A DNA stretch of 64,000 bases from NCBI GenBank assembly GCA_000002435.2, contig CM018793.1. One strand, written 5' to 3'. The notes below the pieces were generated by a model, which had not been told where the DNA came from, did no database searches, and saw only the letters and a program-made list of their open reading frames with translations. Source of the DNA: Giardia intestinalis (lineage: Eukaryota). Positions 1 through 64,000 of this stretch are shown here, piece by piece; position 1 is the first letter of the stretch; every line of letters begins with the position of its first letter. The translations under genes were made by a program, and so were the position numbers.

Positions 1-32
1 ACGAAGAGATACTCTGCAACGAGTTTCCCCAA

Positions 33-1127
33 ATGGAGTTTGCTGATCCAGGTCTGAGCAGCACACTCCGGGGAGTTACCAGTATCTCTGCGCCCATCTC
101 ATTGACTCCGCAAGTGAATAGAGTCCTCGAGAATGTCCATTCTCCACCATCTCTTGCAGAGCAGGTACATGCTGTCGGTGACGGTGTCATGTTTGCTAGC
201 GACGATGCGCTGTATCGTCAGCCTTTGCCAGGCTTTCCGGTAACAGTCAGCACTACCACTACTACTCAGCCTCAGAATAGCTCCTCTACCCAATTCCCAG
301 CATCAAATAACTGGCTTGTTAAGCAGTCGGAGATCAGACCACATGATTCCTCTGTGGCAAATCTTAATACCTCGTTCGATGCCAACGAACAATCTTCTAG
401 CAATAATTTATCAAAATTACAATTCAATCCGAATCAAGGATTGTTCAACCCTTCGCAATCCTCGTATGACTTTCAACGTCTTCAACTTGCCACTCAATCA
501 TCCGGAAAGCAAATTCAGTATCATGCCGCCTTGGCCAGACCGTCCATGTTGAGGAGATTGCAGATAAGGAATCAGAATTTTACAGACGAAAATATAGTAA
601 CCTTTTTGAACTCACTTCCGCCCGTTGAGCTCTTGGTGATAGGTTCACTGCGGAATTTGACCAGCATGTTTGATCCTTCCCTACTTCCGATGTCCCTAGT
701 CAGTCTCCAGTTAGATGAAATTCCCTCTCACTTGCTTGAGACTGCCCTGCAGGTTGTTAAATCCCGAAACATTCAGGATCTATCCATTACCGTTTACAAC
801 CCAGAGGCAAAGTCCACGCTGGTAGATAGATCAAAATGGGAAGGCCACGAGGTAGCAGAAGGAGGGAGCGTATCTAATACCATGATCACACACAGGCATG
901 AGCCCTTTACGACGTACAATAGCGCAGGAAGCATGCACCAAGAGCCATCAGAATACCCTCGCCAGCACATTGAGTTGCATGCAACAAGTCCTCTCAGAAA
1001 AACGACTTCTAATGAGTCCAGCTTGTCAATAGACCAAGGACCTGGTGCTATCGTAGATTATTCTGATCATTCTAACATTGGGCACTACTCCGATTGGCAC
1101 GATCATATTAACGACTTTGGGTATTAG
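33..1127 (+). CDS. Hypothetical Ser/Thr/Asn/Gln-rich protein, probably 5'-partial
   Basis: Long ORF. The reading frame stays open upstream to nt 3 with no stop, so the true start may lie outside the window. Low-complexity S/T/N/Q-rich composition with no recognisable domain. Confidence 0.45.
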   Translation: MEFADPGLSSTLRGVTSISAPISLTPQVNRVLENVHSPPSLAEQVHAVGDGVMFASDDALYRQPLPGFPVTVSTTTTTQPQNSSSTQFPASNNWLVKQSEIRPHDSSVANLNTSFDANEQSSSNNLSKLQFNPNQGLFNPSQSSYDFQRLQLATQSSGKQIQYHAALARPSMLRRLQIRNQNFTDENIVTFLNSLPPVELLVIGSLRNLTSMFDPSLLPMSLVSLQLDEIPSHLLETALQVVKSRNIQDLSITVYNPEAKSTLVDRSKWEGHEVAEGGSVSNTMITHRHEPFTTYNSAGSMHQEPSEYPRQHIELHATSPLRKTTSNESSLSIDQGPGAIVDYSDHSNIGHYSDWHDHINDFGY

Positions 1128-1218
1128 CATATATGCGAATTTTATTTTAGTCTCAGACTCCTCATAATCTAGTTTAACTGTACTAGTATCTGACTAGCAT
1201 GCCAGAGAAAAAAGACAT

Positions 1219-4200
1219 CTATACGTTATCTGCAGATGGCATAAGGGTTAGAACTGGTAGCACCATGCTCTTTCCTGTAAAGGGACTGAATATGCAGCGC
1301 AGGGCAGATACAGTACTGCTTCTGCTTATCAGGAGTACCTCGGGCGTGTGCTCCCCATGATCTAGATAGCTTTGGCGGCGGCGCTTCCACTCATTCAAAG
1401 TCTCAGAATTGCTGCACAAGGCTTCGTTTCCGGTAACGCAGAAAAGCGCCATATCCTTATATTCGTTAAGACTATCCGTTGAAATCACGTTAGACACAGC
1501 GAACTGTACATCAGAGTACCTCTCCAGAAGCTTGTTGCACGAGCATATTAGATCGCGAGCAACGGAAAATAGTCCCACTCGAAGTGCAGCAACTCCCCCA
1601 AGGTAGTACGAGAGCACGGCTGCTGTTTGGGTGGATAGTTCAACTGGACTAAGAGGGTAACCCCGAATCAAGTTGTAGAGGCAAGCAAGCTCTATAGACT
1701 GCAACTCCCACTTGGGGTCCCTAAGAGCAGCCAGGACGAATGCATTGATTTTAGCTGTCAATGCTCCAAAGATATGTTCTATGGCGTGAACGATAGAAGG
1801 AGCAGAGGGGTGTGAGGCTAGTCTATAGGCTCGCCCAATGTATACAGAAAGAGAGTGGGGATCCAAGAGTCCTGATCCACTCTGAAACAGTTCTCGTGGA
1901 CTCTTTCCATAGAGATTAATCTCAACCAGCTCGGTATCTGCAAGTGCATCTGCACTATCTCGGTCAGATGCTGTATCATATGGAAAATAGGTCTTTGCAA
2001 GAAGAAGGGTTTTGACGTAATACAATCCACGCAATATCCTTCCAGCGTGGATGAAAGAAAACCAACTTGGCAGGTAAATGCCGTAGCAATCAACGGGCCT
2101 GGCGGTTGCCTGGCGACCACGCGCAGCAGACAGCAGAAGATCTAGCATCTCGCTGCCCAGGCTCGATTGGATAACGAGTTCTGCTGCACCGTAAATACTC
2201 ATAAAGTCTCCCTGTAGTGGATCTGAAAGAGTCAATAGTGCAGCAGGAAACGCTTCTCCCGTAAGTACTAGGATTCTACACGCGAGTTTGGCATTGTTTT
2301 CAGCGACGAGCTCAAGGGCAGCCTTAATAGACTTTCCATTTGCTAAGAAGTTCATAGCCGTATGGTACATAATAAGAGTGCGTAGATGCAACGAAAGATC
2401 CGTGTCCTCCACTTTGTATGCAATAATCTTGGCCAGGGTCGTTTCTCCGCTGACACAGCACTCGTAGCATGCCTGCCGAATAAGGCTGTAGCTGCCCGTG
2501 AGAGTATGAACAATTTGCCCCAGAATTATCAGCTCAATAAGTGGCGTAATCATTTCCTTTAGGTTCATCCTTACCTGCAGAGATGTAGAGGCAACGGTCT
2601 CAGTGATGGTTGAGGCAAGCTCTTGGCGTGCTTCAGGGGTCGGCAAGAGAGGCATTAGCATAGTCAGATACTTATCTGCCCGCAAATACTTAAACAATTC
2701 CATCATGCACGGGACATCGCCCAATGCAACGAAAAGCTTAAGGGCAATTAAAAACTGGTGTTTGTATGCTTCAGACTTAAGTGTGGGCTGCTTCCGGACA
2801 AATTCATAGAATTGATATTTTGTTTTAGAGAACCCGGGATCAGTTTCATAAATAGGAGCCTTTGAAGATGTCAAACTTTTCATGCAAAGCTTGGCCAGAT
2901 TCAGGGCCTCCCAAAGGAGAACCGGGCCAGTCGCCACAATACCATCTGTCACCAAAAATTCCTGCAGAGCTAGCTCATGAGTTACGACCCTTTTGGGACT
3001 GAACACATCAGTTGAGGCAAAGAGCAAGTAGTCAAAGAGCTTCATTAGCTGAAGAATCCCTGCATCGACAGGATAAAATAGAGAGAGTATAGCCCCGAAA
3101 ATCCTATTCGGAGAAAGCTGAACTGGCAAGAGTTCAGAAGATGCCGAAGCATCCTTGCTGGACGTATTCAATGTTGTTGCAAGCAGCTCTCCCCGTTCTT
3201 TGCTTGCAGACCCTGCAAGGAGGGCAAGAGCATGAGATAGCTCGGGCCCGTTGGTAGAAGAGTATGACTTCTTAAAATTGTGATAGAGAAGCGGTTCCTC
3301 TGTTGCAATACGACAAATGCTATTATATGCGTTTAAAATAAGGCCTTGAGCTTCGGTGCTAGAGGCGTCCGTTAAATATTCGGCAACATCCTCAAGTGTA
3401 TAGTCACGACTGCCAGGCTGCGCCCTGTTCTGTGCAAAAAACGCGGACAGAGCCCCAAGCGTTGCATGCATCATAGCTCGTTGTCCCAATTCCATGCCCC
3501 TTATATGAATTCTGCGGATAGTTACGTCTCGTGAGCTCACCACCATTTCAAATGGATAAGATGGAGAAATAGAGATCCCATAGACATCAGACTTGAAAGA
3601 AAAGCACGCCAGCTCAATGCCTGCAAGCCAATTCCATGCCCTGATTGTTGTATCCCATGATCCACTGAAGAGAATGTGTGGCAACTCTGGATGGAACTTC
3701 AATGGCCGTACGCGACTTGTATGCCCCTTAAGAGTACTGATGGCTGATATGCGTAGTGAAGTCTGGCTCCGTTTTGATTCAGGTACAATGTCTGCAGGGC
3801 AAGAGCCATCAGACAACAAGATGGGTCCTGTGCTGATGGGTGTACCAAAGGATAGCCTGAAGACTCTGATGGTACCATCATGGGAGGATGTAGCCAAAAT
3901 GTCAGCAATAAGGGGATGAAATACAACCTTAAAGCAACCGCTGTCGTGTGCCTTGAAGGATCCTAGATGAGGCACCGGAACAAGCTTTGATAATTTCAGA
4001 TTCAACTCTGATGCACGAAAGCGTATAGCTGACTCATCCATGTTTAGGTACCCCACATCATAGATATGTACCTTTCCATCTTCAGAAGCACATGCCAGAA
4101 GTGGGAAGTACGGTGAAAAGGCAAGCCCGTAAAGTGGAAACCTCCCAGATACAAATTCTATGTAATTCTTGGTGAAGTCAGCCGATGTAAATCCAGTGGT

Positions 4201-6069
4201 GGAAAGCCCTAGCTGAACAGAGCGGTTAAAGGGGTAAATCCGAGCCTTACCATCTAAGCTTGACGTGGCACAGAGGCACCCATATGAGTTAGTCCATGCA
4301 TTGGAGATGACCCTGCCAGCGTGTGTTTCCAAGACCGCATAAATAGAGCCCCTCCAGACATCCACAATTGCACTTGCTCCATTGTGAGAAGAGAGCAGAG
4401 CAAGGCATGACGCCGGGCGAGGGTCCCAGCTAGCACAGATTAGAGGCCCCAGAAACCGCGATGTATCGACAGCTCCACCATCAACCTTTAATCCCGTGGT
4501 AATGCTGGCTTCGCTAATAGACGCATTCTTACCCATATTGGTTATATGATTACCTCCAATACTGCCAAACTGGCCCTCCAGAGATGTTCCAGTGGAGTCT
4601 ATCCGCCAAAGCTTTGCCGTGCAATCAGCCGACAGTGAAATGTAGAACTTAGTGAGCTCCTCGTGGTAGCACACATCCAGAATAGATTCTATGTGGCTTG
4701 GATCCGTTTTATGGTTTATAGTGTATTGATTGCAATCAATCGAGAAGATAGATCCTGTGGATGTACATCCAACAAGATATGTGATGGTCATAGAAGCACG
4801 CTTTGTTGGAGACGTCGGGGAATGTGCACTATCTAAAGAAGAGCCCTGAAAGAATGAATCAATACTGAGGAAGTCGTTGTCGCTATAAAGATTGGTTCCT
4901 CCCTCCTTTTGTAACGGCTCAGAACACCGGAGAGCGAGAATGTCTAGCCCACGGGATACGACAATTGTGTGATGCACCTCATTGACGGATAGCTCAGTGC
5001 ACTCTGTATCATCAAGGGTTTTGGCAAGTACATTAATATTGCAGATCTTTATAATTCCAGAGGAAAACCCAATCGCAATTAACCCTGGCTTATGCCGAAG
5101 GAAGCACGCGCAGCGTACTCCATCTATCTTGCGCCGACCAGTCAAGCGAGTAGGAACAGGAACAAAATCATGCAGCAATAATGTCCCGCAGGAATACACG
5201 CTTAATACTAAACGCGAGAAATTCTGATTAAACGGGTCAACGTCCACCGATAGAGCGCTTGAGTAGTTAACACCAAACTGCAAGAGACCCGGTGTCAGAT
5301 AGATCATGGCAGCACTATTAGAGGTTAGCTTGACTCCGGTATTAGTAGCTAACTGATATGCATTATATCCCACAGGAAGTTGCGTGTCTGCTTTCAGGTC
5401 TAATCCGAGAAACTTGTAACGCTGCTTGTCAGTAGTCAATGCCTGATAATCATCTGATGAGATCGCTGCATACAAAGCCTCTGCACCTTTTTGTAGCATG
5501 AAGAGGCGTCCACTAAGGAGTCCGCCAAGTAGAATACCACTACTCGGATTGTCTCGAGTTTGTATGCCTACTTGTGCACTTTCAAACTTCACCGCTCGCA
5601 AGATATTGGTGTGCAAATAGTCGGGGAGTGATGCATGTACAACCTTGTTCGTCTCTGTGTCCAGAATGCCCAAAATGTCATGCAGTCTAGAAACGAGAAC
5701 CAGGTAGCGGTCACCAGCTCCCGCAAAGTCGGCAACGTCAAAGCACGGTACGCTAGAACTTCTGCTAGCATAGTCTTCATCGTATATCTTCAAGCCCACC
5801 TGTACTGTGTTGATGGGGTGTGTGAGATGGGGAACCTGGAAAAAAGTGCACTCTCCTGACCTCATAATAGCGGCGAGAACTCCTTTGGTGTTGCATGCAA
5901 TCGCTGAAATCCCCGATTTGCTTGTAAACGAAGAAATATGTCGGCGGAAGGGAATGTCTAATATAACTACTGTGGTTGTTGATGCATAAATAGCATATCT
6001 ATCATAGCAGGAGATCGTATTCGGTGTGTATAGGCCGCACCCTGGATGGGTGCACTGCCATTCTTGCAT
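1219..6069 (-). CDS. Large WD40-repeat plus alpha-solenoid (TPR-like) protein, about 1616 aa, with coat/IFT-like architecture
   Basis: Very long ORF. The track start at 6135 is GTG, and the first in-frame ATG is at 6067-6069 (MQEWQC...). WD40 signatures are present, for example GHTSRVRPLKFHPELPHILFSGSWDTTIRAWNW and SSHDGTIRVFRL. The C-terminal half is helical repeat. The sequence alone does not assign a family. Confidence 0.6.
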   Translation of the reverse strand: MQEWQCTHPGCGLYTPNTISCYDRYAIYASTTTVVILDIPFRRHISSFTSKSGISAIACNTKGVLAAIMRSGECTFFQVPHLTHPINTVQVGLKIYDEDYASRSSSVPCFDVADFAGAGDRYLVLVSRLHDILGILDTETNKVVHASLPDYLHTNILRAVKFESAQVGIQTRDNPSSGILLGGLLSGRLFMLQKGAEALYAAISSDDYQALTTDKQRYKFLGLDLKADTQLPVGYNAYQLATNTGVKLTSNSAAMIYLTPGLLQFGVNYSSALSVDVDPFNQNFSRLVLSVYSCGTLLLHDFVPVPTRLTGRRKIDGVRCACFLRHKPGLIAIGFSSGIIKICNINVLAKTLDDTECTELSVNEVHHTIVVSRGLDILALRCSEPLQKEGGTNLYSDNDFLSIDSFFQGSSLDSAHSPTSPTKRASMTITYLVGCTSTGSIFSIDCNQYTINHKTDPSHIESILDVCYHEELTKFYISLSADCTAKLWRIDSTGTSLEGQFGSIGGNHITNMGKNASISEASITTGLKVDGGAVDTSRFLGPLICASWDPRPASCLALLSSHNGASAIVDVWRGSIYAVLETHAGRVISNAWTNSYGCLCATSSLDGKARIYPFNRSVQLGLSTTGFTSADFTKNYIEFVSGRFPLYGLAFSPYFPLLACASEDGKVHIYDVGYLNMDESAIRFRASELNLKLSKLVPVPHLGSFKAHDSGCFKVVFHPLIADILATSSHDGTIRVFRLSFGTPISTGPILLSDGSCPADIVPESKRSQTSLRISAISTLKGHTSRVRPLKFHPELPHILFSGSWDTTIRAWNWLAGIELACFSFKSDVYGISISPSYPFEMVVSSRDVTIRRIHIRGMELGQRAMMHATLGALSAFFAQNRAQPGSRDYTLEDVAEYLTDASSTEAQGLILNAYNSICRIATEEPLLYHNFKKSYSSTNGPELSHALALLAGSASKERGELLATTLNTSSKDASASSELLPVQLSPNRIFGAILSLFYPVDAGILQLMKLFDYLLFASTDVFSPKRVVTHELALQEFLVTDGIVATGPVLLWEALNLAKLCMKSLTSSKAPIYETDPGFSKTKYQFYEFVRKQPTLKSEAYKHQFLIALKLFVALGDVPCMMELFKYLRADKYLTMLMPLLPTPEARQELASTITETVASTSLQVRMNLKEMITPLIELIILGQIVHTLTGSYSLIRQACYECCVSGETTLAKIIAYKVEDTDLSLHLRTLIMYHTAMNFLANGKSIKAALELVAENNAKLACRILVLTGEAFPAALLTLSDPLQGDFMSIYGAAELVIQSSLGSEMLDLLLSAARGRQATARPVDCYGIYLPSWFSFIHAGRILRGLYYVKTLLLAKTYFPYDTASDRDSADALADTELVEINLYGKSPRELFQSGSGLLDPHSLSVYIGRAYRLASHPSAPSIVHAIEHIFGALTAKINAFVLAALRDPKWELQSIELACLYNLIRGYPLSPVELSTQTAAVLSYYLGGVAALRVGLFSVARDLICSCNKLLERYSDVQFAVSNVISTDSLNEYKDMALFCVTGNEALCSNSETLNEWKRRRQSYLDHGEHTPEVLLISRSSTVSALRCIFSPFTGKSMVLPVLTLMPSADNV

Positions 6070-6080
6070 TTTTTTAAGGT

Positions 6081-6974
6081 ATGAATGCAGAAGCCACAGA
6101 AGTCTTGCAACACTGCTCGCCTCTTCAGCGGACACGAACGTACAGGTGCTTATATATCAATAACGCCATTGAGGATGGCAAAATCATAGTTCCAGAGTTG
6201 ATATACGAGTCCAAGTACACACCCAACACAGTCACAGCGCTTCTTCAGCATGCGGAGGCGCGCAAAAAATATGCTTCAGGCAACCCCATTGGCCGGAACA
6301 AGCGTCCTCTTCAAAGCAGACAGGCATCCATTCTGAGAAAGAGCGATTATATAACACCAATTTCCGCGCCCTCTACTTCTCCACATCAGCGTCCATTCCT
6401 TCCTAACATCGGACGACCCGGTGCCAAACCTTTGTCTTCTGCCAGTGCGCATATCTCTAAGATAGCAACTACAGCTAAGCATGAAACTCCTGTGTCCCCG
6501 ACACTCACTTCTACCCCACACTTCCTTGAAGCTAACCACATTGTGCAGCTGACATTCACTCCAGATGGTACCCACAGTTCACAAGCGTTTTCACCAAGCA
6601 GGGTGGCTCCAGGAAGTCCTACTATAAAGACCCCTAAGCAGTTCTTGGACGTTTCACCGCACAGCTCTATTAAGTCCCACCTGAAAGACCGGCCAGAACA
6701 CAGAGCTGATCAAAACTCTTTATTAGGCGCAGGGCACCTGCATACTCCAGCCCCATCTCGTGTACATAGTCGCTTACAAGGTACCAATTCTGCCCTTGGT
6801 GTTGCTCCAGACAATAACATTCCTTCAAAGTACAAGGGTAGCACAAAGGCTCCAAGTGTAGACCCAGGCTTTTCTGTCCGAAGTGTTGTTAATGATCTTT
6901 TAGCGTTGCCTACTCCTCAAATACATTGCACATCACCCTCTCTTCGCATGCGCTTTCTAAACAGTAACCAATGA
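6081..6974 (+). CDS. Hypothetical Ser/Pro/Thr-rich protein
   Basis: ATG at 6081 lies 11 bp from the divergent start of the WD40 gene. It is the only ORF in an otherwise 1.4-kb gene-free stretch. Low complexity, no recognisable domain. Confidence 0.4.
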   Translation: MNAEATEVLQHCSPLQRTRTYRCLYINNAIEDGKIIVPELIYESKYTPNTVTALLQHAEARKKYASGNPIGRNKRPLQSRQASILRKSDYITPISAPSTSPHQRPFLPNIGRPGAKPLSSASAHISKIATTAKHETPVSPTLTSTPHFLEANHIVQLTFTPDGTHSSQAFSPSRVAPGSPTIKTPKQFLDVSPHSSIKSHLKDRPEHRADQNSLLGAGHLHTPAPSRVHSRLQGTNSALGVAPDNNIPSKYKGSTKAPSVDPGFSVRSVVNDLLALPTPQIHCTSPSLRMRFLNSNQ

Positions 6975-7529
6975 AGCCTGGGCCTATTATCTTCTACTTG
7001 TCTGTTGGCACATACCGGCACTTTTCTTTAACGAGAAGGAATTGCGTGATACTCACTCCTTTGCTCTATATCACGTTATCCGCTAGACTGCTAATTAGGT
7101 AGTATTTTTGCAGCTAGAGCTTAATTGTAAGTTTTGTCAAGTATCAATCTAGCAATCTTGAATCTATTAATAAAGTGAGATTAAATAGATTGCAACCAGG
7201 ATAAGGCCAGATATGATACTTTCCCTAACAATGCTTTAAGCAAGAGATCTATGCTTGTCAAAGAGCTCGTTGCTGTTCCATTTGTTCTCCTTTGTTTTGC
7301 TATAACTGTTTCAGTATTGAGCCTTTATCTATAAACTAATCGTAGTTTTGTATAAGTAAATGCACAGGGTCTCCGGCGCAGCGTAGGAAGGCTATGCGTA
7401 CTTCGACCACGACGCGCCCAGCCTTGAAGGTGTATGCAGCAAAGACGGGTGACTAAGATACAAAGTTTATTGTTCATGAATAAGTTGTCCCGGTGGAAAA
7501 GCACGGGAAGATTTAAGAGAAAGATCTAA

Positions 7530-9146
7530 ATGACTTCGCCATCTTTTCAGGAGCGCTCAAACGAGCTTGATGCTGCTTATTCAGCGCTCACAGAAGCTTC
7601 CTTTGATGAATACAAGGCCAAAACAGTCCAGTTTCTGGATAGCTACCCCTACTGTTATGAGTATTGGAAGAAGCTTGCAAGTGCAGCTCTCCAGTATCGT
7701 AACATGGAGGAGGCCTTGCTGATATACCAGCAAGCCATAGATACCATTCCGTATTGCTGGCAGCTTTGGGCTGGATATATAGGCTTTGCCAAGCAATGTG
7801 GTGCCACCCCTGCCTACTCGCACGCGTTTACTCCAGAGGTTATTATTCAGCTCTATCGCTTAGCTCTTGATGAGTACGTTGGAGAGATATACATGTCCAC
7901 AACCCTTTGGAAAGATTATCTCCAATTTTCTGTCGACCAGGTACTGGCAAGCAACGAACTCGATCAGGAGGCTGTTACTACTATTCTGAACACTTATATG
8001 TACATATTCACCGGGGCTGCTAAGTCCGATTCGTCTGCACTAGGCGTTATATTGAGAACCTCCGCCATAACTCTCTTAAATCTATATGAAAAACACCTCA
8101 ATCTTGTAATAAATAAGTTTCCCTCTGTCGGGGATTTTGGCCAGCTGCTATCCAAGGCCAAAGGTGCTTTTAGAGAATGCTACGACACAGATGCAGCTGT
8201 ACAACGGTTGTCCCTGTATGCGTGCATTGATAAGCGATCGTTTTATCACCACAGCCCATTCAAGCCAGAGCTGCTGGGTCGCTTTCGAGCACTTTACAGA
8301 GTACTCGTAGACGACTTGGCTACACCAGACAGAAGCAGTTGGACATCTGCAGAAGTCCAATCCGTCCTCTGTATATGTTGTGACTACGTTGACTTCTGGG
8401 TACTTTATATTAGAGCTCTTGTCCACAGCCAAGCGTATGAAGAGGCGCTTAATGTCTGCAACACTGCATTGTCCAGGTGCCACACTGGGTCCTCTGGCGC
8501 TATCTTATCGGCACTTCACATTGAGAAACTTCAAATCTTGGAATTGCAGAAGGATATGCCGGCATTAGATGATCTTGTCGTGTGCCTGTCAAATGACTTT
8601 TCAGGAGACCCCCTCGTTGTCTTAGCCCTGGCAAAGCACTGTTATAGGCAACAAAATTATGATAAGTGCATTGATATCATCTGCCAGTATGTTAATAGTA
8701 ATGCTAATTGTGGTGAATCCGTCACTGTATTGCGATCAATTTGCCGGCTCTTAAGCGCCTCGTTCTTTGCTAATCTCGATAAAAAGGACCCAGATAAAGT
8801 GATGGAGCAGACATTATCTAAGTTAGACAGTATCTATGCAAATATATTGAAGACGTCTTCTCTCCCCAGGGATGGAGTCAAGATGTTGGCTGTGGAGCGG
8901 ATGATCTCGGCACAGACAGCACGTGAAGTAGGATATCCATGTTATTTCACCCGCGTAAGGGATATTATTTACCGCGATTACTCAGAAGATCCCGATATCC
9001 TCGAAGCAGCTCTTTATACTCATATGCAGTGGCTGCAACTCCACGGCCAACTAACCGAAATTATTGAAGCAGAGGCACTTTTGCTTAGAGCTGTTCCTAG
9101 CCATCTATATTCTTATGTAGATGTCGTAGCCAAGAGCGCATCTTGA
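7530..9146 (+). CDS. HAT (half-a-TPR) repeat protein, Prp39-like (U1 snRNP-associated splicing factor)
   Basis: N-terminal YPYCYEYWKKLASAA and IPYCWQLWAGYIGF closely match the Prp39/PRPF39 signature YPYCYGYWKKYAD ... IPLSVDLWIHYINF. The rest is helical repeats. Bounded by an ATG start and TGA stop. Confidence 0.6.
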   Translation: MTSPSFQERSNELDAAYSALTEASFDEYKAKTVQFLDSYPYCYEYWKKLASAALQYRNMEEALLIYQQAIDTIPYCWQLWAGYIGFAKQCGATPAYSHAFTPEVIIQLYRLALDEYVGEIYMSTTLWKDYLQFSVDQVLASNELDQEAVTTILNTYMYIFTGAAKSDSSALGVILRTSAITLLNLYEKHLNLVINKFPSVGDFGQLLSKAKGAFRECYDTDAAVQRLSLYACIDKRSFYHHSPFKPELLGRFRALYRVLVDDLATPDRSSWTSAEVQSVLCICCDYVDFWVLYIRALVHSQAYEEALNVCNTALSRCHTGSSGAILSALHIEKLQILELQKDMPALDDLVVCLSNDFSGDPLVVLALAKHCYRQQNYDKCIDIICQYVNSNANCGESVTVLRSICRLLSASFFANLDKKDPDKVMEQTLSKLDSIYANILKTSSLPRDGVKMLAVERMISAQTAREVGYPCYFTRVRDIIYRDYSEDPDILEAALYTHMQWLQLHGQLTEIIEAEALLLRAVPSHLYSYVDVVAKSAS

Positions 9147-9159
9147 GGTCTCTGTAAAA

Positions 9160-9166
9160 AGTAAAT
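9160..9166 (+). promoter_or_regulatory. AGTAAAT, a Giardia-type poly(A) signal (AGTRAAY) for the upstream Prp39-like gene
   Basis: AGTAAAT sits 14 nt after the TGA stop (9144-9146) and 14 nt before the next ATG (9180). Confidence 0.5.
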
Positions 9167-9179
9167 TCTAAAAGCCAAC

Positions 9180-12100
9180 ATGGCGTCCCACTGTTTGAAT
9201 ATGAAGGCAGCCTTCGGGTTTAATAAGGATCTCATGGGTGGCGTGCATTCTCTGTTTGATGAGACTCGAGAAGCCATTCTTTTTCCCTCCTCTCACACAC
9301 TTGTTTACCATGACTGCAGAAACGGATCCCAGCGCTTTCTTCAAGGCCACTCTAATATGATCTCTGCTGTGTGCGTCTCCAATGATAAACGGTGGATTGT
9401 TTCGGCCGATTTTGGGGGAAAGGATACGATGATCATAGTCTGGGAGTCTAAGACCCTTCTCCCCGTTCGGACAATAGTGGATCAAGTTCCTGGAGGTGTA
9501 ATCCGGATGGATCTTTCCGATGACGGCGCTCTTCTCGCAGTTTTGTCCGGTGCCACTCCAAATGCCGCCAAAGTTATGAGCCAATCTCTCTTTCTCTTTG
9601 AGTGGTCCAACCCAGATGAGCGCCCTGTAGTTTCGGTAGAAATTCCTCCTCAGCTAGGGTTTCAGCGAGATGTGCGGTTTAATCCTTGTGATTACCGTGA
9701 AATAGTCACTAACTCTGCTTATCGGACTGTGTTCTGGTTGTGGGAAGAGCAGCTTGTTGACAAGGACTTGATCAACGTGCTGAGCTACCACTCACCAGAC
9801 ATTCACGTAGGAGACTTCAAGGCTTTACCTTCTGTGTTCACTGTAAGTTGCTTTCTACCCGGCACAACAGCAGCACTCACAGGCACTGTTGCTGGAGAGG
9901 TGGTTCTCTACGATGTCAACGGAAGAGCATTTTCAGACGGGTTAACCGGGAATGCGCCAGTGCGTCGCGTGCCCATTAAGCTCTTAACACTCCATGCCAG
10001 CTCTGGAAATGTTCAGGCGATAGCTGCTAACGATGAGATCATGGAAAAAGACGAGACTGTCATAGCAGAAAGTTACACAGCATCGGGGGAGTTTGGAACT
10101 ACTCCGTTCTTGGTTCCTGGGCAGCCGTTCTTTCAGGCGCTAGTGAGCAACAACAAAATGAATCAGCGCGCTGCCTTTTACAAATACTTAACAGCGGCTC
10201 AGCAAGCTGCAGGTCAGATGACCACTTCTCCAACCGCAGCCTTTGCTCAGGCCATCACTTTTATCTGTGCTCGCTCAGATGGATTTATAATCACAGGAGG
10301 CCTTGATGGGTGTGTACGGATGTTTGACTTTCGTTTGCGCCTTCTATCGTGGTATGAAAATCTTGCATGCGGACCAATCACATCTGTCTCCATTGCAATG
10401 CCCCAGCATTCATCAAATAAGGATGGCTTCCAAGGAGGAGATGCCGACATAAGCATTTCTGCAGTGGCTCTCTTGCCTGGCGCAACACCACGGGAATATG
10501 CCAGTAAGTCTGAAGCGCTCCACGCCAAGTTTGGTAGCGTCGTTTTAAGAGACTTTATTGTTGGAACTAGTAGAGGCTCTATTGTACTGGTTCCAGCTGC
10601 TCTCTTCGAGTTTGTCGAGCCTAGCAAACGACGAGGGACATTACTCTACCAAGGCATACCACATGCTACATCGTGCACCTATACGCCTCGAGACACGCGA
10701 GATCTCCCCATAAGGCTTAACTACAATCTGAAAACTCAGGCATCGTTGCCTCTTTCATGGGTGGCGACGATGAGGGGAGACATGTTGCTATTTGACTTTA
10801 CTAGCAATAAGATCCTTCGGTCCATTTCGCTGGCTGGTCACATCGCAGCGACAGAATCTGGCAGCAAACGCTTGTCGGGGACTCTTGCCCAACGCCACGC
10901 AGAGGGCTATGAGCAGGCGTGCTACTTAGTTCCTGAACACCCTCTGGCGCCTCTCAAGACGCAGTCGTATGCACATATCACAGCACTTTCTCTCTTCTGT
11001 CCTGCAGACGCTAGCAGACCCGTGCTACTTGCTGGGACTTCGGTAGGTAGCTGTTTGTTGATGGATCCGTTCACTCTCCAGGTATTAAGCACGTTTCGGC
11101 ATCTCAGCCGGACAAAGACCATACCGCTCTTGTGCCCATTCTTGAAAAGGAAGTCTATCTCGATTCCTGCCCAAATAACCTACGTAAAGTTTTCAAGAGA
11201 AGGCGACATAATCGCTGTACTAGATGAAACGTCCTTCCTTACGCTCCTGACAAAGTCAATATCAGATGAACCGGCAAAAGATCTAACGACAGGAAGAATC
11301 ACAACCGCCAATGACGCCACTGAAAAAGCATTTAATTATAGCACATACTCAGACATATTCCTTACGTCCCTTGTAACACCACTTCAGGCGCCCCCAGTGT
11401 TCATCACAGATGCAGACGATGCTAAGCAGTCAGAGCAAAGTAAAGAGAATGAAACAAGGACTGCCTCTGGTGTCCGGTTGCAACCTGCAGCTCTCTTGGC
11501 CCGTGCTTCTCAAAAGAAGCGGGCAGATGCATCCACAACTGGTCAGTGGACTTCCCTAGGAAGGTTAGTCATTACCAATAACGCCATTCTACGTGCAGTG
11601 ATCTATTGCGACTTTTTACCGACTAAACTAGTTGAGGGAGGACGCGACCCTTTGGTTTTGCTGAGCAAGGATCGCTTCTTTACCATTATAGACATAGACA
11701 AAACCCTTGTGAGTCATGATCTGATTGTTGTTCACTGTAGATTCAGAGCAGAGCAGAGCGCCACACCGACCGCCGTTTGCTTCCTTCCACGGCCGCCATA
11801 CTATGTATCCACATTGACAGAAGAGGAAAGGAACGCAGAGATTGATAAGTTGAATTCTGAGCAAAACGTTCTAAGCAGAAGCCTTAAGGAGGCGTTGTTC
11901 AGCTTACAATCTGAGGACAGCGGGGCTCTCTGTGCTAAATATAGACCGGACTTGCAGCCTATTGAGCAGCGAAATCTACTCCTCATAGCAAACAGTCATT
12001 ATAAGTTTCGTCTTCGAGAAATAGAGGCTCTTCCTGGAGCCTTAGAGCTATCGAATCGAACCGTTTTCCCCGCGTCTCTGTTGACCACGGCACCACAGTT

Positions 12101-13526
12101 GTGCGCATATTTTACGGGTGGGTACACTCCGCAAGGACAGCTACCCAATTCTGCCATACTGCAGGGTCCGCAATATTGTGTCAATCCCAACCTTGCAGGG
12201 CCCTATCCGCTGCGCCGCACTGTTCTGGCACCGACATATGGTCTTCCGATCAATATTCTTAGACACATCTCGGCCTACATGAGCGACTCACGACATGACC
12301 TCTCCAGCTGCACACCAATTCTGCAGACAACTAGCACGGAAGAGAGGTATAGATACCGAACACGTTATGAGACCTTGAACTCTGCTGGTGCAATCCGTCA
12401 CATTGCGCAGTACATAGCGTTTGCCACACCTCGCAAGGTCATCGGGCTCATGCGTACTCCTCTTGATGGAGCATCACACAGGTACATGGGTCTGATTGGC
12501 CATGCAGGAGAGGTATTGAGTCTCGACGTGTGCTTCTGCTTTAGTCCCGGCTTGGACGCGGGGAATACCTTCTTAGTGAGTGCAGGGTCTACCGACTTTG
12601 CCCTGTTCCTATGGGGGGTTGACTATCCTACTTTTGACCTAATGATAGATAGTACGGTGACCGTGTCATCGACTGGGCAGCAAAGTGGGCCGATTACTGG
12701 CCCAACTGCCACCGACTTCGCCTCATTCGATCCTTTCACAGCGCAGCTAGAGGGCGGCCCAACTGGCCAATTCTACGCAGAAATTCAGGACTACTTTAGC
12801 TATGCACAGATCAACGATTCAGAAGAAAAAGGCATCACTCCCAAAGAAGACGCTCGTGCTCCTGTGAGCATGCTCGACGAAATACTACGGGCTCTGGGCG
12901 TCTTCATATCCAACTCGGCAATGGTGGATGCCAAGGGGGAGATCATCGAGGAAGCTATTCGTGCCGCCCGTCTGCGGTTCTTCCTCTCTCGGTTACGTGC
13001 TGCACTGAAAGAAGGCAAGCCCCCAATTTTGGTTGAAGCCACGGCATTCGGCTATAACCCTCTAGAAGACTCTAACCAGGAGACCAGAGTCATGAGCGAG
13101 ATGAGTCTATATGAGCAAAGCGAGTCCGGTCTGTGGGAGCTTGTTGGCGCCGATGACGTGACCCTGTCCTTACAAGAGTTCGTTAGGATCCTGGTCAATC
13201 ACCGTCCGGTTTTGCCATATAAAATGGAGGACATCGTCCGTGCATTCACTGTCTTTGGGGCAGATGAAGCTGTTGGTGTCCTAGACAAGGCAACATTGAT
13301 TAACGCTCTCGTAAACAACGGAGAGAGCTTTTCAGGTGGTGAGCTGATGGATGCATTGAGTATTCTTGCCGGGGGAGGCACATCCAGCGATACTTTGATG
13401 GGCGCTGGGGGGCTGCTGCCCGATCAGGTCTCTGTCATCGACTTTGCCAACACTATTCTAGGCTTCGAGACTGACCAGCAATCTGAAGGGAGGTCGATGG
13501 TACAGGAAGTCGAGGGGGGCGACTAG
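9180..13526 (+). CDS. WD40-repeat protein with a C-terminal degenerate EF-hand pair, a CFAP251/WDR66-like candidate axonemal protein
   Basis: N-terminal WD repeats, for example GHSNMISAVCVSNDKRWIVSADFGGKDTMIIVWES. The C-terminal segment RAFTVFGADEAVGVLDKATLINALVNNGESFSGGELMDAL follows the calmodulin C-lobe pattern [39 protein letters not shown]. The ORF is 1448 aa. Confidence 0.45.
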   Translation: MASHCLNMKAAFGFNKDLMGGVHSLFDETREAILFPSSHTLVYHDCRNGSQRFLQGHSNMISAVCVSNDKRWIVSADFGGKDTMIIVWESKTLLPVRTIVDQVPGGVIRMDLSDDGALLAVLSGATPNAAKVMSQSLFLFEWSNPDERPVVSVEIPPQLGFQRDVRFNPCDYREIVTNSAYRTVFWLWEEQLVDKDLINVLSYHSPDIHVGDFKALPSVFTVSCFLPGTTAALTGTVAGEVVLYDVNGRAFSDGLTGNAPVRRVPIKLLTLHASSGNVQAIAANDEIMEKDETVIAESYTASGEFGTTPFLVPGQPFFQALVSNNKMNQRAAFYKYLTAAQQAAGQMTTSPTAAFAQAITFICARSDGFIITGGLDGCVRMFDFRLRLLSWYENLACGPITSVSIAMPQHSSNKDGFQGGDADISISAVALLPGATPREYASKSEALHAKFGSVVLRDFIVGTSRGSIVLVPAALFEFVEPSKRRGTLLYQGIPHATSCTYTPRDTRDLPIRLNYNLKTQASLPLSWVATMRGDMLLFDFTSNKILRSISLAGHIAATESGSKRLSGTLAQRHAEGYEQACYLVPEHPLAPLKTQSYAHITALSLFCPADASRPVLLAGTSVGSCLLMDPFTLQVLSTFRHLSRTKTIPLLCPFLKRKSISIPAQITYVKFSREGDIIAVLDETSFLTLLTKSISDEPAKDLTTGRITTANDATEKAFNYSTYSDIFLTSLVTPLQAPPVFITDADDAKQSEQSKENETRTASGVRLQPAALLARASQKKRADASTTGQWTSLGRLVITNNAILRAVIYCDFLPTKLVEGGRDPLVLLSKDRFFTIIDIDKTLVSHDLIVVHCRFRAEQSATPTAVCFLPRPPYYVSTLTEEERNAEIDKLNSEQNVLSRSLKEALFSLQSEDSGALCAKYRPDLQPIEQRNLLLIANSHYKFRLREIEALPGALELSNRTVFPASLLTTAPQLCAYFTGGYTPQGQLPNSAILQGPQYCVNPNLAGPYPLRRTVLAPTYGLPINILRHISAYMSDSRHDLSSCTPILQTTSTEERYRYRTRYETLNSAGAIRHIAQYIAFATPRKVIGLMRTPLDGASHRYMGLIGHAGEVLSLDVCFCFSPGLDAGNTFLVSAGSTDFALFLWGVDYPTFDLMIDSTVTVSSTGQQSGPITGPTATDFASFDPFTAQLEGGPTGQFYAEIQDYFSYAQINDSEEKGITPKEDARAPVSMLDEILRALGVFISNSAMVDAKGEIIEEAIRAARLRFFLSRLRAALKEGKPPILVEATAFGYNPLEDSNQETRVMSEMSLYEQSESGLWELVGADDVTLSLQEFVRILVNHRPVLPYKMEDIVRAFTVFGADEAVGVLDKATLINALVNNGESFSGGELMDALSILAGGGTSSDTLMGAGGLLPDQVSVIDFANTILGFETDQQSEGRSMVQEVEGGD

Positions 13527-13586
13527 GGCTAGTGAGATTGCACCAAGACACACAGCAAGAGTAAGATGTAAAATAAATGACTAAAA

Positions 13587-16500
13587 ATGTCTGCTTTACA
13601 CAAAGATACTAGAAGGATAGGCCCCAAGAGGACTCTTAGCAGGGATTCTATTACAGGAGAGGCAGTTTTACTGGTTGAGCTGCCTATTTTGGAGCATGAT
13701 ACCAGCGATTCATCGGATTTACTACGACACATTCAGTTTTTACGGTATTCGAGGTCTAGATACATCCTAGACGTCAAAGCCATTACTTATCAGTCGGATA
13801 GCATACTCATTGTCATGGAATGCCCAAGAGGCGGGTCGTTACGGGCACATTTCGATGAATCCATAGCAATTTTACGAGAATATGAGGAACATGAGCTGTG
13901 GCGACTTCTGACGCAACTAAGCGAGATAGTTATGCATATAGGATTTTTATATACGTCCAATGCTATGCACATAGACCCAATTATTACTCCAGACACTTTA
14001 TTCTATGATTCCTACGGAAACCTGCAATTAGATCTAGTCTATTCGTTAGAATATTTAATTAGAATTACTGGTAGATTCGAGCCATCGCCCCAGGACCAGA
14101 ATGTTCAACGCTACAGGGACAAGGTAGCGACTGTGAACTGCGATGTATCTGAGACCTGCATAGCGTATTCTGTTGGGGCCATCCTTTACGAAGCTATTCT
14201 TCTTGGACTGGCTTCTTCTGTCCCAGCATCTACTTGGCCGTGTTATGTACAGTTTCAAGCCAATTCAAGGTTTGTCAATTCGATATCACACAGCTCGGCG
14301 CACGCAAAAGTCCTCCTAGAGTACGAACAATGGCGTAAGTTCTTTTCTCTGTATGGGCTTTGCAAAGAAAGCTATCGCATATGTTTGACAAGAACACCCT
14401 ATTTTATGAAGGTCCTGGAGTGCTTGAAGGGGTTGAGCAACACTTTCACATTGCTCGGAACATGCGTTGATCGTGTTGGAATCTTCAAGCCAGTTCTTCA
14501 GGATATTATTCCACGAGATTTAGGTCTGCTGCTGTCTCCTCACTATCCACCCGTTCTCCCTATAGATTGGCTGGAGGATAGAGGCACGTCCCTATGCATA
14601 GAATTACTTATAGATGAATTGGTGGAGCAACTTAGCAGTATGCTATTGACACCATGGATAGAAAGGGAGCGGCCGATAATATACACCGAGTTACGCGCCA
14701 AATACTCTCAGAGCCTGCTAGCCTTACTTGAGGGGATGTTATCTAATACTCCCGAAAAGCGTACTACGGTTGCCACTGCTGTTACACACCCCCTAGTGCA
14801 GACATCGTATCACGTTGACACCCCGCTGATGTTAGCAGCAAAGCATGGAAATGTCGGAGCGCTTACGAGCCATCTGCGGGAATATGTACGGCGAAACGAT
14901 GGGACTAACAACACTGCCCTGATTCATGCTGTATTATCCAGGCAATACGAGGCAGCTCTCCTCCTTGCTCCCCATGAGGCCGGCGCCGTCAATGCTGACG
15001 GGAAGAATGCATCATACTATCTTCTTGACGCTTGTACCAGTGCAGACTCTGCTCTTTCTGAAACTGAGCAAGAGATACTTCGCAGGCTGACTCCTATTCT
15101 TGCTACTCATGAGTCTCAATGGATATTTGCAGAGAAGAAAACTCTCCTAATGCTAGCTGCTTCTGCCAACAACATGACGTTTGTAGAGCATTTTGCTGCC
15201 AGCGAGTCTGCAATGACGGACTCTAGCTCCATGTGCAGTGCGGAGTATGCATTGCAATCGCGTGCTAAGGATGCCTTTATTCGGCTAGTGAAAAAGGAAC
15301 ATAACTTACTGATATCTGCAGGGTATACACCCCTCATGTTAGCTGCAGCTAGTAATGATGTCTTACAGCTCAAGAGTGAGCTTGAAGCAAGTAGTGCTTC
15401 CATTGGAAAGTATTCTCCACAAGGGTACACAGCATTGATGATAGCAGTTATCATGCAAGCAAGCCAGGCCGTGGAGATTCTTATCGCTCATGAAGCACGA
15501 ATACAATCAACCCCCTCTCGACAGACGGCTCTAATGCTAGCGGTTACATCTTCATTGGAAGATATCGCGCTTTTGCTTACTGAGAGAGAAGGAGGGCTCA
15601 AGACGTTTACTGGCAAGACTGCGCTAATGTATGCAGCCGAGCGTAATATGATTAGGCTTGTTGACACACTTGTTGATGTAGAGGCAGGGCTTAAGGACCT
15701 GCAGCTAAATACTGCACTGATGCTAGCTGCTATCTCCAATAGTTCAGAGGCCGCGGCTCTTTTATTACCCAAAGAGGCGTGTCTCCTCAATAGAGAAGGG
15801 CTAACAGCGCTTATGTTAGCTGCCCAACGAAACAATATAGAGGCTCTACGCGTCATTTTACCGTACGAGTCCAGTATAAAGTCACCAGCAGGAGGAGCTA
15901 CTGCATTGATTCACTCTGTATATTGCGGTAACGCTGAGGCTGTGAAGGTCCTAGCGCGTGCTGAGCCTGGATTTAGAAATCAGAGTAATGAGACAGGCCT
16001 GGAGATTGCTCGCAGGCAGAGGAGACGGGACCTTGTTTCGATTTTAGAAGAACATGAAACATTCAATCGACATGAGGATGGGCTTACGCCGCTTATGGTA
16101 GATGCAATTAGAAACGACGTCTCGTCTGTCAAGAGACACATCAAAGCATATGAGGAGAGCTTAAAAGCAGCACCTGCAACCGGCGTGTCTTCGCAAATAG
16201 GACTGCGGGATAACTACGGAAAAACGGCACTCATTCATGCCGTTGAGAACTCTTCCATGGAGGTCGTCGCACTTCTGGTAGACTATGAATTGGGGTTTCG
16301 GGACCACTCGGGCTACTGCGCCATTTACTATTCCCTCTTTGCCGAACAACAACTGGACGATGAGCTATTTTGTAGGCTATTTGACGTCGAAAAGGGTATT
16401 CTGGAGGACGCTGGCTTCACTCCTCTGATGATGTCTGTACTTATGCGCAACACCACAGTTGCTCTTTTGCAAATAGAACACTACGCTACGATAAGTACCA

Positions 16501-17111
16501 AGGATGGATATACAGCTCTTATGCTGGCAGCAATCTTGGGTAACGTGGATATGGTGGAGCTCTTATGCCCGCTAGAGTCAGGGTGCCAAACGAACACTGG
16601 ATACACTGCACTAATGTTTGCAGTAGAGAGGAATGACCTGGAGACAGTGCTAATCCTCGTTGAGAGTGGAAAAGAGCTCGGGTTGCAGGAAAAGACTGGG
16701 TGGACGGCATTGATGATGGCAGCCAAGAACGGCTACTTGAAACTGGCAGCGCTGTTGGCCCCTCATGAACATGGTTATCATGATGCAATGGGCTGTACTG
16801 CTCTGCTTCGAGCCGTCCAAGGCAACCATTTCAGTGTCGTACAGGTCCTAGCAGACTATGAAGAGGGTTTGACTACCACAGATTGCTACCCCAGGGGATG
16901 TGGTTGGACACCTCTTTTCGAGGCAGTGTACAACGGCTACCCTAATTGCGTGGCATTTCTCATTGAGAGAGAGGTTGAAGTGCTGAACCATTCTGCCCAC
17001 GATCTTCTCATGTGTGCACAAAACCAGCGCTCTAATGTCCCGCTAGAGAGAAGACTTCTGTGCAAGTCTATTATACATGAATTTATCAACCAAAGAAGTA
17101 CAAGAATCTAA
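13587..17111 (+). CDS. NEK-like pseudokinase domain fused to ankyrin repeats (Giardia NEK / Protein 21.1-type)
   Basis: The N-terminal roughly 250 aa are kinase-like (LIVMECPRGGSLRAHF; catalytic-loop region HIDPIITPDTLFYDSYGNLQLDLV) but the HRD and DFG motifs are replaced. The C-terminus carries more than 15 ankyrin repeats with the TALMLAA/TPLMLAA signature. AT-rich start context. Confidence 0.7.
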   Translation: MSALHKDTRRIGPKRTLSRDSITGEAVLLVELPILEHDTSDSSDLLRHIQFLRYSRSRYILDVKAITYQSDSILIVMECPRGGSLRAHFDESIAILREYEEHELWRLLTQLSEIVMHIGFLYTSNAMHIDPIITPDTLFYDSYGNLQLDLVYSLEYLIRITGRFEPSPQDQNVQRYRDKVATVNCDVSETCIAYSVGAILYEAILLGLASSVPASTWPCYVQFQANSRFVNSISHSSAHAKVLLEYEQWRKFFSLYGLCKESYRICLTRTPYFMKVLECLKGLSNTFTLLGTCVDRVGIFKPVLQDIIPRDLGLLLSPHYPPVLPIDWLEDRGTSLCIELLIDELVEQLSSMLLTPWIERERPIIYTELRAKYSQSLLALLEGMLSNTPEKRTTVATAVTHPLVQTSYHVDTPLMLAAKHGNVGALTSHLREYVRRNDGTNNTALIHAVLSRQYEAALLLAPHEAGAVNADGKNASYYLLDACTSADSALSETEQEILRRLTPILATHESQWIFAEKKTLLMLAASANNMTFVEHFAASESAMTDSSSMCSAEYALQSRAKDAFIRLVKKEHNLLISAGYTPLMLAAASNDVLQLKSELEASSASIGKYSPQGYTALMIAVIMQASQAVEILIAHEARIQSTPSRQTALMLAVTSSLEDIALLLTEREGGLKTFTGKTALMYAAERNMIRLVDTLVDVEAGLKDLQLNTALMLAAISNSSEAAALLLPKEACLLNREGLTALMLAAQRNNIEALRVILPYESSIKSPAGGATALIHSVYCGNAEAVKVLARAEPGFRNQSNETGLEIARRQRRRDLVSILEEHETFNRHEDGLTPLMVDAIRNDVSSVKRHIKAYEESLKAAPATGVSSQIGLRDNYGKTALIHAVENSSMEVVALLVDYELGFRDHSGYCAIYYSLFAEQQLDDELFCRLFDVEKGILEDAGFTPLMMSVLMRNTTVALLQIEHYATISTKDGYTALMLAAILGNVDMVELLCPLESGCQTNTGYTALMFAVERNDLETVLILVESGKELGLQEKTGWTALMMAAKNGYLKLAALLAPHEHGYHDAMGCTALLRAVQGNHFSVVQVLADYEEGLTTTDCYPRGCGWTPLFEAVYNGYPNCVAFLIEREVEVLNHSAHDLLMCAQNQRSNVPLERRLLCKSIIHEFINQRSTRI

Positions 17112-17130
17112 TCTGGTTTAGAGGCAAGAA

Positions 17131-17137
17131 AGTAAAT
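17131..17137 (+). promoter_or_regulatory. AGTAAAT poly(A) signal for the kinase-ankyrin gene
   Basis: AGTAAAT sits 20 nt after the TAA stop (17109-17111) and 12 nt before the next ATG (17149). Confidence 0.5.
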
Positions 17138-17148
17138 GTGAATTAAAA

Positions 17149-17970
17149 ATGGCAGACGATCCTTGTAAAGTATATGTGGGTGGAGTCCCCACAAACGTAA
17201 CCGAAGCGGAAATAGAGGACAACTTCAAGAAGTTCGGCAGAGTTACAGACGTGGTCGACACCAAAAAGGGTTTCTTTTTCGTCACGTTTAACAGCCCTGA
17301 TGCCGCAAAGCTTGCCCTTATGGGGGATGTCACATTTGATGGTCGCAGATGCAAGGTAGAGATTGCAAGACCTAAGAAGCCAGAGTATACAGATAGGGAC
17401 AAGTTTTCTCGCCCGGAAAGAGTTCCATTCAAAAGAGATTATCCCGATCGTCGCCCGTTCTCTTCTCGCGAACAAGGAGATCCTTATCGCCCTATGCGTG
17501 ACGAGCATTACTCCCGTCCGGGGCCCAGAGATGTCCGCCCACAAAGGTCCGCTGAATACGATTACCCTCAGTGCTCCTTCAATTTTGCTGTACGGAACCT
17601 CCCTCCGTCGCTTTTGGCTATCTCTCCATTCAAGCAGTTCGTTCTCGACAACTATGGAGCCACGGATTACACCATAGTGTCGTCCGAGGTCGACGTCGGA
17701 TATTTTGGCTCCAACTCGAAGGAAACAGAGGACAGGGTCAATGAGAAGAGCTCAATTAACTATGATGGGTGCAGATTAGTGATAGAGCCGTACAAGCGTG
17801 GGCCCGGAAGGATTGCGCATCGACAGGCTAGGTCGGATCACTTTAGTCGTCCACAATGGGTAGGAAAATCAACCGAAGATGAGTACGATTTTCCAATAAA
17901 CGTTCAAGAGTCTAGATCGAACGACAACGACTATGCTTACAACCCTTCTGCGGAGCAGATGCAGGAATGA
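17149..17970 (+). CDS. RNA-binding protein with an N-terminal RRM and an Arg/Asp/Tyr/Pro-rich tail
   Basis: RNP-2-like VYVGGV and RNP-1-like KGFFFVTF are within the first 60 aa. The tail is low complexity, rich in RDYPDRRPF / RPGPRD. Confidence 0.7.
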   Translation: MADDPCKVYVGGVPTNVTEAEIEDNFKKFGRVTDVVDTKKGFFFVTFNSPDAAKLALMGDVTFDGRRCKVEIARPKKPEYTDRDKFSRPERVPFKRDYPDRRPFSSREQGDPYRPMRDEHYSRPGPRDVRPQRSAEYDYPQCSFNFAVRNLPPSLLAISPFKQFVLDNYGATDYTIVSSEVDVGYFGSNSKETEDRVNEKSSINYDGCRLVIEPYKRGPGRIAHRQARSDHFSRPQWVGKSTEDEYDFPINVQESRSNDNDYAYNPSAEQMQE

Positions 17971-18174
17971 GATCAAAGACCTTCAACTTCCAACCTTTAA
18001 TACTCGGACATCAGGGGATGGTATGTGAACCTTCTAATTCTTCTTGTATTGGCCGCCATAGTACAAGGCGAGGCAGCGAGGAGCATCAGCACCTCTTTAT
18101 TTAGCAACCTTAGCAACAAGAAGTGACCACGTTAATTTAGATAGTGTGGGGTTATGCGGCGACAGACCATAGTT

Positions 18175-21100
18175 CTAAGAGCTGTGATGAAGAGCATTTG
18201 ATTTGGTCTTCGAATGGCGTGACTTATGAATGTGCGGATGGCCTCCGGGGTTCTTACTGGTAGTTAACTTTCTTAAATGAGCAAGCTCGCTTGATAGAAG
18301 GCTAATGGTTAAGGGAAGCTCCCGCACAACATGATAGATAAAAGTGCTGAGCTGCTCAACATCAAAGTTTGATGAGGCGTGAGCACGTTCTGTGAGCTCA
18401 TATGTCCATCGCTTCACTGCAGCCTTGAACATGCACTGAGTGTCAACATTTCTTTGAAAAATGTTACTGCCAATAAGAAGGATGTGCATGACCTTATCTA
18501 TCCGGCCTCGTAGTATTGAAATAGGGTGATCTAATAGTAGCTCCATCACTCTTTGTGACTGCAACTCCTTTGTAAGATCCACACTATCACTTAACCGTCC
18601 TAGGACTGATTTGTACTCATGTTGAAGCTCAGAAACAAGTTGATCAGTTCCTTGGGAAAGGAACTTATGGACAATCTCGCTTATGCTTCCTTCTCCCCGT
18701 GGAAGTCTGTCAAACAAAAAGTAGGAAAGAATCTTCGGAATGGTGCATGATTCCCAGGTTTGGGGCGAGTATTTGGAGAAGAAGGGAGTCAGCTTAAGTG
18801 TTGTTACGGTCAGCTGGAGCTTCATGTGAGTCACATTGTTGAGCATATCAGTAACCAATCCGTTCGAGATAAGCATATCTAGAAAGTGAAACAATATGGC
18901 ATAATTAGTCAGAGCACCTATCTGTGCAAGGGGATTTGTCTCGTAGATCGACAAGGCTAAATATACACCAAAAACTATGATATCAGGTAAGAGCAGACCA
19001 CATGCTGCCGTAATACCCATGAGGACCAGCATCTCAATGTCAAAACATCGCTTTGTAGGCATGTGGTGGGCGAATATTCTTCCACAAAGCATGCCAAACG
19101 ACTTACACCTGGAGGCCAGTTTAGAGTAGGAGCGAGGCCCCATCACCGGGAGCCCATCAGTATCGGTAATCTGCAGGCCTGCAGTTTGTGCGTCCTGATC
19201 AGTTGGTTTCATGAGGAGTAGAGGCAGTTTAGAGATGGATTTGTTATTCTTGTTACCAATGTACTGTTTGAAAACGCCATGAATGAACAGATACCGCGGT
19301 ACCAACGAGTAAAGCATCGGTAACAGCGTTGTCTGCGTATAATAGTGACACATATCTCCGTACGACATGCCACATTGGGTGTTTCCGATTGTCCTAACAT
19401 TGCTCCCATTGCTCTCCTTTTGTTTCTGGATATGGGTCTGGATAGGAACACCTTTTGTGTCAGAGACCTTGGATATCATTCTCTCTAACATGCCCGGGAT
19501 GCTGTAGAAGTGAGGCGCGTTGGAAGAGAGCAAAGACCCGGCGTAGCCAGGATTTGCAAAGGTATATGCTTGCCTAAATGCATAGTACTCATTATAACTG
19601 CTATAGTACTTAGTTGTCTCGCCAAGCTTAGCACAATCTTGCGTTGCTGAATCGTAGAAAAACTTGTGAACATATGATAAAAACACCTTGATTGGCTGGG
19701 AATATATCTCTGAGGCTCTAGTCAGTGCCCCATATAGGAAAGCAATGGCTGGAATGGCGTCTTCAGAGCTCGCAATCTTCTCAATGGTGTCCAGCGTAAA
19801 TTGCGCTAAGAACCACAAAGGATTAATAGATATGTAAGCACCAGACATAAACTCTGCACCTATCTGGGTAGAGTTAGAGATGGTGAAGAGATTTGCATAC
19901 TCTATCAGCATGTTTTCAAAGTTAGCTGAGGGGACTGTGGAACGTATTGCTAGAGTAAAAATATGCGATTCCTGATCGAGGAAAGAGAAAAAAGAATGCT
20001 TAGAGGTGCAGGAAGGCGGGTCCTGCCAACAAAAAGACAAGTCCGCACACTTAGAAAAGCGCGACCTGACCGCCTCTTCGTAGATTGATAAGAAATCCTC
20101 GGACGCATCTTCAAGCGAGTCCTTAAGCGAGAGACAGCCCATTTGCAGATGGTAGCCAGCATGGATGTACTGTCGTTCAGAGAACTCACTTTCTCGAAGT
20201 TCCTCCATGATAAACCTACAATTGGCATTTAACATAGGAAAATCCAGCGAAAAGGCCGCCGCGATATCTGTTGGCAAAGAGCTGGACTTCTGATTGCCAA
20301 GTCCTTGATCATAGATAGCCTTCATATGTTCTTTAACCCAGAAGAGATTGGATGTAAAGCGGCCGGAGAACAGACCAGAATCACCAAAGAACCAATTCCG
20401 AATGCGAAAGGTGTCTTCTTCCAGACGCTGGACCTTTCTGGCAAATGCATTGAGACTGGAAACGCTTTTGCTGAAATTAGAAACAAGTTCCCGTATGCGC
20501 AAAAGGTTATCCACTGCTTCCTTCTGCCCAGACTCATCAATCTCCTTCAAGAGCTGGGCTAGATTGTTGCTGTGCTCAGCACGCCTTATAACCAGAGCTT
20601 CCTTTTTGCTTTCAAGGCTGTTCAGACACCCGTTTACCTGATCGCATTGTAGATCGCTATAGATCTGCATCGGGCCTGTGGTCGTTGTGTAGTGAGTAGG
20701 ACAATTGTTGAGTTCGGTAATTTTGTGATCTATGTCTTGCAGAGTGATCTTGATGGAGTCAACCTTATCTCCTAATAGACTAGTCTTTGTAGTGATTATA
20801 TTTTTGAGGGGATTGGTCGGTTCAGATAAGTTTTGTGTACGCAAATTGTGGATCTGCGTGTTGACAACTTTCTGGAGAGCATCTACTAGGGATGATAAAG
20901 CAGAAGAATCAAGGGCTTCTGGCCCGTTGAAAGCAGAATCAAATTGAGGAAGTTCTACAGAAAGGTCTATCAGAGCGCTCCCGATAGTCTGGATAGATAA
21001 TAGTAGCTGCTTCTGCTCTAAGAGAAGCTCTTTCTTCCTGGCGTTAAGAACTATAATTGACTGGTGAAGAGAAGCGTAAAGCATGGTCATAAACCACGAG

Positions 21101-24100
21101 TACATTCCTGAGTCAACAGAACCGCCCTCCAAAAGCATGCTATTCATCATTGGAAGAGGCGAGAGCAGAAGGTTGCACTTAACCACTATCAAAGTAATGA
21201 CAGAGCAGATCCGCTCCCGTGTTTCTGTTTTCTTTTCAGTGACAAGGAAGAGCATAAGCTCTCTGACCACTTGTAAAACGCAGAGGTAGCCATGAAAGTA
21301 CCCGAAGGGCTCAATGCGATCAGAACCAGTACACGATTGAAATTGATGCGAAATGGCTTCCTCATCATTTTTGAAAGGTGGCGACTGTTCTGAAGAGCAT
21401 CCAATAGAGTTCTTGACGCTTGGTGATGCCCCCGTCTGAGAGGCAGGAACAGCAGTCTTCTGAGATGGCTTGGAGGTCAAAACGCCACTACAACTGTAAG
21501 CAATTGAGAAAGCCGTGTCTGAGAGGAGTAGTCTACTCTTCACCTCCCTTGGAAAACAGGAGTCGACCAGTGCAGCAACAAGAAAGGTGGGATCAGCACC
21601 ATAGGTAATGAGACAGTACATAAAGTCACTGGCCACCTTCTTATAGTGAGACGTAGACAAAATAGAACCATAGACTATATGTCCCGATATTCTATGGAGG
21701 TGAGTAGTAACATTCGGAACAGCCAATAATGAAAGATGAGACCCCAAGGCTGTCACCAGCGTTTTTGTCTCCAGAAAAGGAGGATAGCTAGCAGAGAAGA
21801 AGGCGCTGATTGGAGCCGCCTCCTTCACAGTGCCCATCCACGGTAGCGTATAGACAAGCTCATAAATGGATAAGAGAATCTCATAAGGAAGACGCGTGCT
21901 TGAAGGGCCGGTTCCATCCCCATCAAGAGATTTATTCAACGCCTTAAGAAACTCATTGCAGAACTCAGGGCCTTCTCTGAAGGTCCTGTATGCCAGAATA
22001 AACGTTATGTTAATGTGAGCATGCATTTTGTTTGCCACAAAGAAGAGCTCCGCTCCAGTGCACTCGTTGATGTAGAAGGATAGCATATCAATGTCTTGTA
22101 GAAACACCAGGGTATCTATTGTTCGGTATTTGAGAAAGCCAGCAGGTGCCTCAGCTGCCGGGTTAGGCAAAGGAAAAAGCAACCTAAGAATATACACATC
22201 AAGAAGATAACCTGTACGTATCAGGCTTTGAAGGCATGAGTTGGCTATAAAGATACGAGCGTCTCCGTGATTTGGCTCACAAAGGGGCTCCACCACAAAT
22301 GAATCAAAAATGTACAACAGGCCTGGAATAAACGATGTGCAGGAAGGCTCTTGGTCCTTGTGTGTGTCGGTGAGAACAATTGTTTGCTCAATGATAAGCT
22401 TTCTCATAGAGCGAAAGCCCTGCTTCAGCAGTAGCAAAAGAAATCCATATGGGACCATAAAAAGGATGTCCATGATGGACCGATGTAGAAGGGTCACAAC
22501 ATCGTCAGCGCCGCTTCCGCTGCTCGAGAACGACAAGCGCATGAAGGAAGGGAGCTCCCTAAGTATCTCTGAATACGCACTGAAGAAGTTAATGATCGGG
22601 GTGCTGAAAGTGTTATTTTGAGCATATGACGACAGCAGTTTACGCTCAATACAACCAGAATATGAAGAAAGAAGAGAAGACGGGACCAGAGGGTGGTTTG
22701 CGGTTGACAAAAACATGAGCGAGAGCAGGAGCAGCATAAATGAGTAGAAGAGTGGAGTTCTAACAGTTATGCTGGAAAGAAGATTCCAATCCACAGGTAA
22801 ATCTAGTGCAGGGGATTGAGCAGCAATAAAAGCCTCCTTTGCACACATGATAAGATTTCCTTTCATGTCCTGCTTGCAGCACCAAATGAAGAACGACAAA
22901 AGATCAAAGGATAGAGCAGAAGTAATGTGTCGTTTGGCTAAGGCAAAAGACATGATCATGGACAAGGTATCCAAGAGTAGTGGTTGTCCGAGTAGGGTAT
23001 ATAGTACAGATACTGACAGAGAAATAAAGGCATCTTCAGAAATATCTTCAGCCCAGAGACCGGGAATTATAGGAATATCTAGGTGACCACCGTACCCATT
23101 CTCCACTCGAAAAGTCGGGAGAACAAGCTCTGGTGTAGTGTATATGAATAGCTCGTCGATGTTATCGTAAATTCTTGTGGCTTCTTCTGTGTGTGCATCA
23201 GCCTTGATTGCTAAACCTTTGAAGGCGAACAACTCAGAACAATTAGCCGACTCAATTGGGGATTGCTTTTTATAGTTAATATGCTTCTGAAGTAGTAAAT
23301 TATCCGTCTCAATTCCGTTGTCGTAGATATTAAGTCTTTCGCTATAGGAGCTAACAGAACTGTATGCGTTTGCCAAAAGATTAGCAGAGGATGAAAGTGA
23401 AGCTACTTTACCGAAGGTTTTGATAAGGAGCCAGTTTGCAGCTTTTCGATACTTCTTGACCCGTATCTCACCGTTGGATGAGGTGGGGTCTGTGATCTCT
23501 GTGGAGAAGAGATGCCAAACGATGCGATGAACGGCTTCCTCAGATACCGTGTAGGTGCACCGGTCTGCTGAAAACTGCGCCCAGATCGCTCTTTCAACTA
23601 TGAGGTCGGCAGTATCCTGCAATAGTTTAAATATCTCACTGTCGCTGCGACCATCTTCACGCAAGTAAGAGCAGGCTTGCTGCAATAATGGCATATATGC
23701 AGGTGAATACAACTTCCTCGCTGTTACTTCTTCTTTCAGGAAAACAACGGCTTGAACGTGTGCCTTTTCATATTTATCTTCGTTCAAATCAAATGAGAAG
23801 TTGATAAGCGTACACACTCGGGCCAGGACAGTGCGAAAGAGGTGGGCAAAAAGTGTGAAGTATGTCTGATAGCCCCGTGTGATCTCCTTTGAGGCTTCAA
23901 AGGAGGAGATGTAAGAATACACGCTAGTGAGTACAGCAGATGGGGATCTAATAAGGAGAATCTCACATAGGTCCTGGGCATTTTGATAACTTGGCGACGA
24001 ATCCGAAAAAGCCTCCGCAATTACGTCAGAGATTATTGATTCGTCAGCTTGCATTGCAGTCAGCACTATCTCTGCAACTTGAGAGTAGTGGTACACAGCA

Positions 24101-24132
24101 AGCAACTGCATCCATGAGCGTCTATGTGACAT
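18175..24132 (-). CDS. Very large hypothetical protein, about 1985 aa, soluble and helical with no recognisable domain
   Basis: The track start at 24300 is GTG and would overlap the divergent ZMYND10 gene. The first in-frame ATG is at 24130-24132 (MSHRRSW...), preceded on the minus strand by an AT-rich stretch. Continuous 6-kb ORF. Confidence 0.6.
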   Translation of the reverse strand: MSHRRSWMQLLAVYHYSQVAEIVLTAMQADESIISDVIAEAFSDSSPSYQNAQDLCEILLIRSPSAVLTSVYSYISSFEASKEITRGYQTYFTLFAHLFRTVLARVCTLINFSFDLNEDKYEKAHVQAVVFLKEEVTARKLYSPAYMPLLQQACSYLREDGRSDSEIFKLLQDTADLIVERAIWAQFSADRCTYTVSEEAVHRIVWHLFSTEITDPTSSNGEIRVKKYRKAANWLLIKTFGKVASLSSSANLLANAYSSVSSYSERLNIYDNGIETDNLLLQKHINYKKQSPIESANCSELFAFKGLAIKADAHTEEATRIYDNIDELFIYTTPELVLPTFRVENGYGGHLDIPIIPGLWAEDISEDAFISLSVSVLYTLLGQPLLLDTLSMIMSFALAKRHITSALSFDLLSFFIWCCKQDMKGNLIMCAKEAFIAAQSPALDLPVDWNLLSSITVRTPLFYSFMLLLLSLMFLSTANHPLVPSSLLSSYSGCIERKLLSSYAQNNTFSTPIINFFSAYSEILRELPSFMRLSFSSSGSGADDVVTLLHRSIMDILFMVPYGFLLLLLKQGFRSMRKLIIEQTIVLTDTHKDQEPSCTSFIPGLLYIFDSFVVEPLCEPNHGDARIFIANSCLQSLIRTGYLLDVYILRLLFPLPNPAAEAPAGFLKYRTIDTLVFLQDIDMLSFYINECTGAELFFVANKMHAHINITFILAYRTFREGPEFCNEFLKALNKSLDGDGTGPSSTRLPYEILLSIYELVYTLPWMGTVKEAAPISAFFSASYPPFLETKTLVTALGSHLSLLAVPNVTTHLHRISGHIVYGSILSTSHYKKVASDFMYCLITYGADPTFLVAALVDSCFPREVKSRLLLSDTAFSIAYSCSGVLTSKPSQKTAVPASQTGASPSVKNSIGCSSEQSPPFKNDEEAISHQFQSCTGSDRIEPFGYFHGYLCVLQVVRELMLFLVTEKKTETRERICSVITLIVVKCNLLLSPLPMMNSMLLEGGSVDSGMYSWFMTMLYASLHQSIIVLNARKKELLLEQKQLLLSIQTIGSALIDLSVELPQFDSAFNGPEALDSSALSSLVDALQKVVNTQIHNLRTQNLSEPTNPLKNIITTKTSLLGDKVDSIKITLQDIDHKITELNNCPTHYTTTTGPMQIYSDLQCDQVNGCLNSLESKKEALVIRRAEHSNNLAQLLKEIDESGQKEAVDNLLRIRELVSNFSKSVSSLNAFARKVQRLEEDTFRIRNWFFGDSGLFSGRFTSNLFWVKEHMKAIYDQGLGNQKSSSLPTDIAAAFSLDFPMLNANCRFIMEELRESEFSERQYIHAGYHLQMGCLSLKDSLEDASEDFLSIYEEAVRSRFSKCADLSFCWQDPPSCTSKHSFFSFLDQESHIFTLAIRSTVPSANFENMLIEYANLFTISNSTQIGAEFMSGAYISINPLWFLAQFTLDTIEKIASSEDAIPAIAFLYGALTRASEIYSQPIKVFLSYVHKFFYDSATQDCAKLGETTKYYSSYNEYYAFRQAYTFANPGYAGSLLSSNAPHFYSIPGMLERMISKVSDTKGVPIQTHIQKQKESNGSNVRTIGNTQCGMSYGDMCHYYTQTTLLPMLYSLVPRYLFIHGVFKQYIGNKNNKSISKLPLLLMKPTDQDAQTAGLQITDTDGLPVMGPRSYSKLASRCKSFGMLCGRIFAHHMPTKRCFDIEMLVLMGITAACGLLLPDIIVFGVYLALSIYETNPLAQIGALTNYAILFHFLDMLISNGLVTDMLNNVTHMKLQLTVTTLKLTPFFSKYSPQTWESCTIPKILSYFLFDRLPRGEGSISEIVHKFLSQGTDQLVSELQHEYKSVLGRLSDSVDLTKELQSQRVMELLLDHPISILRGRIDKVMHILLIGSNIFQRNVDTQCMFKAAVKRWTYELTERAHASSNFDVEQLSTFIYHVVRELPLTISLLSSELAHLRKLTTSKNPGGHPHIHKSRHSKTKSNALHHSS

Positions 24133-24194
24133 TCCTTTTAAAAACTTTGTTTTCGTTTTTTCCTTTGACAGCTTAAAGATCTCTCTTCTTACCG
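24133..24194. promoter_or_regulatory. 62-bp AT-rich bidirectional promoter region between divergent genes
   Basis: ttttaaaaactttgttttcgttttttcctttgacagcttaaagatc lies between the minus-strand ATG at 24132 and the plus-strand ATG at 24195. Short AT-rich initiators are typical of Giardia. Confidence 0.45.
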
Positions 24195-26024
24195 ATGACT
24201 GAAATACTGCTTTACCAAGAAGCAGAGGAGTTTGTTCGAAGTTTGCAGTCTTTTGACATATACAACGTGGGTAGCAGAGAGTGGCATGCCCAGCACACAC
24301 GTCTTGTCAAACTGAACATGCAAACCCACCAGAATATGATGTTTAATCGTGAGGACTATGTTGCTGATCTTATGAACACGTATAGGAAATGGGATGTCAT
24401 CATTTCTGACCTTATATGCATACACTTGTTTAAAATTCACGTCTTTCCAGCCATTGTTGCAAACCTAAAGCAACGGCACACAGATGAACCTATTCGCCCA
24501 GACCTTGAGCCATGCATGGCACATTTTCTGTACGATCTTTTATTCCATGAGGTCGTACTGGCGGAATTTTTGGCATCTACTTGCCTTGACAAGCTTCCAG
24601 AAGCAGAGCACCTCGACGACCTTGTGGACTGGTGCGTATATCATATTACAAATTTGATTTCAAAAAAATTCACCAGATTGCCCTGCGCCGGGAAAGACAA
24701 TTCAGAAAAAAAATCAAAACTTGATCCACGTTTTCCCACATCGGAGCTAAGTGCTGCAGTTTCCCAGGGACTTCGTGACCGTTTAAAACAGCAGGCTCAA
24801 GACTCTAGCAAATCCATGCTTGAAATTGCGCAGCATCTAGAAAATAGCATTCTGGGCTTTTTTGACCAGTTGGTAGAGAATGATGTTTCTATTAATTACA
24901 ACACATCCCTGACTGTTCTATCCTTGCTGCGAGGCCTACTCTTTCACAAGCTCCCCATCTCCCTTCAGTCAAAGCTCAAAGCCACTAGGATATCGGTACT
25001 TGTTGCACAGCTCCTTACCAAGAATGTCGCTGCGCTCTATGGAAATATTGCGCCGTGGCAACGAATGCTTAATGACAGGTCCCTAGAGTACTGGGACGGA
25101 ACATCCTGGTACAAGTATGCCACCAATGAAGAATCTAATTATAAGCTGACCGTGATGGAAGCTCAGGTTTGGCTAATCCTTCTAGAAGCTAGAGCAAACA
25201 TCCCCGACCAATTCACACAAAACGAGTTGTCTGTCTTCGATTCCATAAAGGGACGGCTCAATGAAACTCTTGTCAGCCAGCTCCCTGAGTTGAAAGAGTA
25301 TAGGCTTTACCTAGAGCAGCTGATTCTTCAGGGTGCCCAACAAGAAGCTAGTTCAGTGCTTGCCAAACAGCAGCAAAAGATACGCGAACAATACGGTCTC
25401 GCAGATGACTTTACTCTGGCTTCCGATGCACAGTTATATTCTCCAGGAGCTATTCTTGTTCAAACAGCCAACTATTACGAGTCCGAGCTCACCCTTAAAG
25501 TACGTTATTGGTATCAAATGCATACAAAGGCGCACACAAAAGGAGAGGTAGCAAAAACAGGGCCCACATTTATTACAGACATGACTGATAAGGAAGAAGA
25601 GTCCATAGGAACCTCCGTCACTTCATTTGAAGCCCTCTCGCAAGTCATCAAACAAGCAATGTATGATGCTCTTGCAGAAGAGTATGTAAGACTGATGGGG
25701 ACGCTTAGGGTGGAAGACATAGCAGATACTAGTTCCACAGGGGTGTATCTAGACCACTATAGCAGCGTGTTTCCTGTCTGTACCAACTGTGGGGTACTTG
25801 CACGCAACAGGTGTTCTCGATGCCACAACGTTTGGTACTGTGGAAGAAAATGCCAAAAGATAGACTGGGTTGCCGGGCACTCCAAAGTATGTAAGCGGCA
25901 AGATATACCGAAGTCTGACATAATAATGCAAAAGAAAGAAGAGACAGAGCAGAAGAAAGGCATAGAGGGAAACCCCGAGTACGTAGAAGAGGAACAGATA
26001 AATCCCTTTGATCAGCCAGACTAA
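24195..26024 (+). CDS. ZMYND10: ZMYND10 (BLU) homologue, a MYND zinc-finger dynein-arm assembly factor
   Basis: The N-terminus MTEILLYQEAEEFVRSLQSF...REWHAQHTRLVKLNMQ aligns with human ZMYND10 [22 protein letters not shown]...EGWNQQHENLEKLNMQ. The C-terminus carries a MYND finger: CTNCGVLARNRCSRCHNVWYCGRKCQKIDWVAGHSKVCK. Confidence 0.7.
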   Translation: MTEILLYQEAEEFVRSLQSFDIYNVGSREWHAQHTRLVKLNMQTHQNMMFNREDYVADLMNTYRKWDVIISDLICIHLFKIHVFPAIVANLKQRHTDEPIRPDLEPCMAHFLYDLLFHEVVLAEFLASTCLDKLPEAEHLDDLVDWCVYHITNLISKKFTRLPCAGKDNSEKKSKLDPRFPTSELSAAVSQGLRDRLKQQAQDSSKSMLEIAQHLENSILGFFDQLVENDVSINYNTSLTVLSLLRGLLFHKLPISLQSKLKATRISVLVAQLLTKNVAALYGNIAPWQRMLNDRSLEYWDGTSWYKYATNEESNYKLTVMEAQVWLILLEARANIPDQFTQNELSVFDSIKGRLNETLVSQLPELKEYRLYLEQLILQGAQQEASSVLAKQQQKIREQYGLADDFTLASDAQLYSPGAILVQTANYYESELTLKVRYWYQMHTKAHTKGEVAKTGPTFITDMTDKEEESIGTSVTSFEALSQVIKQAMYDALAEEYVRLMGTLRVEDIADTSSTGVYLDHYSSVFPVCTNCGVLARNRCSRCHNVWYCGRKCQKIDWVAGHSKVCKRQDIPKSDIIMQKKEETEQKKGIEGNPEYVEEEQINPFDQPD

Positions 26025-26131
26025 CGAACAATCAAGGCTTGTTGCATGTAAATCCCCCTTTGGAGCTTTAGAATGGCACGGTTTGGTTCCTGAATCAGGC
26101 TTTAACGCAGCAGAGCTACATACCTGACATC

Positions 26132-27910
26132 TTAGGTAACGCGGCTGACTGGCTGAGAAATGGATACAGTTGTACGGAGATAGATAAAGAGTGTATGATC
26201 TTCTGAGTTCTGAAGATGGAGCGACAGCCCAGGCATCCCTTTATAGCAAAAGTCATGTCTTTTTATTGCTGGCGTGGAGCAGAAGAACAGTGCATTCCAT
26301 GGATCGTGTGTTTCTATGTATTCTGCTCCTGGTGGCGTAAGTCGATATGCATTGTAGCCATAGATGTAGCTACCCCAATGACAATTTATCGGTCGGTACA
26401 GTACATTCTGGAGAAAGCTAACTGTGGCTTCATATCCTCTACGCAACGCTTCCTTGTAGTCTGCCTCTATAATGCATAAGGTGCGATGCTGGTTGATATG
26501 CTCTTTGCTGTGCTCCACTCCTGCGGTGTGCGTTGGTATGTCTATTATGTCATAGTGAGACTGATTGCAGAAGTGATTAGTTAGGATGGTATCGCTAATA
26601 AGTGTAAGAAGGCAAAAGACTAGCATACCGTTGAGCTCAATACACTGAACGTATCCGTCTGGTGGTATCAGTTCTGGAGCAGCTAGGTATACCTTATGGA
26701 ACGGCCCTATTTGAGAGGGGGGTATCGTGGTGACGGTGCTAGTATTCTGCTTTTCTTCTTCTAGAACTCTTCGCATTGTGGCAAGAAATTTCTCTGCCAC
26801 TACTTTATTCCTACAGAGAAGCGCTTGGACAACTGCATCGCAAGTTTCATCGATGATATTGAGATAGGGAGAAAATGAAAGCTGGGTGTTTCTCTCCTCT
26901 ATTGCAAGATTGACGGTGTGCTGCTTGAGTCTAGCAGTCTTAATTTGCTGTAAATCCTGATTGTCAAGCCATGCTGCCTCATCGAATGCTCTACACACAA
27001 TATGAATTTGACTGGACAAGGGTGCTGCTCCAGGTAGGAACTTCACCGGCTCGACCAACAGCGAGGTTCCAAAAACTAAACCCAAAGTGTAGGGATTGAC
27101 TCTATCTGATAGAGAATTGACTGTATCGCTTTGAAGATCTATATCCTCATCATAGCAAACAATTCCTGGCTTAATCGCTGAGCCACAATTTTCGCAGGCG
27201 GCTACAGAGCCATCACGTATAGCTTGGAGGACAACCTCTGGAAGGCAGGAACGCCCACATGCCAAGCAGGCGCCCGGGTTACTAAGAGATCCGTGTACCT
27301 GCTTGACATCTACAACCTCGCTGAGCCCCACGCCACGTTCCAGTTCATCAATGTTCTGGGTCAAAATAAGCTTCAGGATCCCCTCGTCTGCAAGGAAGCG
27401 AAGAAAATAGTGTGTAAGCGAAGGCCTGATGTTAGATATAAACATTATGCTTTCGTGGTATTCCCTCAGAACACTATAAACAACAATGGGATTTTGAATA
27501 ATGCCCCGTAAACCAAGGGCATATCTTAAGAAGAAATCATCGTCAGAAGGGTCGGCAACCTCTTGCTGGAGTGCATAGACAAGAAGGGGATAAAAGTGCT
27601 GCACCCTTCTGAAGATGGATCCTGATGAGCGAAATGCAGAAAGACCAACAGCTGTACTAACTCCTGCCCCGAGTATGCAATACGCTTTGGGCTTGGGGGC
27701 GCCCTCACCGGGGAAAAGGGCGGCATATAATAAATCAATCTTGTAGTTCAAGAATGAGTTTTCCGACTCTAAGGAGAAAGACTCCAGAAAAGGAGGCTTA
27801 AGTTGCCGTATTTCAGCCCTCTGTAGTGTGAACACTTTGCTCAGGACCTTGCCCAGGCCTTTTTCTTTACTACGGCGCTCCTCAAGCCGTCTGTCCTCTT
27901 CTATCTGCAT
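26132..27910 (-). CDS. NAD-dependent protein deacetylase, Sir2/sirtuin family, with a long C-terminal extension
   Basis: Sirtuin motifs appear in the expected order: GAGVSTAVGLSAFRSSGSIF (NAD-binding), TQNIDELE, catalytic VHGSL, Zn ribbon CLACGRSC...CENCGSAIKPGIVCYDE, and FGTSLLVEP. ATG start confirmed at 27908-27910. Confidence 0.85.
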   Translation of the reverse strand: MQIEEDRRLEERRSKEKGLGKVLSKVFTLQRAEIRQLKPPFLESFSLESENSFLNYKIDLLYAALFPGEGAPKPKAYCILGAGVSTAVGLSAFRSSGSIFRRVQHFYPLLVYALQQEVADPSDDDFFLRYALGLRGIIQNPIVVYSVLREYHESIMFISNIRPSLTHYFLRFLADEGILKLILTQNIDELERGVGLSEVVDVKQVHGSLSNPGACLACGRSCLPEVVLQAIRDGSVAACENCGSAIKPGIVCYDEDIDLQSDTVNSLSDRVNPYTLGLVFGTSLLVEPVKFLPGAAPLSSQIHIVCRAFDEAAWLDNQDLQQIKTARLKQHTVNLAIEERNTQLSFSPYLNIIDETCDAVVQALLCRNKVVAEKFLATMRRVLEEEKQNTSTVTTIPPSQIGPFHKVYLAAPELIPPDGYVQCIELNGMLVFCLLTLISDTILTNHFCNQSHYDIIDIPTHTAGVEHSKEHINQHRTLCIIEADYKEALRRGYEATVSFLQNVLYRPINCHWGSYIYGYNAYRLTPPGAEYIETHDPWNALFFCSTPAIKRHDFCYKGMPGLSLHLQNSEDHTLFIYLRTTVSISQPVSRVT

Positions 27911-27965
27911 TTTTTGAAAACTTTAAAAGTACCACGCATCCAGTGATTGTGTTTAAGTTTCTGCA

Positions 27966-28655
27966 ATGCGTTCATATCTCGGCTTGCGTGTTCTCGCAGG
28001 AGATTCTCTCAGCTCTACTGAAGATATCTTACAGGCCGTTACAGCGTCGGTTGGGTGCGAGTCCGACGATATTGATCTATTTGTGCTAGAAGAGGTTTCG
28101 GGCGCAAATTCCGATGACCTGGTTCTAAATGATGAACTGTACTGCGTGGTTCCGATCGACAGCGAGTTCTACACGGTCGAGGGCGTAGCACAAAGATTAG
28201 CTCAAGCCCACAGTGCTGCCCAGGAGTCGGACCCTGTTAGCTCCTTCGTAGTGTCTCACATCAGCCCGTCTATTGAAGACATGCCGTCATTAACAAGTCA
28301 ACTAGAGTCCAGCGCACAGGTAGATGAGATGCGCAACGCGATGACCTTGCTGTCACTCTGCGAACGGTACAACTCTAAGGCAGAGAACATGAAGGTTATG
28401 GCTGACATAGTCATCAGCCAACTCATCAACATGCAGCTGCACGTGGAGGCAGGGGTCCTCTCCGTGCGAGCTGCTTTCAAAGCTGCAGATGTCTCCATGT
28501 GCCTTAACAAGCTAGACACAGAGGCTCCGTTTTCTGCGGCAAAAAGGGTAGAAAATCAGAGTCGACTCGCTAGGTTGATTGACTCTGAGCGAGGAGAGTA
28601 TAGGGACCTTATGTCTCGTTTGGAGGTCTACAGAAAGAGGCTGCTATCTATCTGA
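27966..28655 (+). CDS. Hypothetical protein, 229 aa
   Basis: ATG at 27966 lies 55 bp from the divergent sirtuin start, with an AT-rich spacer between. No recognisable domain. Confidence 0.45.
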   Translation: MRSYLGLRVLAGDSLSSTEDILQAVTASVGCESDDIDLFVLEEVSGANSDDLVLNDELYCVVPIDSEFYTVEGVAQRLAQAHSAAQESDPVSSFVVSHISPSIEDMPSLTSQLESSAQVDEMRNAMTLLSLCERYNSKAENMKVMADIVISQLINMQLHVEAGVLSVRAAFKAADVSMCLNKLDTEAPFSAAKRVENQSRLARLIDSERGEYRDLMSRLEVYRKRLLSI

Positions 28656-28823
28656 ATTTTGTCAAAAAGCTGATTGTAATTACTAACTAAAGCTATCTAC
28701 ACCAAGTGTCCACCGTTCACAGGTTACTTATTTTATTCAGGCATTGATAGTCTACTGTGCCACTTTGTAAACAAGTTGATAGACAAGCTTTCCAATTAAA
28801 ATAAAAATCCCTGCCACCACCCT

Positions 28824-30533
28824 ATGTGCTCGCGGCTCAACCCATGCGAGCGGCTGCATAGTACACTATCGGAGCGAGTCTTGTCCAAGAAAATCTTCGG
28901 AAGAACTGGTCTGATCCCAGACATGCGTGCCTTCACTGCGAGCTCCGCCGACACCACTCTCAATGAGCAGCAATATTCTTACGCGACCCTTTTAGCAAGC
29001 GTTACCGAGCTTGAATATCGCACATTTGTGAAAGATCTTATCGCCACTATGGATCCTCTACCAGTTATCAAGCGGTCTGGCCCTGTGAACCTTCACCGCC
29101 CATCAGGCTCTCTAATTGGTGGCCACGTAGCCGACTTGGTTTCTGCAATCCATGCTTCCACTCAGCAAGTAGCCTCTGAGACCACTTTGCATAGTGTAGA
29201 TAGTGTTCAAAAGGTCTCTGGGATTCCCTCTAGATCAGAGCATCACAAAAACGTCGATGAGCCCTCCCTGAAGTTAGTATCTGCATCTTCCCTTTTGCCC
29301 CCAATGCATTTTCTCAATGCCTGCCCTTCTTCTTCGAGTACCGAGCTCCTCGGAGGTGTTGACGAAGCGCCTTCCTCAGTGCGAAAGACCAAGGATAGTG
29401 ATAAGCGCGGTAAACCCCAGTCGGCCTCTAGTAACTTGGCAAAGCAGCTCATCGACGAGGGGATACTTGTGGACCTCAACATAGATATATACAATAGTCA
29501 AAAGCTCATAGGCATGAAGTCTGCTCTTGTTGAATTGGAAACCTCCATTCTGGTACCTGTTAACCATCCGCACCTCTACACAAAGGGTTTATCTCTCAAT
29601 CGTGGAATCCTTCTCTATGGACCGCCTGGCAGCGGAAAAACATTTCTGTGCAAGTGTGTAGCTGCTGCAGCAGGTGTCTCGTTCTTCATTGTGACTGCAT
29701 CTCACATCATGTCGAAGTGGCAGGGTGAGTCAGAGAAGCTTGTCAGCTCGCTTTTTCAGCTGGCTCGTGAAAAGGCCCCGTCCATCATCCTTATAGACGA
29801 GATTGATGGACTTCTGTCCCAGCGTTCGGGTGACGACAGCGATGGAATACGGCGTGTTAAGAATCAATTCCTGCAATGCTTTGATGAGACAAAGCACTAC
29901 AACAATGAACAGATTCTCCAATTTTCATCCGACTCTGGTGCCTCTCAAGAACTTATGGGGCCAAGCTCACCTGCGCGTTCCACCTCCGTTGAAAGGCTTA
30001 AGTTTGTCATTGTGCTAGGCGCAACAAACTTTCCAGAGGCAATAGACCAAGCAGCATTCAGGCGGTTTGATAAGCGAATCTTCATCTCTCTTCCTGATAC
30101 CAATGATCGCGAGCAGTTTCTTTTGCGTAACCTCCCTAAGCACCTTATTGAAGAAGAGCCTGACTTACCACGGCATATAGCTGATAGGACGCACAACTTT
30201 TCTAATGCCGACTTGGAGCTTCTATGTGAGGGAGTCAAAAATTGTGCCACGCGGAAGCTTGTAGAGGCCGAGTACTTTATAAAGAATGCGAAGAACGAGT
30301 GGGTTATCTGTGAGCATGGTGACACGATTTTAGAAACGGACACGCCGGAAAACAAGGCCCTTCGTCCCCTCCTCTTCAAGGGGAAGCTTTCTCAACTCCC
30401 GAAGGGTAGGTGCAACTTGCCGAAGATCACCCTCAAAGACGCTCTCGATGTTCTTCGCAATACATTTCCCTCAGTCACAGAAGCAGATATGAAGAAGTAC
30501 CACGATTTTGCCCAGCAGTTTAAGCACTCATAG
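28824..30533 (+). CDS. AAA+ ATPase of the meiotic clade (katanin p60 / spastin / fidgetin / Vps4-like)
   Basis: Walker A LLYGPPGSGKTFL, Walker B IILIDEIDGLL, RRVKNQFLQ and ATNFPEAIDQAAFRRFDKRIFISLP (sensor and arginine-finger region) are typical of this clade. An unusual insert of about 70 aa lies between Walker B and the second region of homology. The N-terminal roughly 250 aa are not conserved. Confidence 0.8.
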   Translation: MCSRLNPCERLHSTLSERVLSKKIFGRTGLIPDMRAFTASSADTTLNEQQYSYATLLASVTELEYRTFVKDLIATMDPLPVIKRSGPVNLHRPSGSLIGGHVADLVSAIHASTQQVASETTLHSVDSVQKVSGIPSRSEHHKNVDEPSLKLVSASSLLPPMHFLNACPSSSSTELLGGVDEAPSSVRKTKDSDKRGKPQSASSNLAKQLIDEGILVDLNIDIYNSQKLIGMKSALVELETSILVPVNHPHLYTKGLSLNRGILLYGPPGSGKTFLCKCVAAAAGVSFFIVTASHIMSKWQGESEKLVSSLFQLAREKAPSIILIDEIDGLLSQRSGDDSDGIRRVKNQFLQCFDETKHYNNEQILQFSSDSGASQELMGPSSPARSTSVERLKFVIVLGATNFPEAIDQAAFRRFDKRIFISLPDTNDREQFLLRNLPKHLIEEEPDLPRHIADRTHNFSNADLELLCEGVKNCATRKLVEAEYFIKNAKNEWVICEHGDTILETDTPENKALRPLLFKGKLSQLPKGRCNLPKITLKDALDVLRNTFPSVTEADMKKYHDFAQQFKHS

Positions 30534-30603
30534 AGCCATTATCCAGAACAATCAAAGGTATTCTCCAAATGCGGCCATAGACAATTTACAAGAGACCTTG
30601 GGC

Positions 30604-33600
30604 TCATACCAGTCCTGTTTCTGATGCCCGAACAGATGATCCGCGACGAGATGCCTGGCTGCTCAGCTGTTCCAGTGATGTGATAACCTCTTCCTTAACC
30701 TTCTTTGCATTTACGAGCTCCTGGTGTATTACACTAAGCTCCCGGTACTCTGTATCTAGTTTATCCAACCGCTCCATCAACTTGGCATTCTTTTCGGTGA
30801 ACTCAGTAATATCGTTCTGATAGCAATCTAGCTTCTCCATGAGCTTCAGCGCATCAGTACTCAGATCCTGCTCATGATGTGTTGATCCCAGAGAGGCGCG
30901 CTCCTCGGGATTGTCCACAGACGCACGGACACAATCCACGATAGACACATGAAGGTTGTGGAGCGTTTCATCGACCTTCTCGGGGCTATTAACGGATAAG
31001 TCACTGATAGAATGGGTGCTGTGGTACATATCCCTTGTTGTATAATTGATGGACAGGTCGTCTCTCCATGTAGTAATGCCCGAGCTTGGTCGTCCGCCAC
31101 CCTTGCGTGATGCTGTTCCATCTAACCTAGTACCACTCTTGGCGCCAGTGGTTGCGCTCTGAGATCTCTTTGGGCTCTGGGCTGTGCCGCCAGCGAACGG
31201 GGCAGGAGTCCCAAAGGCACTAGTCGGGGCACGCAGAGGATGTGCGTTAGTTCTAGAACCGATTTCTGCGCTCATGACCTTCCGCTTGTTGGCAGACATT
31301 ACGTTCAATCTGTCTCCGAAAAAGCGCGTGTTTATGTTCGTTCGATAATCAAATGGACTGAATGGGTTTGGAGTACTTTTGATGTTTCGTTGTTGATTGG
31401 TTGGCCCCATAAGCTCTTGCGGCACGTCTCGCTGCTCAAGGAACTCGTGCGACTCATTCAGTTTTGAATCTGATATGCCCAGCATGCTTTGAATGGCCTG
31501 TGTTGTTGGTGCGCCATGCTGGCCGAATGCGAGTGTGGAGTTATCGGAGATATAGCTTGCAGAAGCGGTGGACATCATGTCTTTTCGTTCCAAGCTCATC
31601 TCTGTCAGGCCCAAGCGAGATGTAACAAACTTCGGGCTAACAATAGTCGACGCTTTGTCTAGCGTTATTTGCAACGCCATGATCTCATTCTCCTTGGCTT
31701 GGACGATGTCTAGAAGGTCATCGTTGATAGACTCCACCTTTTCTAAACGCCTTTCTGCGATCCGCGAATTCGCCCGTAGCTTCTTAGTTTCAATCTTCAA
31801 CTCTGTAACCTTCTGACGCAGTGTTTCTACCGTGTCATCTTCGGTTAAGCTTATTTCTCCTTGCGGAGAGTCTATTCTGTTTTGTGTAAACGCTTCAGTG
31901 TCCAAATCGTTTTCTTTCGTCAGATCAACAACGTCCTTCTGATACATCTTTAGCTGAGCTTCCAGCTCCTCAATTCTTTCTTCATAGACCATTCTTTCGT
32001 CCCTTTCAAGTGCACCAGTGGTGCAATTGCTCTGTCTATAAGAAAGCAATGAAGTCTCATGAGGCTCTGAAAGTCTATCCGTGCAGAGTCCGAAGTCACG
32101 TGTTTGTGGGCAGGACGTCTCAGACCGTTGGAGAGCGTCTCGATCCTGTTCAGAAGGCTTTGAGTCTGCACTGCTCTGTAGGTGGCGTACGCTCTCCGGC
32201 TCCTGGTCCTGACACATATCCATAGGGTCGGCTTCGGAAAGGGTAGGGGAGGACATTTCTGTGGCCTCGTTATTTTGGGTCTTTCCAATCTGCGAAGACA
32301 TCAGGGATTGCTCTGCTATTTTCTGATGGAGTAGATGCTCAAGCCGTGCAACTTCTTCTGCCAATGCCTCCTTCTGTGACTCGAGTTCCAAAATGCGGCG
32401 TTCCTGGCTCATTCTAGTCGTAGGTGGCAGTGCCGGCGGTGCCATGAGCGACGTAGGAGGGACATGTTCGGACAAATCATGACAAACAATGTCTATGTCC
32501 GACAGGGATGTACTGCCACTATCTTGGCAGAAGTCAGCAGGGTATACATCTGTCAATTTCTCCGACGGTGTTCCAGCTGTCAATGATAACTTGTTTGTTA
32601 ATTCGAGTATTTGTTTCTGATACGCAAGGTTTTCAGCAGTCAAACGCTCCAGCTCCTTGTCCTTTTGCTCCATGTCCACGAGAAGCTTGTTGGTTTGCTC
32701 AGCGTCGACAGGGTTTGACTCTGTGGACTGCTCCATAGGAGCATCAGGTCCTGTGGTCATCGATTTATCCGTAGAGCTACGCCGCCCACTTGCAACAGAC
32801 ATAGCCTTTGGCATGTTGACAGAAAGTATACTGTTTCTGGCGTCATAAAGCACCTCGCCCTCTGATGGGTCGTTGCCAGTATCCGCTGGTTTGCTAAATA
32901 AAGAGCTCTTGCGAGGCCCGGGGCTTACCGACTGTGTATCTGCCAGAGAAACCATAGAGTCGGCTCCTGAGCCATCATGTCCCTTGTTCATTCGGGCCTT
33001 GAGTGCTTGATTTTCAGCGGCCAGTTCCATATTGGACTGAACAAGCGCAACCATCTTCATCTCCAACGAGTCCATTCTGTCTGTAACAGTGGAGGCTAAC
33101 TGCAAACGCTGCTGGGCGTCGATGTGGGCAGAGCTTCTAGAAAGTTGAGATGACCGAACGGACATGGACTGGCGTAAACTGTTAACCTCTCTGAACGTGT
33201 TTGCGTATGCTTGCATGAGGCTTGAGCGCGAATCCATGGACATACTTCTTCTGGTGGACAAGTCTTCCAACGCGAGATGTTCATTGTCCGACTCGGTAGC
33301 TCTGCCGAGAAGGCTAGTTCGGATTATAGACACTTCATTGGGCTTACCGTGCAACACTGCCTTGATTGTCTGGACATTTGGAGCAGGCGTAATGCTTGAC
33401 GTCTTCGAGGACTCAGGTTGAGGATCATCTTTCTCCCGCCCCCCAAGGTTGGACCCTGCTCGGTGCGGTGGCATACTGGAAATATGACCAAGGGATGACC
33501 CACTTTTTGGCTTTTTGGCGGAGAGGGATGCATAGGGCGGTGGCTCAACTGACGAACTGTATTGCTGTGATGCAGAAGACCTAACGTCTGAACGTGAATC

Positions 33601-34368
33601 CCGGGATGTGGAAACCTTGCTAGTGTCTCCAGAACCTGTAGTCGTAGTCGGGTGTGTGTTGGATGTGTGGGTAATGGATGTGTGTGCTTGACTGCTCCTT
33701 TGGACGGAAGGCTGGGGTGACATAGAGCTGTGAATCGTGGTGTTGGTTAAGTTGCTGAAAACTACAGACTGCCGCTCCATGGATCCAAGAGACCTCCGAA
33801 CGCCCGAAAGAAACGTGCCTTCCAACGGTGCGAGAAAATTAGCAATCTCCTGAAAATCCAGCTCAAGTGCAAGGACATAGGCGGTCTTTCCAGCGAGATC
33901 GGTGTAGCCTGTTTCTCGAAGACTCAGTTGCTTGACGGCGTCAAATCGGCGATTGAGGACAGCGTGCATCATTGCGGTCCGACCATCCACGTCTGCGCGA
34001 CACTTCTGATACGGAAGAAGACTAATAATTGCATCGATAGAGCCCTCCATTGCTGCTATCATTAGGGCGCTACGGCTGTTTTCAGTTGCTATGTTCATCT
34101 CATAAGGCGCCAGCTTCTGACAGATGTCCGCCGAGTTAATACTAGCTGCTATCATCAGCGCAGTGTACCCACTTGAGTTGCGCAATGAATGCTCGAACGA
34201 GGCAAGCAAGTGCACCATCTCTGTGTCCTTTGCGCGGACTGCTCGCATGAGCCCCGTTTCTCCCCGTTCGTCGACGGACTTCTGGTAGGTAGCGATGTTG
34301 GCGCGGACCGCTGAGTAGTTGCGCGTTCCAATGGCCTGGAACCATTCCTCCGCGCTGCTGAAGAGCAT
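30604..34368 (-). CDS. Ankyrin-repeat plus long coiled-coil / Ser-rich protein (Protein 21.1-like)
   Basis: The track start at 34509 is TTG and lies inside the neighbouring alpha-giardin gene. The first ATG is at 34366-34368 (MLFSSAEEWFQ...). N-terminal ankyrin repeats (GYTALMIAA, SALMIAAMEG, RTAMMHAV) are followed by about 900 aa of coiled-coil and S/T-rich low complexity. Confidence 0.65.
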   Translation of the reverse strand: MLFSSAEEWFQAIGTRNYSAVRANIATYQKSVDERGETGLMRAVRAKDTEMVHLLASFEHSLRNSSGYTALMIAASINSADICQKLAPYEMNIATENSRSALMIAAMEGSIDAIISLLPYQKCRADVDGRTAMMHAVLNRRFDAVKQLSLRETGYTDLAGKTAYVLALELDFQEIANFLAPLEGTFLSGVRRSLGSMERQSVVFSNLTNTTIHSSMSPQPSVQRSSQAHTSITHTSNTHPTTTTGSGDTSKVSTSRDSRSDVRSSASQQYSSSVEPPPYASLSAKKPKSGSSLGHISSMPPHRAGSNLGGREKDDPQPESSKTSSITPAPNVQTIKAVLHGKPNEVSIIRTSLLGRATESDNEHLALEDLSTRRSMSMDSRSSLMQAYANTFREVNSLRQSMSVRSSQLSRSSAHIDAQQRLQLASTVTDRMDSLEMKMVALVQSNMELAAENQALKARMNKGHDGSGADSMVSLADTQSVSPGPRKSSLFSKPADTGNDPSEGEVLYDARNSILSVNMPKAMSVASGRRSSTDKSMTTGPDAPMEQSTESNPVDAEQTNKLLVDMEQKDKELERLTAENLAYQKQILELTNKLSLTAGTPSEKLTDVYPADFCQDSGSTSLSDIDIVCHDLSEHVPPTSLMAPPALPPTTRMSQERRILELESQKEALAEEVARLEHLLHQKIAEQSLMSSQIGKTQNNEATEMSSPTLSEADPMDMCQDQEPESVRHLQSSADSKPSEQDRDALQRSETSCPQTRDFGLCTDRLSEPHETSLLSYRQSNCTTGALERDERMVYEERIEELEAQLKMYQKDVVDLTKENDLDTEAFTQNRIDSPQGEISLTEDDTVETLRQKVTELKIETKKLRANSRIAERRLEKVESINDDLLDIVQAKENEIMALQITLDKASTIVSPKFVTSRLGLTEMSLERKDMMSTASASYISDNSTLAFGQHGAPTTQAIQSMLGISDSKLNESHEFLEQRDVPQELMGPTNQQRNIKSTPNPFSPFDYRTNINTRFFGDRLNVMSANKRKVMSAEIGSRTNAHPLRAPTSAFGTPAPFAGGTAQSPKRSQSATTGAKSGTRLDGTASRKGGGRPSSGITTWRDDLSINYTTRDMYHSTHSISDLSVNSPEKVDETLHNLHVSIVDCVRASVDNPEERASLGSTHHEQDLSTDALKLMEKLDCYQNDITEFTEKNAKLMERLDKLDTEYRELSVIHQELVNAKKVKEEVITSLEQLSSQASRRGSSVRASETGLV

Positions 34369-34429
34369 CCACTGATTTGCTAATATAATAAAACTAAAAC
34401 GCCTTTCATTTACCTCTAGAGAAGGAGAC

Positions 34430-35320
34430 CTACACTCTCCAAAGGACCTTGAGAACCTCTTCAACCGCATCCTTAAAGGCGTTGACGATATCCTTGCCCA
34501 TATCACCAAACTCTGAATAGTAGTTCTTTGCGTTGAGACACTTGTCGCAGAGGAGCGGGCTCAGGCGCGTCATCCTAGCGATGTCGCCCTTCTTATCGGC
34601 TGTGCATGCATGGTGGATAAGGAACGCGGCTCCGTTGTTCATACCAATGTTACGATAGTGGGCTGTGTGGAGCGCCCAGTAGAGCGGCCCCGAGGTTAGA
34701 GCTGCAAAAGCCTGGATCATAGTCATCCCAGCAACCTTCTCGAACTGGGTGGCGATAGCCTTGTACTCGCTCTCTACGGTGGTGGACATGATGTCAAAGA
34801 CGGTCTGCTCATCCTTCTTCGAAAAAGCCTCCTTGAGCTTAAGGGCATCGCCATTGATGTTGTTCCTCGGAGCACGGTCAAACTTGATCCAAGTGGTATA
34901 GAATGCACGGTAGCTAGTCGTGGACTTCAGGGCCTTTTCAAGCTCCTCAGGAAGATTCTTACGGAACTGTTGAGTGAATGCAACGACGGTATTGTTCCAG
35001 TCTTCGCGATCACACATGATCAACAGGTCAAGGAGGGCCCTGTGGTCGACAGAGCCCTTCAGGGCCTTGGAGAGATGCTTGGCACGCAGGACAGGAAGCT
35101 CATCCCAACAGTTCGAGACGATGGTGGCAGCATCCCCACCCTTGAGCATCTTGTTGATGTGGTCGTCCGGCTCTATGGAGTAGGTGCTGCGATACTGCGC
35201 TCTGACCTTCTCTCTGTCCGAGGCACTGTACTTACACGCAACCTCTGCGATGGCACGCGCAGACTTCTGCAAGATAGCGGCATTCAGGTCCGCTACGACC
35301 TTGGTGACAGTGTCAGACAT
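34430..35320 (-). CDS. Alpha-giardin (Giardia annexin homologue)
   Basis: 296 aa. The overall pattern and the C-terminus ...FGDMGKDIVNAFKDAVEEVLKVLWRV resemble the alpha-giardin family (alpha-1 giardin ends ...ILRTLWRVK). The four-repeat annexin-like organisation is present. Which paralogue it is cannot be decided here. Confidence 0.8.
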   Translation of the reverse strand: MSDTVTKVVADLNAAILQKSARAIAEVACKYSASDREKVRAQYRSTYSIEPDDHINKMLKGGDAATIVSNCWDELPVLRAKHLSKALKGSVDHRALLDLLIMCDREDWNNTVVAFTQQFRKNLPEELEKALKSTTSYRAFYTTWIKFDRAPRNNINGDALKLKEAFSKKDEQTVFDIMSTTVESEYKAIATQFEKVAGMTMIQAFAALTSGPLYWALHTAHYRNIGMNNGAAFLIHHACTADKKGDIARMTRLSPLLCDKCLNAKNYYSEFGDMGKDIVNAFKDAVEEVLKVLWRV

Positions 35321-35504
35321 TTTTATTTATTGTTGCCCAGTCAGATGATTTTCGTTGAAGAAGCCACGGTCCGCTTGAATCTTCTTGAACAGGTGTACAC
35401 ATCAGATACTTTAATTTCATGCAAACCTGGCTCCGAGCAAAGGTTTTTTCAACAGCTGTTCTGCCTATAAAAGGTATAAAATTCACCATAAATCGTTCAA
35501 ATAA

Positions 35505-37961
35505 ATGTTACAACTCGTGACCACTCTAATTCTTCTACTCCTTAGTCTAGCCGATCCTTCCTCGGACGCGCTTTGTCTGACAACTCTTGTTGCAAATACA
35601 AATGGAACAGATACGTGGTTTAATAGGACGGATTGGAGCACCAGCATAGATGCTCAGACCATGTGTATGCTTCCGGGGGTCGTCTGTGACGCGTCTGGCC
35701 AGGTTAGACAGCTCCACCTCCCTGGAAACGGCATCATAGCCCCCGATTTCAAGCACTCTCTTCCACCGTGCATTGGAAGCATGGACGGACTAGAGTACTT
35801 GAATCTCACCGGAAATGCGCTCAAGGGCCAAATAGCTGACCTTCCTGCGCGTATAAAAGTAGTCGACTTGACCAGGAACAGTTTCACTAAGCTTCCCTCC
35901 AACATATGCAATTTGGCTAACACCCTCGAGATATTCCTTGTGGCAAATAACCCACTGACAGACGGAGTAATCCCTGAGTGTACCATGAGCATCCCATCTA
36001 TAGACTTTGGCCGCACCCAGCTTTCCTTTCCGGCTGGGAAGAGCTCCCTGACAATCGGTGCTGACACAAAGTGCTTTGGTCTTGCTGATATTTCTGCTCC
36101 TGGTGTTTCTCTTGTGCTTCCAACCGAGACTGCAAATCGGCTCACTTATTTGGACCTGTCGAACATGGGCCTGTCAGGCACACTTACCACTGACAATTTT
36201 AAGGCTCTACTCATGGGGACTGACGTTATGCTAGGATACAATCAACTTGAAGGAGAACTGGATCTAAAGGCAGTGTCAGAGGGCATACAGACTCAGGGAT
36301 ATTCGAAGATAAGGCTGTTGGATTTATCCAACAACAACTTCAAGGGCCTCATGGAAGGGGTGCAAGAGCTAGAGTCTCTTCTTCCTAAGTTCGGCCCCGA
36401 TATCTCTGTAATTGATATCTCCAACAATGCACTCGTTGGTATTGCACCCAAACTTAATGAGATTGCCAACTTTCGTGAGAGATTTCCGCATTTGATAGGC
36501 ATCAGAGCTAGCGGAAATAACTTTTTCTGTACCAAGGGTGTCTATGGAGTACAGGAGTCCAAGATGTCAGCTCCTGATGGTAGTAGCGATTGTACTCTGC
36601 TATTAACTACGGGAGCCACCGTTAAGGAAGTGATAATTCCGGCAGACTATTCTGACCCCGAGAATCCTATCGAGGAACAGCGCTACTATGAAGTCAGCCT
36701 CGTGCTGCGGTCAGGGTCTGCCACCAAGCCCTTGGACATCTCCAAGTTTGGAAGCACAGACTTCAGCTTTGGAATATACGATAGCGACCCCCAGACATCT
36801 GTTATGATCATCGAGGGAGTTGGGTTGCAGGCTGACGTCTCAGACCCGGTGGTCTTTACAACCTCAGGCCGAACTACAACGGACGAAGCCTATGCAGCAA
36901 TCAAGAAGTACGTTAACCTCATTGACGATCAAGGGAGCATCCCACCGAGCGTGATTACAGCGTTTTGGAAGACGCACGCGTTAGAGACCCACTTCGCGCT
37001 GAGTGGACCTGAGGTTCCTGCTGAGCATGAAGTGTACAGGACAAAGAATAGCTCGGATACCTTTTTGGGGACGATCTACTTGACAGGCAGCGGGGAAAGC
37101 GAGGAGCTCCACGAAGTTATAACACAGATTCTAACGCCGATGTTTGCCAAGTTCCCGAAGGTGCGCCGTTACTTTTCTGTCTCCTTCACGAGCACAGTCG
37201 AGCCGTATCAGTACAATACGTTAAAAGGTTATTCTCTCGTTTCCCCTGCGTCGGCTCTTGCCGACACATATATCGGGTGCTTCTCGTACTATACAGACTA
37301 TAATCTCACAAGGCTTAATGACCTTATGGAGTGCATGCATCCAAACGGCAGATTTGACCAATTGCCGTACATCCTCGAAACGTGTACGGAACAGCTCCTA
37401 GTCGGAAGATACGGCCTTTCTACAGCAAAGCTCAATGCCTTTAATCGCTGCTATCATGAGACCCGCGGAGTTTACCAGTCTCGCCTTGACATTTATAACA
37501 ATGATGTCAAGACGCGTGGCGTGGGCAGCACCACGGTCATGCGTCTAGGTGAGGACGTCTTCTGTGTTCCTCGTAACTCTTATTGTCAGTTCACCTACGA
37601 CACTACCAATTTGACTGAAACCGCATACCAGTTTGTTTGGTCCGCCTGTGACCAGCTGCGCAGTCAGCTGGGAGAGGCATCAACGCTTGGTTGTCCCAAG
37701 TATGGCGAATATGAGCCAGAGACCCCGCCGGAGCCGAACCCAGACCCTGAGCCTAGCCCCGATCCAGATCCCAGTCCAGAGCCGGACCCAAGTACCAACG
37801 AGTCGTCCATCAACGTTGGCATGACCACTGGAATTATCGCCGGTGGTGTCCTAGTGGCTGTTTTGATCGTGGTTATTCCTATAATAGTCTCAAAGCGTAG
37901 GAGGCCCAGAGCCTCTACGGAGTCCGAGGCTGCGCCATTGACTGGACACGACTATGCCTAG
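35505..37961 (+). CDS. Type I membrane protein with leucine-rich repeats, a Pro/Glu/Asp-rich stalk and a C-terminal TM anchor
   Basis: Signal peptide MLQLVTTLILLLLSLA. LRRs such as LDLSNNNFKG and IDISNNALVG. Low-complexity stalk PEPNPDPEPSPDPDPSPEPDPS. TM segment GIIAGGVLVAVLIVVIPIIV followed by KRRRP. AT-rich promoter-like stretch upstream. Confidence 0.7.
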   Translation: MLQLVTTLILLLLSLADPSSDALCLTTLVANTNGTDTWFNRTDWSTSIDAQTMCMLPGVVCDASGQVRQLHLPGNGIIAPDFKHSLPPCIGSMDGLEYLNLTGNALKGQIADLPARIKVVDLTRNSFTKLPSNICNLANTLEIFLVANNPLTDGVIPECTMSIPSIDFGRTQLSFPAGKSSLTIGADTKCFGLADISAPGVSLVLPTETANRLTYLDLSNMGLSGTLTTDNFKALLMGTDVMLGYNQLEGELDLKAVSEGIQTQGYSKIRLLDLSNNNFKGLMEGVQELESLLPKFGPDISVIDISNNALVGIAPKLNEIANFRERFPHLIGIRASGNNFFCTKGVYGVQESKMSAPDGSSDCTLLLTTGATVKEVIIPADYSDPENPIEEQRYYEVSLVLRSGSATKPLDISKFGSTDFSFGIYDSDPQTSVMIIEGVGLQADVSDPVVFTTSGRTTTDEAYAAIKKYVNLIDDQGSIPPSVITAFWKTHALETHFALSGPEVPAEHEVYRTKNSSDTFLGTIYLTGSGESEELHEVITQILTPMFAKFPKVRRYFSVSFTSTVEPYQYNTLKGYSLVSPASALADTYIGCFSYYTDYNLTRLNDLMECMHPNGRFDQLPYILETCTEQLLVGRYGLSTAKLNAFNRCYHETRGVYQSRLDIYNNDVKTRGVGSTTVMRLGEDVFCVPRNSYCQFTYDTTNLTETAYQFVWSACDQLRSQLGEASTLGCPKYGEYEPETPPEPNPDPEPSPDPDPSPEPDPSTNESSINVGMTTGIIAGGVLVAVLIVVIPIIVSKRRRPRASTESEAAPLTGHDYA

Positions 37962-38026
37962 AAAATTACTTCAAAGGGTAAATAATCAAAGGATTCGATA
38001 TTTCGTACTGATTGTCCGGCAAAAAA

Positions 38027-38587
38027 ATGGGGAAGATAGATCTTACCGACCAGGCCATTGAGCTCAAGATAGCAGGTAAACAGATGGAATCTCAGGCGCG
38101 TCGCCTCGAGACTGATGTTAAGAATCTCCGCTTGGAGCTGCAAAGGGTGATTGCATCTAACAATCGCGAACTCGCCAACACAAAGGCAAACCTCCTGGTT
38201 GCGAAGCAGAACCAGATAAACCAGCTTTATAAGCTCGCCGGTCAGATGGAGATCATTGCCACCCAGCTGGAGATAGGCGGCTTGATGATGGAGAATGCGA
38301 AGGAAATCAAAGGATTGAATAAAAATGTGAAGAAGGCTCTGAACACAATGGACACAAAAGCGCTTGCGAAGATCATGGACGAGTTTGCGAAGAGCGACAA
38401 GAACCTCTCCATGAACACCGCCTTCATGGGCCAGATGATGGGTGAGCAGACGAGCGCCACCATGGACTCCCAGGTCGCCGCCAAGCTGATCGCAGAGGTC
38501 GCACTGGAGCAAAAGCTCACGCTCCCCTCCTCGTTTGCAGACCTTGTGGAGCCCGCCGAGGCCCAGGTGGCCCAGAGCGTCGAGTAA
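38027..38587 (+). CDS. ESCRT-III family (Snf7 domain) protein, CHMP1/Did2/Vps46-like
   Basis: 186 aa from the first ATG; the track start is TTG at 38012. Collinear with human CHMP1B: LKIAGKQMESQARRLE versus LKFAAKELSRSAKKCD, and ALAKIMDEFAKSDKNLSMNTAFMGQMMGE versus KISALMDKFEHQFETLDVQTQQMEDTMS. Coiled-coil throughout. Confidence 0.7.
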   Translation: MGKIDLTDQAIELKIAGKQMESQARRLETDVKNLRLELQRVIASNNRELANTKANLLVAKQNQINQLYKLAGQMEIIATQLEIGGLMMENAKEIKGLNKNVKKALNTMDTKALAKIMDEFAKSDKNLSMNTAFMGQMMGEQTSATMDSQVAAKLIAEVALEQKLTLPSSFADLVEPAEAQVAQSVE

Positions 38588-38596
38588 ACGGACAAA

Positions 38597-38669
38597 GGCC
38601 CACGACGGGACTCGAACCCGCGACCTATAGCTTAGAAGGCTACCACTCTATCCACTGAGCTACGCGGGC
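38597..38669 (-). tRNA. tRNA-Arg (anticodon TCT)
   Basis: The minus-strand sequence GCCCGCGTAGCTCAGTGGATAGAGTGGTAGCCTTCTAAGCTATAGGTCGCGGGTTCGAGTCCCGTCGTGGGCC folds as a cloverleaf. It has a 7-bp acceptor stem with one G-U pair, D-arm GCTC/GAGT, a 5-bp anticodon stem, anticodon loop CTTCTAA, T-arm GCGGG/CCCGT and T-loop TTCGAGT. No CCA is encoded. Confidence 0.85.
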
Positions 38670-38720
38670 ACACTCGCGCGCAAGAACGTAAAAGCGCATT
38701 GGATAGCCCTTCGAAGATTG

Positions 38721-41700
38721 CTAGTTTACCTGCCGGAGGAGGCTCGCCAGGATCTCCTCGTCTGTGATCGCCGCATACGTCGTGATCGGGTTTTCGAGGA
38801 CCGTCCGGAGCGCCGTGTAGATGTCGCGCAACGAGGAGCGGCGCCCCCGCGGCAGAAACGAGAGGATGTCCTGCTCTTGGGGGCTATCGCTCTGGAGGAT
38901 CCCCACAACATCGACCGGCCCCGTGATCATCTCGATCCCCTCGCGGATGCGCCTCGTCAGGAGCGTGTCGTCGAAGAGGCCGGGCTGATAGGCGGTGTTC
39001 GCAGGGTGCTCCTCCTCGATATCAGAAATCTCCTGTATGTAGTCTGTCCCGGTGAGGAATGTGTTAGCACCAGTGAAAGACGGGCCTGGAAACGGAACGC
39101 CCTCCTTGGAGTTCTCCGGCTCGGCAACAAAGACGTCCGTTGCATATCGCGGAGGCGCAGACTGTGCACGTAGAATATCGACACGCTTCCCATCATTAGC
39201 CGATTGGATACTGTGTGCCGCAACAAACCTTTCATGCTCCACTATCTGGGCGCTCTTGATTGCCCCATCAAATGGCTCTGTATCACTGGGGTCGCTGATA
39301 TCACTAACATCATCAATCAGCGAAAGGCGCTGAGGGTAAAGACTGGCAGGCGCACTCTTGTTGAGCACTCCACAAATTGATGTACGAACAAAGCTGGTGA
39401 CGAGCTCTGCAGCTAGCGTCTCATCGGTCAGGTCCATGTCTTGCACCACACCTCCTTTTGAAATGGCTTTATCGTGGATTGAGTATGGAGCGGGGAACGA
39501 GGCATCAAAGGTCCCGCGGTCTTCGCTCTGCAAATGAAGCTTGTATACCATTAGAGGAGACTCCTCCCCGCTGTGTATATCTATACTTGGCTTTGGTACT
39601 GTGCTACGTTTAGGGGTATGCATGTTATCCTGCGCAAAAGTTGAGTCGGAGCTGAGGTTGTCTGAAATATTTCCTGCCGTAATCGAAGAAGCCCTCTTTC
39701 CATACAGCATGGGATAGGTATGTGATTGAGTACCGACTGGCGACTTGACCGACGCAAGAGCCCTCATGATGATACTGTTGTCTGCATATTTCTCTCTAGC
39801 TGCCACAAGATACTCGTCCACTGCTGTCTGCCCGGTGCCTAAGACTAAATTGCGGCGGGTGCTATCTGGCCGTTTGTAAAGCGGTGACCTTGGGGGAGAC
39901 TTCGTATTCGGCAATGGGCTCTTAGAAAACTTCTGGGTTCCATTAGGAACGGCCGAGAAAGGCACCGGGGTAAGGCCGAGTCTAGTGGGGTCTCCCGTAA
40001 TATCGCTGCTGGCTGACGGTGCAGAAAGGCCCAAGGTTGGCGCAGCTACGATACTAGCAGCCGGTGCTCCAATCCCTCCCAGTATGGCAGCAATTGAGAG
40101 GGAGGACTTGCTTGCTCTAGAGGCTCGAGTTTTATTGCTCAGCCCACTATCCCTGCCCGTTGAGATAGAGCCATGTGAGCTACGACTCTGCTGAGAGTTG
40201 GTCTTTGCAGAGCCGGGGATATGCATTGTGTCGGCTGTCGTTATCAAGTAGGAGGAAAGCGGCTTTGCTGCTGAAATAACGGACTTTGATGCTGGACCTG
40301 TCCCCGTAGACTTAAAATCAGCGCCAAAAGACACGGAAGAAGATTGATCAGCTTCGTCCGACACAAGCTTGAGCTTCTCCATTGCAGTGTTAATAGTGTC
40401 TAGCACAGATTCAGTAATTGTCGTCTTCTGATTAAACTTATCCAAATCAGTGTATTCTAAGCCTTCTAGGTCGTTGGTGAGCTGTCGCAACGAAGAGGCG
40501 ACATCGGTGACGCCAGAGGCAGAATCACAGCGAAGCTTTGATACACCTGGGATCTTAGGAAGCGACGTATCAATCTTGATGGGAGCCGATTCACCAGAGC
40601 GGAGTGCGTGTCTAATGCCGGAACTCTGAAACAGGGAAATCTCGATGGTTCTAAATGTGGTTTCCGGCTGAAAATAAGGATTGCGTGACTCGCTGATAAG
40701 ATTCCCGTCGAAATCTAACCAGAGAAAATGGACCGGACCCTCTTTGGTAGAAACGGTGCCAATACTATTGTGTGCTCGAATAATGCTAAGATTCTTACTT
40801 GGTGCATGCAAAGCATACGACCTTAGGTGGTCTACACAACCTATGCCAGGGTTATCGGACAAATCAAGCTCAACTATAGTTGAAAGTTCCAAGAGAGAAC
40901 TGAGGAATGAGTGGTGCACGTTGCATCCCCGAACAGAGAGTCTCTCAAGATTAGGAAACGCCTTGGCAATTGCAGAGAAGAAACTCGAATTTATAGGAAT
41001 TCCGTCCATTACCAGGGTCGTGGTACTAGTAACAACAGGTATGTTAGCATGTCCTGAAGGAACAAATTGGTCTGTGACCCCTAGAAGAGGAAAAATGTAT
41101 CCATTATTTGTATAGGGCGGTATATTACGTACTGGACGCTCTAGCTTTAGATATTCGTCCACTGTGAGCCGTGCTTCCTCGACATTGGTTGTGGGAACCT
41201 GAAGAGAATTGTTGGAAAGAATAACCGTTTGAAGCAAGGGGAACTTAGACAATAGAGCACATAACGTATAGAAGTTCTCGATAAGATTGTTGGACAGATC
41301 TAGCACCCGGAGGGTTCTGAAAAGGTGTGCTTTTTCCAGCTTCTCTGGCGTTTGGCTGAGGAGGCCGTGAAGTTCGAGGCTCCGTTCTATCACATCATCT
41401 GTGACAAGGTTTGAGGATAATCGAAGAATGGTACAATTGAACTTTATAAAGTGATGAATCCCGAGCCTATTATCGCTAGCATCCACCTCGACAAGATTTG
41501 GCATGAGTGTCCGCATGTCAGGAAAGCCAGAGACGGCCCCGTAATTTCCCTTAGCAACGTTTAAGTGTGTTTGGACACGCAGATAGTTCTTCAAAACTTC
41601 CTTTTTCTTGACTCTAAGATCGTCTGCAGATGAAGCCACGTTTCCCAGTTGTTTGGAGAGGGCGAGGCTGTCAAATATAGACTGAGGTGTGATAGTATTC

Positions 41701-41972
41701 GGGGCTTGCATTTGCTTGACTGTTGAAGAGCTGCACTTCTTGGACGACTTCTCCAGACCTAGTGTACTTTTCTGGGAGGCGTTACTTATTTGCGAAGATG
41801 AAGTATGTGCACGTTCCTGAGATTGGATGTCGAGATCGTGTGTCCCGATACTAAAAACCTCTTTCATGCGCGGTGCAGGTCTACGCCTTGGATCAAGAAG
41901 CTGCTTTCCAAGTGGTGGCACGTCTGGGCGGTGCTGAGACTTGGTTGTTGCATTGGAGTTAAACGGGACCAT
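38721..41972 (-). CDS. Leucine-rich-repeat protein with a long Ser-rich disordered C-terminal region, about 1083 aa
   Basis: The track start at 42098 is TTG. In-frame ATGs lie at 42002 and 41972. The ATG at 41972 is preceded on the minus strand by AT-rich agagcaaaaaataaaagctc and avoids overlap with the divergent gene. LRRs include LRVLDLSNNLIENF, VILSNNSLQ and VELDLSDNPGIG. Confidence 0.6.
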   Translation of the reverse strand: MVPFNSNATTKSQHRPDVPPLGKQLLDPRRRPAPRMKEVFSIGTHDLDIQSQERAHTSSSQISNASQKSTLGLEKSSKKCSSSTVKQMQAPNTITPQSIFDSLALSKQLGNVASSADDLRVKKKEVLKNYLRVQTHLNVAKGNYGAVSGFPDMRTLMPNLVEVDASDNRLGIHHFIKFNCTILRLSSNLVTDDVIERSLELHGLLSQTPEKLEKAHLFRTLRVLDLSNNLIENFYTLCALLSKFPLLQTVILSNNSLQVPTTNVEEARLTVDEYLKLERPVRNIPPYTNNGYIFPLLGVTDQFVPSGHANIPVVTSTTTLVMDGIPINSSFFSAIAKAFPNLERLSVRGCNVHHSFLSSLLELSTIVELDLSDNPGIGCVDHLRSYALHAPSKNLSIIRAHNSIGTVSTKEGPVHFLWLDFDGNLISESRNPYFQPETTFRTIEISLFQSSGIRHALRSGESAPIKIDTSLPKIPGVSKLRCDSASGVTDVASSLRQLTNDLEGLEYTDLDKFNQKTTITESVLDTINTAMEKLKLVSDEADQSSSVSFGADFKSTGTGPASKSVISAAKPLSSYLITTADTMHIPGSAKTNSQQSRSSHGSISTGRDSGLSNKTRASRASKSSLSIAAILGGIGAPAASIVAAPTLGLSAPSASSDITGDPTRLGLTPVPFSAVPNGTQKFSKSPLPNTKSPPRSPLYKRPDSTRRNLVLGTGQTAVDEYLVAAREKYADNSIIMRALASVKSPVGTQSHTYPMLYGKRASSITAGNISDNLSSDSTFAQDNMHTPKRSTVPKPSIDIHSGEESPLMVYKLHLQSEDRGTFDASFPAPYSIHDKAISKGGVVQDMDLTDETLAAELVTSFVRTSICGVLNKSAPASLYPQRLSLIDDVSDISDPSDTEPFDGAIKSAQIVEHERFVAAHSIQSANDGKRVDILRAQSAPPRYATDVFVAEPENSKEGVPFPGPSFTGANTFLTGTDYIQEISDIEEEHPANTAYQPGLFDDTLLTRRIREGIEMITGPVDVVGILQSDSPQEQDILSFLPRGRRSSLRDIYTALRTVLENPITTYAAITDEEILASLLRQVN

Positions 41973-42000
41973 ATGAGCTTTTATTTTTTGCTCTGAAATC

Positions 42001-42456
42001 ATGGGAACTGGTGCGAAGCAGAAAGACGCATCAAAAGCGACGCCATCGGGGCACAAGGAGCGGCCCAACAAGTCTGACAAGCGTAAGAACTCTTTCAAGG
42101 CGTCCCATGCAAAGCGGCTGGAAGATGCAATAGCCTGGATGTATCACTGGCACACAGACAGAAGCACCTGGACCTTCGACAAGAAGCAGCAGACGTTGCT
42201 TGTGCAGGCATGGATGGACTCAGAGCGCATGCCCAAGGACACCTTTGCCGTCTTCTGCCTTTTTGCCGCGGGAAGTGAGGCGGAAGCCTTCAAGCGCCGC
42301 TTGTTGCAGGAGGCAGAAGTCATGCTCACTCGCTACAGAAACAACAAGGAAAACGAAAATCTCCGGAGGCAAGCAAAGAGGGCAGTCAAATTGAAGGCCG
42401 CCCTCAGCAGCGGGAAGAATGATCCTGAGGCCCAGCTCCTGGCGGACGAGGTATAG
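42001..42456 (+). CDS. Small basic WKF-domain (C7orf50 / DUF2373-like) protein
   Basis: 151 aa with a Lys-rich N-terminus. The motif WTFDKKQQTLLVQAWMD fits the WKF-domain consensus (W-K/T-F-x-K-x-x-Q-x-x-L...W). AT-rich start context; AGTAAAT overlaps the stop codon (42455-42461). Confidence 0.5.
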   Translation: MGTGAKQKDASKATPSGHKERPNKSDKRKNSFKASHAKRLEDAIAWMYHWHTDRSTWTFDKKQQTLLVQAWMDSERMPKDTFAVFCLFAAGSEAEAFKRRLLQEAEVMLTRYRNNKENENLRRQAKRAVKLKAALSSGKNDPEAQLLADEV

Positions 42457-42468
42457 TAAATGAGACGC

Positions 42469-43041
42469 TTATACCATCTTATGTCGTGCTACGTATCGTA
42501 CTGGCAGTCTACGCTGCCGGTGCTTGATCTTTGAGCCTCCGGCAAAGATTAATATGAGGCTTGAGAAGAGGGCTAGCACAAGTACAACAAGTGATATCAC
42601 TAAAGTCTTACGAATGGTGGCGAGGTTGCTTTTTAGTTGCCGCCTTTCAAAACAATACAGGCTATCTCCGTCGCGTGCGCAATGGACACATCCAGGTATT
42701 CCAGCAACCACTCCGTGACTTGTTGAGCAAGGAATGCACAAGCCTGATGCCTCCGTAAACGCCGGGTAGTAGCCCTGAGCACATACGGTGCAACCATTTG
42801 GCTCTGCTGATCCGGTGCATGTCTCGCACGATGAATGGCATAGGGTACAGAGCCCCTTATCGAGGAAGTAGCCCTCGGGGCATATAATGGGCGGTTCAGA
42901 AGCGCGATTCCAAACACAGGCGTTGAGCCTCTGGTTAACAATGTATCCGCGCGGACATCTGACGCACTGGCCGTCCTCTTCCTCAATGCACTGAACCTCA
43001 TAGCTCAAAGCTACGCTCCAAATCAGTGCCAGAACAAGCAT
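42469..43041 (-). CDS. Small high-cysteine membrane protein (HCMP-like, CXXC repeats, one TM)
   Basis: Signal peptide MLVLALIWSVALS. CXXC/CXC motifs CVRC, CTLCHSSCETC, CTVCAQG, CIPC, CVHC. TM segment LVISLVVLVLALFSSLILIF with a basic tail. No CRGKA terminus, so not a canonical VSP. Confidence 0.7.
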   Translation of the reverse strand: MLVLALIWSVALSYEVQCIEEEDGQCVRCPRGYIVNQRLNACVWNRASEPPIICPEGYFLDKGLCTLCHSSCETCTGSAEPNGCTVCAQGYYPAFTEASGLCIPCSTSHGVVAGIPGCVHCARDGDSLYCFERRQLKSNLATIRKTLVISLVVLVLALFSSLILIFAGGSKIKHRQRRLPVRYVARHKMV

Positions 43042-43141
43042 CTTTTATTTACTAGTGTGTGATCCATGTGAACCATACTGACCTCGTGGCGAGTTCTAAA
43101 TACTAAATGCGGTGTACTAGAGAAGGACAATTAAAAATGGA

Positions 43142-46100
43142 ATGAGGTTATTATTGCTTCTTGGCTTAATTATTCAGGGCACCACTGGCGTTATATGTAC
43201 AGATGAGATTCTAATATATGACCATGAGGACTTTGCCTTGATACAAAGCTGTCCCAATTCTAAGTTCCTACTGATGAATGATATTGCCGTTGTGGGCCCC
43301 ATGCCCATAATTCCCATCTTCAAGGGCACCTTTGACGGCCAGGGGTTCTCTGTTGGTGGTATTGTCGTTTCAGAGTTATATGATAAAGCAGCTCTTTTTG
43401 ACACATTTTCAGGGTCAATGCGCAACGTTACCCTCTCAACCATGGTAAGTGTCGTTAATTCAGAAGCTAAATTCATCTCTGGGTTTGCAATAGAGCTTGC
43501 AGATGCGTACTTTTATGACGTGAACATCACTACTACTATTACCGTTAAGGATTGCATAGCAGGAACTGTTATTGGTGGACTTCTCTCTTCCACATCCGAA
43601 ACAGCACCGGGGCTTGTGGTCGCCTCATCTATTACAGTCATGAACTGTGAATGTGTGGTTGGAGGCGCCATTGGCCAATTAGATAGCAACTATACCACCC
43701 TGCTTCCCTCTTACTGGTCTTCTCCCATCACTGTATACTCCACCATACAGTTGTACAATTCTTCTAGTACCGTTGGTGGCTATATTGGGATTTCTGAAAA
43801 AAACATTCACTCCCTTGTCCTCAGGGCCTCAATTGAGGTCTTAGGGAATAGCAGTCACAACTGTGTGATTGGTGGGGTTGTTGGAGACATTAGAGGGGCG
43901 GTTATTCACTCTAATATAACGTTGCTTAAGATGTACGTCAGTGGGTGTGCAAATAATGAAAAGTCTGTTATCGGTGGAATAGGCCCCTCTCTGGTGTGCT
44001 CCTTCCCCAATTGCACCATAGTCGAGGATATTAAGCTGTACATAAACCTCTTCTACACAGATGGTCTCTCAAATGCTTGTATTGGGGGTTGCTTTGGACT
44101 AGTAGACCAAGTGTCTCTTTCTTACCTCCATCTGCGCTTCTCACACGTAGAGGTAGAGTCGCGTTTTGGAGGCATTGCATCCACTATCAACTGCACGAAC
44201 ATTGACCAGGCTGCAATCTCAATTGATTACATTACATGGGTTGACTCGACAACGGATCCATTTTTAATAGGAGGATTTGGGGCTCTCGTAGACAACTACA
44301 CAACCATAGAAAATTCACTGGTTACAGTGGGTGAGGTGAACCTCAACTATACATCCATTAATCCTAGTTACTTTGGTGGGTTCGTGGCAAATGCTTCAAA
44401 GCTCCTCATTTCAAATTCTTACGCAATGATTTTTCTTGCCGTCCTTAATACCTCCCAAGTTGTCGGAGCCAACTCTTCGTTTGGCATTATGCTTGGGCGG
44501 ATCACTTGTAACACTGACGAACAAATACGAATCATTTCATCCTTTGTTGCAGCTGACACAATTCTTGCAAATGGGCATGGTTCGGAGCTCTTTAATATCG
44601 GAGGATTTGCAGGACACCTTCTAAATCCTACCACCAACGGGCAGTGCTTTGTGTTGGCGAATTCGTGGTCATCTATTAAGTTTCGCATCAATGAGATCAG
44701 GAGAGGCTCTGGGTCGCCTTTTGCTGTAGGGGCACTGATAGGTAACCCGGGAGACTCTTCGTTTCTCATCACAGATGTCTATGTCAAGGCTTACTTTGAC
44801 GTGGTTAACATTCAGCAATATAAATATAATAATAACAACAATGATGGAAAGTACAACGCAATAGGAATATTAACAGGGTTCTATAGCGAAAGTGCCGCCA
44901 CACCTACCAAGAAGCAGATGCAGATCTACAGAGTTATATGCCAAGTAGATGTTCTGTTTGAAGAAAACTTTGCAAGAAACATATACTATGTGCCCAGTGA
45001 GCCTGTTTGTCTTCTCTGCAGTGATATCTTCATTACTAATACCTCTAGCCACTTCTATGGATACGGATCAAAGGGAACATACTTGGCCGACCCACTAGAG
45101 ATGCAGCAGCGCGACTTCTACACCAACTTCCTGTTTGGTGAGGACCAGATTTGGCAGTACAACCTCGACTTATACCCCTACCACACCTCCCTTCCGTTCC
45201 TCTTCCACCACCTTTCTGATTTCAGTTCCGATAGTACGAGTATTAGGTTCATCACGCCAATCTGTAATCATCATCTCTGCTGGAACTATACTCATGTGTG
45301 GAATGGGCAGCGCTCAATGACTGTTCTGAATCTTCAATACCTGAGCAACCAATGCTATATTGAGAACTGCATCCTTTGTTCTCCCAGTAGCTCATACGTG
45401 TGTATGAAGTGTGCCAGCGGGTACATTTCAAATGCGAGCGGTGACACCTGCCTAGAGTGTCACAGTAGCTGCATGAAGTGCAGCATCCCTGACCTGTCAA
45501 ATCAATGCATAAGCTGTGCTGTCTATGGAGAGGTCTTCTTTAATGAACGGTGCATTCCCAATCCCTATACCTGCAATCTGCCATATTGTCTTCTCTGCAG
45601 CTTTACCAGTGCACGGAGCTGCGCTGTGTGTGTTCCTGGTAAAGGGGTCCAGGAGGAGAACGGCTACTGCACAATCTGTAAAAGTGATTGCTATACATGC
45701 TCGTTATCTCAAAAGTGCTCTAGCTGTAGTAACTACACAAGGGAGGCTTTACAGGGATTCTGTGAGTATAGTGACACAGGGTGCTACAACACGTGCAAGT
45801 TCTGCAAAAGCGACAATCTTGAAATGTGCTTAAAGTGCAGCAATAACAGCTACACGTTAGATGAATATGGAAACTGCCAGAAACAGCCAATTCCGTTTTG
45901 TATGGTCTATAATTGTGCAATATGCAGCTCAGCAGATAACTTTATTTGTAATGTATGCAAAAACGGATACTACTTGACCAAGAATAGACTGTGCAAAGCC
46001 TGCGAGGAACACTGCGCTGTGTGCTCTTCATACAGCGTCTGCCTCGAGTGCATGAATCCAAAGACCAGGCCCATAGCGGGGATATGTAACTACTCAACTA

Positions 46101-46357
46101 ACTGTAGCATTAGTGGCTGTTCTGTCTGCACACTAGGCGTTGAATCCAGTTGCTTGACGTGCGATACTGGTTACGTTCTAACCGATAACACCTGCCAGCA
46201 GCTGGTAAATAACCATCTAAGACAGGTCACAGTCGCACGAATGACAGCAGCAATCTTGGCGATGATAGCTATTACCATCAACATCGCTTATCCTTTGATA
46301 CGCTATCGCAAGTACTTGAGGGACGAGACTGCTCCTTTGCAACCAGAACCTTCTTAA
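43142..46357 (+). CDS. Chimeric surface protein: signal peptide, about 700 aa GG-motif beta-solenoid-like repeat domain, HCMP-type CXXC-rich region, then TM anchor
   Basis: Signal peptide MRLLLLLGLIIQG. About 12 repeats spaced roughly 35 aa apart, each centred on hydrophobic-GG-x-hydrophobic-G (SVGGIVV, VIGGLLS, VVGGAIG, TVGGYIG, VIGGVVG, VIGGIGP, CIGGCFG, RFGGIAS, LIGGFGA, YFGGFVA, NIGGFAG). From about aa 700 the region is dense in CXXC (CILCSPSSSYVCMKCASGY, CLECHSSCMKC...). TM segment AAILAMIAITINIAYPLI followed by RYRKY. Confidence 0.7.
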   Translation: MRLLLLLGLIIQGTTGVICTDEILIYDHEDFALIQSCPNSKFLLMNDIAVVGPMPIIPIFKGTFDGQGFSVGGIVVSELYDKAALFDTFSGSMRNVTLSTMVSVVNSEAKFISGFAIELADAYFYDVNITTTITVKDCIAGTVIGGLLSSTSETAPGLVVASSITVMNCECVVGGAIGQLDSNYTTLLPSYWSSPITVYSTIQLYNSSSTVGGYIGISEKNIHSLVLRASIEVLGNSSHNCVIGGVVGDIRGAVIHSNITLLKMYVSGCANNEKSVIGGIGPSLVCSFPNCTIVEDIKLYINLFYTDGLSNACIGGCFGLVDQVSLSYLHLRFSHVEVESRFGGIASTINCTNIDQAAISIDYITWVDSTTDPFLIGGFGALVDNYTTIENSLVTVGEVNLNYTSINPSYFGGFVANASKLLISNSYAMIFLAVLNTSQVVGANSSFGIMLGRITCNTDEQIRIISSFVAADTILANGHGSELFNIGGFAGHLLNPTTNGQCFVLANSWSSIKFRINEIRRGSGSPFAVGALIGNPGDSSFLITDVYVKAYFDVVNIQQYKYNNNNNDGKYNAIGILTGFYSESAATPTKKQMQIYRVICQVDVLFEENFARNIYYVPSEPVCLLCSDIFITNTSSHFYGYGSKGTYLADPLEMQQRDFYTNFLFGEDQIWQYNLDLYPYHTSLPFLFHHLSDFSSDSTSIRFITPICNHHLCWNYTHVWNGQRSMTVLNLQYLSNQCYIENCILCSPSSSYVCMKCASGYISNASGDTCLECHSSCMKCSIPDLSNQCISCAVYGEVFFNERCIPNPYTCNLPYCLLCSFTSARSCAVCVPGKGVQEENGYCTICKSDCYTCSLSQKCSSCSNYTREALQGFCEYSDTGCYNTCKFCKSDNLEMCLKCSNNSYTLDEYGNCQKQPIPFCMVYNCAICSSADNFICNVCKNGYYLTKNRLCKACEEHCAVCSSYSVCLECMNPKTRPIAGICNYSTNCSISGCSVCTLGVESSCLTCDTGYVLTDNTCQQLVNNHLRQVTVARMTAAILAMIAITINIAYPLIRYRKYLRDETAPLQPEPS

Positions 46358-47984
46358 AGCAGGTAGATAGGAAAGCCAGAAGCATCAATCCAGAGAAGAG
46401 GACAAACATCATCCACATGTAGAGCCAGAGTTCTGTTTTCTCCTGTGCTACGAGTACACACGAAGAGTTTCCATGACTATCTATGTTTAGCTGATAACCG
46501 TCTAGACATGTCTGGCACTGCACGCTACTCTCCTCTTTAAAGAAGTAGACACAGTTTGGGATCGTCAGCTCACAAGTATTGTGGGTATTATTCAGGTAGT
46601 AGGTGATTGCGCAGCTTGTGCAAACTATTTCCTGTGTGCTAAGAGCTCCGCTTGCCGGGACACACGTTCGACAATTTGGTACAACCCTCGAGCAGGCAAC
46701 GCACTCTCCATTCTTCAGGTAATATCCAACTATGCACTCTGTGCACTCTATGTCACTATCCCTTGAGATAGTGCACTTTGTGCAGCCAAGGAGATATGCT
46801 CTGCAAAAGACACATGTGCGATTGACCAGGACATACCCATCCATGCAAGCACTACAAGAGTCGATGTGATACTGTTTGCATCTCTTGGGATTACTTTGCA
46901 GCTTTTCACATTTATTGTTCTTCGCGAGATAGTATCCATTTTTACAGGCAAAGCACGTAATGGTCCCGTCATTTAAAGAGCACTCTGCACACTTTTCTAC
47001 CACTGTCGCACATAGCACGCATGTTGCACCAGTACCAGGGTTAATTAAATAGAAGCCGGAAATGCACTCTGTGCAATATGGTTTAAGGCCATATACACAG
47101 CTCTTGCAGCCTCCACTTATCGCCAAACAGCTCCTGCACTTGCCATCGACAAACGTCATCCCCGACTTGCAGACTGTGCAGGTGGGATTCGGGCTTGACA
47201 CACACATTGTACAATAAGGATCTATCTCTGTGCAATTGCTGCAGCTATTCTTGGCAATCATTTGCAGTCCTTCGTTGCATGCAAGGCAAGTTACTTTATC
47301 CTTTGTCTCGAAGGCGCATACCGTACAATTTGGTATGACGTTATGACAAAATTCACATACGTCTGTTGTGGATACTGCAGCCGTTTTCTCAATAAGCCCA
47401 TACCCAAACCTACATTTGATGCAGCGCGGTTCGGAGCCTTCCATTTTACACTCTTCGCAATCAGGAAATATGTCCTCACAGAATACACAGCTGCCATCGT
47501 GGATCACTACATAATTGTCAATACACTTGTTGCAGTTGTAGACCAGCTGCGCTTTTGAGAAGGAGCATTCCAGGCAATTTGGGATCTGAATACGACAGTT
47601 GATGCACTTTGATCCATCGAGCCTGCCTACTGCATAACTATACTCGCAGGTATTACACACTATAGTCTGGTCTTTCAGCTGTATGCAAGAGTCGCAATTA
47701 TTGATATATTCTTCGCACAGGGAACATCCACCCGCAAAGTCAAGAAACGACCTATATGCGCATTCGGTGCATTCTACTGTAAACGAGTCTCTGTAGTAAA
47801 AGCAAGGCAAGAGCCCCGGGCCAGGGGTCTTTGAGCAAACGTCTGGGTCTGTTGGGAAGCTTAAACACGTACACTTAGTACAGTTCACAACAAAGTCCTC
47901 GCACTTAGCAGGAAGGCAGTCGTAGACATCCCTTGTGTCCCCGCCGGTTGCCAGGAGGAGTTCTCGCTGTGGAGGCAGGCCCAT
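46278..47984 (-). CDS. High-cysteine membrane protein (HCMP / VSP-like, CXXC-rich) lacking an N-terminal signal peptide
   Basis: More than 25 CXXC motifs. C-terminal TM MWMMFVLFSGLMLLAFLSTCF plus a short tail with no CRGKA. The track start is GTG at 47987, and the ATG at 47982-47984 gives MGLPPQRELLLATGGD... with no hydrophobic leader. Its 3' end overlaps the convergent gene 43142..46357 by 80 bp. Confidence 0.6.
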   Translation of the reverse strand: MGLPPQRELLLATGGDTRDVYDCLPAKCEDFVVNCTKCTCLSFPTDPDVCSKTPGPGLLPCFYYRDSFTVECTECAYRSFLDFAGGCSLCEEYINNCDSCIQLKDQTIVCNTCEYSYAVGRLDGSKCINCRIQIPNCLECSFSKAQLVYNCNKCIDNYVVIHDGSCVFCEDIFPDCEECKMEGSEPRCIKCRFGYGLIEKTAAVSTTDVCEFCHNVIPNCTVCAFETKDKVTCLACNEGLQMIAKNSCSNCTEIDPYCTMCVSSPNPTCTVCKSGMTFVDGKCRSCLAISGGCKSCVYGLKPYCTECISGFYLINPGTGATCVLCATVVEKCAECSLNDGTITCFACKNGYYLAKNNKCEKLQSNPKRCKQYHIDSCSACMDGYVLVNRTCVFCRAYLLGCTKCTISRDSDIECTECIVGYYLKNGECVACSRVVPNCRTCVPASGALSTQEIVCTSCAITYYLNNTHNTCELTIPNCVYFFKEESSVQCQTCLDGYQLNIDSHGNSSCVLVAQEKTELWLYMWMMFVLFSGLMLLAFLSTCFKKVLVAKEQSRPSSTCDSVSKDKRC

Positions 47985-48145
47985 CACAGAAAATGAAAAG
48001 GACTTCCATGAGGCACTGTCCTCTATTTACTCGCCAGAGTAGAAAATCCTGAATAAGTATTGATACAGTTCTACGTCTTTTGAACACTGAGTTGTGTTTC
48101 ATCTTAACTAAAGTACTGGCCGTCTGTGGAGCAAGTTGGTGGAGA

Positions 48146-51100
48146 TCAAGGTAGGAACTTTGGGAGTGATGTGGTGCTAATGGCTGTCAATGCAGATCCT
48201 AGATGCATTCGAAGAGGAGCAGATTCCGACGAGTACTGCTCCCGGTAGGGTATACCTGCGTGGGGGGCGGGCTGCTTCACTGTTGTGATAATGTATTCAA
48301 GGAGATCTGCAAAATCAAAGTCCTTGAACCGAATGTAGTATTCGATAACATCAAATCCTCCAGCGTCCTTACAAAGTCCTTCTACCTGGGCTAGTAGCGC
48401 AGATGCTTCTCGTTGACGATATTCAGCCGCATAGTGGATTGCACACTTCCCCCTATTATCGCAAATGCCTGCTTCTAGGGGGGACAACAGCCGAATAATG
48501 CTTAGATGGCCGAACCGAGCGGCAGCCATGAGCGCTGTTCTGCCATTTCTATCTTGGAGTCTTGCCTCTGTGTTCATCAACATCTTTACCAAGGCAAGGT
48601 TGTTATTTGCAACAGAGAACATGAGTGCGCTGGCTCCGTTGAATTCAAAGCCTGAGAACCAGACCGTTGCGCTGCAGCGCGCCCCAGCTTCCTTTTGCAT
48701 AAGCATAAGGGCTCCTTCAACGTTTTCTCTGTCGCATGCAAACATCAGCGCAGTCATTTTAAGGACATCTGTACTTCCTGCCTGTGAGAAGAACTTCCTC
48801 ATACGTGGAATGTCATAAGTGGATGCAGCACTCATCAGCGTCGTGACCTCTTTTTCTTTATCGGCGTAAAATTCAGGGGCTGTGCATGGCATCTGCTCTG
48901 GAAGGGAGTCCTTAAGAGTTTCTAAGTACTGCACAACATCCCAATGCTCGTTCTGCAAGGCACGCAGGTATGCCGAGTCATTTGCCTTTGTCACGACACC
49001 AGCTTCGTGGACACACGCTTTGCAGAGCTCCAGGTTCCCTGCGGCGGCGGCAAAGATAAACCTTGTATAACCGTCTGCAGTTGTCTCTATTTTTGAAGAT
49101 GCTGAATGCGTTCTATTGAGGATAGCCTCGTGGTCGAAGAGTACTTCCCTGATGATGTCTGTTGCGTTATCTTTCTTGATAGCGTCACTCTCTTGGGAAA
49201 ATATGGTTGCTGCAAGCTGCTTAGAGCCAAGAAGCATACAAACCTTGGTGAAGTAGAGAGCTCCTTTGCCAGGGTAAAAAGGAACAAGCGCTGTGATGAT
49301 CTCAGACGCCTTTGTTAGACAGGCCTGGACCACAATGGTGTCCCAGTACTTCTCTATTATCGGACGACTGTGCCTAGCAATATACGATATTGTGTCCCCA
49401 GAGACATAATTCTGAATAGCCATTGACAACGCATTAACCTTGGAAGGATCCTTGTTAATTATTAGGAGATTAGATTGGTAGGGCACAAGAGCCTTAATTA
49501 TGCTATCATTCCTTAGCAGGGTTGCAGCCATTATCTCTGTTGTGCAGTACGAGTTCGTACAGTATGATATCTCCGTTGGAGTAGACTTCTCATCCAGTGG
49601 TAGCTTTCGTACCAGCCGTTTTACCAAGTGAAAATTGTCTGTTATAATCGCATACCGAAGTGAAGCCTGCCTCACCTTGTCGCTGTCAGAATAAAGAAGC
49701 TCCAGCTGGTCAACCACTTTGGCCAGCGGTACAACTCTGTACATCTCTCTGATGGAGCTGACATGTCTCAGCATGCTGATTGCGTTGTGAAGCTCTTGGC
49801 TATACCTATCTGTATGAGGTTCACGCGAGACTTGGGATTGAGTTCGCTGCATACCAAAGTTGTATTCCGTGTCCACCATGCTGAGATCACCCACCCCAAT
49901 CATAGACTCCATCTGAATCGAAAGCGACGGGGTCTCGTTGGCTGTTCCGTTCGAACCGGTCACCGAGGTATTTGGATTTTCTTGTTGCTCCTGGTCTACC
50001 AAAATATGTCTGGGCAGGGATGGATGCACAGGGTTGCTATTCTTAGTAAAGTTAGCAATGCTCACAGTAGCCCTTGGGCCATCTTTTGAGGTCACCAACT
50101 CAGGAAACGATTCGTCGTTGGGGATGGTAAAGGATGGACATGTCATGGACAGAAAACTATGTTCTACCTTGTCGCTCTTCTCGTAGTCTTCTTCTCTACC
50201 TTTATGGATAGGCCTGGTATCGCAAGAGTTTTTCTTCGACTCAGTAGCTTCGCTGGGCTGGCACTTGTGCTTGGTGCGTGCATAATTGCTTACCTGACTT
50301 AGGCTGATACTAGACAAGAAGTCACTAGTATTGATGGACAACATGCTGCCCATGTCTGTGTTGCTGCGCTGATGTCGTTTGTTGAATACGGTACTCAGCA
50401 CACGGTTCATTTGGACCGGAGTCATGAGGCTTGGGGGTAGACCCATTGGCGTGTGTGCCGTGCTCTGTAGCTCCGTGAGAGTCGTCATGATGGTGTGCAC
50501 TTTCTCCAGCAACCGCCTCATGATGTCATCTCTCATGAAAGCACTGGAGTCCTCCTCTGTGTCATCGTGAAGAAGAGAGTCCAAAGAAATAGACTCTCGT
50601 AGAAGCATGCTCATGATGTCTATCTTTATACAACCACGGGTATCCTCCATGTGCGGTAAAGAAGACACATAGTAGATGTTGTTCATGGAGAGATGAGTAC
50701 AGACTACCTCGGCAATCTGGAGACTTATGGAAAGAAGGTAGGTACAGAAAAGCAGGAGCTGCCCAAATATGGCCCAAAGCTCCTCTTCGTAAAGATAAAG
50801 ATTATTCTGCGCAGCTACGAACACATGTTCGCTAAGATATATGCCTTTGTAGTTCGGAACTATAAATATAATTTCCCGCTTCTTCAAGGAAAGCTTATAG
50901 CGCAAAATGGTCATCAATGTGAAGTGATCCAGCTTTGAAAGGTACTGGGCACATTTTAAAAGGAGATCTTCCTCGTACTTGGAACTGGCGTTATAAATGA
51001 AGACGTGCTGAAGCAGATTGAAGGAGTTGGACGGGGTACACTTAAATGAATACACGTCCTTCGGCCTTCTGACTTGCTTAAGAAAGGGCCTGAGGCCTGT

Positions 51101-51172
51101 TCTCAGCCCAGGCTTCGCCGTGCTAGGGTGAAGCACAACATGCTTAAGCTCAGTCGGCACACACGTGGCCAT
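48146..51172 (-). CDS. Ankyrin-repeat protein with an N-terminal degenerate kinase-like region (NEK / Protein 21.1 family)
   Basis: The track start is TTG and the first ATG is at 51170-51172 (MATCVPTELKH...). C-terminal ankyrin repeats include TALMFACD, TALMAAARFGHLSIIRLL and GASALMFSVANNNLALVKML. The N-terminal roughly 300 aa are weakly kinase-like and lack catalytic motifs. Confidence 0.6.
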   Translation of the reverse strand: MATCVPTELKHVVLHPSTAKPGLRTGLRPFLKQVRRPKDVYSFKCTPSNSFNLLQHVFIYNASSKYEEDLLLKCAQYLSKLDHFTLMTILRYKLSLKKREIIFIVPNYKGIYLSEHVFVAAQNNLYLYEEELWAIFGQLLLFCTYLLSISLQIAEVVCTHLSMNNIYYVSSLPHMEDTRGCIKIDIMSMLLRESISLDSLLHDDTEEDSSAFMRDDIMRRLLEKVHTIMTTLTELQSTAHTPMGLPPSLMTPVQMNRVLSTVFNKRHQRSNTDMGSMLSINTSDFLSSISLSQVSNYARTKHKCQPSEATESKKNSCDTRPIHKGREEDYEKSDKVEHSFLSMTCPSFTIPNDESFPELVTSKDGPRATVSIANFTKNSNPVHPSLPRHILVDQEQQENPNTSVTGSNGTANETPSLSIQMESMIGVGDLSMVDTEYNFGMQRTQSQVSREPHTDRYSQELHNAISMLRHVSSIREMYRVVPLAKVVDQLELLYSDSDKVRQASLRYAIITDNFHLVKRLVRKLPLDEKSTPTEISYCTNSYCTTEIMAATLLRNDSIIKALVPYQSNLLIINKDPSKVNALSMAIQNYVSGDTISYIARHSRPIIEKYWDTIVVQACLTKASEIITALVPFYPGKGALYFTKVCMLLGSKQLAATIFSQESDAIKKDNATDIIREVLFDHEAILNRTHSASSKIETTADGYTRFIFAAAAGNLELCKACVHEAGVVTKANDSAYLRALQNEHWDVVQYLETLKDSLPEQMPCTAPEFYADKEKEVTTLMSAASTYDIPRMRKFFSQAGSTDVLKMTALMFACDRENVEGALMLMQKEAGARCSATVWFSGFEFNGASALMFSVANNNLALVKMLMNTEARLQDRNGRTALMAAARFGHLSIIRLLSPLEAGICDNRGKCAIHYAAEYRQREASALLAQVEGLCKDAGGFDVIEYYIRFKDFDFADLLEYIITTVKQPAPHAGIPYREQYSSESAPLRMHLGSALTAISTTSLPKFLP

Positions 51173-51207
51173 CAACAAACTTTCTTTCTAAAATAAAGGT
51201 GTACGCC

Positions 51208-51993
51208 ATGGCATTCAAGTCATGTGTCAATAGAGGAGGGTTCAAGCAGATTAAAGAAGTATACAGGAGCTTTCCAGAGTTGACTCTCGCTCTCCGTGAA
51301 GCCAGCATGGAAAGCTCGCAGATCATCTTGGCATTCGACTTTTCAAAATCCAATGAATGGTCTGGGGAAAAGACGTATCGGCGTAGTTTGCACGACATTA
51401 CTCAAGAAACCCCTTATGAGAAGGTGTGCAGGCTTCTTATCCCGGTAATAACGTCATTCGACTCGGACAGCATCATCCCTGCTATCCGGTTTGGCTGTAG
51501 CGTATCAAAAGATCAGATAGTTTGCCCTCTGAACCCTTACTCCAAGTCCCCGGAGTGCCAGGGCTTTGCGGAGGTTCTGCACAACTATCGCGAGGCTGTC
51601 AGGATGGTGAAGCTTTCGGGCCCGACGTCTCTCAGCCCCGTGGTTCGGTACGCGATTAACATCGTGAAGAAAACCCGGGAATATCACATTCTGATCATCC
51701 TTACTGACGGCGACCCCGTGTCCAGCGTGGCAGATGCAGATGCAATCGCTGAGGCATCCAACTACCCCCTCTCCATAGTTGCTGTTGGGCTAGGTGACGG
51801 CCCATTCAAGATTCTCCAGTCCTTCGACACACAGTATTACAACAGACGCTTCGATAACTTCCACTTTGTCAATTTCACCGAGTTGGAGACTAAGTTTATA
51901 AACAGCAACAGACCCGACCTGCTTTTGGCAACAGAGCTCTTTGTAGAGATTCCAAAGCAGTACAGAATAATAAGAAAACTTGGCTTGCTCTGA
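51208..51993 (+). CDS. Copine-type von Willebrand A (vWA) domain protein, a stand-alone A domain with no C2 domains
   Basis: The track start at 51199 is GTG and the ATG is at 51208. Motifs LAFDFSKSN, HILIILTDGDP, SIVAVGLGDGPF and the copine-specific FDNFHFVNF are present. Confidence 0.7.
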   Translation: MAFKSCVNRGGFKQIKEVYRSFPELTLALREASMESSQIILAFDFSKSNEWSGEKTYRRSLHDITQETPYEKVCRLLIPVITSFDSDSIIPAIRFGCSVSKDQIVCPLNPYSKSPECQGFAEVLHNYREAVRMVKLSGPTSLSPVVRYAINIVKKTREYHILIILTDGDPVSSVADADAIAEASNYPLSIVAVGLGDGPFKILQSFDTQYYNRRFDNFHFVNFTELETKFINSNRPDLLLATELFVEIPKQYRIIRKLGLL

Positions 51994-52091
51994 GTACGAA
52001 CACAGCGCTAGTTACATAACAATAAGGATAACAATAAGGCAAGGACGTTTATTCTACCTAAGATGCACTGCCAGCTTCCCACCAAGCAGTC

Positions 52092-52604
52092 TTACCAGTT
52101 TCCCTTGGCCTCTTCCTCTGCAATAGCGTCCCTCCAGGCATCCACTGCCCGTTTAAGATCGAAGGCTATGTTGTACAACGTGTTGTCTGTATATTGCTTA
52201 AACGATGGTAGCTTGTATATGTAGTTCTCATCGTTGATATAGTAATACATTTCACATGGATAGCTCAGCAGCCCCCCTTCGGGCTCCACGCAATACCCAG
52301 CTATCAAGGCCCGAGATGGGGTATAATCCTGGATCTTGTACAAAATCACCTTCCCACTGTCCAACTGCTCTCTCGTGAACTCCTCCGAGAGGTGTGACTT
52401 GTCCCTAATCCAGTCCTCGAGTGTTGTCGGTCTCTGATTTTTGGTCTTTATGTTGACGCAGTACTCGTTTTGCTGGCAGAAGGGAGAGTGACGGAAGTAA
52501 GCTAATAGGCGGTCCTGCTCCGTATAGTTCTCACCTGCAAGCTCGTCGTTGTTATTGTAGAGATCGTTGTCGCACCATGAAAGAACCAGCCTCTTGCGGT
52601 CCAT
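52092..52604 (-). CDS. Hypothetical protein, 170 aa
   Basis: ATG confirmed. It starts 58 bp downstream of the giant membrane-protein gene on the same strand. No recognisable domain. Confidence 0.4.
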   Translation of the reverse strand: MDRKRLVLSWCDNDLYNNNDELAGENYTEQDRLLAYFRHSPFCQQNEYCVNIKTKNQRPTTLEDWIRDKSHLSEEFTREQLDSGKVILYKIQDYTPSRALIAGYCVEPEGGLLSYPCEMYYYINDENYIYKLPSFKQYTDNTLYNIAFDLKRAVDAWRDAIAEEEAKGNW

Positions 52605-52662
52605 CTTTTTTGGGTGCTGTTTTCAGACTGTCTTGCAAACTCTCTCACGGGTCTCACGTGAT

Positions 52663-55600
52663 TCACAGTAGCTTGGCAAAGGATAGCATGTCGCCATATG
52701 CATTGAAGATCCCTGAGCTCAACTCCTTAAAGGAGAGGAGGTCAGCCACAGGGATCGTGTTCAGAATGGTCAAAATGGATGATATCTCCTTTCGTACGAC
52801 AATGATGGTGTATGTGGCGCACACTAAAAAGGCTCCTATCATGACCCCGTAGACAGTGCTGACGGCCAACTTGATATTTCTCATCTTGAACACTGGACTA
52901 ACATATCCCTCCATGATCTTGTTTATGTCACCCAGGGTGAGGTTTGTTATGCCTAGATAGTCGTCCTTATCATACACATCCGATAGTCGGATCCTTTGGT
53001 TGACTTTGTCGGCTGCATCCCAGATTCTCTTCCGCACCTCTTCCGTTGCGACTAGGATGCTCGTGGTATAATTGATGAGGAGCTCCTTTATGTCATACAT
53101 CCCAGTGCTGTTTGTATAGCTAAATCCTGGCAGTAGCATGGTGGCTGCTGACTGGGCCACCTTTGCATATTCATTGAGGTTCTGTATGCGAGTATACAAC
53201 TCGCTGATATGCATTTCTTCATACGACAAGTCTGTGTTCTGCAGAGTTGCCAGTGTTAAGTTTATGAGACGCGAGTTAATGAAGACGTTTCCCAAGGAGT
53301 TGTAGAGCCTGGTCTCCGTCCACCGTTTGGTTTCGTCCGTTGTCACAACCTCAACCCTGAACATGGCCATCAATAGACTGATCAGCAAAACGAATATTAG
53401 TACGATGAAGGCACCGACTGTCAGTCCAAAACTGAGTGCAAGGCTGTGCCTGTGGGTAGTCATTATCTTGAAGACGACAAGGCCAGTCCTTGTAGGCGCA
53501 AACTGCAAGTAGACGTAGAGCAGAACCAACAAGATCACATGTATCACAAGAAACCATGAGATGATACGCTGCATAAGAACCAAGAAGTTATCTATTTGAG
53601 TCTCGACAGCAAGAATCTGTCGCGTCAGAGAGTTAGTTGTCAGCTCGACTTTATGTGAAAACAAGAGTAAGTTCTTGAATAGGATGTTGCTCCCTTTTGA
53701 GATGGATTTTATGTATAGATGGAGCTCCTTGTCAGTTAGACTCTTTAGTCTAGCGTATGAATATATCTCAACGCAGTTTGTCGGACCCGCACATAGAAGG
53801 TAGTCTTCATAGTACGATGAGTACTTCTTGTCTGGTACCGGCTTACTAAAGTTGAAGACTTCGTCTAGATAGACATCGGCTGTGTACTGCTGGATTTTCT
53901 CTGGAAACATTTCCCTCGGTAGTATACACATGCGTGCCAGCGCCACGTTAACCGAAAATACCGCGTGGCGGATATTATAGTAGAGGTCTAACATCTGGTC
54001 TGTGTCGATAAAGGGCTTGATACTCTCGACTGCGTCTACCAGATGGAACTTGGTATTGAGCATTACTGGTCGCTGCAGGGCCACATAGATATCTTCGCAG
54101 GCATACCTGTAGGCTTGATTGGCGTCGTCCCACTCCAAGCTGGCGAGTTGCATGTTATAATCACCAAGAGATTCCAGGAGTTGCAGTCCTAAGCTGTTCA
54201 ACCGAGAGCTAGATACGTATATGCGCGTCATGTGTGAGACTGCCACCTTATTGTTAAAGAACTGCGTGAAGCTGGCCACTATTATTGTGATAATTACAGC
54301 GGCAATAAGTGATGCTAATACAGCAAAGAATCGGGGTAAGCTCCTATAAGAATAAAGGTCAACCCAGACAGGGCTTCTTGGGCGAGTGGTCTTAGGTATT
54401 TTGACTCTGGGTGCTGAGAAGTGGTGTAGCACTAATAAAGTAACAGGAACACAGCTCAGAAGGAGAAGAAGCGAGAACAAGTGCTCAGTCGTTATGTTCT
54501 TCTCATCCAGCTGCTTATTGATCGATGTTGATTCCCGCTGTTTGGCTATGCTGTTCATGAGAAGCATGCTGTGAAACGCTGTGAGCTCCGCACACGGGTC
54601 CTTCCCCCTCAGCTCTGCATAGGATGGTTGGAGGATGGAGAAGCTGTTATTATAAACGCTCCTCTGCATCTCTATGAATGCCTTTATTCCGACTGTTTCC
54701 TTTTGGAGGTTCTGCCGGTTGAGCATCGGCTTGTATACCTCAAATGGCGGCAGAAGGAGGGCAGCCTTGTACTCATTCTCTTTGAAGGTGGGTGGCGGAG
54801 ATGATGAGGCCCCGTAGTCTAGTACAAACATTACATACTTACTGGCAAGGTTGCTGTACTGATTGATGATCATAGAATAGTAATCGTAAGATGGGCTGCG
54901 GACAGACATTGTATAGAGATAGATGAGCTTTTTTGTGACGTCAGCAAATCGAATGTCCCTGTCAAGGACAAATGGAGCCAAATGCGGATTCTTGATGGCA
55001 CGGGAGCATGTATAGTATAGTCTATACGGCTCTGTCTCTGGCTCTGTAGGGGTTATGCTTGTGTGCTGGGAAATAGACAGGTCTACCAGCAGTGTATCGA
55101 GAATGAGGTCCTGAAGGAGAGCGTAGTTTTGTCGAAGCCATGTGAGCCTCCACTGTGGACTGGCATATATAATATGTTCTGAATTATCAATGTAGTCATG
55201 AGTGGATCGACATTCCTGGCTTTCTGCAGGGCTTGTGGCCTTCTGCAAACAGCTTTCAAATCTAACCACGTCTCCTATTGTTTGGTACGCTGGAGTAACG
55301 TGTATTGGCTCGATATCGTTGCTCCAAGGTTTATTGTAAAACGTGGGATCCAAGTCCTCATCGGGATATCGCATGGACTCAATAACGGATGCATAATATG
55401 GGCCAATTCCTGTCTCCGTGTAGGAAATAATTGGAATGGAGTGGAATATGTACAGTAGTACCATGCTTAACCCTATACATAGTAGAACAAATACCTTGGA
55501 AATGGCCCAGACGACAGATGGCCTGTCATATTGCGCAGAAAACGTCTTGTATAGTTCTACTAGTCTGCTATAGTCGTATCGGTAAGTGAGCTTGCCCTGC

Positions 55601-58600
55601 ATATCACCAAGAGAAGAGCTGGTGTAACACGCACTGCTAGATCCTGATAGCAGGTTGGAGCTGCCGTCACTGGAGGAGCTGCTAGCTTCTGTCTTGGGTT
55701 GCTGCTCAACACACAACTGTGGGGGACACCTTCTCAGCAGCATATCTTTCTCTGCAGTTACCTCAGAGTGCATGGACACAAGATGCTCAAATGTCGGAGT
55801 GTACTTCACGTTCTGGTACGCAAAGTTGATCCGTTCTTTAGAATAGAACTGTGCAAATAATAGCCTATAATCAAATCGTGCTCCTGTTCGTGACAGAAGA
55901 TTGAGCAGAAGGTCAGAAAGGTTTTGAAGACGAACCAGAAAGATATTATAGCTTGAGAAGGTGAAAATAAGACAAAAACCTACTGTTCCCGTTAGCGCCA
56001 TCAAGAGTACCTTGAGGTGCGTAGAGAAGTTCTGTATCAGCAGAGAAGATGTTGCCACGGTGAACATGCTGTTCCAAACGAACGGCACGATATTGATGTA
56101 GATATTGGATCGCACACCTTCTATCTTACTTTGGATGCACTCGGTAATCAGTTGATGGTTGTTTATATTCCAGAGGCTCAGCTTGTCTAGTGCCTGCGGA
56201 GGTGGAAAGCAAACGAGCATATCCTTATACGGGTTCTGAAATACAATTGTGCCGTAGATACGTGTGGGAATCGGGGTTGGTATGAATGAAACCATCTTAT
56301 TAGAGACCTTTAGAATGTGGAAAAAGGGATGAATTGAAGAAAAAGCATACTGCTCTAGATCCAGGCCTAGGTTATAGATTTTTTGAGACATATCTTCATA
56401 TATGTCGGATATGCTTAGGTAGTACAGCTCCTCTAAGTCCTTTGGGGTGAAAAATGTGTCTATCGGCTCCTTATTGACCACTCTCTGGGAATAGCTATCG
56501 TATATTTTCATAAAGGCGATCTCGTCCGCTTGAACAACAGCGGCAAAAATACTGGCGGCCTCTATGACGGAGTCGTTATACATAAAGACTCTGCTTGCCT
56601 TGTTGATAATGAAGAGAGAGACCACAAAGGCAAGTAACGAAGCAACAGTGTATGCGAGGTTTTCAGGGTTGAACACCGTTATTGATCTAATTATGTCTTG
56701 ATGTTTGTTTAATAAAGTTTTAACAAACCTCTTTGCAGAACTCTTTGTGGACCCCAATGAGTCATGGAATCCAGTGGTGAAGAACCGGCGCCAGAGGCGA
56801 CGGCTTTTCTTAGATCTGCTTCTGGTTTTGCCATCTTTTTCCATGGAGGTATCGAGTGCTGTGGACAAAATGGCCATGTGGTTAACTATATTTATGGAAA
56901 CCGGCGATACCATTAGTGATGCCTCTGCACCCTTTATATCGGCATATGTTCTGTACTCACAACGCTGAAGAGACAGGGGGTTGTCAACGACTGCATAGTG
57001 GCAGTAACTCAGGCATGGGGGCAAAATCACTATGGACCCCTCGGGAGTATACGATATGTAGAAGGATTGTATGGACCGGTCCTGTGTGAGGATAAAATTC
57101 TGGATGTAGTTTCGGACGGTTCTGACCGATTCACAACAACTATCCTGTTGTATCAGGGGCGCTCCTGGAGATATGTGATCTACTAGCACTGACTTTGTAC
57201 GCGTTTGACCGAAACTAGAAAGAGAAAGGGTGGAGAACGTGCCAGTGGCAGGGTCATCCGAGTGCGCAGTGGACTCTTGCTGGCTAGACACGGGCGAGTC
57301 CGGTAATTGCTTGATATCAGATCCATCAGTGACATCAGAATCGTCGCTATCCTGTTCTTCTAGTGCATCCTCGGGTGAAATAGCAGAATCGTGACTGCTG
57401 GTGGAGGAGTCAACGTCAGAGCTATCGGATATCATTGACGATGTACGCCTCCTCATATAATCAGAGTGGAAAAGGGAATTGTTTAGGTTGCTGAGCTCCT
57501 TGTTATTTAAGGATGGCTGAATATGGCTAATGAGGGGGAAGATGCTGAGCTGGTTAAGCGGCCAGATGGTGTTATAGAGCTCGTGATAAACCCATGCAAG
57601 TGTGTGCGTGGCAGTGACACAGTAAGGGTACGCTATGTACAATCGTTTCGCCTGCTCAACGATGTCCTGATACATCACATTCTGTTTGTTGCATAGCACC
57701 ATAAGCTCTTCAAGTCTGACGGTGGAGAAGTGGCAGTCCTGCTTTAGGTTATTGCTGAGCTTCGTGATACGATCAATATTTGTCAGACACGTATCCGCAT
57801 TCTCAAGGATCCTGCCCAAGATAGAGTTTATGATCATACAGGAGCAGATGTTCATGGGCCTCGTATTCGCTAATTTCGGGTTCGCAAAGTATTTGTACTT
57901 GGTAGGTGGAGCAAAATCCAAGGCATTCGCGTAGTCGCGTTCGACCTCGACAAGATCCTCCTTATTACTAATACACTGAGAGATAGAGTCGTATATATTG
58001 TCTAGGCCCAAGTACTTGATAATCTTGAATCTACTCAGCTTTCTAAGAGTGCCATGGAACTGTTTCATGGTTGACATTGGGGTAACATCGGGATTGATCT
58101 GCTCATTAAATATTGCACTGACATCTTTCGGTGTAGAGAGGTAAGGGGAGGCGATGGAAAGGGGCGTTGCTATGCTCGTTATTTTCTTGGTACCTTCACA
58201 GATTGGTGACTGATTATCAGATATACCTTGTTGCTTGTACATTTCTTGAGGAGGAGTATCATCCAGATAGAAGAGCCTGCTGGGATCGAATAGTCGTCTG
58301 AACTGGGGGTGTAGATCCTTGGTGCTCATCTTAACAAGAACAAACCCGCAGCACGAATAGAGAAGTGTTTCAAGCAAAGCGTTTAGGGACCAAGCGGATC
58401 TGGTGCTAAGGTCTAGCTCCGGAGAATCAAACACTAGGTCTCGGAGGAATTGTGGGGAGAGCTGCTGGATAATCCACTGAAGCTTTGACCGACAATCCTT
58501 GAGATTTGCAGCAGAACTGGCAAGAGTATCCTTAGAGCCTCGTGAGAGGTGATGAATAGAGAACGTCGGCCTGTGAAACAGCCACCTCTTCCTGTTGTTA

Positions 58601-60516
58601 AGTGTAAGATGCATGGTATCATTATCACGCCTATAGACACGCAAAGGTATATGTGATTGCTCAGAAACTTCAGTACTTGTGTAGCATGCTATATTGTCGC
58701 TCAAGCGGTTCAAAGAACGCTCCTTTCTTTCTGTGACTGTGATGGATGCGAGCTTCGGCTGGACTCCAGACTCACTAGCGTTAGGCGACGGGGCATTCAA
58801 GTCTGAGTAGCCCACGTCCGAAACGTCTATCGTGGCAAGATCTTCCTTCTCTGTGGGGGTAACCGGAGAACTTCTTCGGTACTGCTGAACATTGATGAGC
58901 ACGGATGACTTGGCAACTTCGTCACCCTGCCCATCTGGATAGATACAGGCCTCAGAAGGTGATCTATCCTGCTTCTGTGGCTCTTTTGCTTCAGCATTCG
59001 TCTTGCCTTGCTTAAGATGACTTTGTGATTCAGGACTGGACTCAGACCTCTGCTCCGAATTCAACAGCATTGGCTGATTGATCAAAGAGTGCTCTGTGCT
59101 CTTGAGGATCATTAGCAGAGAAAAAATCTCCAGTAGGTACATGTTGATTTCGTACACGATATGTTTGTCTTTATTGATAGATGCAGTGACTCCGCGCAGG
59201 TCTTCCTGTGATTGCGAATCCTCCTCTTTGGGGGCATCTAGAAATGCACGGAGCACCTCGCAATCAAGCATGTCCAGAATAAGGCATATGTATGCCAGTT
59301 TTTTCTGTTTAGAACATCTAGCAATGCACCCATGGGCTTGCTTTGTGCCGCGCCTATAGTCACGGAAGCCTATCTTATTAGTCGCTGAATCTAGCCTCAA
59401 TGAATTGTACAGAGCGATGATGTAGCAGAGACAGATGTTTTCTAGCGCTACATAAAATCTTCCGTCTGTAATTGCGACACGCTTTATATGGGATGTGAAA
59501 AGTAAGAGGCTATTGTAGAGCATCTCCGGGGTCAGGGATACTCCGGTGTAGGTATAGTCTCCGTTGTGAAGCCTGACTATTGCCGCCTGCTCCCTTCTGT
59601 ACTTGCGGATGACAAAAGTATAAGATAACAAAAATGTGAAGCATGCCCAACAAAGCACTGTCACGGTGTAAATCATGAAATGGTTGGTCGGCACAGGTAT
59701 GATAGTCATTACAATCCCCACCAAGTTGAGTCCAGAAAGCAAGCATAGAATTGCGATAATGACCGGAGTCAAAAAGCTGCAGAAGGGCACGATACAGTTA
59801 ATGATAATGCTATATGTTACAAACACAAGAACAAAGCCGTGTAGGCACCTGGATGCAATCATCCAGTTGGAAAGGCCGCGCATAAAGCCAATAAACACAA
59901 TGTACAGGGGGCCCATCACGAAGGAGATGATATAGGGCACTGCAGCAGTTAGCAGATACTGGATTGGGGTGAGGACAAACGTTGTAGACGCATAAAACAA
60001 AGACATGTAATTGAAAATTGTAAAATAGAAAATACTAAGGATTGCTACGATGAGATGGCAAAAGAACAAAGTAAATCTCTTTTGGATTGCATTGTAGAAT
60101 AATAAAAACGACGACCCAAAGGCGTATATCAATCTAATGCTTGTTAGAAAGTAGAAGACTAGACGCTTAGCTCGGGCTGCTTGATAGTTTGTGTTCCCCT
60201 TTGTCAGAGAGATGTGTAGAGCAAGAGAAAGGACAAACCCCATAACTAGAAAAGATGCCTGGAGTGAAACGACGATGGTAAAGAAGATATAAAGGCCCCA
60301 CGGGAAGGTGACCTTAAGAAAAATGTCATTAGGCCGTATGTAGCTAGTGATACAAAAAGCCAGAAGGAGGTAGAAGAAGATCTGATTCAAAAGCACGCTA
60401 ACAAAGAAGGGCCGACAGATGCTGTATTGACGCTTGCCAATGAGAAATGTAACAAGGCGCCTTCGCGAAAGACGCATTATGTTCTGCCAGCTTTGGCTGG
60501 TGCGCGGGGTCTTCAT
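52663..60516 (-). CDS. Giant multi-pass membrane protein, about 2600 aa, orphan
   Basis: Continuous 7.9-kb ORF. The track start at 60582 is GTG; in-frame ATGs lie at 60516 (MKTPRTS...) and 60477. N-terminal block of about 10 hydrophobic helices (for example FFVSVLLNQIFFYLLLAFCITSYI, VILCLLSGLNLVGIVMTIIPV). Further TM clusters occur mid-protein and at the C-terminus (VIHVILLVLLYVYLQF, TVGAFIVLIFVLLISLLMAMF, VYGVMIGAFLVCATYTIIVV). Large hydrophilic loops carry Ser/Asp-rich acidic stretches. No nucleotide-binding or cyclase motifs seen. Confidence 0.65.
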   Translation of the reverse strand: MKTPRTSQSWQNIMRLSRRRLVTFLIGKRQYSICRPFFVSVLLNQIFFYLLLAFCITSYIRPNDIFLKVTFPWGLYIFFTIVVSLQASFLVMGFVLSLALHISLTKGNTNYQAARAKRLVFYFLTSIRLIYAFGSSFLLFYNAIQKRFTLFFCHLIVAILSIFYFTIFNYMSLFYASTTFVLTPIQYLLTAAVPYIISFVMGPLYIVFIGFMRGLSNWMIASRCLHGFVLVFVTYSIIINCIVPFCSFLTPVIIAILCLLSGLNLVGIVMTIIPVPTNHFMIYTVTVLCWACFTFLLSYTFVIRKYRREQAAIVRLHNGDYTYTGVSLTPEMLYNSLLLFTSHIKRVAITDGRFYVALENICLCYIIALYNSLRLDSATNKIGFRDYRRGTKQAHGCIARCSKQKKLAYICLILDMLDCEVLRAFLDAPKEEDSQSQEDLRGVTASINKDKHIVYEINMYLLEIFSLLMILKSTEHSLINQPMLLNSEQRSESSPESQSHLKQGKTNAEAKEPQKQDRSPSEACIYPDGQGDEVAKSSVLINVQQYRRSSPVTPTEKEDLATIDVSDVGYSDLNAPSPNASESGVQPKLASITVTERKERSLNRLSDNIACYTSTEVSEQSHIPLRVYRRDNDTMHLTLNNRKRWLFHRPTFSIHHLSRGSKDTLASSAANLKDCRSKLQWIIQQLSPQFLRDLVFDSPELDLSTRSAWSLNALLETLLYSCCGFVLVKMSTKDLHPQFRRLFDPSRLFYLDDTPPQEMYKQQGISDNQSPICEGTKKITSIATPLSIASPYLSTPKDVSAIFNEQINPDVTPMSTMKQFHGTLRKLSRFKIIKYLGLDNIYDSISQCISNKEDLVEVERDYANALDFAPPTKYKYFANPKLANTRPMNICSCMIINSILGRILENADTCLTNIDRITKLSNNLKQDCHFSTVRLEELMVLCNKQNVMYQDIVEQAKRLYIAYPYCVTATHTLAWVYHELYNTIWPLNQLSIFPLISHIQPSLNNKELSNLNNSLFHSDYMRRRTSSMISDSSDVDSSTSSHDSAISPEDALEEQDSDDSDVTDGSDIKQLPDSPVSSQQESTAHSDDPATGTFSTLSLSSFGQTRTKSVLVDHISPGAPLIQQDSCCESVRTVRNYIQNFILTQDRSIQSFYISYTPEGSIVILPPCLSYCHYAVVDNPLSLQRCEYRTYADIKGAEASLMVSPVSINIVNHMAILSTALDTSMEKDGKTRSRSKKSRRLWRRFFTTGFHDSLGSTKSSAKRFVKTLLNKHQDIIRSITVFNPENLAYTVASLLAFVVSLFIINKASRVFMYNDSVIEAASIFAAVVQADEIAFMKIYDSYSQRVVNKEPIDTFFTPKDLEELYYLSISDIYEDMSQKIYNLGLDLEQYAFSSIHPFFHILKVSNKMVSFIPTPIPTRIYGTIVFQNPYKDMLVCFPPPQALDKLSLWNINNHQLITECIQSKIEGVRSNIYINIVPFVWNSMFTVATSSLLIQNFSTHLKVLLMALTGTVGFCLIFTFSSYNIFLVRLQNLSDLLLNLLSRTGARFDYRLLFAQFYSKERINFAYQNVKYTPTFEHLVSMHSEVTAEKDMLLRRCPPQLCVEQQPKTEASSSSSDGSSNLLSGSSSACYTSSSLGDMQGKLTYRYDYSRLVELYKTFSAQYDRPSVVWAISKVFVLLCIGLSMVLLYIFHSIPIISYTETGIGPYYASVIESMRYPDEDLDPTFYNKPWSNDIEPIHVTPAYQTIGDVVRFESCLQKATSPAESQECRSTHDYIDNSEHIIYASPQWRLTWLRQNYALLQDLILDTLLVDLSISQHTSITPTEPETEPYRLYYTCSRAIKNPHLAPFVLDRDIRFADVTKKLIYLYTMSVRSPSYDYYSMIINQYSNLASKYVMFVLDYGASSSPPPTFKENEYKAALLLPPFEVYKPMLNRQNLQKETVGIKAFIEMQRSVYNNSFSILQPSYAELRGKDPCAELTAFHSMLLMNSIAKQRESTSINKQLDEKNITTEHLFSLLLLLSCVPVTLLVLHHFSAPRVKIPKTTRPRSPVWVDLYSYRSLPRFFAVLASLIAAVIITIIVASFTQFFNNKVAVSHMTRIYVSSSRLNSLGLQLLESLGDYNMQLASLEWDDANQAYRYACEDIYVALQRPVMLNTKFHLVDAVESIKPFIDTDQMLDLYYNIRHAVFSVNVALARMCILPREMFPEKIQQYTADVYLDEVFNFSKPVPDKKYSSYYEDYLLCAGPTNCVEIYSYARLKSLTDKELHLYIKSISKGSNILFKNLLLFSHKVELTTNSLTRQILAVETQIDNFLVLMQRIISWFLVIHVILLVLLYVYLQFAPTRTGLVVFKIMTTHRHSLALSFGLTVGAFIVLIFVLLISLLMAMFRVEVVTTDETKRWTETRLYNSLGNVFINSRLINLTLATLQNTDLSYEEMHISELYTRIQNLNEYAKVAQSAATMLLPGFSYTNSTGMYDIKELLINYTTSILVATEEVRKRIWDAADKVNQRIRLSDVYDKDDYLGITNLTLGDINKIMEGYVSPVFKMRNIKLAVSTVYGVMIGAFLVCATYTIIVVRKEISSILTILNTIPVADLLSFKELSSGIFNAYGDMLSFAKLL

Positions 60517-60856
60517 CGACAATACCACACTTGGCAATTTGAAACCTTTTTTGCCTGATGTCGAGGGCCAATCGATCCTCACTTGTACCTCTGCTTGTAG
60601 ATATGCTCTTAGGCGTTATGGATGCAGAGCCCTTTGAACCCCAAAGCTCGCAGGTAGTGGTGGGGTACATAGCCGAGCGAAATATGACCACAGCTGCCTC
60701 CCAAGACCCTTGTCCTAGTACCTATGGACATTAACTAATGAGCTAGTTTGGTTATCGTCCGAACCAGGTAGAAAACAGGCAGTGGTCGAGTGGGTGACGT
60801 TTGTTAGACTTAATGCTGAATGATAGAAAGCTTGCTAATATTTACTGGGGCATCAG

Positions 60857-62560
60857 TCACTCGTTATTGATGGCGGCAAATACGGCATCCAATGTCCGCA
60901 TCTGCTGCTGGATTGTTTCTGACTTCTTGCTAAGCTTAATTACATCCCGGAAGCACATAATGAAGCTGGTGACGTTTGTAGTTATCTTCGTAAGGTCCTT
61001 CATGATGGCCCCTGTCACCTCATCGTCTGTCAAGGACCCATTGGCCACAGCACCAGTCTCCGAGTCTGGGTTCGTTGCAATGCGAACTGAAGTCTGACAG
61101 ATAACCACTACGACGAGTGTTACTGTTAACAGGATGAACGCTTGATCTAGCTCTTCTGTATATGAGAGGACGTCCATGACGAAAAGTGAAAGCTCAAAGG
61201 AAACCTTGCTAAACACCGTTAAAACGCAGCTAGATGTAACAGCGGGTATAATCTCAAAGATTGTATCGAAATTGGACTTGAAAAGGTTGTGCGCACGCTG
61301 GCGAAGCTGTCTGTGCAGTGCTGTCACTTGGGGGGTCTCTGGGGCAGAGTCGCAGGCAGTAAGCGTGGCTTCGTCGATGCTCACAGTAGTGGCCTCTTCA
61401 ACAGCATCAGAGGTATTGCAATCGTTTGCGCTGGATGATCCTTGGGTTACTGCCCTAGCACTGCCATTGAAGCTATGAGCAGACGAAGCCATTGGAGCCA
61501 AGACCTGCTTATCGGTACAGAAGTTAAAATATGCCTCATATCCCTCGAAACCATAGTACGCTAGCCCCAGAGGCTCCCTCGTCTTGACCTTCTTCCTATT
61601 AAATAGGCTGGTGACTCGTTGAGTTTGGGTGCAATCGATAGAGTCTAAGCATTCACCCGAGAGAATAAGCGAAACAATCTTTATGACTGCACAGCTAACG
61701 GTATCAATGCGCTCCTTTTCCATCAGGATGAATGAGCGATACACATTGCTCATCTTAGTGACCCTTAGAGCTATCCCTACGGCTTCATAGAGGGTTCTTG
61801 AATACAGAAGCGTGACGCCACACAGGTATGTTAATCCTTGAACATATGGCGTCTTGCTGCTGCTTATGACAGCAACCAGGACGTCACAGAAGGAAGGGAA
61901 AAGGGGAGAGTTCGTCTCAAATAGCTTTAACTCTCTAAAGGTGCGGTGGGCATCAGCCATAAGGAGTCTATTGCCCCGGACATAAAAGACACTCCACACG
62001 TGACCCTCTGCCTCGTATATCTTATCGATAGGTATAAGTGCATCGCTGGAAAGGACTGACCCGTCCTCCTGAGTTCGATAGCTGTTGTAGTATCCTGCTT
62101 CCATGGCTGCAGTATCGACATTTAAAGGCATTGTGTGCGTAAGAGGACTCGCCAGTATCTTCTTACATATGACTTCTGCCTCCTGGGTGTACTTGAGTGT
62201 CAAATACGTCCACGAGGCACGTCTGAAATATGCTGGGATCTCCCCATGCTGCATCAGCAGGGCAGTTAGTCCTTCAAGGGTCTCGGCTGAGGGAGATTGA
62301 TTGAGCAGGCGCGACCAGGTGAGATCAGCGAGAGCTCGGAGATCTGGAGTGTTGAAGCAAGAAGGTTTAGTAGTAGTTGGTACAGGGATATTTAAAACCT
62401 GAAGGGTCCCGTTACGCTTTGCAGCAAAAGCAACCTCCGATTGGACGGTAGTCTCTTCAAACTTTGCGACGTAAGCATCGATGACCCACAGAGGGATGTC
62501 CTTGTTCCTTAGCAGTACTCCAAGGATCCCGATTTGCTGTTGTTTGCCGATGACGTTCAT
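60857..62560 (-). CDS. Hypothetical protein, 567 aa
   Basis: ATG confirmed at 62558-62560, 53 bp from the divergent gene at 62614. No confidently recognisable domain. Confidence 0.5.
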   Translation of the reverse strand: MNVIGKQQQIGILGVLLRNKDIPLWVIDAYVAKFEETTVQSEVAFAAKRNGTLQVLNIPVPTTTKPSCFNTPDLRALADLTWSRLLNQSPSAETLEGLTALLMQHGEIPAYFRRASWTYLTLKYTQEAEVICKKILASPLTHTMPLNVDTAAMEAGYYNSYRTQEDGSVLSSDALIPIDKIYEAEGHVWSVFYVRGNRLLMADAHRTFRELKLFETNSPLFPSFCDVLVAVISSSKTPYVQGLTYLCGVTLLYSRTLYEAVGIALRVTKMSNVYRSFILMEKERIDTVSCAVIKIVSLILSGECLDSIDCTQTQRVTSLFNRKKVKTREPLGLAYYGFEGYEAYFNFCTDKQVLAPMASSAHSFNGSARAVTQGSSSANDCNTSDAVEEATTVSIDEATLTACDSAPETPQVTALHRQLRQRAHNLFKSNFDTIFEIIPAVTSSCVLTVFSKVSFELSLFVMDVLSYTEELDQAFILLTVTLVVVVICQTSVRIATNPDSETGAVANGSLTDDEVTGAIMKDLTKITTNVTSFIMCFRDVIKLSKKSETIQQQMRTLDAVFAAINNE

Positions 62561-62613
62561 TGTCTGTCTCTACCGATTTAAGGTTTTTTTGAGTTTTTTG
62601 AACAAGACCACAA

Positions 62614-63111
62614 ATGTCCCTTGTTCAGGCCATGGGCACACGTGTCCTTTTAGACCTGACCAAGAACACACTTGGCGGTGGGGCGGTTATATCATCGTGC
62701 AGCCAGAGCTGTGCGTCCTGTCCTAGTGCCGGTTCATGTGGCGCGACCAGCGGCTACGGAGGCTTTGGAAGCGACAATGGAGTGACATTCACGACTCAGA
62801 CAACTTCAGGCACAAACACAGGTATTACTGCAGGTACACTGGGTGCTGCTGTCGTACACCAGAGTGGCCAAATGACCGTCAACGATGCACAGCAAGGCAA
62901 TAACTGTAACATAGGTCAAGAATTTCTTCCCGTGCAGGATATTAAGGCAAGACCTTTAGACTATTCGCGGACGAAGAAAGGCCCCTTTGACTTTTTGGCA
63001 GGAAGGGGGTCTTTCCGGCACCATTCACAAGAACAGCCAAGACATGAAGCAACCTCTTCTCAATCAGGAGACGTCGTTGCAGACGTGCTCAGAGACCTGG
63101 GGCTGCTCTAG
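62614..63111 (+). CDS. Hypothetical Gly/Ser/Thr-rich protein, 165 aa
   Basis: ATG preceded by AT-rich aggtttttttgagttttttgaacaagaccacaa. Low-complexity G/S/T-rich N-terminal half with several Cys. Confidence 0.35.
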   Translation: MSLVQAMGTRVLLDLTKNTLGGGAVISSCSQSCASCPSAGSCGATSGYGGFGSDNGVTFTTQTTSGTNTGITAGTLGAAVVHQSGQMTVNDAQQGNNCNIGQEFLPVQDIKARPLDYSRTKKGPFDFLAGRGSFRHHSQEQPRHEATSSQSGDVVADVLRDLGLL

Positions 63112-63142
63112 GAACTGCAAAAGGCGCTAAAAAATCGCTCGG

Positions 63143-64000
63143 ATGCTTTGGACAGACATACTTCATCTTTGTCAGCAGTCATCTCTTCCTAGCAGGCTTG
63201 AGGGAAGATTTACAGCGGCTGTCTCCGCCTGTGATAATCACCTTCTCCTGAGATGTCTGCTGTCTGCCGCACAGTATGGAAACGTCCGGGCTGTGGAAAT
63301 CATTAACAAGGCCACACAGGATCGTATCTATACTACCAAGCATACTGCTCTATCTGTTGCCATAGAGTACCACCATGAAGCCATAGCCAAAATCTTGCTC
63401 CCAACCGAGGCTTGCATCACAAAGGTTACTGTGGCTATGAGCCGAGTAATAATGGGCGATCAGCTGCACAGTGTCGAGGCCCAAATAACGGCGTCAAAAG
63501 ACTTATGTTTTAAGGAGCTGTCCGAAAGAGATGTAGCGGGTCGGAGTCTCGCCGAGTACTGTATCCTCTTTCGACGCACGGCCCTTCTCACGAGAATATT
63601 GGAGCAAATAATGGAATTTCATTTGGACACAGACCTACTTCGCACTGCCTACCACGAGCCAATCATCTTTCTTGCCATAAGGGAGAGAGACCTAGACAGC
63701 TTTGTTGCTTTGTATGACTTCTGTTGTCGCCACGGGTTAAACCGCAGCATAGATAATCAGAGTTTGAAGAGTTACTCTATGTCCACGGGAGCTTCAGCCA
63801 TTGTGTGCTGGCTATCCAAACGACCGGAGCCTGGAGGTCATTTAAGCACTACATTGACCATTGAAACGCAGAGAAAATCTGTTACTATCATAGGATTAGC
63901 AGACTGTGGCCCAGGTTTTAGCAAAGTAGCTGGACGTCCACAGTTAGAAGGGAGCTCCGAACTTCAGCAATCCGATCCCGCACTCACGCCTGCCAGTGAT
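63143..64000 (+). CDS. Ankyrin-repeat protein, 3'-partial (runs off the window end; not in the supplied ORF track)
   Basis: The frame is open from ATG 63143 (MLWTDILHLCQQ...) to nt 64000 with no stop. It is preceded by an in-frame TAA at 63128-63130. Contains an ankyrin-like unit LLSAAQYGNVRAVEIINKATQDRIYTTKHTALSVAIEYHHEAIAKILLP. Confidence 0.5.
   Translation, partial: MLWTDILHLCQQSSLPSRLEGRFTAAVSACDNHLLLRCLLSAAQYGNVRAVEIINKATQDRIYTTKHTALSVAIEYHHEAIAKILLPTEACITKVTVAMSRVIMGDQLHSVEAQITASKDLCFKELSERDVAGRSLAEYCILFRRTALLTRILEQIMEFHLDTDLLRTAYHEPIIFLAIRERDLDSFVALYDFCCRHGLNRSIDNQSLKSYSMSTGASAIVCWLSKRPEPGGHLSTTLTIETQRKSVTIIGLADCGPGFSKVAGRPQLEGSSELQQSDPALTPASD

Follow-up and report, generated by a model that had tools for sequence, protein, structure and literature searches.

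An uninterrupted open reading frame of 1448 codons on the plus strand of Giardia intestinalis contig CM018793.1 (positions 9180-13526 of the 64,000-nucleotide window analysed, taken from the ORF list and its translation) very probably encodes the orthologue of CFAP251, also called FAP251 or WDR66, a conserved component of flagella that belongs to the base of radial spoke 3; from the sequence comparisons below we put the probability at about 90%. The product is an exact sequence match to Giardia intestinalis WB XP_001708846.1 (UniProt A8B7N5). Its GenBank product name is 'Coiled-coil protein', while UniRef names the same sequence 'Cilia- and flagella-associated protein 251', a name that is also on the Spironucleus and Hexamita proteins. 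The CFAP251 identity of the ORF is thus already known, the name being already in UniProt, and CFAP251 could take the place of the uninformative GenBank name. The only mildly new point is that ∼520 residues of insertions are common to diplomonads. The features of the gene and its product are collected in Table 1.

Table 1. Features of the predicted Giardia CFAP251 gene and protein; positions are those of the window, residues those of the translated product. All insertions listed are diplomonad-specific.
Feature	Residues	Position	Strand	Evidence and remarks
Complete coding sequence of the putative CFAP251		9180..13526	+	ATG at 9180, TAG at 13524-13526, 1448 aa
First beta-propeller	∼1-497	9180..10670	+	phmmer, Pfam, hhalign; boundary approximate
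Clearest single WD40 repeat	51-88	9330..9443	+	Pfam PF00400, E 1.6e-09, 38.3 bits against a cut-off of 27
Insertion	273-355	9996..10244	+	Gap in family profile; identity 82/42/33/34% to G. muris / Spironucleus / Hexamita / Trepomonas
Second beta-propeller region, strongly diverged	∼498-1159	10671..12656	+	Profile-profile alignment; region enlarged by several insertions
Insertion	552-595	10833..10964	+	Identity 82/70/57/50% to G. muris / Spironucleus / Hexamita / Trepomonas
Insertion	702-786	11283..11537	+	Basic motif RTxxxVRxxPAAxLARxxQKxR
Insertion	872-927	11793..11960	+	Gap in family profile
Insertion	959-1007	12054..12200	+	Gap in family profile
Insertion	1033-1071	12276..12392	+	Gap in family profile
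Calmodulin-like domain, four degenerate EF-hands	1194-1427	12759..13460	+	Profiles, AlphaFold, Foldseek
EF1	loop ∼1221-1231
EF2	loop and exiting helix ∼1322-1340
EF3	∼1349-1385; loop 1360-1372
EF4	∼1386-1427			13-residue loop insertion
Insertion inside calmodulin-like domain, 44 residues	1282-1325	13023..13154	+	Diplomonad-specific; between EF2 entering helix and loop
Acidic C-terminal tail, short, poorly conserved	1428-1448	13461..13523	+	Alignment A1; pLDDT below 50

A phmmer search of the protein against PDB sequences placed six CFAP251/FAP251 chains from axoneme cryo-EM maps at the top (E 4.8e-59 to 1.2e-38). The best match among solved structures was the Chlamydomonas chain (8glv_LY, E 4.8e-59), and Trypanosoma brucei (9e5c_5c, E 2.2e-56), human (8j07_d2, E 6e-51) and mouse (9d2f chain K, E 4.9e-49) chains came after it, with the bovine and Leishmania chains next. 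These chains aligned with the Giardia protein in co-linear blocks spanning residues 6 to 1433. The original prediction, made from the letters and their translations, had proposed a candidate CFAP251/WDR66 orthologue, and the proposal is borne out by the six first-ranked chains, by the full-length profile alignment described below and by the UniRef name. It had also guessed, correctly, that the organism was Giardia, but its view that such an orthologue would be hard to recognise from sequence is wrong.

Family membership was examined with the C-terminal domain alone as the query of an exhaustive HMMER search, which returned 409 proteins, 135 of them at E <= 1e-10. Full-length members were mostly 850-1300 aa long and carried the match at their extreme C-terminus; for most of the full-length matches listed among the 409 proteins, the two conserved stretches of the domain lie at that C-terminus. 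Both Beta-prop_EML and Beta-prop_EML_2 were detected by Pfam in 40 of 40 sampled proteins recruited in this way. Searched against the PDB, the profile of these 40 proteins recovered the CFAP251 chains with E-values between 0 and 5e-298, and the next WD40 protein came at 7e-78. Aligned to it with hhalign, a diplomonad profile gave a probability of 100% (E 1e-137 to 1e-140) over 878-880 columns and residues 1-1437, with a confidence of 6-9 in every core segment. By these comparisons the Giardia protein is homologous over its whole length to experimentally placed CFAP251 proteins, and in the family architecture, as read from the profiles, a pair of WD40 beta-propellers of the EML type precedes a calmodulin-like domain at the C-terminus.

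After the CFAP251 chains, the next family in the PDB search was CFAP52 (E 7e-07), and CFAP44 was found at E 1e-03. The presence of these chains among the matches, with the EML first propeller as the best Pfam match, might be read as membership of another WD40 family (CFAP52, CFAP43/44, CFAP57 or an EML-type microtubule-associated protein); the protein might also be a paralogue of CFAP251 and not its orthologue. CFAP52 (WDR16) and CFAP44 are indeed axonemal and have tandem propellers of an EML-like type, the first blades of which are weakly similar to the Giardia protein. However, their matches fall short of those to CFAP251 by 50 orders of magnitude and are confined to the first one or two blades, and both proteins are without the C-terminal calmodulin-like domain; this domain, together with whole-length alignment, is shared only with CFAP251 proteins. 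CFAP52 is, moreover, a microtubule inner protein and not a spoke component. Against a paralogue, the Giardia cluster was the only one in the exhaustive C-terminal-domain search to combine full length with high scores, and the remaining matches at E <= 1e-30 were fragments of 114-238 aa. We therefore give hardly any credence to another family or a paralogue, and the protein is discussed below as a probable CFAP251 orthologue.

The N-terminal WD40 or beta-propeller region that had been predicted is present, with a Pfam WD40 repeat above the gathering score (Table 1). The first propeller, whose boundary was mapped through the alignment from the Pfam EML and EML_2 limits in a family member (P0030), is the best conserved part of the protein (hhalign column confidence 7.3-8.7). 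Its blocks 6-273, 362-406 and 454-500 aligned by phmmer to Chlamydomonas FAP251 and T. brucei CFAP251, the block 6-273 reaching a domain E-value of 2.5e-32 against FAP251, and two diplomonad insertions, at 273-355 and at 413-435, break up the propeller. Pfam Beta-prop_EML was found at residues 50-256 with E 7e-12, below its gathering score, and Beta-prop_EML_2 only at residues 51-89, still within the first propeller and far below the gathering score. At ∼550-1010, the second propeller was neither detected by Pfam nor aligned by plain BLASTP. All of its core segments were aligned to the CFAP251 family by hhalign, with a mean confidence of 6.1-8.2, and its last blade (residues 1077-1159) was aligned to the PDB CFAP251 chains by phmmer. 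The AlphaFold model of residues 1-1165 had a pLDDT of 33.9 and was unusable; it is the profile alignment, and only this, that suggests a propeller fold for the second region.

The Giardia protein is ∼500 residues longer than usual for the family, the extra length being made up of insertions, both in loops of the propellers and within the calmodulin-like domain. These insertions, ∼520 residues in all, are common to all sampled diplomonads, that is Giardia, Spironucleus, Hexamita and Trepomonas. Essentially full-length orthologues with all insertions in common were found in Giardia muris (TNJ26499.1, 80% identical), Spironucleus salmonicida ('putative flagellar associated protein', 52%), Hexamita inflata (46%) and Trepomonas sp. 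PC1 (42%); apart from sequence changes, short indels and a calmodulin-like-domain linker of another length, they do not differ from the Giardia intestinalis protein. The most conserved insertion is that at 552-595, which contains GTLAQRHxEGxEQ (invariant columns of alignment A1).

It is possible, though we think it fairly unlikely, that the shared insertions build extra structure on the base of radial spoke 3, for which the conserved segment 552-595 and the basic helical segment 760-786 are the best candidates. If so, such structure could contact the doublet, neighbouring dyneins or material peculiar to diplomonads that lines the long cytoplasmic axonemes, and the architecture of radial spoke 3 in diplomonads would be unlike that of every axoneme solved so far. 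Another reading is that CFAP251 was partly repurposed in diplomonads, the ∼520 inserted residues docking Giardia-specific structures (long cytoplasmic axoneme material, paraflagellar densities, the median body or the ventral disc) and the 'coiled-coil' label in GenBank reflecting a real extra role. The insertions are common to the four genera at 34-39% identity, compared with 44-59% for the core, that at 552-595 is 70% identical to Spironucleus, and several are predicted to be helical in a low-confidence model. Lineage-specific helical insertions are, however, common in axonemal proteins (e.g. a 400-residue helical stretch in ciliate FAP61; PMC4395127). Furthermore, the CFAP251 scaffold is otherwise intact and the insertions are placed in its loops; the simpler reading is therefore a radial spoke 3 base that is larger than usual but of the ordinary kind, and we consider repurposing unlikely. 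It should be possible to locate this conserved set of insertions in axoneme structures solved in future.

The original prediction also envisaged a degenerate EF-hand pair at residues 1250-1448. The region is EF-hand-like and degenerate as proposed, but it consists of four hands at ∼1194-1427 and not of a pair. A profile of six diplomonad C-termini recovered calmodulin from the PDB at E 1.3e-05, and a 46-sequence family profile aligned to residues 5-147 of human calmodulin with a probability of 97.7% (E 1.4e-12, hhalign). The AlphaFold model of residues 1160-1448 was of moderate quality (pLDDT 62.5) and consisted of helix-loop-helix units with short beta bridges between them. With this model Foldseek ranked the CFAP251 chains first; behind them, at probabilities of 0.9-1.0, stood calmodulin (including apo-calmodulin), the myosin light chains and troponin C. 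For calmodulin the E-value was marginal (0.016) and the TM-score low (0.2 query-normalised, 0.4 target-normalised). Pfam EF-hand models had no match at E <= 10 in the Giardia protein, and EF-hand_7 appeared at E 0.21 in one of the six diplomonad C-termini. Calmodulin and the myosin essential and regulatory light chains likewise have four EF-hands, and by analogy the Giardia domain probably holds a target helix in the same way. They are free subunits, whereas the Giardia module forms part of a large WD40 protein; compared with calmodulin, all four of its loops are non-canonical, it falls below the Pfam EF-hand thresholds and EF2 contains a 44-residue insertion.

CFAP251 is commonly described as a calcium-binding EF-hand protein. 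The loops were compared with the canonical 12-residue pattern (D at position 1, D, N or S at 3 and 5, G at 6, E at 12). Positions 1, 3, 5 and 12 are P, E, D and M in EF1; V, A, D and E in EF2; G, D, A and T in EF3, which has a one-residue insertion; and A, G, T and D in EF4, which has a 13-residue insertion. The canonical calcium-ligand pattern was found in none of the four loops of the Giardia protein and in no loop of any of 40 other CFAP251 proteins, loop-residue statistics that depend on an automatic alignment. This result argues against the calcium-binding description across the family sample. A calcium-sensing role for the domain, by which radial spoke 3 or the regulation of dynein would respond to calcium, would be in keeping with homology to calmodulin across all four EF-hands, with the acidic loop residues that are left (D1224, D1326, D1362, D1369, E1333 and D1421) and with the first isolation of the complex using anti-calmodulin antibodies (PMC9776847). 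It is nevertheless quite improbable given the loops and the lack of a match to Pfam EF-hand models; in Tetrahymena, a calmodulin pull-down was not obtained, and ciliary targeting needs the WD40 regions and not the EF-hand-like region (PMC4395127). Because all four loops are without calcium ligands, in Giardia and in the family sample, the domain is most likely, by analogy with apo-calmodulin or a myosin essential light chain, a permanent calcium-independent clamp.

The role that we propose is modelled on better-studied axonemes. The propellers would form a 'back prong' held on the doublet microtubule by coiled-coil docking factors such as CFAP57, which docks CFAP251 in this manner in mouse radial spoke 3 (preprint 10.1101/2025.05.19.654877). 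The calmodulin-like domain would clasp a helical segment of CFAP91; in Chlamydomonas the corresponding domain of FAP251 interacts with FAP91, according to the legend of Extended Data Fig. 6c in Walton et al. 2023 (PMC10266980). CFAP91 would run between radial spokes 2 and 3, passing the N-DRC on the way, and the clasp would thereby anchor the spoke base, with the adjoining inner dynein arms d and g, in the 96-nm repeat. In mouse sperm tails without CFAP91, CFAP251 does not enter (PMC12423330). At the level of sequence, the Giardia gene and its relatives confirm that the diplomonad genera Giardia, Spironucleus, Hexamita and Trepomonas have kept a radial spoke 3 base module. Our search of the accessible literature returned no paper that pairs Giardia with CFAP251, FAP251, WDR66, CFAP61 or CFAP91. 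The significance of the assignment beyond annotation is small; the gene does offer a concrete handle by which, in the eight flagella of Giardia, radial spoke 3 and the inner dynein arms d and g could be perturbed.

Chlamydomonas reinhardtii FAP251 (CaM-IP4; 8glv chain LY, 906 aa) has propeller 1, propeller 2 and a calmodulin-like C-terminus, the order that is also predicted for the Giardia protein. The Giardia protein is 542 residues longer because of ∼11 insertions, and it has diverged far more in its central propeller. Chlamydomonas itself has only a stubby stand-in for radial spoke 3. In human CFAP251/WDR66 and mouse CFAP251 the propellers and the C-terminal domain correspond to those of the Giardia protein, in which the second propeller is a predicted one, and loss of the human protein is reported to cause malformed, immotile sperm flagella. 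The mammalian proteins carry an N-terminal extension of ∼240-400 residues before the first propeller, whereas the Giardia protein is without this extension and has internal insertions instead.

The gene under study was recovered as a single open reading frame (ORF) of 1448 residues, running from ATG to TAG at window 9180-13526 (+) as originally predicted, and flanked on both sides by + strand ORFs at spacings of 33 and 60 bases. Its product is identical in sequence to XP_001708846.1 / KAE8305422.1 / UniProt A8B7N5 of Giardia intestinalis WB, which is named 'Coiled-coil protein' in GenBank and 'Cilia- and flagella-associated protein 251' (CFAP251) in UniRef. The same holds for several Giardia assemblages and G. 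muris, whose sequences appear in GenBank as 'Coiled-coil protein' or 'Putative WD40 domain protein' and in UniRef as CFAP251; the product name used in GenBank is uninformative. Two antisense ORFs that start with TTG are contained in the coding sequence or overlap it (see table); as they fall within conserved coding region, they were not regarded as genes and are most likely chance ORFs.

Features of Giardia CFAP251 and of the surrounding window (phmmer, Giardia CFAP251 against all PDB chain sequences; insertions from the global profile alignment; EF-hand loops mapped onto calmodulin and read at loop positions 1 / 3 / 5 / 12)
Feature	Location	Details
Chlamydomonas FAP251	8glv_LY	phmmer E 4.8e-59
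Trypanosoma brucei CFAP251	9e5c_5c	phmmer E 2.2e-56
Human CFAP251	8j07_d2	phmmer E 6e-51
Mouse CFAP251	9d2f_K	phmmer E 4.9e-49
Bovine chain, named 'Adenylate kinase 7' in the PDB copy searched	9fqr_Xj	phmmer E 1.3e-45
Leishmania CFAP251	9y6s_8w	phmmer E 1.2e-38
Insertions	residues 273-355, 413-435, 506-522, 552-595, 643-662, 702-786, 872-927, 959-1007, 1033-1071, 1160-1179, 1282-1325	and a few shorter ones
EF1 loop	P1221, E1223, D1224, M1231	
EF2 loop	V1322, A1324, D1326, E1333	
EF3 loop	G1360, D1362, A1364, T1372	one-residue insertion
EF4 loop	A1397, G1399, T1401, D1421	13-residue insertion
Antisense ORF	9168-9584 (-)	138 aa
Antisense ORF	10247-10627 (-)	126 aa
Upstream neighbour	7530-9146 (+)	538 aa
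Downstream neighbour	13587-17111 (+)	1174 aa
RRM ORF	17149-17970 (+)	273 aa
Second large WD40 protein	1219-6135 (-)	1638 aa
Long ORF	18175-24300 (-)	2041 aa
Long ORF	52663-60582 (-)	2639 aa
Long ORF	38721-42098 (-)	1125 aa
Long ORF	43142-46357 (+)	1071 aa
Ankyrin-repeat ORF	30604-34509 (-)	1301 aa

Six CFAP251 chains were the top PDB matches by phmmer, with the next family, CFAP52, at E 7e-07, and the matches formed co-linear blocks over Giardia residues 6-273, 362-406, 454-500, 1077-1247 and 1323-1433. A word-indexed protein search, which gave similar matches with the single sequence and with a diplomonad alignment, returned G. muris (80% identity), Spironucleus (52%), Hexamita (46%) and Trepomonas (42%), and, outside the diplomonads, only two generic WD40 proteins and one CFAP251, from Cyclospora. 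As an independent and nearly reciprocal test, the six diplomonad proteins were each cut to their C-terminal 289 residues, and the profile made from these was searched exhaustively against 1.84 billion representative proteins, yielding 409 matches at E <= 1e-3 (135 at E <= 1e-10). The full-length matches were mostly 850-1300 residues long with the matched region at the extreme C-terminus, and all 40 of those aligned contained both Beta-prop_EML and Beta-prop_EML_2. When these 40 proteins were made into a profile, E-values ranged from 0 to 5e-298 for the six CFAP251 chains in the PDB, compared with 7e-78 for the next WD40 protein, and the 40 are therefore bona fide CFAP251. Against this 40-protein profile, the diplomonad full-length profile aligned with a probability of 100% (E 1e-137 to 1e-140) over 878-880 columns spanning residues 1-1437, with mean column confidences of 6.1-8.7 in the core segments. 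Membership in CFAP52, CFAP44 or EML was rejected because the scores are some 50 orders of magnitude weaker and the C-terminal domain is missing.

The phmmer ranking and the full-length profile-profile alignment thus support the original prediction of a CFAP251 orthologue, but not its view that such an orthologue is hard to recognise from sequence, as plain phmmer reaches E 5e-59 and UniProt already names the protein CFAP251. The gene is already known and correctly predictable, and its interest is therefore low. Among the PDB matches, 9fqr_Xj, which is not part of the window, is a chain of 1191 residues from the 96-nm repeat of bovine sperm; its residues 262-1183 match the profile of the CFAP251 family at E 0. 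Given this and its match to the Giardia protein, the chain is CFAP251-like and seems to carry the wrong molecule name.

Pfam EF-hand models gave no match to the C-terminal domain of Giardia CFAP251, and taken by themselves would have led to a wrong dismissal of its EF-hands. Many PDB calmodulins matched the diplomonad C-terminal profile (best E 1.3e-05, positions 186-239 against calmodulin 78-129), and myosin essential light chains matched the preceding part (positions 52-128). Using hhalign, a 46-sequence CFAP251 C-terminal profile aligned to human calmodulin with a probability of 97.7% (E 1.4e-12, 141 columns), calmodulin residues 5-147 corresponding to Giardia residues 1194-1427. An AlphaFold2 model of residues 1160-1448, of moderate confidence (pLDDT 62.5), consists of successive helix-loop-helix units with short beta bridges between them. 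In a Foldseek search of the PDB with this model, the six CFAP251 chains ranked first (E 4e-05 to 9e-04), followed by calmodulin, myosin light chains and troponin C (probability 0.9-1.0, E ~0.02-0.1, low TM-scores). Taken together, the profile, hhalign and Foldseek matches to calmodulin and the AlphaFold2 model identify the C-terminus as a complete four-EF-hand calmodulin-like domain; the EF-hand similarity proposed originally was borne out, while the proposed pair gives way to four EF-hands. Their description as degenerate was also accurate, and extends to the whole family sample: the canonical ligand pattern was found in 0/4 loops of Giardia CFAP251 and in none of the four loops of any of the 40 non-diplomonad CFAP251 proteins, a count that depends on the automatic alignment.

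At the other end of the protein, the predicted N-terminal beta-propeller was confirmed by a WD40 repeat above the Pfam threshold (residues 51-88) and a match, below threshold, to the first propeller of EML type (residues 50-256). The second propeller was not seen by Pfam in Giardia residues ~550-1010, and the same residues stayed unaligned by BLASTP against non-diplomonad CFAP251 proteins. An AlphaFold2 model of residues 1-1165 from a five-sequence diplomonad alignment had a mean pLDDT of 33.9 (pTM 0.27) and was left out of the fold search. The profile alignment is therefore the sole basis for the fold predicted for the central region.

The extra length of Giardia CFAP251 is due to insertions, i.e. 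segments without counterpart in the 40-protein profile, of which those of at least 8 residues total 522 residues. They are present in all sampled diplomonads, with identities between Giardia and Spironucleus, Hexamita or Trepomonas of 34-39% (44-59% in the core). Over segment 552-595, Giardia and Spironucleus share 70% identity. These diplomonad-wide insertions and the family-wide absence of calcium ligands are the only items that are mildly new.

By homology, Giardia CFAP251 would sit on the doublet via its propellers, and its calmodulin-like domain would act as a calcium-independent clamp holding CFAP91. According to axoneme structures from Chlamydomonas and human, the radial spoke 3 base consists of CFAP61, CFAP91 and CFAP251; CFAP91 starts out at radial spoke 2, passes the N-DRC and connects CFAP251 with CFAP61, and FAP91 is contacted by the calmodulin-like domain of FAP251 (PMC10266980). 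CFAP57 serves in mouse as the docking factor for CFAP251, the radial spoke 3 'back prong' (10.1101/2025.05.19.654877), and incorporation of CFAP251 into mouse sperm depends on CFAP91 (PMC12423330). Tetrahymena lacking CFAP251 is impaired in radial spoke 3 and motility, and ciliary targeting there needs the WD40 regions, the EF-hand-like region being dispensable (PMC4395127). [quoted passage not shown]

Other ORFs in the window were also annotated. The upstream neighbour carries HAT/TPR repeats of PRP39 / Suf (CstF-77) / Syf1 type (HAT_PRP39_N E 1e-19, Suf 1e-07) and probably acts in RNA processing; only 33 bases separate its TGA stop from the CFAP251 ATG, and this spacer contains AGTAAA and an A/T-rich stretch just upstream of the ATG. 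The second large WD40 protein had only generic WD40 matches (Pfam and PDB sequences, residues ~730-920) and was assigned to no specific family. Four long ORFs, which may be lineage-specific Giardia proteins, lack a Pfam match at E <= 1e-05; for the largest of them (2639 aa), PDB sequences also gave nothing at E <= 1e-03. In the small ORF of 273 aa, an RNA-binding domain of RRM type is located at the N-terminus (E 5.5e-10). The downstream neighbour combines a weak, partial N-terminal protein kinase match (E 1.3e-07, residues 39-130) with many ankyrin repeats (Ank_2 E 4e-82), a layout common in Giardia, and another ORF of the window carries N-terminal ankyrin repeats (Ank_2 E 3e-26).

Follow-up and report, generated by a model that had tools for sequence, protein, structure and literature searches.

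A conserved 80-bp coding overlap at the 3′ ends of two convergent cysteine-rich membrane protein genes of Giardia intestinalis

Two convergent genes for cysteine-rich membrane proteins on chromosome 5 of Giardia intestinalis WB (assemblage A1), GL50803_11692 on the plus strand (43142..46357) and GL50803_15475 on the minus strand (46278..47984), share the final 80 bp of their coding sequences (46278..46357), just as the initial annotation of this DNA had proposed. This overlap is real and conserved, and it is an ordinary case of a known phenomenon. Positions refer throughout to the window, i.e. the whole stretch of 64,000 nucleotides that was analysed. From a functional point of view, the arrangement quite probably reflects an extreme packing of the two genes together with the constraint that dual coding places on the tails they share, the complementarity of the two mRNAs being a tolerated by-product. 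According to this reading, a compact genome would pack its genes until each tail is read from the reverse complement of the other's; the plus frame would dominate, and the minus tail would be kept open and at a fixed length and would change faster in sequence. The complementarity of the mRNAs would then be no more than what convergent genes of Giardia usually show.

Geometry of the overlap

The plus-strand gene terminates with TAA at 46355-46357 and the minus-strand gene with TGA at 46280-46278. The dual-coding segment holds, for each gene, 25 complete sense codons and the stop codon along with 2 nt of one more codon, so that the previous description of the shared DNA as the last 27 codons of each gene was roughly right without being exact. 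The two reading frames are arranged such that the first codon positions face each other, whereas the second and third positions of the plus frame lie opposite the third and second positions of the minus frame, respectively.

The proposal that both cytoplasmic tails are encoded here holds, and the tails quoted for the two proteins, ...RYRKYLRDETAPLQPEPS and ...KEQSRPSSTCDSVSKDKRC, each followed by its stop, are right. As delimited by hydropathy and alignment, the plus tail (RYRKYLRDETAPLQPEPS, 18 aa) occupies 46301..46354 (+) and the minus tail (KKVLVAKEQSRPSSTCDSVSKDKRC, 25 aa) occupies 46281..46355 (−); the overlapping DNA therefore covers both complete tails and the end of the plus transmembrane (TM) segment. 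The latter, predicted at 46241..46300 (+) as the best Kyte-Doolittle window, extends with its final 23 nt into the overlap, where the final codons of the minus gene and its stop codon lie opposite to it. On the opposite strand, the TM segment predicted from Kyte-Doolittle hydropathy (46430..46356, −) begins directly at the plus stop codon, which abuts the first TM codon, and thus the 3′ UTR of the plus gene is antisense to the minus TM segment. The most conserved core of the DNA, considering both strands, spans 46284..46327, with 28 of its 44 columns invariant among seven sequences, and codes for AYPL(I/V)RYRKYL on the plus strand and TCDS..KDK on the minus strand.

Gene identities and family membership

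The plus-strand ORF encodes 1071 aa from ATG to TAA and matches the WB proteins exactly, its sequence being identical to XP_001708828.1 / KAE8305437.1. It is currently named 'High cysteine membrane protein' (HCMP), and before that it was a 'VSP, putative'. The identifier GL50803_11692 was assigned from the order of genes in Table S1 of PMC8700996 (15474, 11690, 11692, 15475, 15476, which is the genomic order) and from its listing there as 'GLCHR05 forward'. The minus-strand ORF, with an ATG start, encodes 568 aa and is likewise an exact match to a WB protein; an in-frame GTG lies upstream of the ATG, at 47987. Its identity as ORF 15475 agrees with the 31 CxxC motifs and one CxC motif given in the table of Davids 2006 and with its position adjoining GL50803_15476 (Protein 21.1). 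Public WB annotations already hold both coding sequences with the same ends, and both genes were retained in the curated 2020 re-annotation of WB, in which spurious overlapping ORFs were purged (PMC7000408). Neither gene identifier was found in a search of the literature, and no entry of 568 or 1071 aa in the tables of differentially expressed HCMP genes during host interaction (PMC7461913) fits either gene.

HCMPs have been defined by a length of at least 400 aa, a Cys content of at least 10%, at least 20 CxxC/CxC motifs, a C-terminal TM segment and a tail other than CRGKA (Davids 2006). The minus protein shows every one of these features, with 568 aa, 13.2% Cys, 31 CxxC and one CxC, a single C-terminal TM segment and a non-CRGKA tail, and it appears as ORF 15475 in Group 2 of that classification. 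The plus protein comprises a putative N-terminal signal peptide, to which a hydropathy scan points with a clearly hydrophobic N-terminus (MRLLLLLGLII...), a low-Cys N-terminal part of ~650 aa, a Cys-rich C-terminal part and one C-terminal TM segment; it is an HCMP by name and has 20 CxxC motifs, but with 6.3% Cys it falls below the 10% of the definition. The low-Cys N-terminal part (window 43142..45100, +) has no Pfam match, and the protein goes by the name of HCMP or VSP depending on the annotation.

Both genes lack all the VSP hallmarks that were tested, namely the CRGKA tail, the AGURAA-based signal after the stop and the Pfam VSP match. The CRGKA tail, used as a criterion for VSPs (bioRxiv 10.1101/2022.03.07.483299), is absent from both proteins, which end in ...LQPEPS and ...KDKRC, and neither protein matches PF03302 (VSP) or any other Pfam entry at E<=0.01. 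The small neighbouring gene at 42469..43041 does match PF03302.

Conservation across Giardia lineages

Orthologous pairs were compared from assemblages A2 (DH), E (P15) and B (three loci) and from two deeper lineages, X (ERR3333379, SRR17450158/160) and Y (ERR3333378), which diverge more than assemblage B; the orthologous loci are labelled L001, L002-4, L005, L006/7, L008 and L009-11. Across the five deep lineages, the overlap measures 80, 80, 83, 80 and 80 bp, and in all five the antisense frame is open and the position of the stop is kept. The proteins themselves show identities to WB of 68-86% for the plus gene and 58-80% for the minus gene. Within the overlap, the plus protein carries a nearly invariant motif, (A/V)YPL(I/V)RYRKY, which comprises the last TM residues and the start of the tail and is followed in every lineage by an acidic E two residues beyond RYRKY. 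The minus tail has kept its length (25 aa; 26 in assemblage B), and its sequence is 53% identical between lineages, which places it at the 10th percentile of its gene. Thus, the plus frame represents the stronger constraint.

Viewed in one genome alone, the open antisense frame is nothing out of the ordinary: with the partner protein fixed and synonymous codons redrawn from the genes' own usage, the chance of a frame being open this far is P=0.22 in WB in either direction, so that this feature alone is not significant in one genome. The products of the per-lineage open-frame probabilities amount to 2.7e-3 for the minus frame and 3.4e-4 for the plus frame, values that overstate the significance as a consequence of shared ancestry. 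The overlap goes beyond chance because it is conserved across lineages and because synonymous variation is reduced within it. It appears to be old and to have been maintained in both frames. Its strict length conservation could mean that the arrangement itself is functional, as 'mere compaction' does not predict a strict length. With regard to its origin, protein searches returned no outgroup, the only hits beyond the G. duodenalis lineages being distant Cys-repeat proteins; there was no sign of de novo overprinting of one tail, and no outgroup with the pair was found.

A short palindrome of 8 nt near the centre of the overlap, AAGTACTT, was dismissed, being present only in A and E and absent from B, X and Y.

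Two further observations concern the minus gene. In DH (A2, GCA_000498715.1), its orthologue is intact at L009 7137..8843 (−), with a single stop and a protein 97.5% identical to that of WB; the same gene is absent from the DH annotation, likely because of the overlapping neighbour gene, and its being dropped from this assembly's annotation is a caution for annotators. In addition, a hydrophobic N-terminal signal peptide is absent from GL50803_15475 in five lineages, the maximum Kyte-Doolittle value in a hydropathy scan of the first 30 aa being 0.1 (window 47890..47987, −, and the orthologues in L001, L002, L005, L006 and L008), and an in-frame stop sits just upstream of the start codon. The apparent lack of a signal peptide is odd for a supposed type-I surface protein as rich in Cys (13%) as this one, and with a C-terminal anchor that lies just 25 aa from the end it could point to a different topology or to a mis-set start.

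Signature of dual coding

Selection on both frames should leave its mark at synonymous sites, and this was followed as the fraction of identical codons, counted among conserved residues only, in sliding windows of 26 codons. In the last window of the minus gene, this fraction reaches 0.82 against a mean of 0.57 (99.8th percentile of 545 windows). In the last window of the plus gene, it is 0.645, while the gene as a whole averages 0.52 (98.9th percentile of 1,057 windows). This excess is modest, a value of 0.63 being found in one further non-overlapping window; the lineages are also not independent of one another. The adjacent 26-codon windows are ordinary (0.53 and 0.58).

The same picture emerges when the sites are sorted by codon position in the five lineages. 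Sites that are third positions of the plus frame and second positions of the minus frame vary at 16 of 25 within the overlap, compared with 44 of 50 just upstream (Fisher p=0.029), and sites that are third positions of the minus frame and second positions of the plus frame vary at 8 of 25, compared with 39 of 50 in the flank that codes only for the minus protein (Fisher p=2.7e-4). Irrespective of codon position, 44 of the 80 columns are invariant among seven sequences, versus 36-45% of the columns in the 150-bp flanks. Judging from these substitution patterns, both frames appear to be under selection, with the plus frame, and its RYRKY motif in particular, dominating and the minus tail evolving faster; both tails are probably translated. 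It follows that synonymous sites in dual-coding segments of this kind are not neutral.

Two other causes of the conservation were considered and rejected. A hidden non-coding RNA is not indicated by an Rfam scan of 45500..47200, which gave no match at E<=1, and a hidden RNA element beside the overlap does not agree with the ordinary synonymous conservation of the adjacent 26-codon windows.

Similar signatures are known from antisense dual coding in viruses, bacteria and organelles, where two proteins are likewise encoded on opposite strands, synonymous variation is suppressed in both frames and one frame is dominant, the other changing more quickly. The present case differs in that it concerns a nuclear eukaryotic locus and only short cytoplasmic tails.

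Transcript 3′ ends and complementarity

The full-length mRNAs of both genes must be complementary over at least 80 nt, and if both proteins are made, the complementarity would include the 80 nt and both 3′ UTRs. A further suggestion of the initial annotation, that these UTRs are fully antisense to each other, is not borne out by the geometry, since they run apart, rightwards from 46358 and leftwards from 46277: each UTR is the antisense of partner codons for the TM segment and the ectodomain, in the minus gene for the plus UTR and in the plus gene for the minus UTR.

How far the UTRs extend was approached through the Giardia poly(A) signal AGURAA (PMC9014877), by searching every lineage for AGTRAA and its near variants in the 900-1500 nt that follow either stop. 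In WB, AGURAA does not occur within 900 nt downstream of either stop, and AGTAAA at +187 of the plus gene is found solely in E and X. For VSP genes, an extended signal has been described, ACUUAGRUAGURAAYRY, which is no more than about 28 nt away from the stop (bioRxiv 10.1101/2022.03.07.483299); judged by its AGURAA core, this signal is likewise absent within 900 nt of either stop in WB. The absence of AGURAA is not unusual for such genes: of 94 genes for Cys-rich membrane proteins, just 67 have the signal within 2 kb, and the 3′ UTRs of HCMP genes can be as short as 7 nt or as long as about 2000 nt (bioRxiv 10.1101/2022.03.07.483299). With no AGURAA nearby, the 3′ ends of the pair are not predictable.

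That the scan as such is credible can be seen at the next gene, GL50803_15476, where AGTAAA at window 48026..48031 (−), 115 nt after the stop (48146), fits the two 3′ UTR lengths, 128 and 140 nt, given in the supplementary table of PMC9014877. This leaves only about 20-35 nt between the end of the GL50803_15476 transcript and the GL50803_15475 start codon.

Convergent pairs in the Giardia genome

Overlapping transcripts are the rule rather than the exception at convergent genes of WB, having been found in 892 (81%) of the 1,097 tail-to-tail pairs whose 3′ UTRs had been mapped (Franzen et al. 2013, PMC3610916), and the median 3′ UTR has been given as 80 nt (PMC3610916) or 59 nt (PMC9014877). 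The present pair shares with these the organism, the geometry and the mutual antisense relation of the 3′ ends, and differs from them in that the coding sequences themselves overlap, by 80 bp, and not merely UTR with UTR or UTR with coding sequence. The gaps at the eight convergent junctions of the window measure 91, 204, 107, 70, 133, 12, -80 and 98 bp, so that GL50803_11692/GL50803_15475 is the sole overlap between coding sequences among them and the HCMP pair stands at the extreme of a continuum. Antisense RNA is also abundant across the Giardia genome (PMC1885649). The 94 genes for Cys-rich membrane proteins (CRMPs) are all transcribed and often yield antisense reads, sense reads exceeding antisense reads in only 36-41% of these genes (bioRxiv 10.1101/2022.03.07.483299).

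Against this background, the idea of a built-in substrate for dsRNA formation can be upheld in one respect, as full-length mRNAs would be complementary over 80 nt, but such complementarity is not special to this pair when 81% of tail-to-tail pairs overlap. Since complementarity is usual in convergent pairs of Giardia, this organism most likely tolerates the overlap and does not employ it as a dedicated silencing device.

Expression and the question of regulation

Both genes are expressed at steady levels in the 35 bulk RNA-seq samples of PMC8700996, which cover trophozoites, encysting cells, cysts and excyzoites. In this data set, for which the strandedness of the libraries is not stated, the log2 CPM of GL50803_11692 has a mean of 7.94 (range 7.38-8.92) and that of GL50803_15475 a mean of 7.19 (range 6.72-8.75). 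The anticorrelated expression that had been proposed as a check on mutual silencing is not seen in these bulk populations: the Pearson correlation between the two genes is +0.83 in the raw values and -0.02 after batch-centring (replicate means removed) and with cysts excluded.

One regulatory alternative, in line with the idea of the initial annotation, is a cis-natural-antisense (nat-siRNA) module, in which the 3′ ends of the two mRNAs would pair, Dicer would process the duplex into RNAs of 25-26 nt and Argonaute would lower one or both HCMP mRNAs. The ingredients for such a module are at hand, as Dicer, Argonaute and RdRP are all present in Giardia, whose Dicer yields products of 25-26 nt in vitro (reviewed in PMC2817412). 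Two full-length mRNAs would necessarily be complementary over 80 nt or more, transcription could run on far into the partner gene given that no AGURAA lies within 900 nt of either stop in WB, Cys-rich membrane protein genes often show antisense reads, and the length of the overlap is strictly conserved. Nevertheless, overlapping transcripts at 81% of convergent pairs do not by themselves mark a regulated locus, and the bulk expression of both genes is steady, moderate and not anticorrelated. Dual coding moreover fully explains the excess conservation of the overlap, the adjacent windows being without extra constraint at the RNA level. The endo-siRNAs of Giardia are also said to come from retrotransposons and from three regions dedicated to them rather than from convergent genes. 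Those described so far fall into three subtypes, SRI-SRIII, at least in the account that PMC11080815 gives of Liao 2014. Taken together, these points make such a module very unlikely.

Two known systems invite comparison. Plant nat-siRNA loci at convergent cis-NAT pairs (PMC2262095) resemble the Giardia pair in having complementary 3′ ends in an organism with Dicer, Argonaute and RdRP; however, they are defined by small RNAs together with reciprocal regulation, whereas the Giardia pair is known from its genes and its bulk expression is not anticorrelated. The RNAi-based control proposed for Giardia VSPs (Prucca et al. 2008), as it is presented in PMC2817412, likewise involves genes for Cys-rich type-I surface proteins, antisense RNA and Dicer, Argonaute and RdRP. 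In that account, silencing acts in trans on homologous VSP transcripts via dsRNA made by RdRP, whereas the present case is an overlap in cis, and both genes are without the CRGKA tail, the AGURAA-based signal after the stop and Pfam VSP matches. The connection to surface-antigen RNAi that had been drawn for this locus thus comes down to a family resemblance.

Another possibility is transcriptional interference, whereby colliding polymerases would leave only one of the genes productive per nucleus or allele, in an either/or switch that would be invisible in bulk. It would be in keeping with convergent genes that have no terminator or poly(A) signal between them and with the view that HCMP expression is variable and regulated through chromatin (PMC7461913), and exclusivity at the level of single cells is compatible with the bulk data. 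However, the CPM values are at a middle level for both genes in every sample, and most convergent pairs of Giardia have crossing transcripts without known exclusivity, which renders this explanation highly improbable. The same grade applies to the broader proposition that the conserved overlap and the lack of canonical poly(A) signals together form a cis-antisense coupling device, in which each mRNA would read through into the partner gene and either dsRNA or polymerase collision would make the two proteins mutually exclusive per cell or nucleus.

Finally, it is exceedingly improbable that the overlap is an artefact of annotation, with a run-on ORF tail (likeliest the minus one) that is neither functional nor selected or with one gene left untranslated: what could be cited in its favour, i.e. 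the single-genome P of about 0.22, the 53% identity of the minus tail at the 10th percentile of its gene, the gap in the DH (A2) annotation and the lack of an obvious signal peptide in the minus protein, is outweighed by an open frame and a stop position kept in five lineages, by the lower variability of the plus synonymous sites in the overlap (p=0.029), by the conservation of the whole minus ORF at 58-80% identity with its 31 CxxC motifs and its integrity in DH, by read counts for the minus gene in all RNA-seq samples and by the fact that translation runs to the first stop, so that the tail is made wherever the mRNA is present.

Clearly, nothing positive was found here for the nat-siRNA, polymerase-collision or run-on-tail readings. 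Close packing with dual-coding constraint, if nothing but compaction is involved, would make the pair a clear-cut case of antisense dual coding in a eukaryote, and a well-conserved one. If coupling were true, it would amount to a hard-wired switching of two surface-protein genes, distinct from the trans-acting VSP mechanism, and a fixed pair in cis would be easier to test than the VSP family with its roughly 136 members. The control of Giardia surface proteins by antisense RNA is still debated, and nothing found here favours coupling yet.

Other junctions and ORFs in the window

Several neighbouring features were noted in passing. At 37958..38587, long ORFs are present on both strands, and only the one on the plus strand (38012..38587) matches Pfam (Snf7/ESCRT-III); the minus-strand ORF (37958..38512) looks spurious. 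A second overlap between coding sequences, which had come up as a candidate at 37958..37961, was rejected for this reason, the real gene being the plus-strand Snf7 ORF. At window 42001..42098, an overlap is annotated in assemblage B and none in P15, a difference that probably stems from the assignment of start codons rather than from a real divergent overlap.

The gene GL50803_11690 (42469..43041, −) encodes a VSP-like protein of 190 aa with a Pfam VSP match and a C-terminal TM segment, and its log2 CPM rises from about -1 in trophozoites to about 4-5 in late encystation (PMC8700996), with its neighbours remaining flat. It converges with GL50803_15474 (+), which encodes a WKF-domain protein, at the junction 42454..42471, where only 12 bp separate the two stops, at 42456 and 42469. 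The stop codon TAG of GL50803_15474 is overlapped by AGTAAA and thus forms a dual-use stop/poly(A) signal; cleavage of this transcript would fall in the 12-bp spacer, right at the stop codon of the partner gene.
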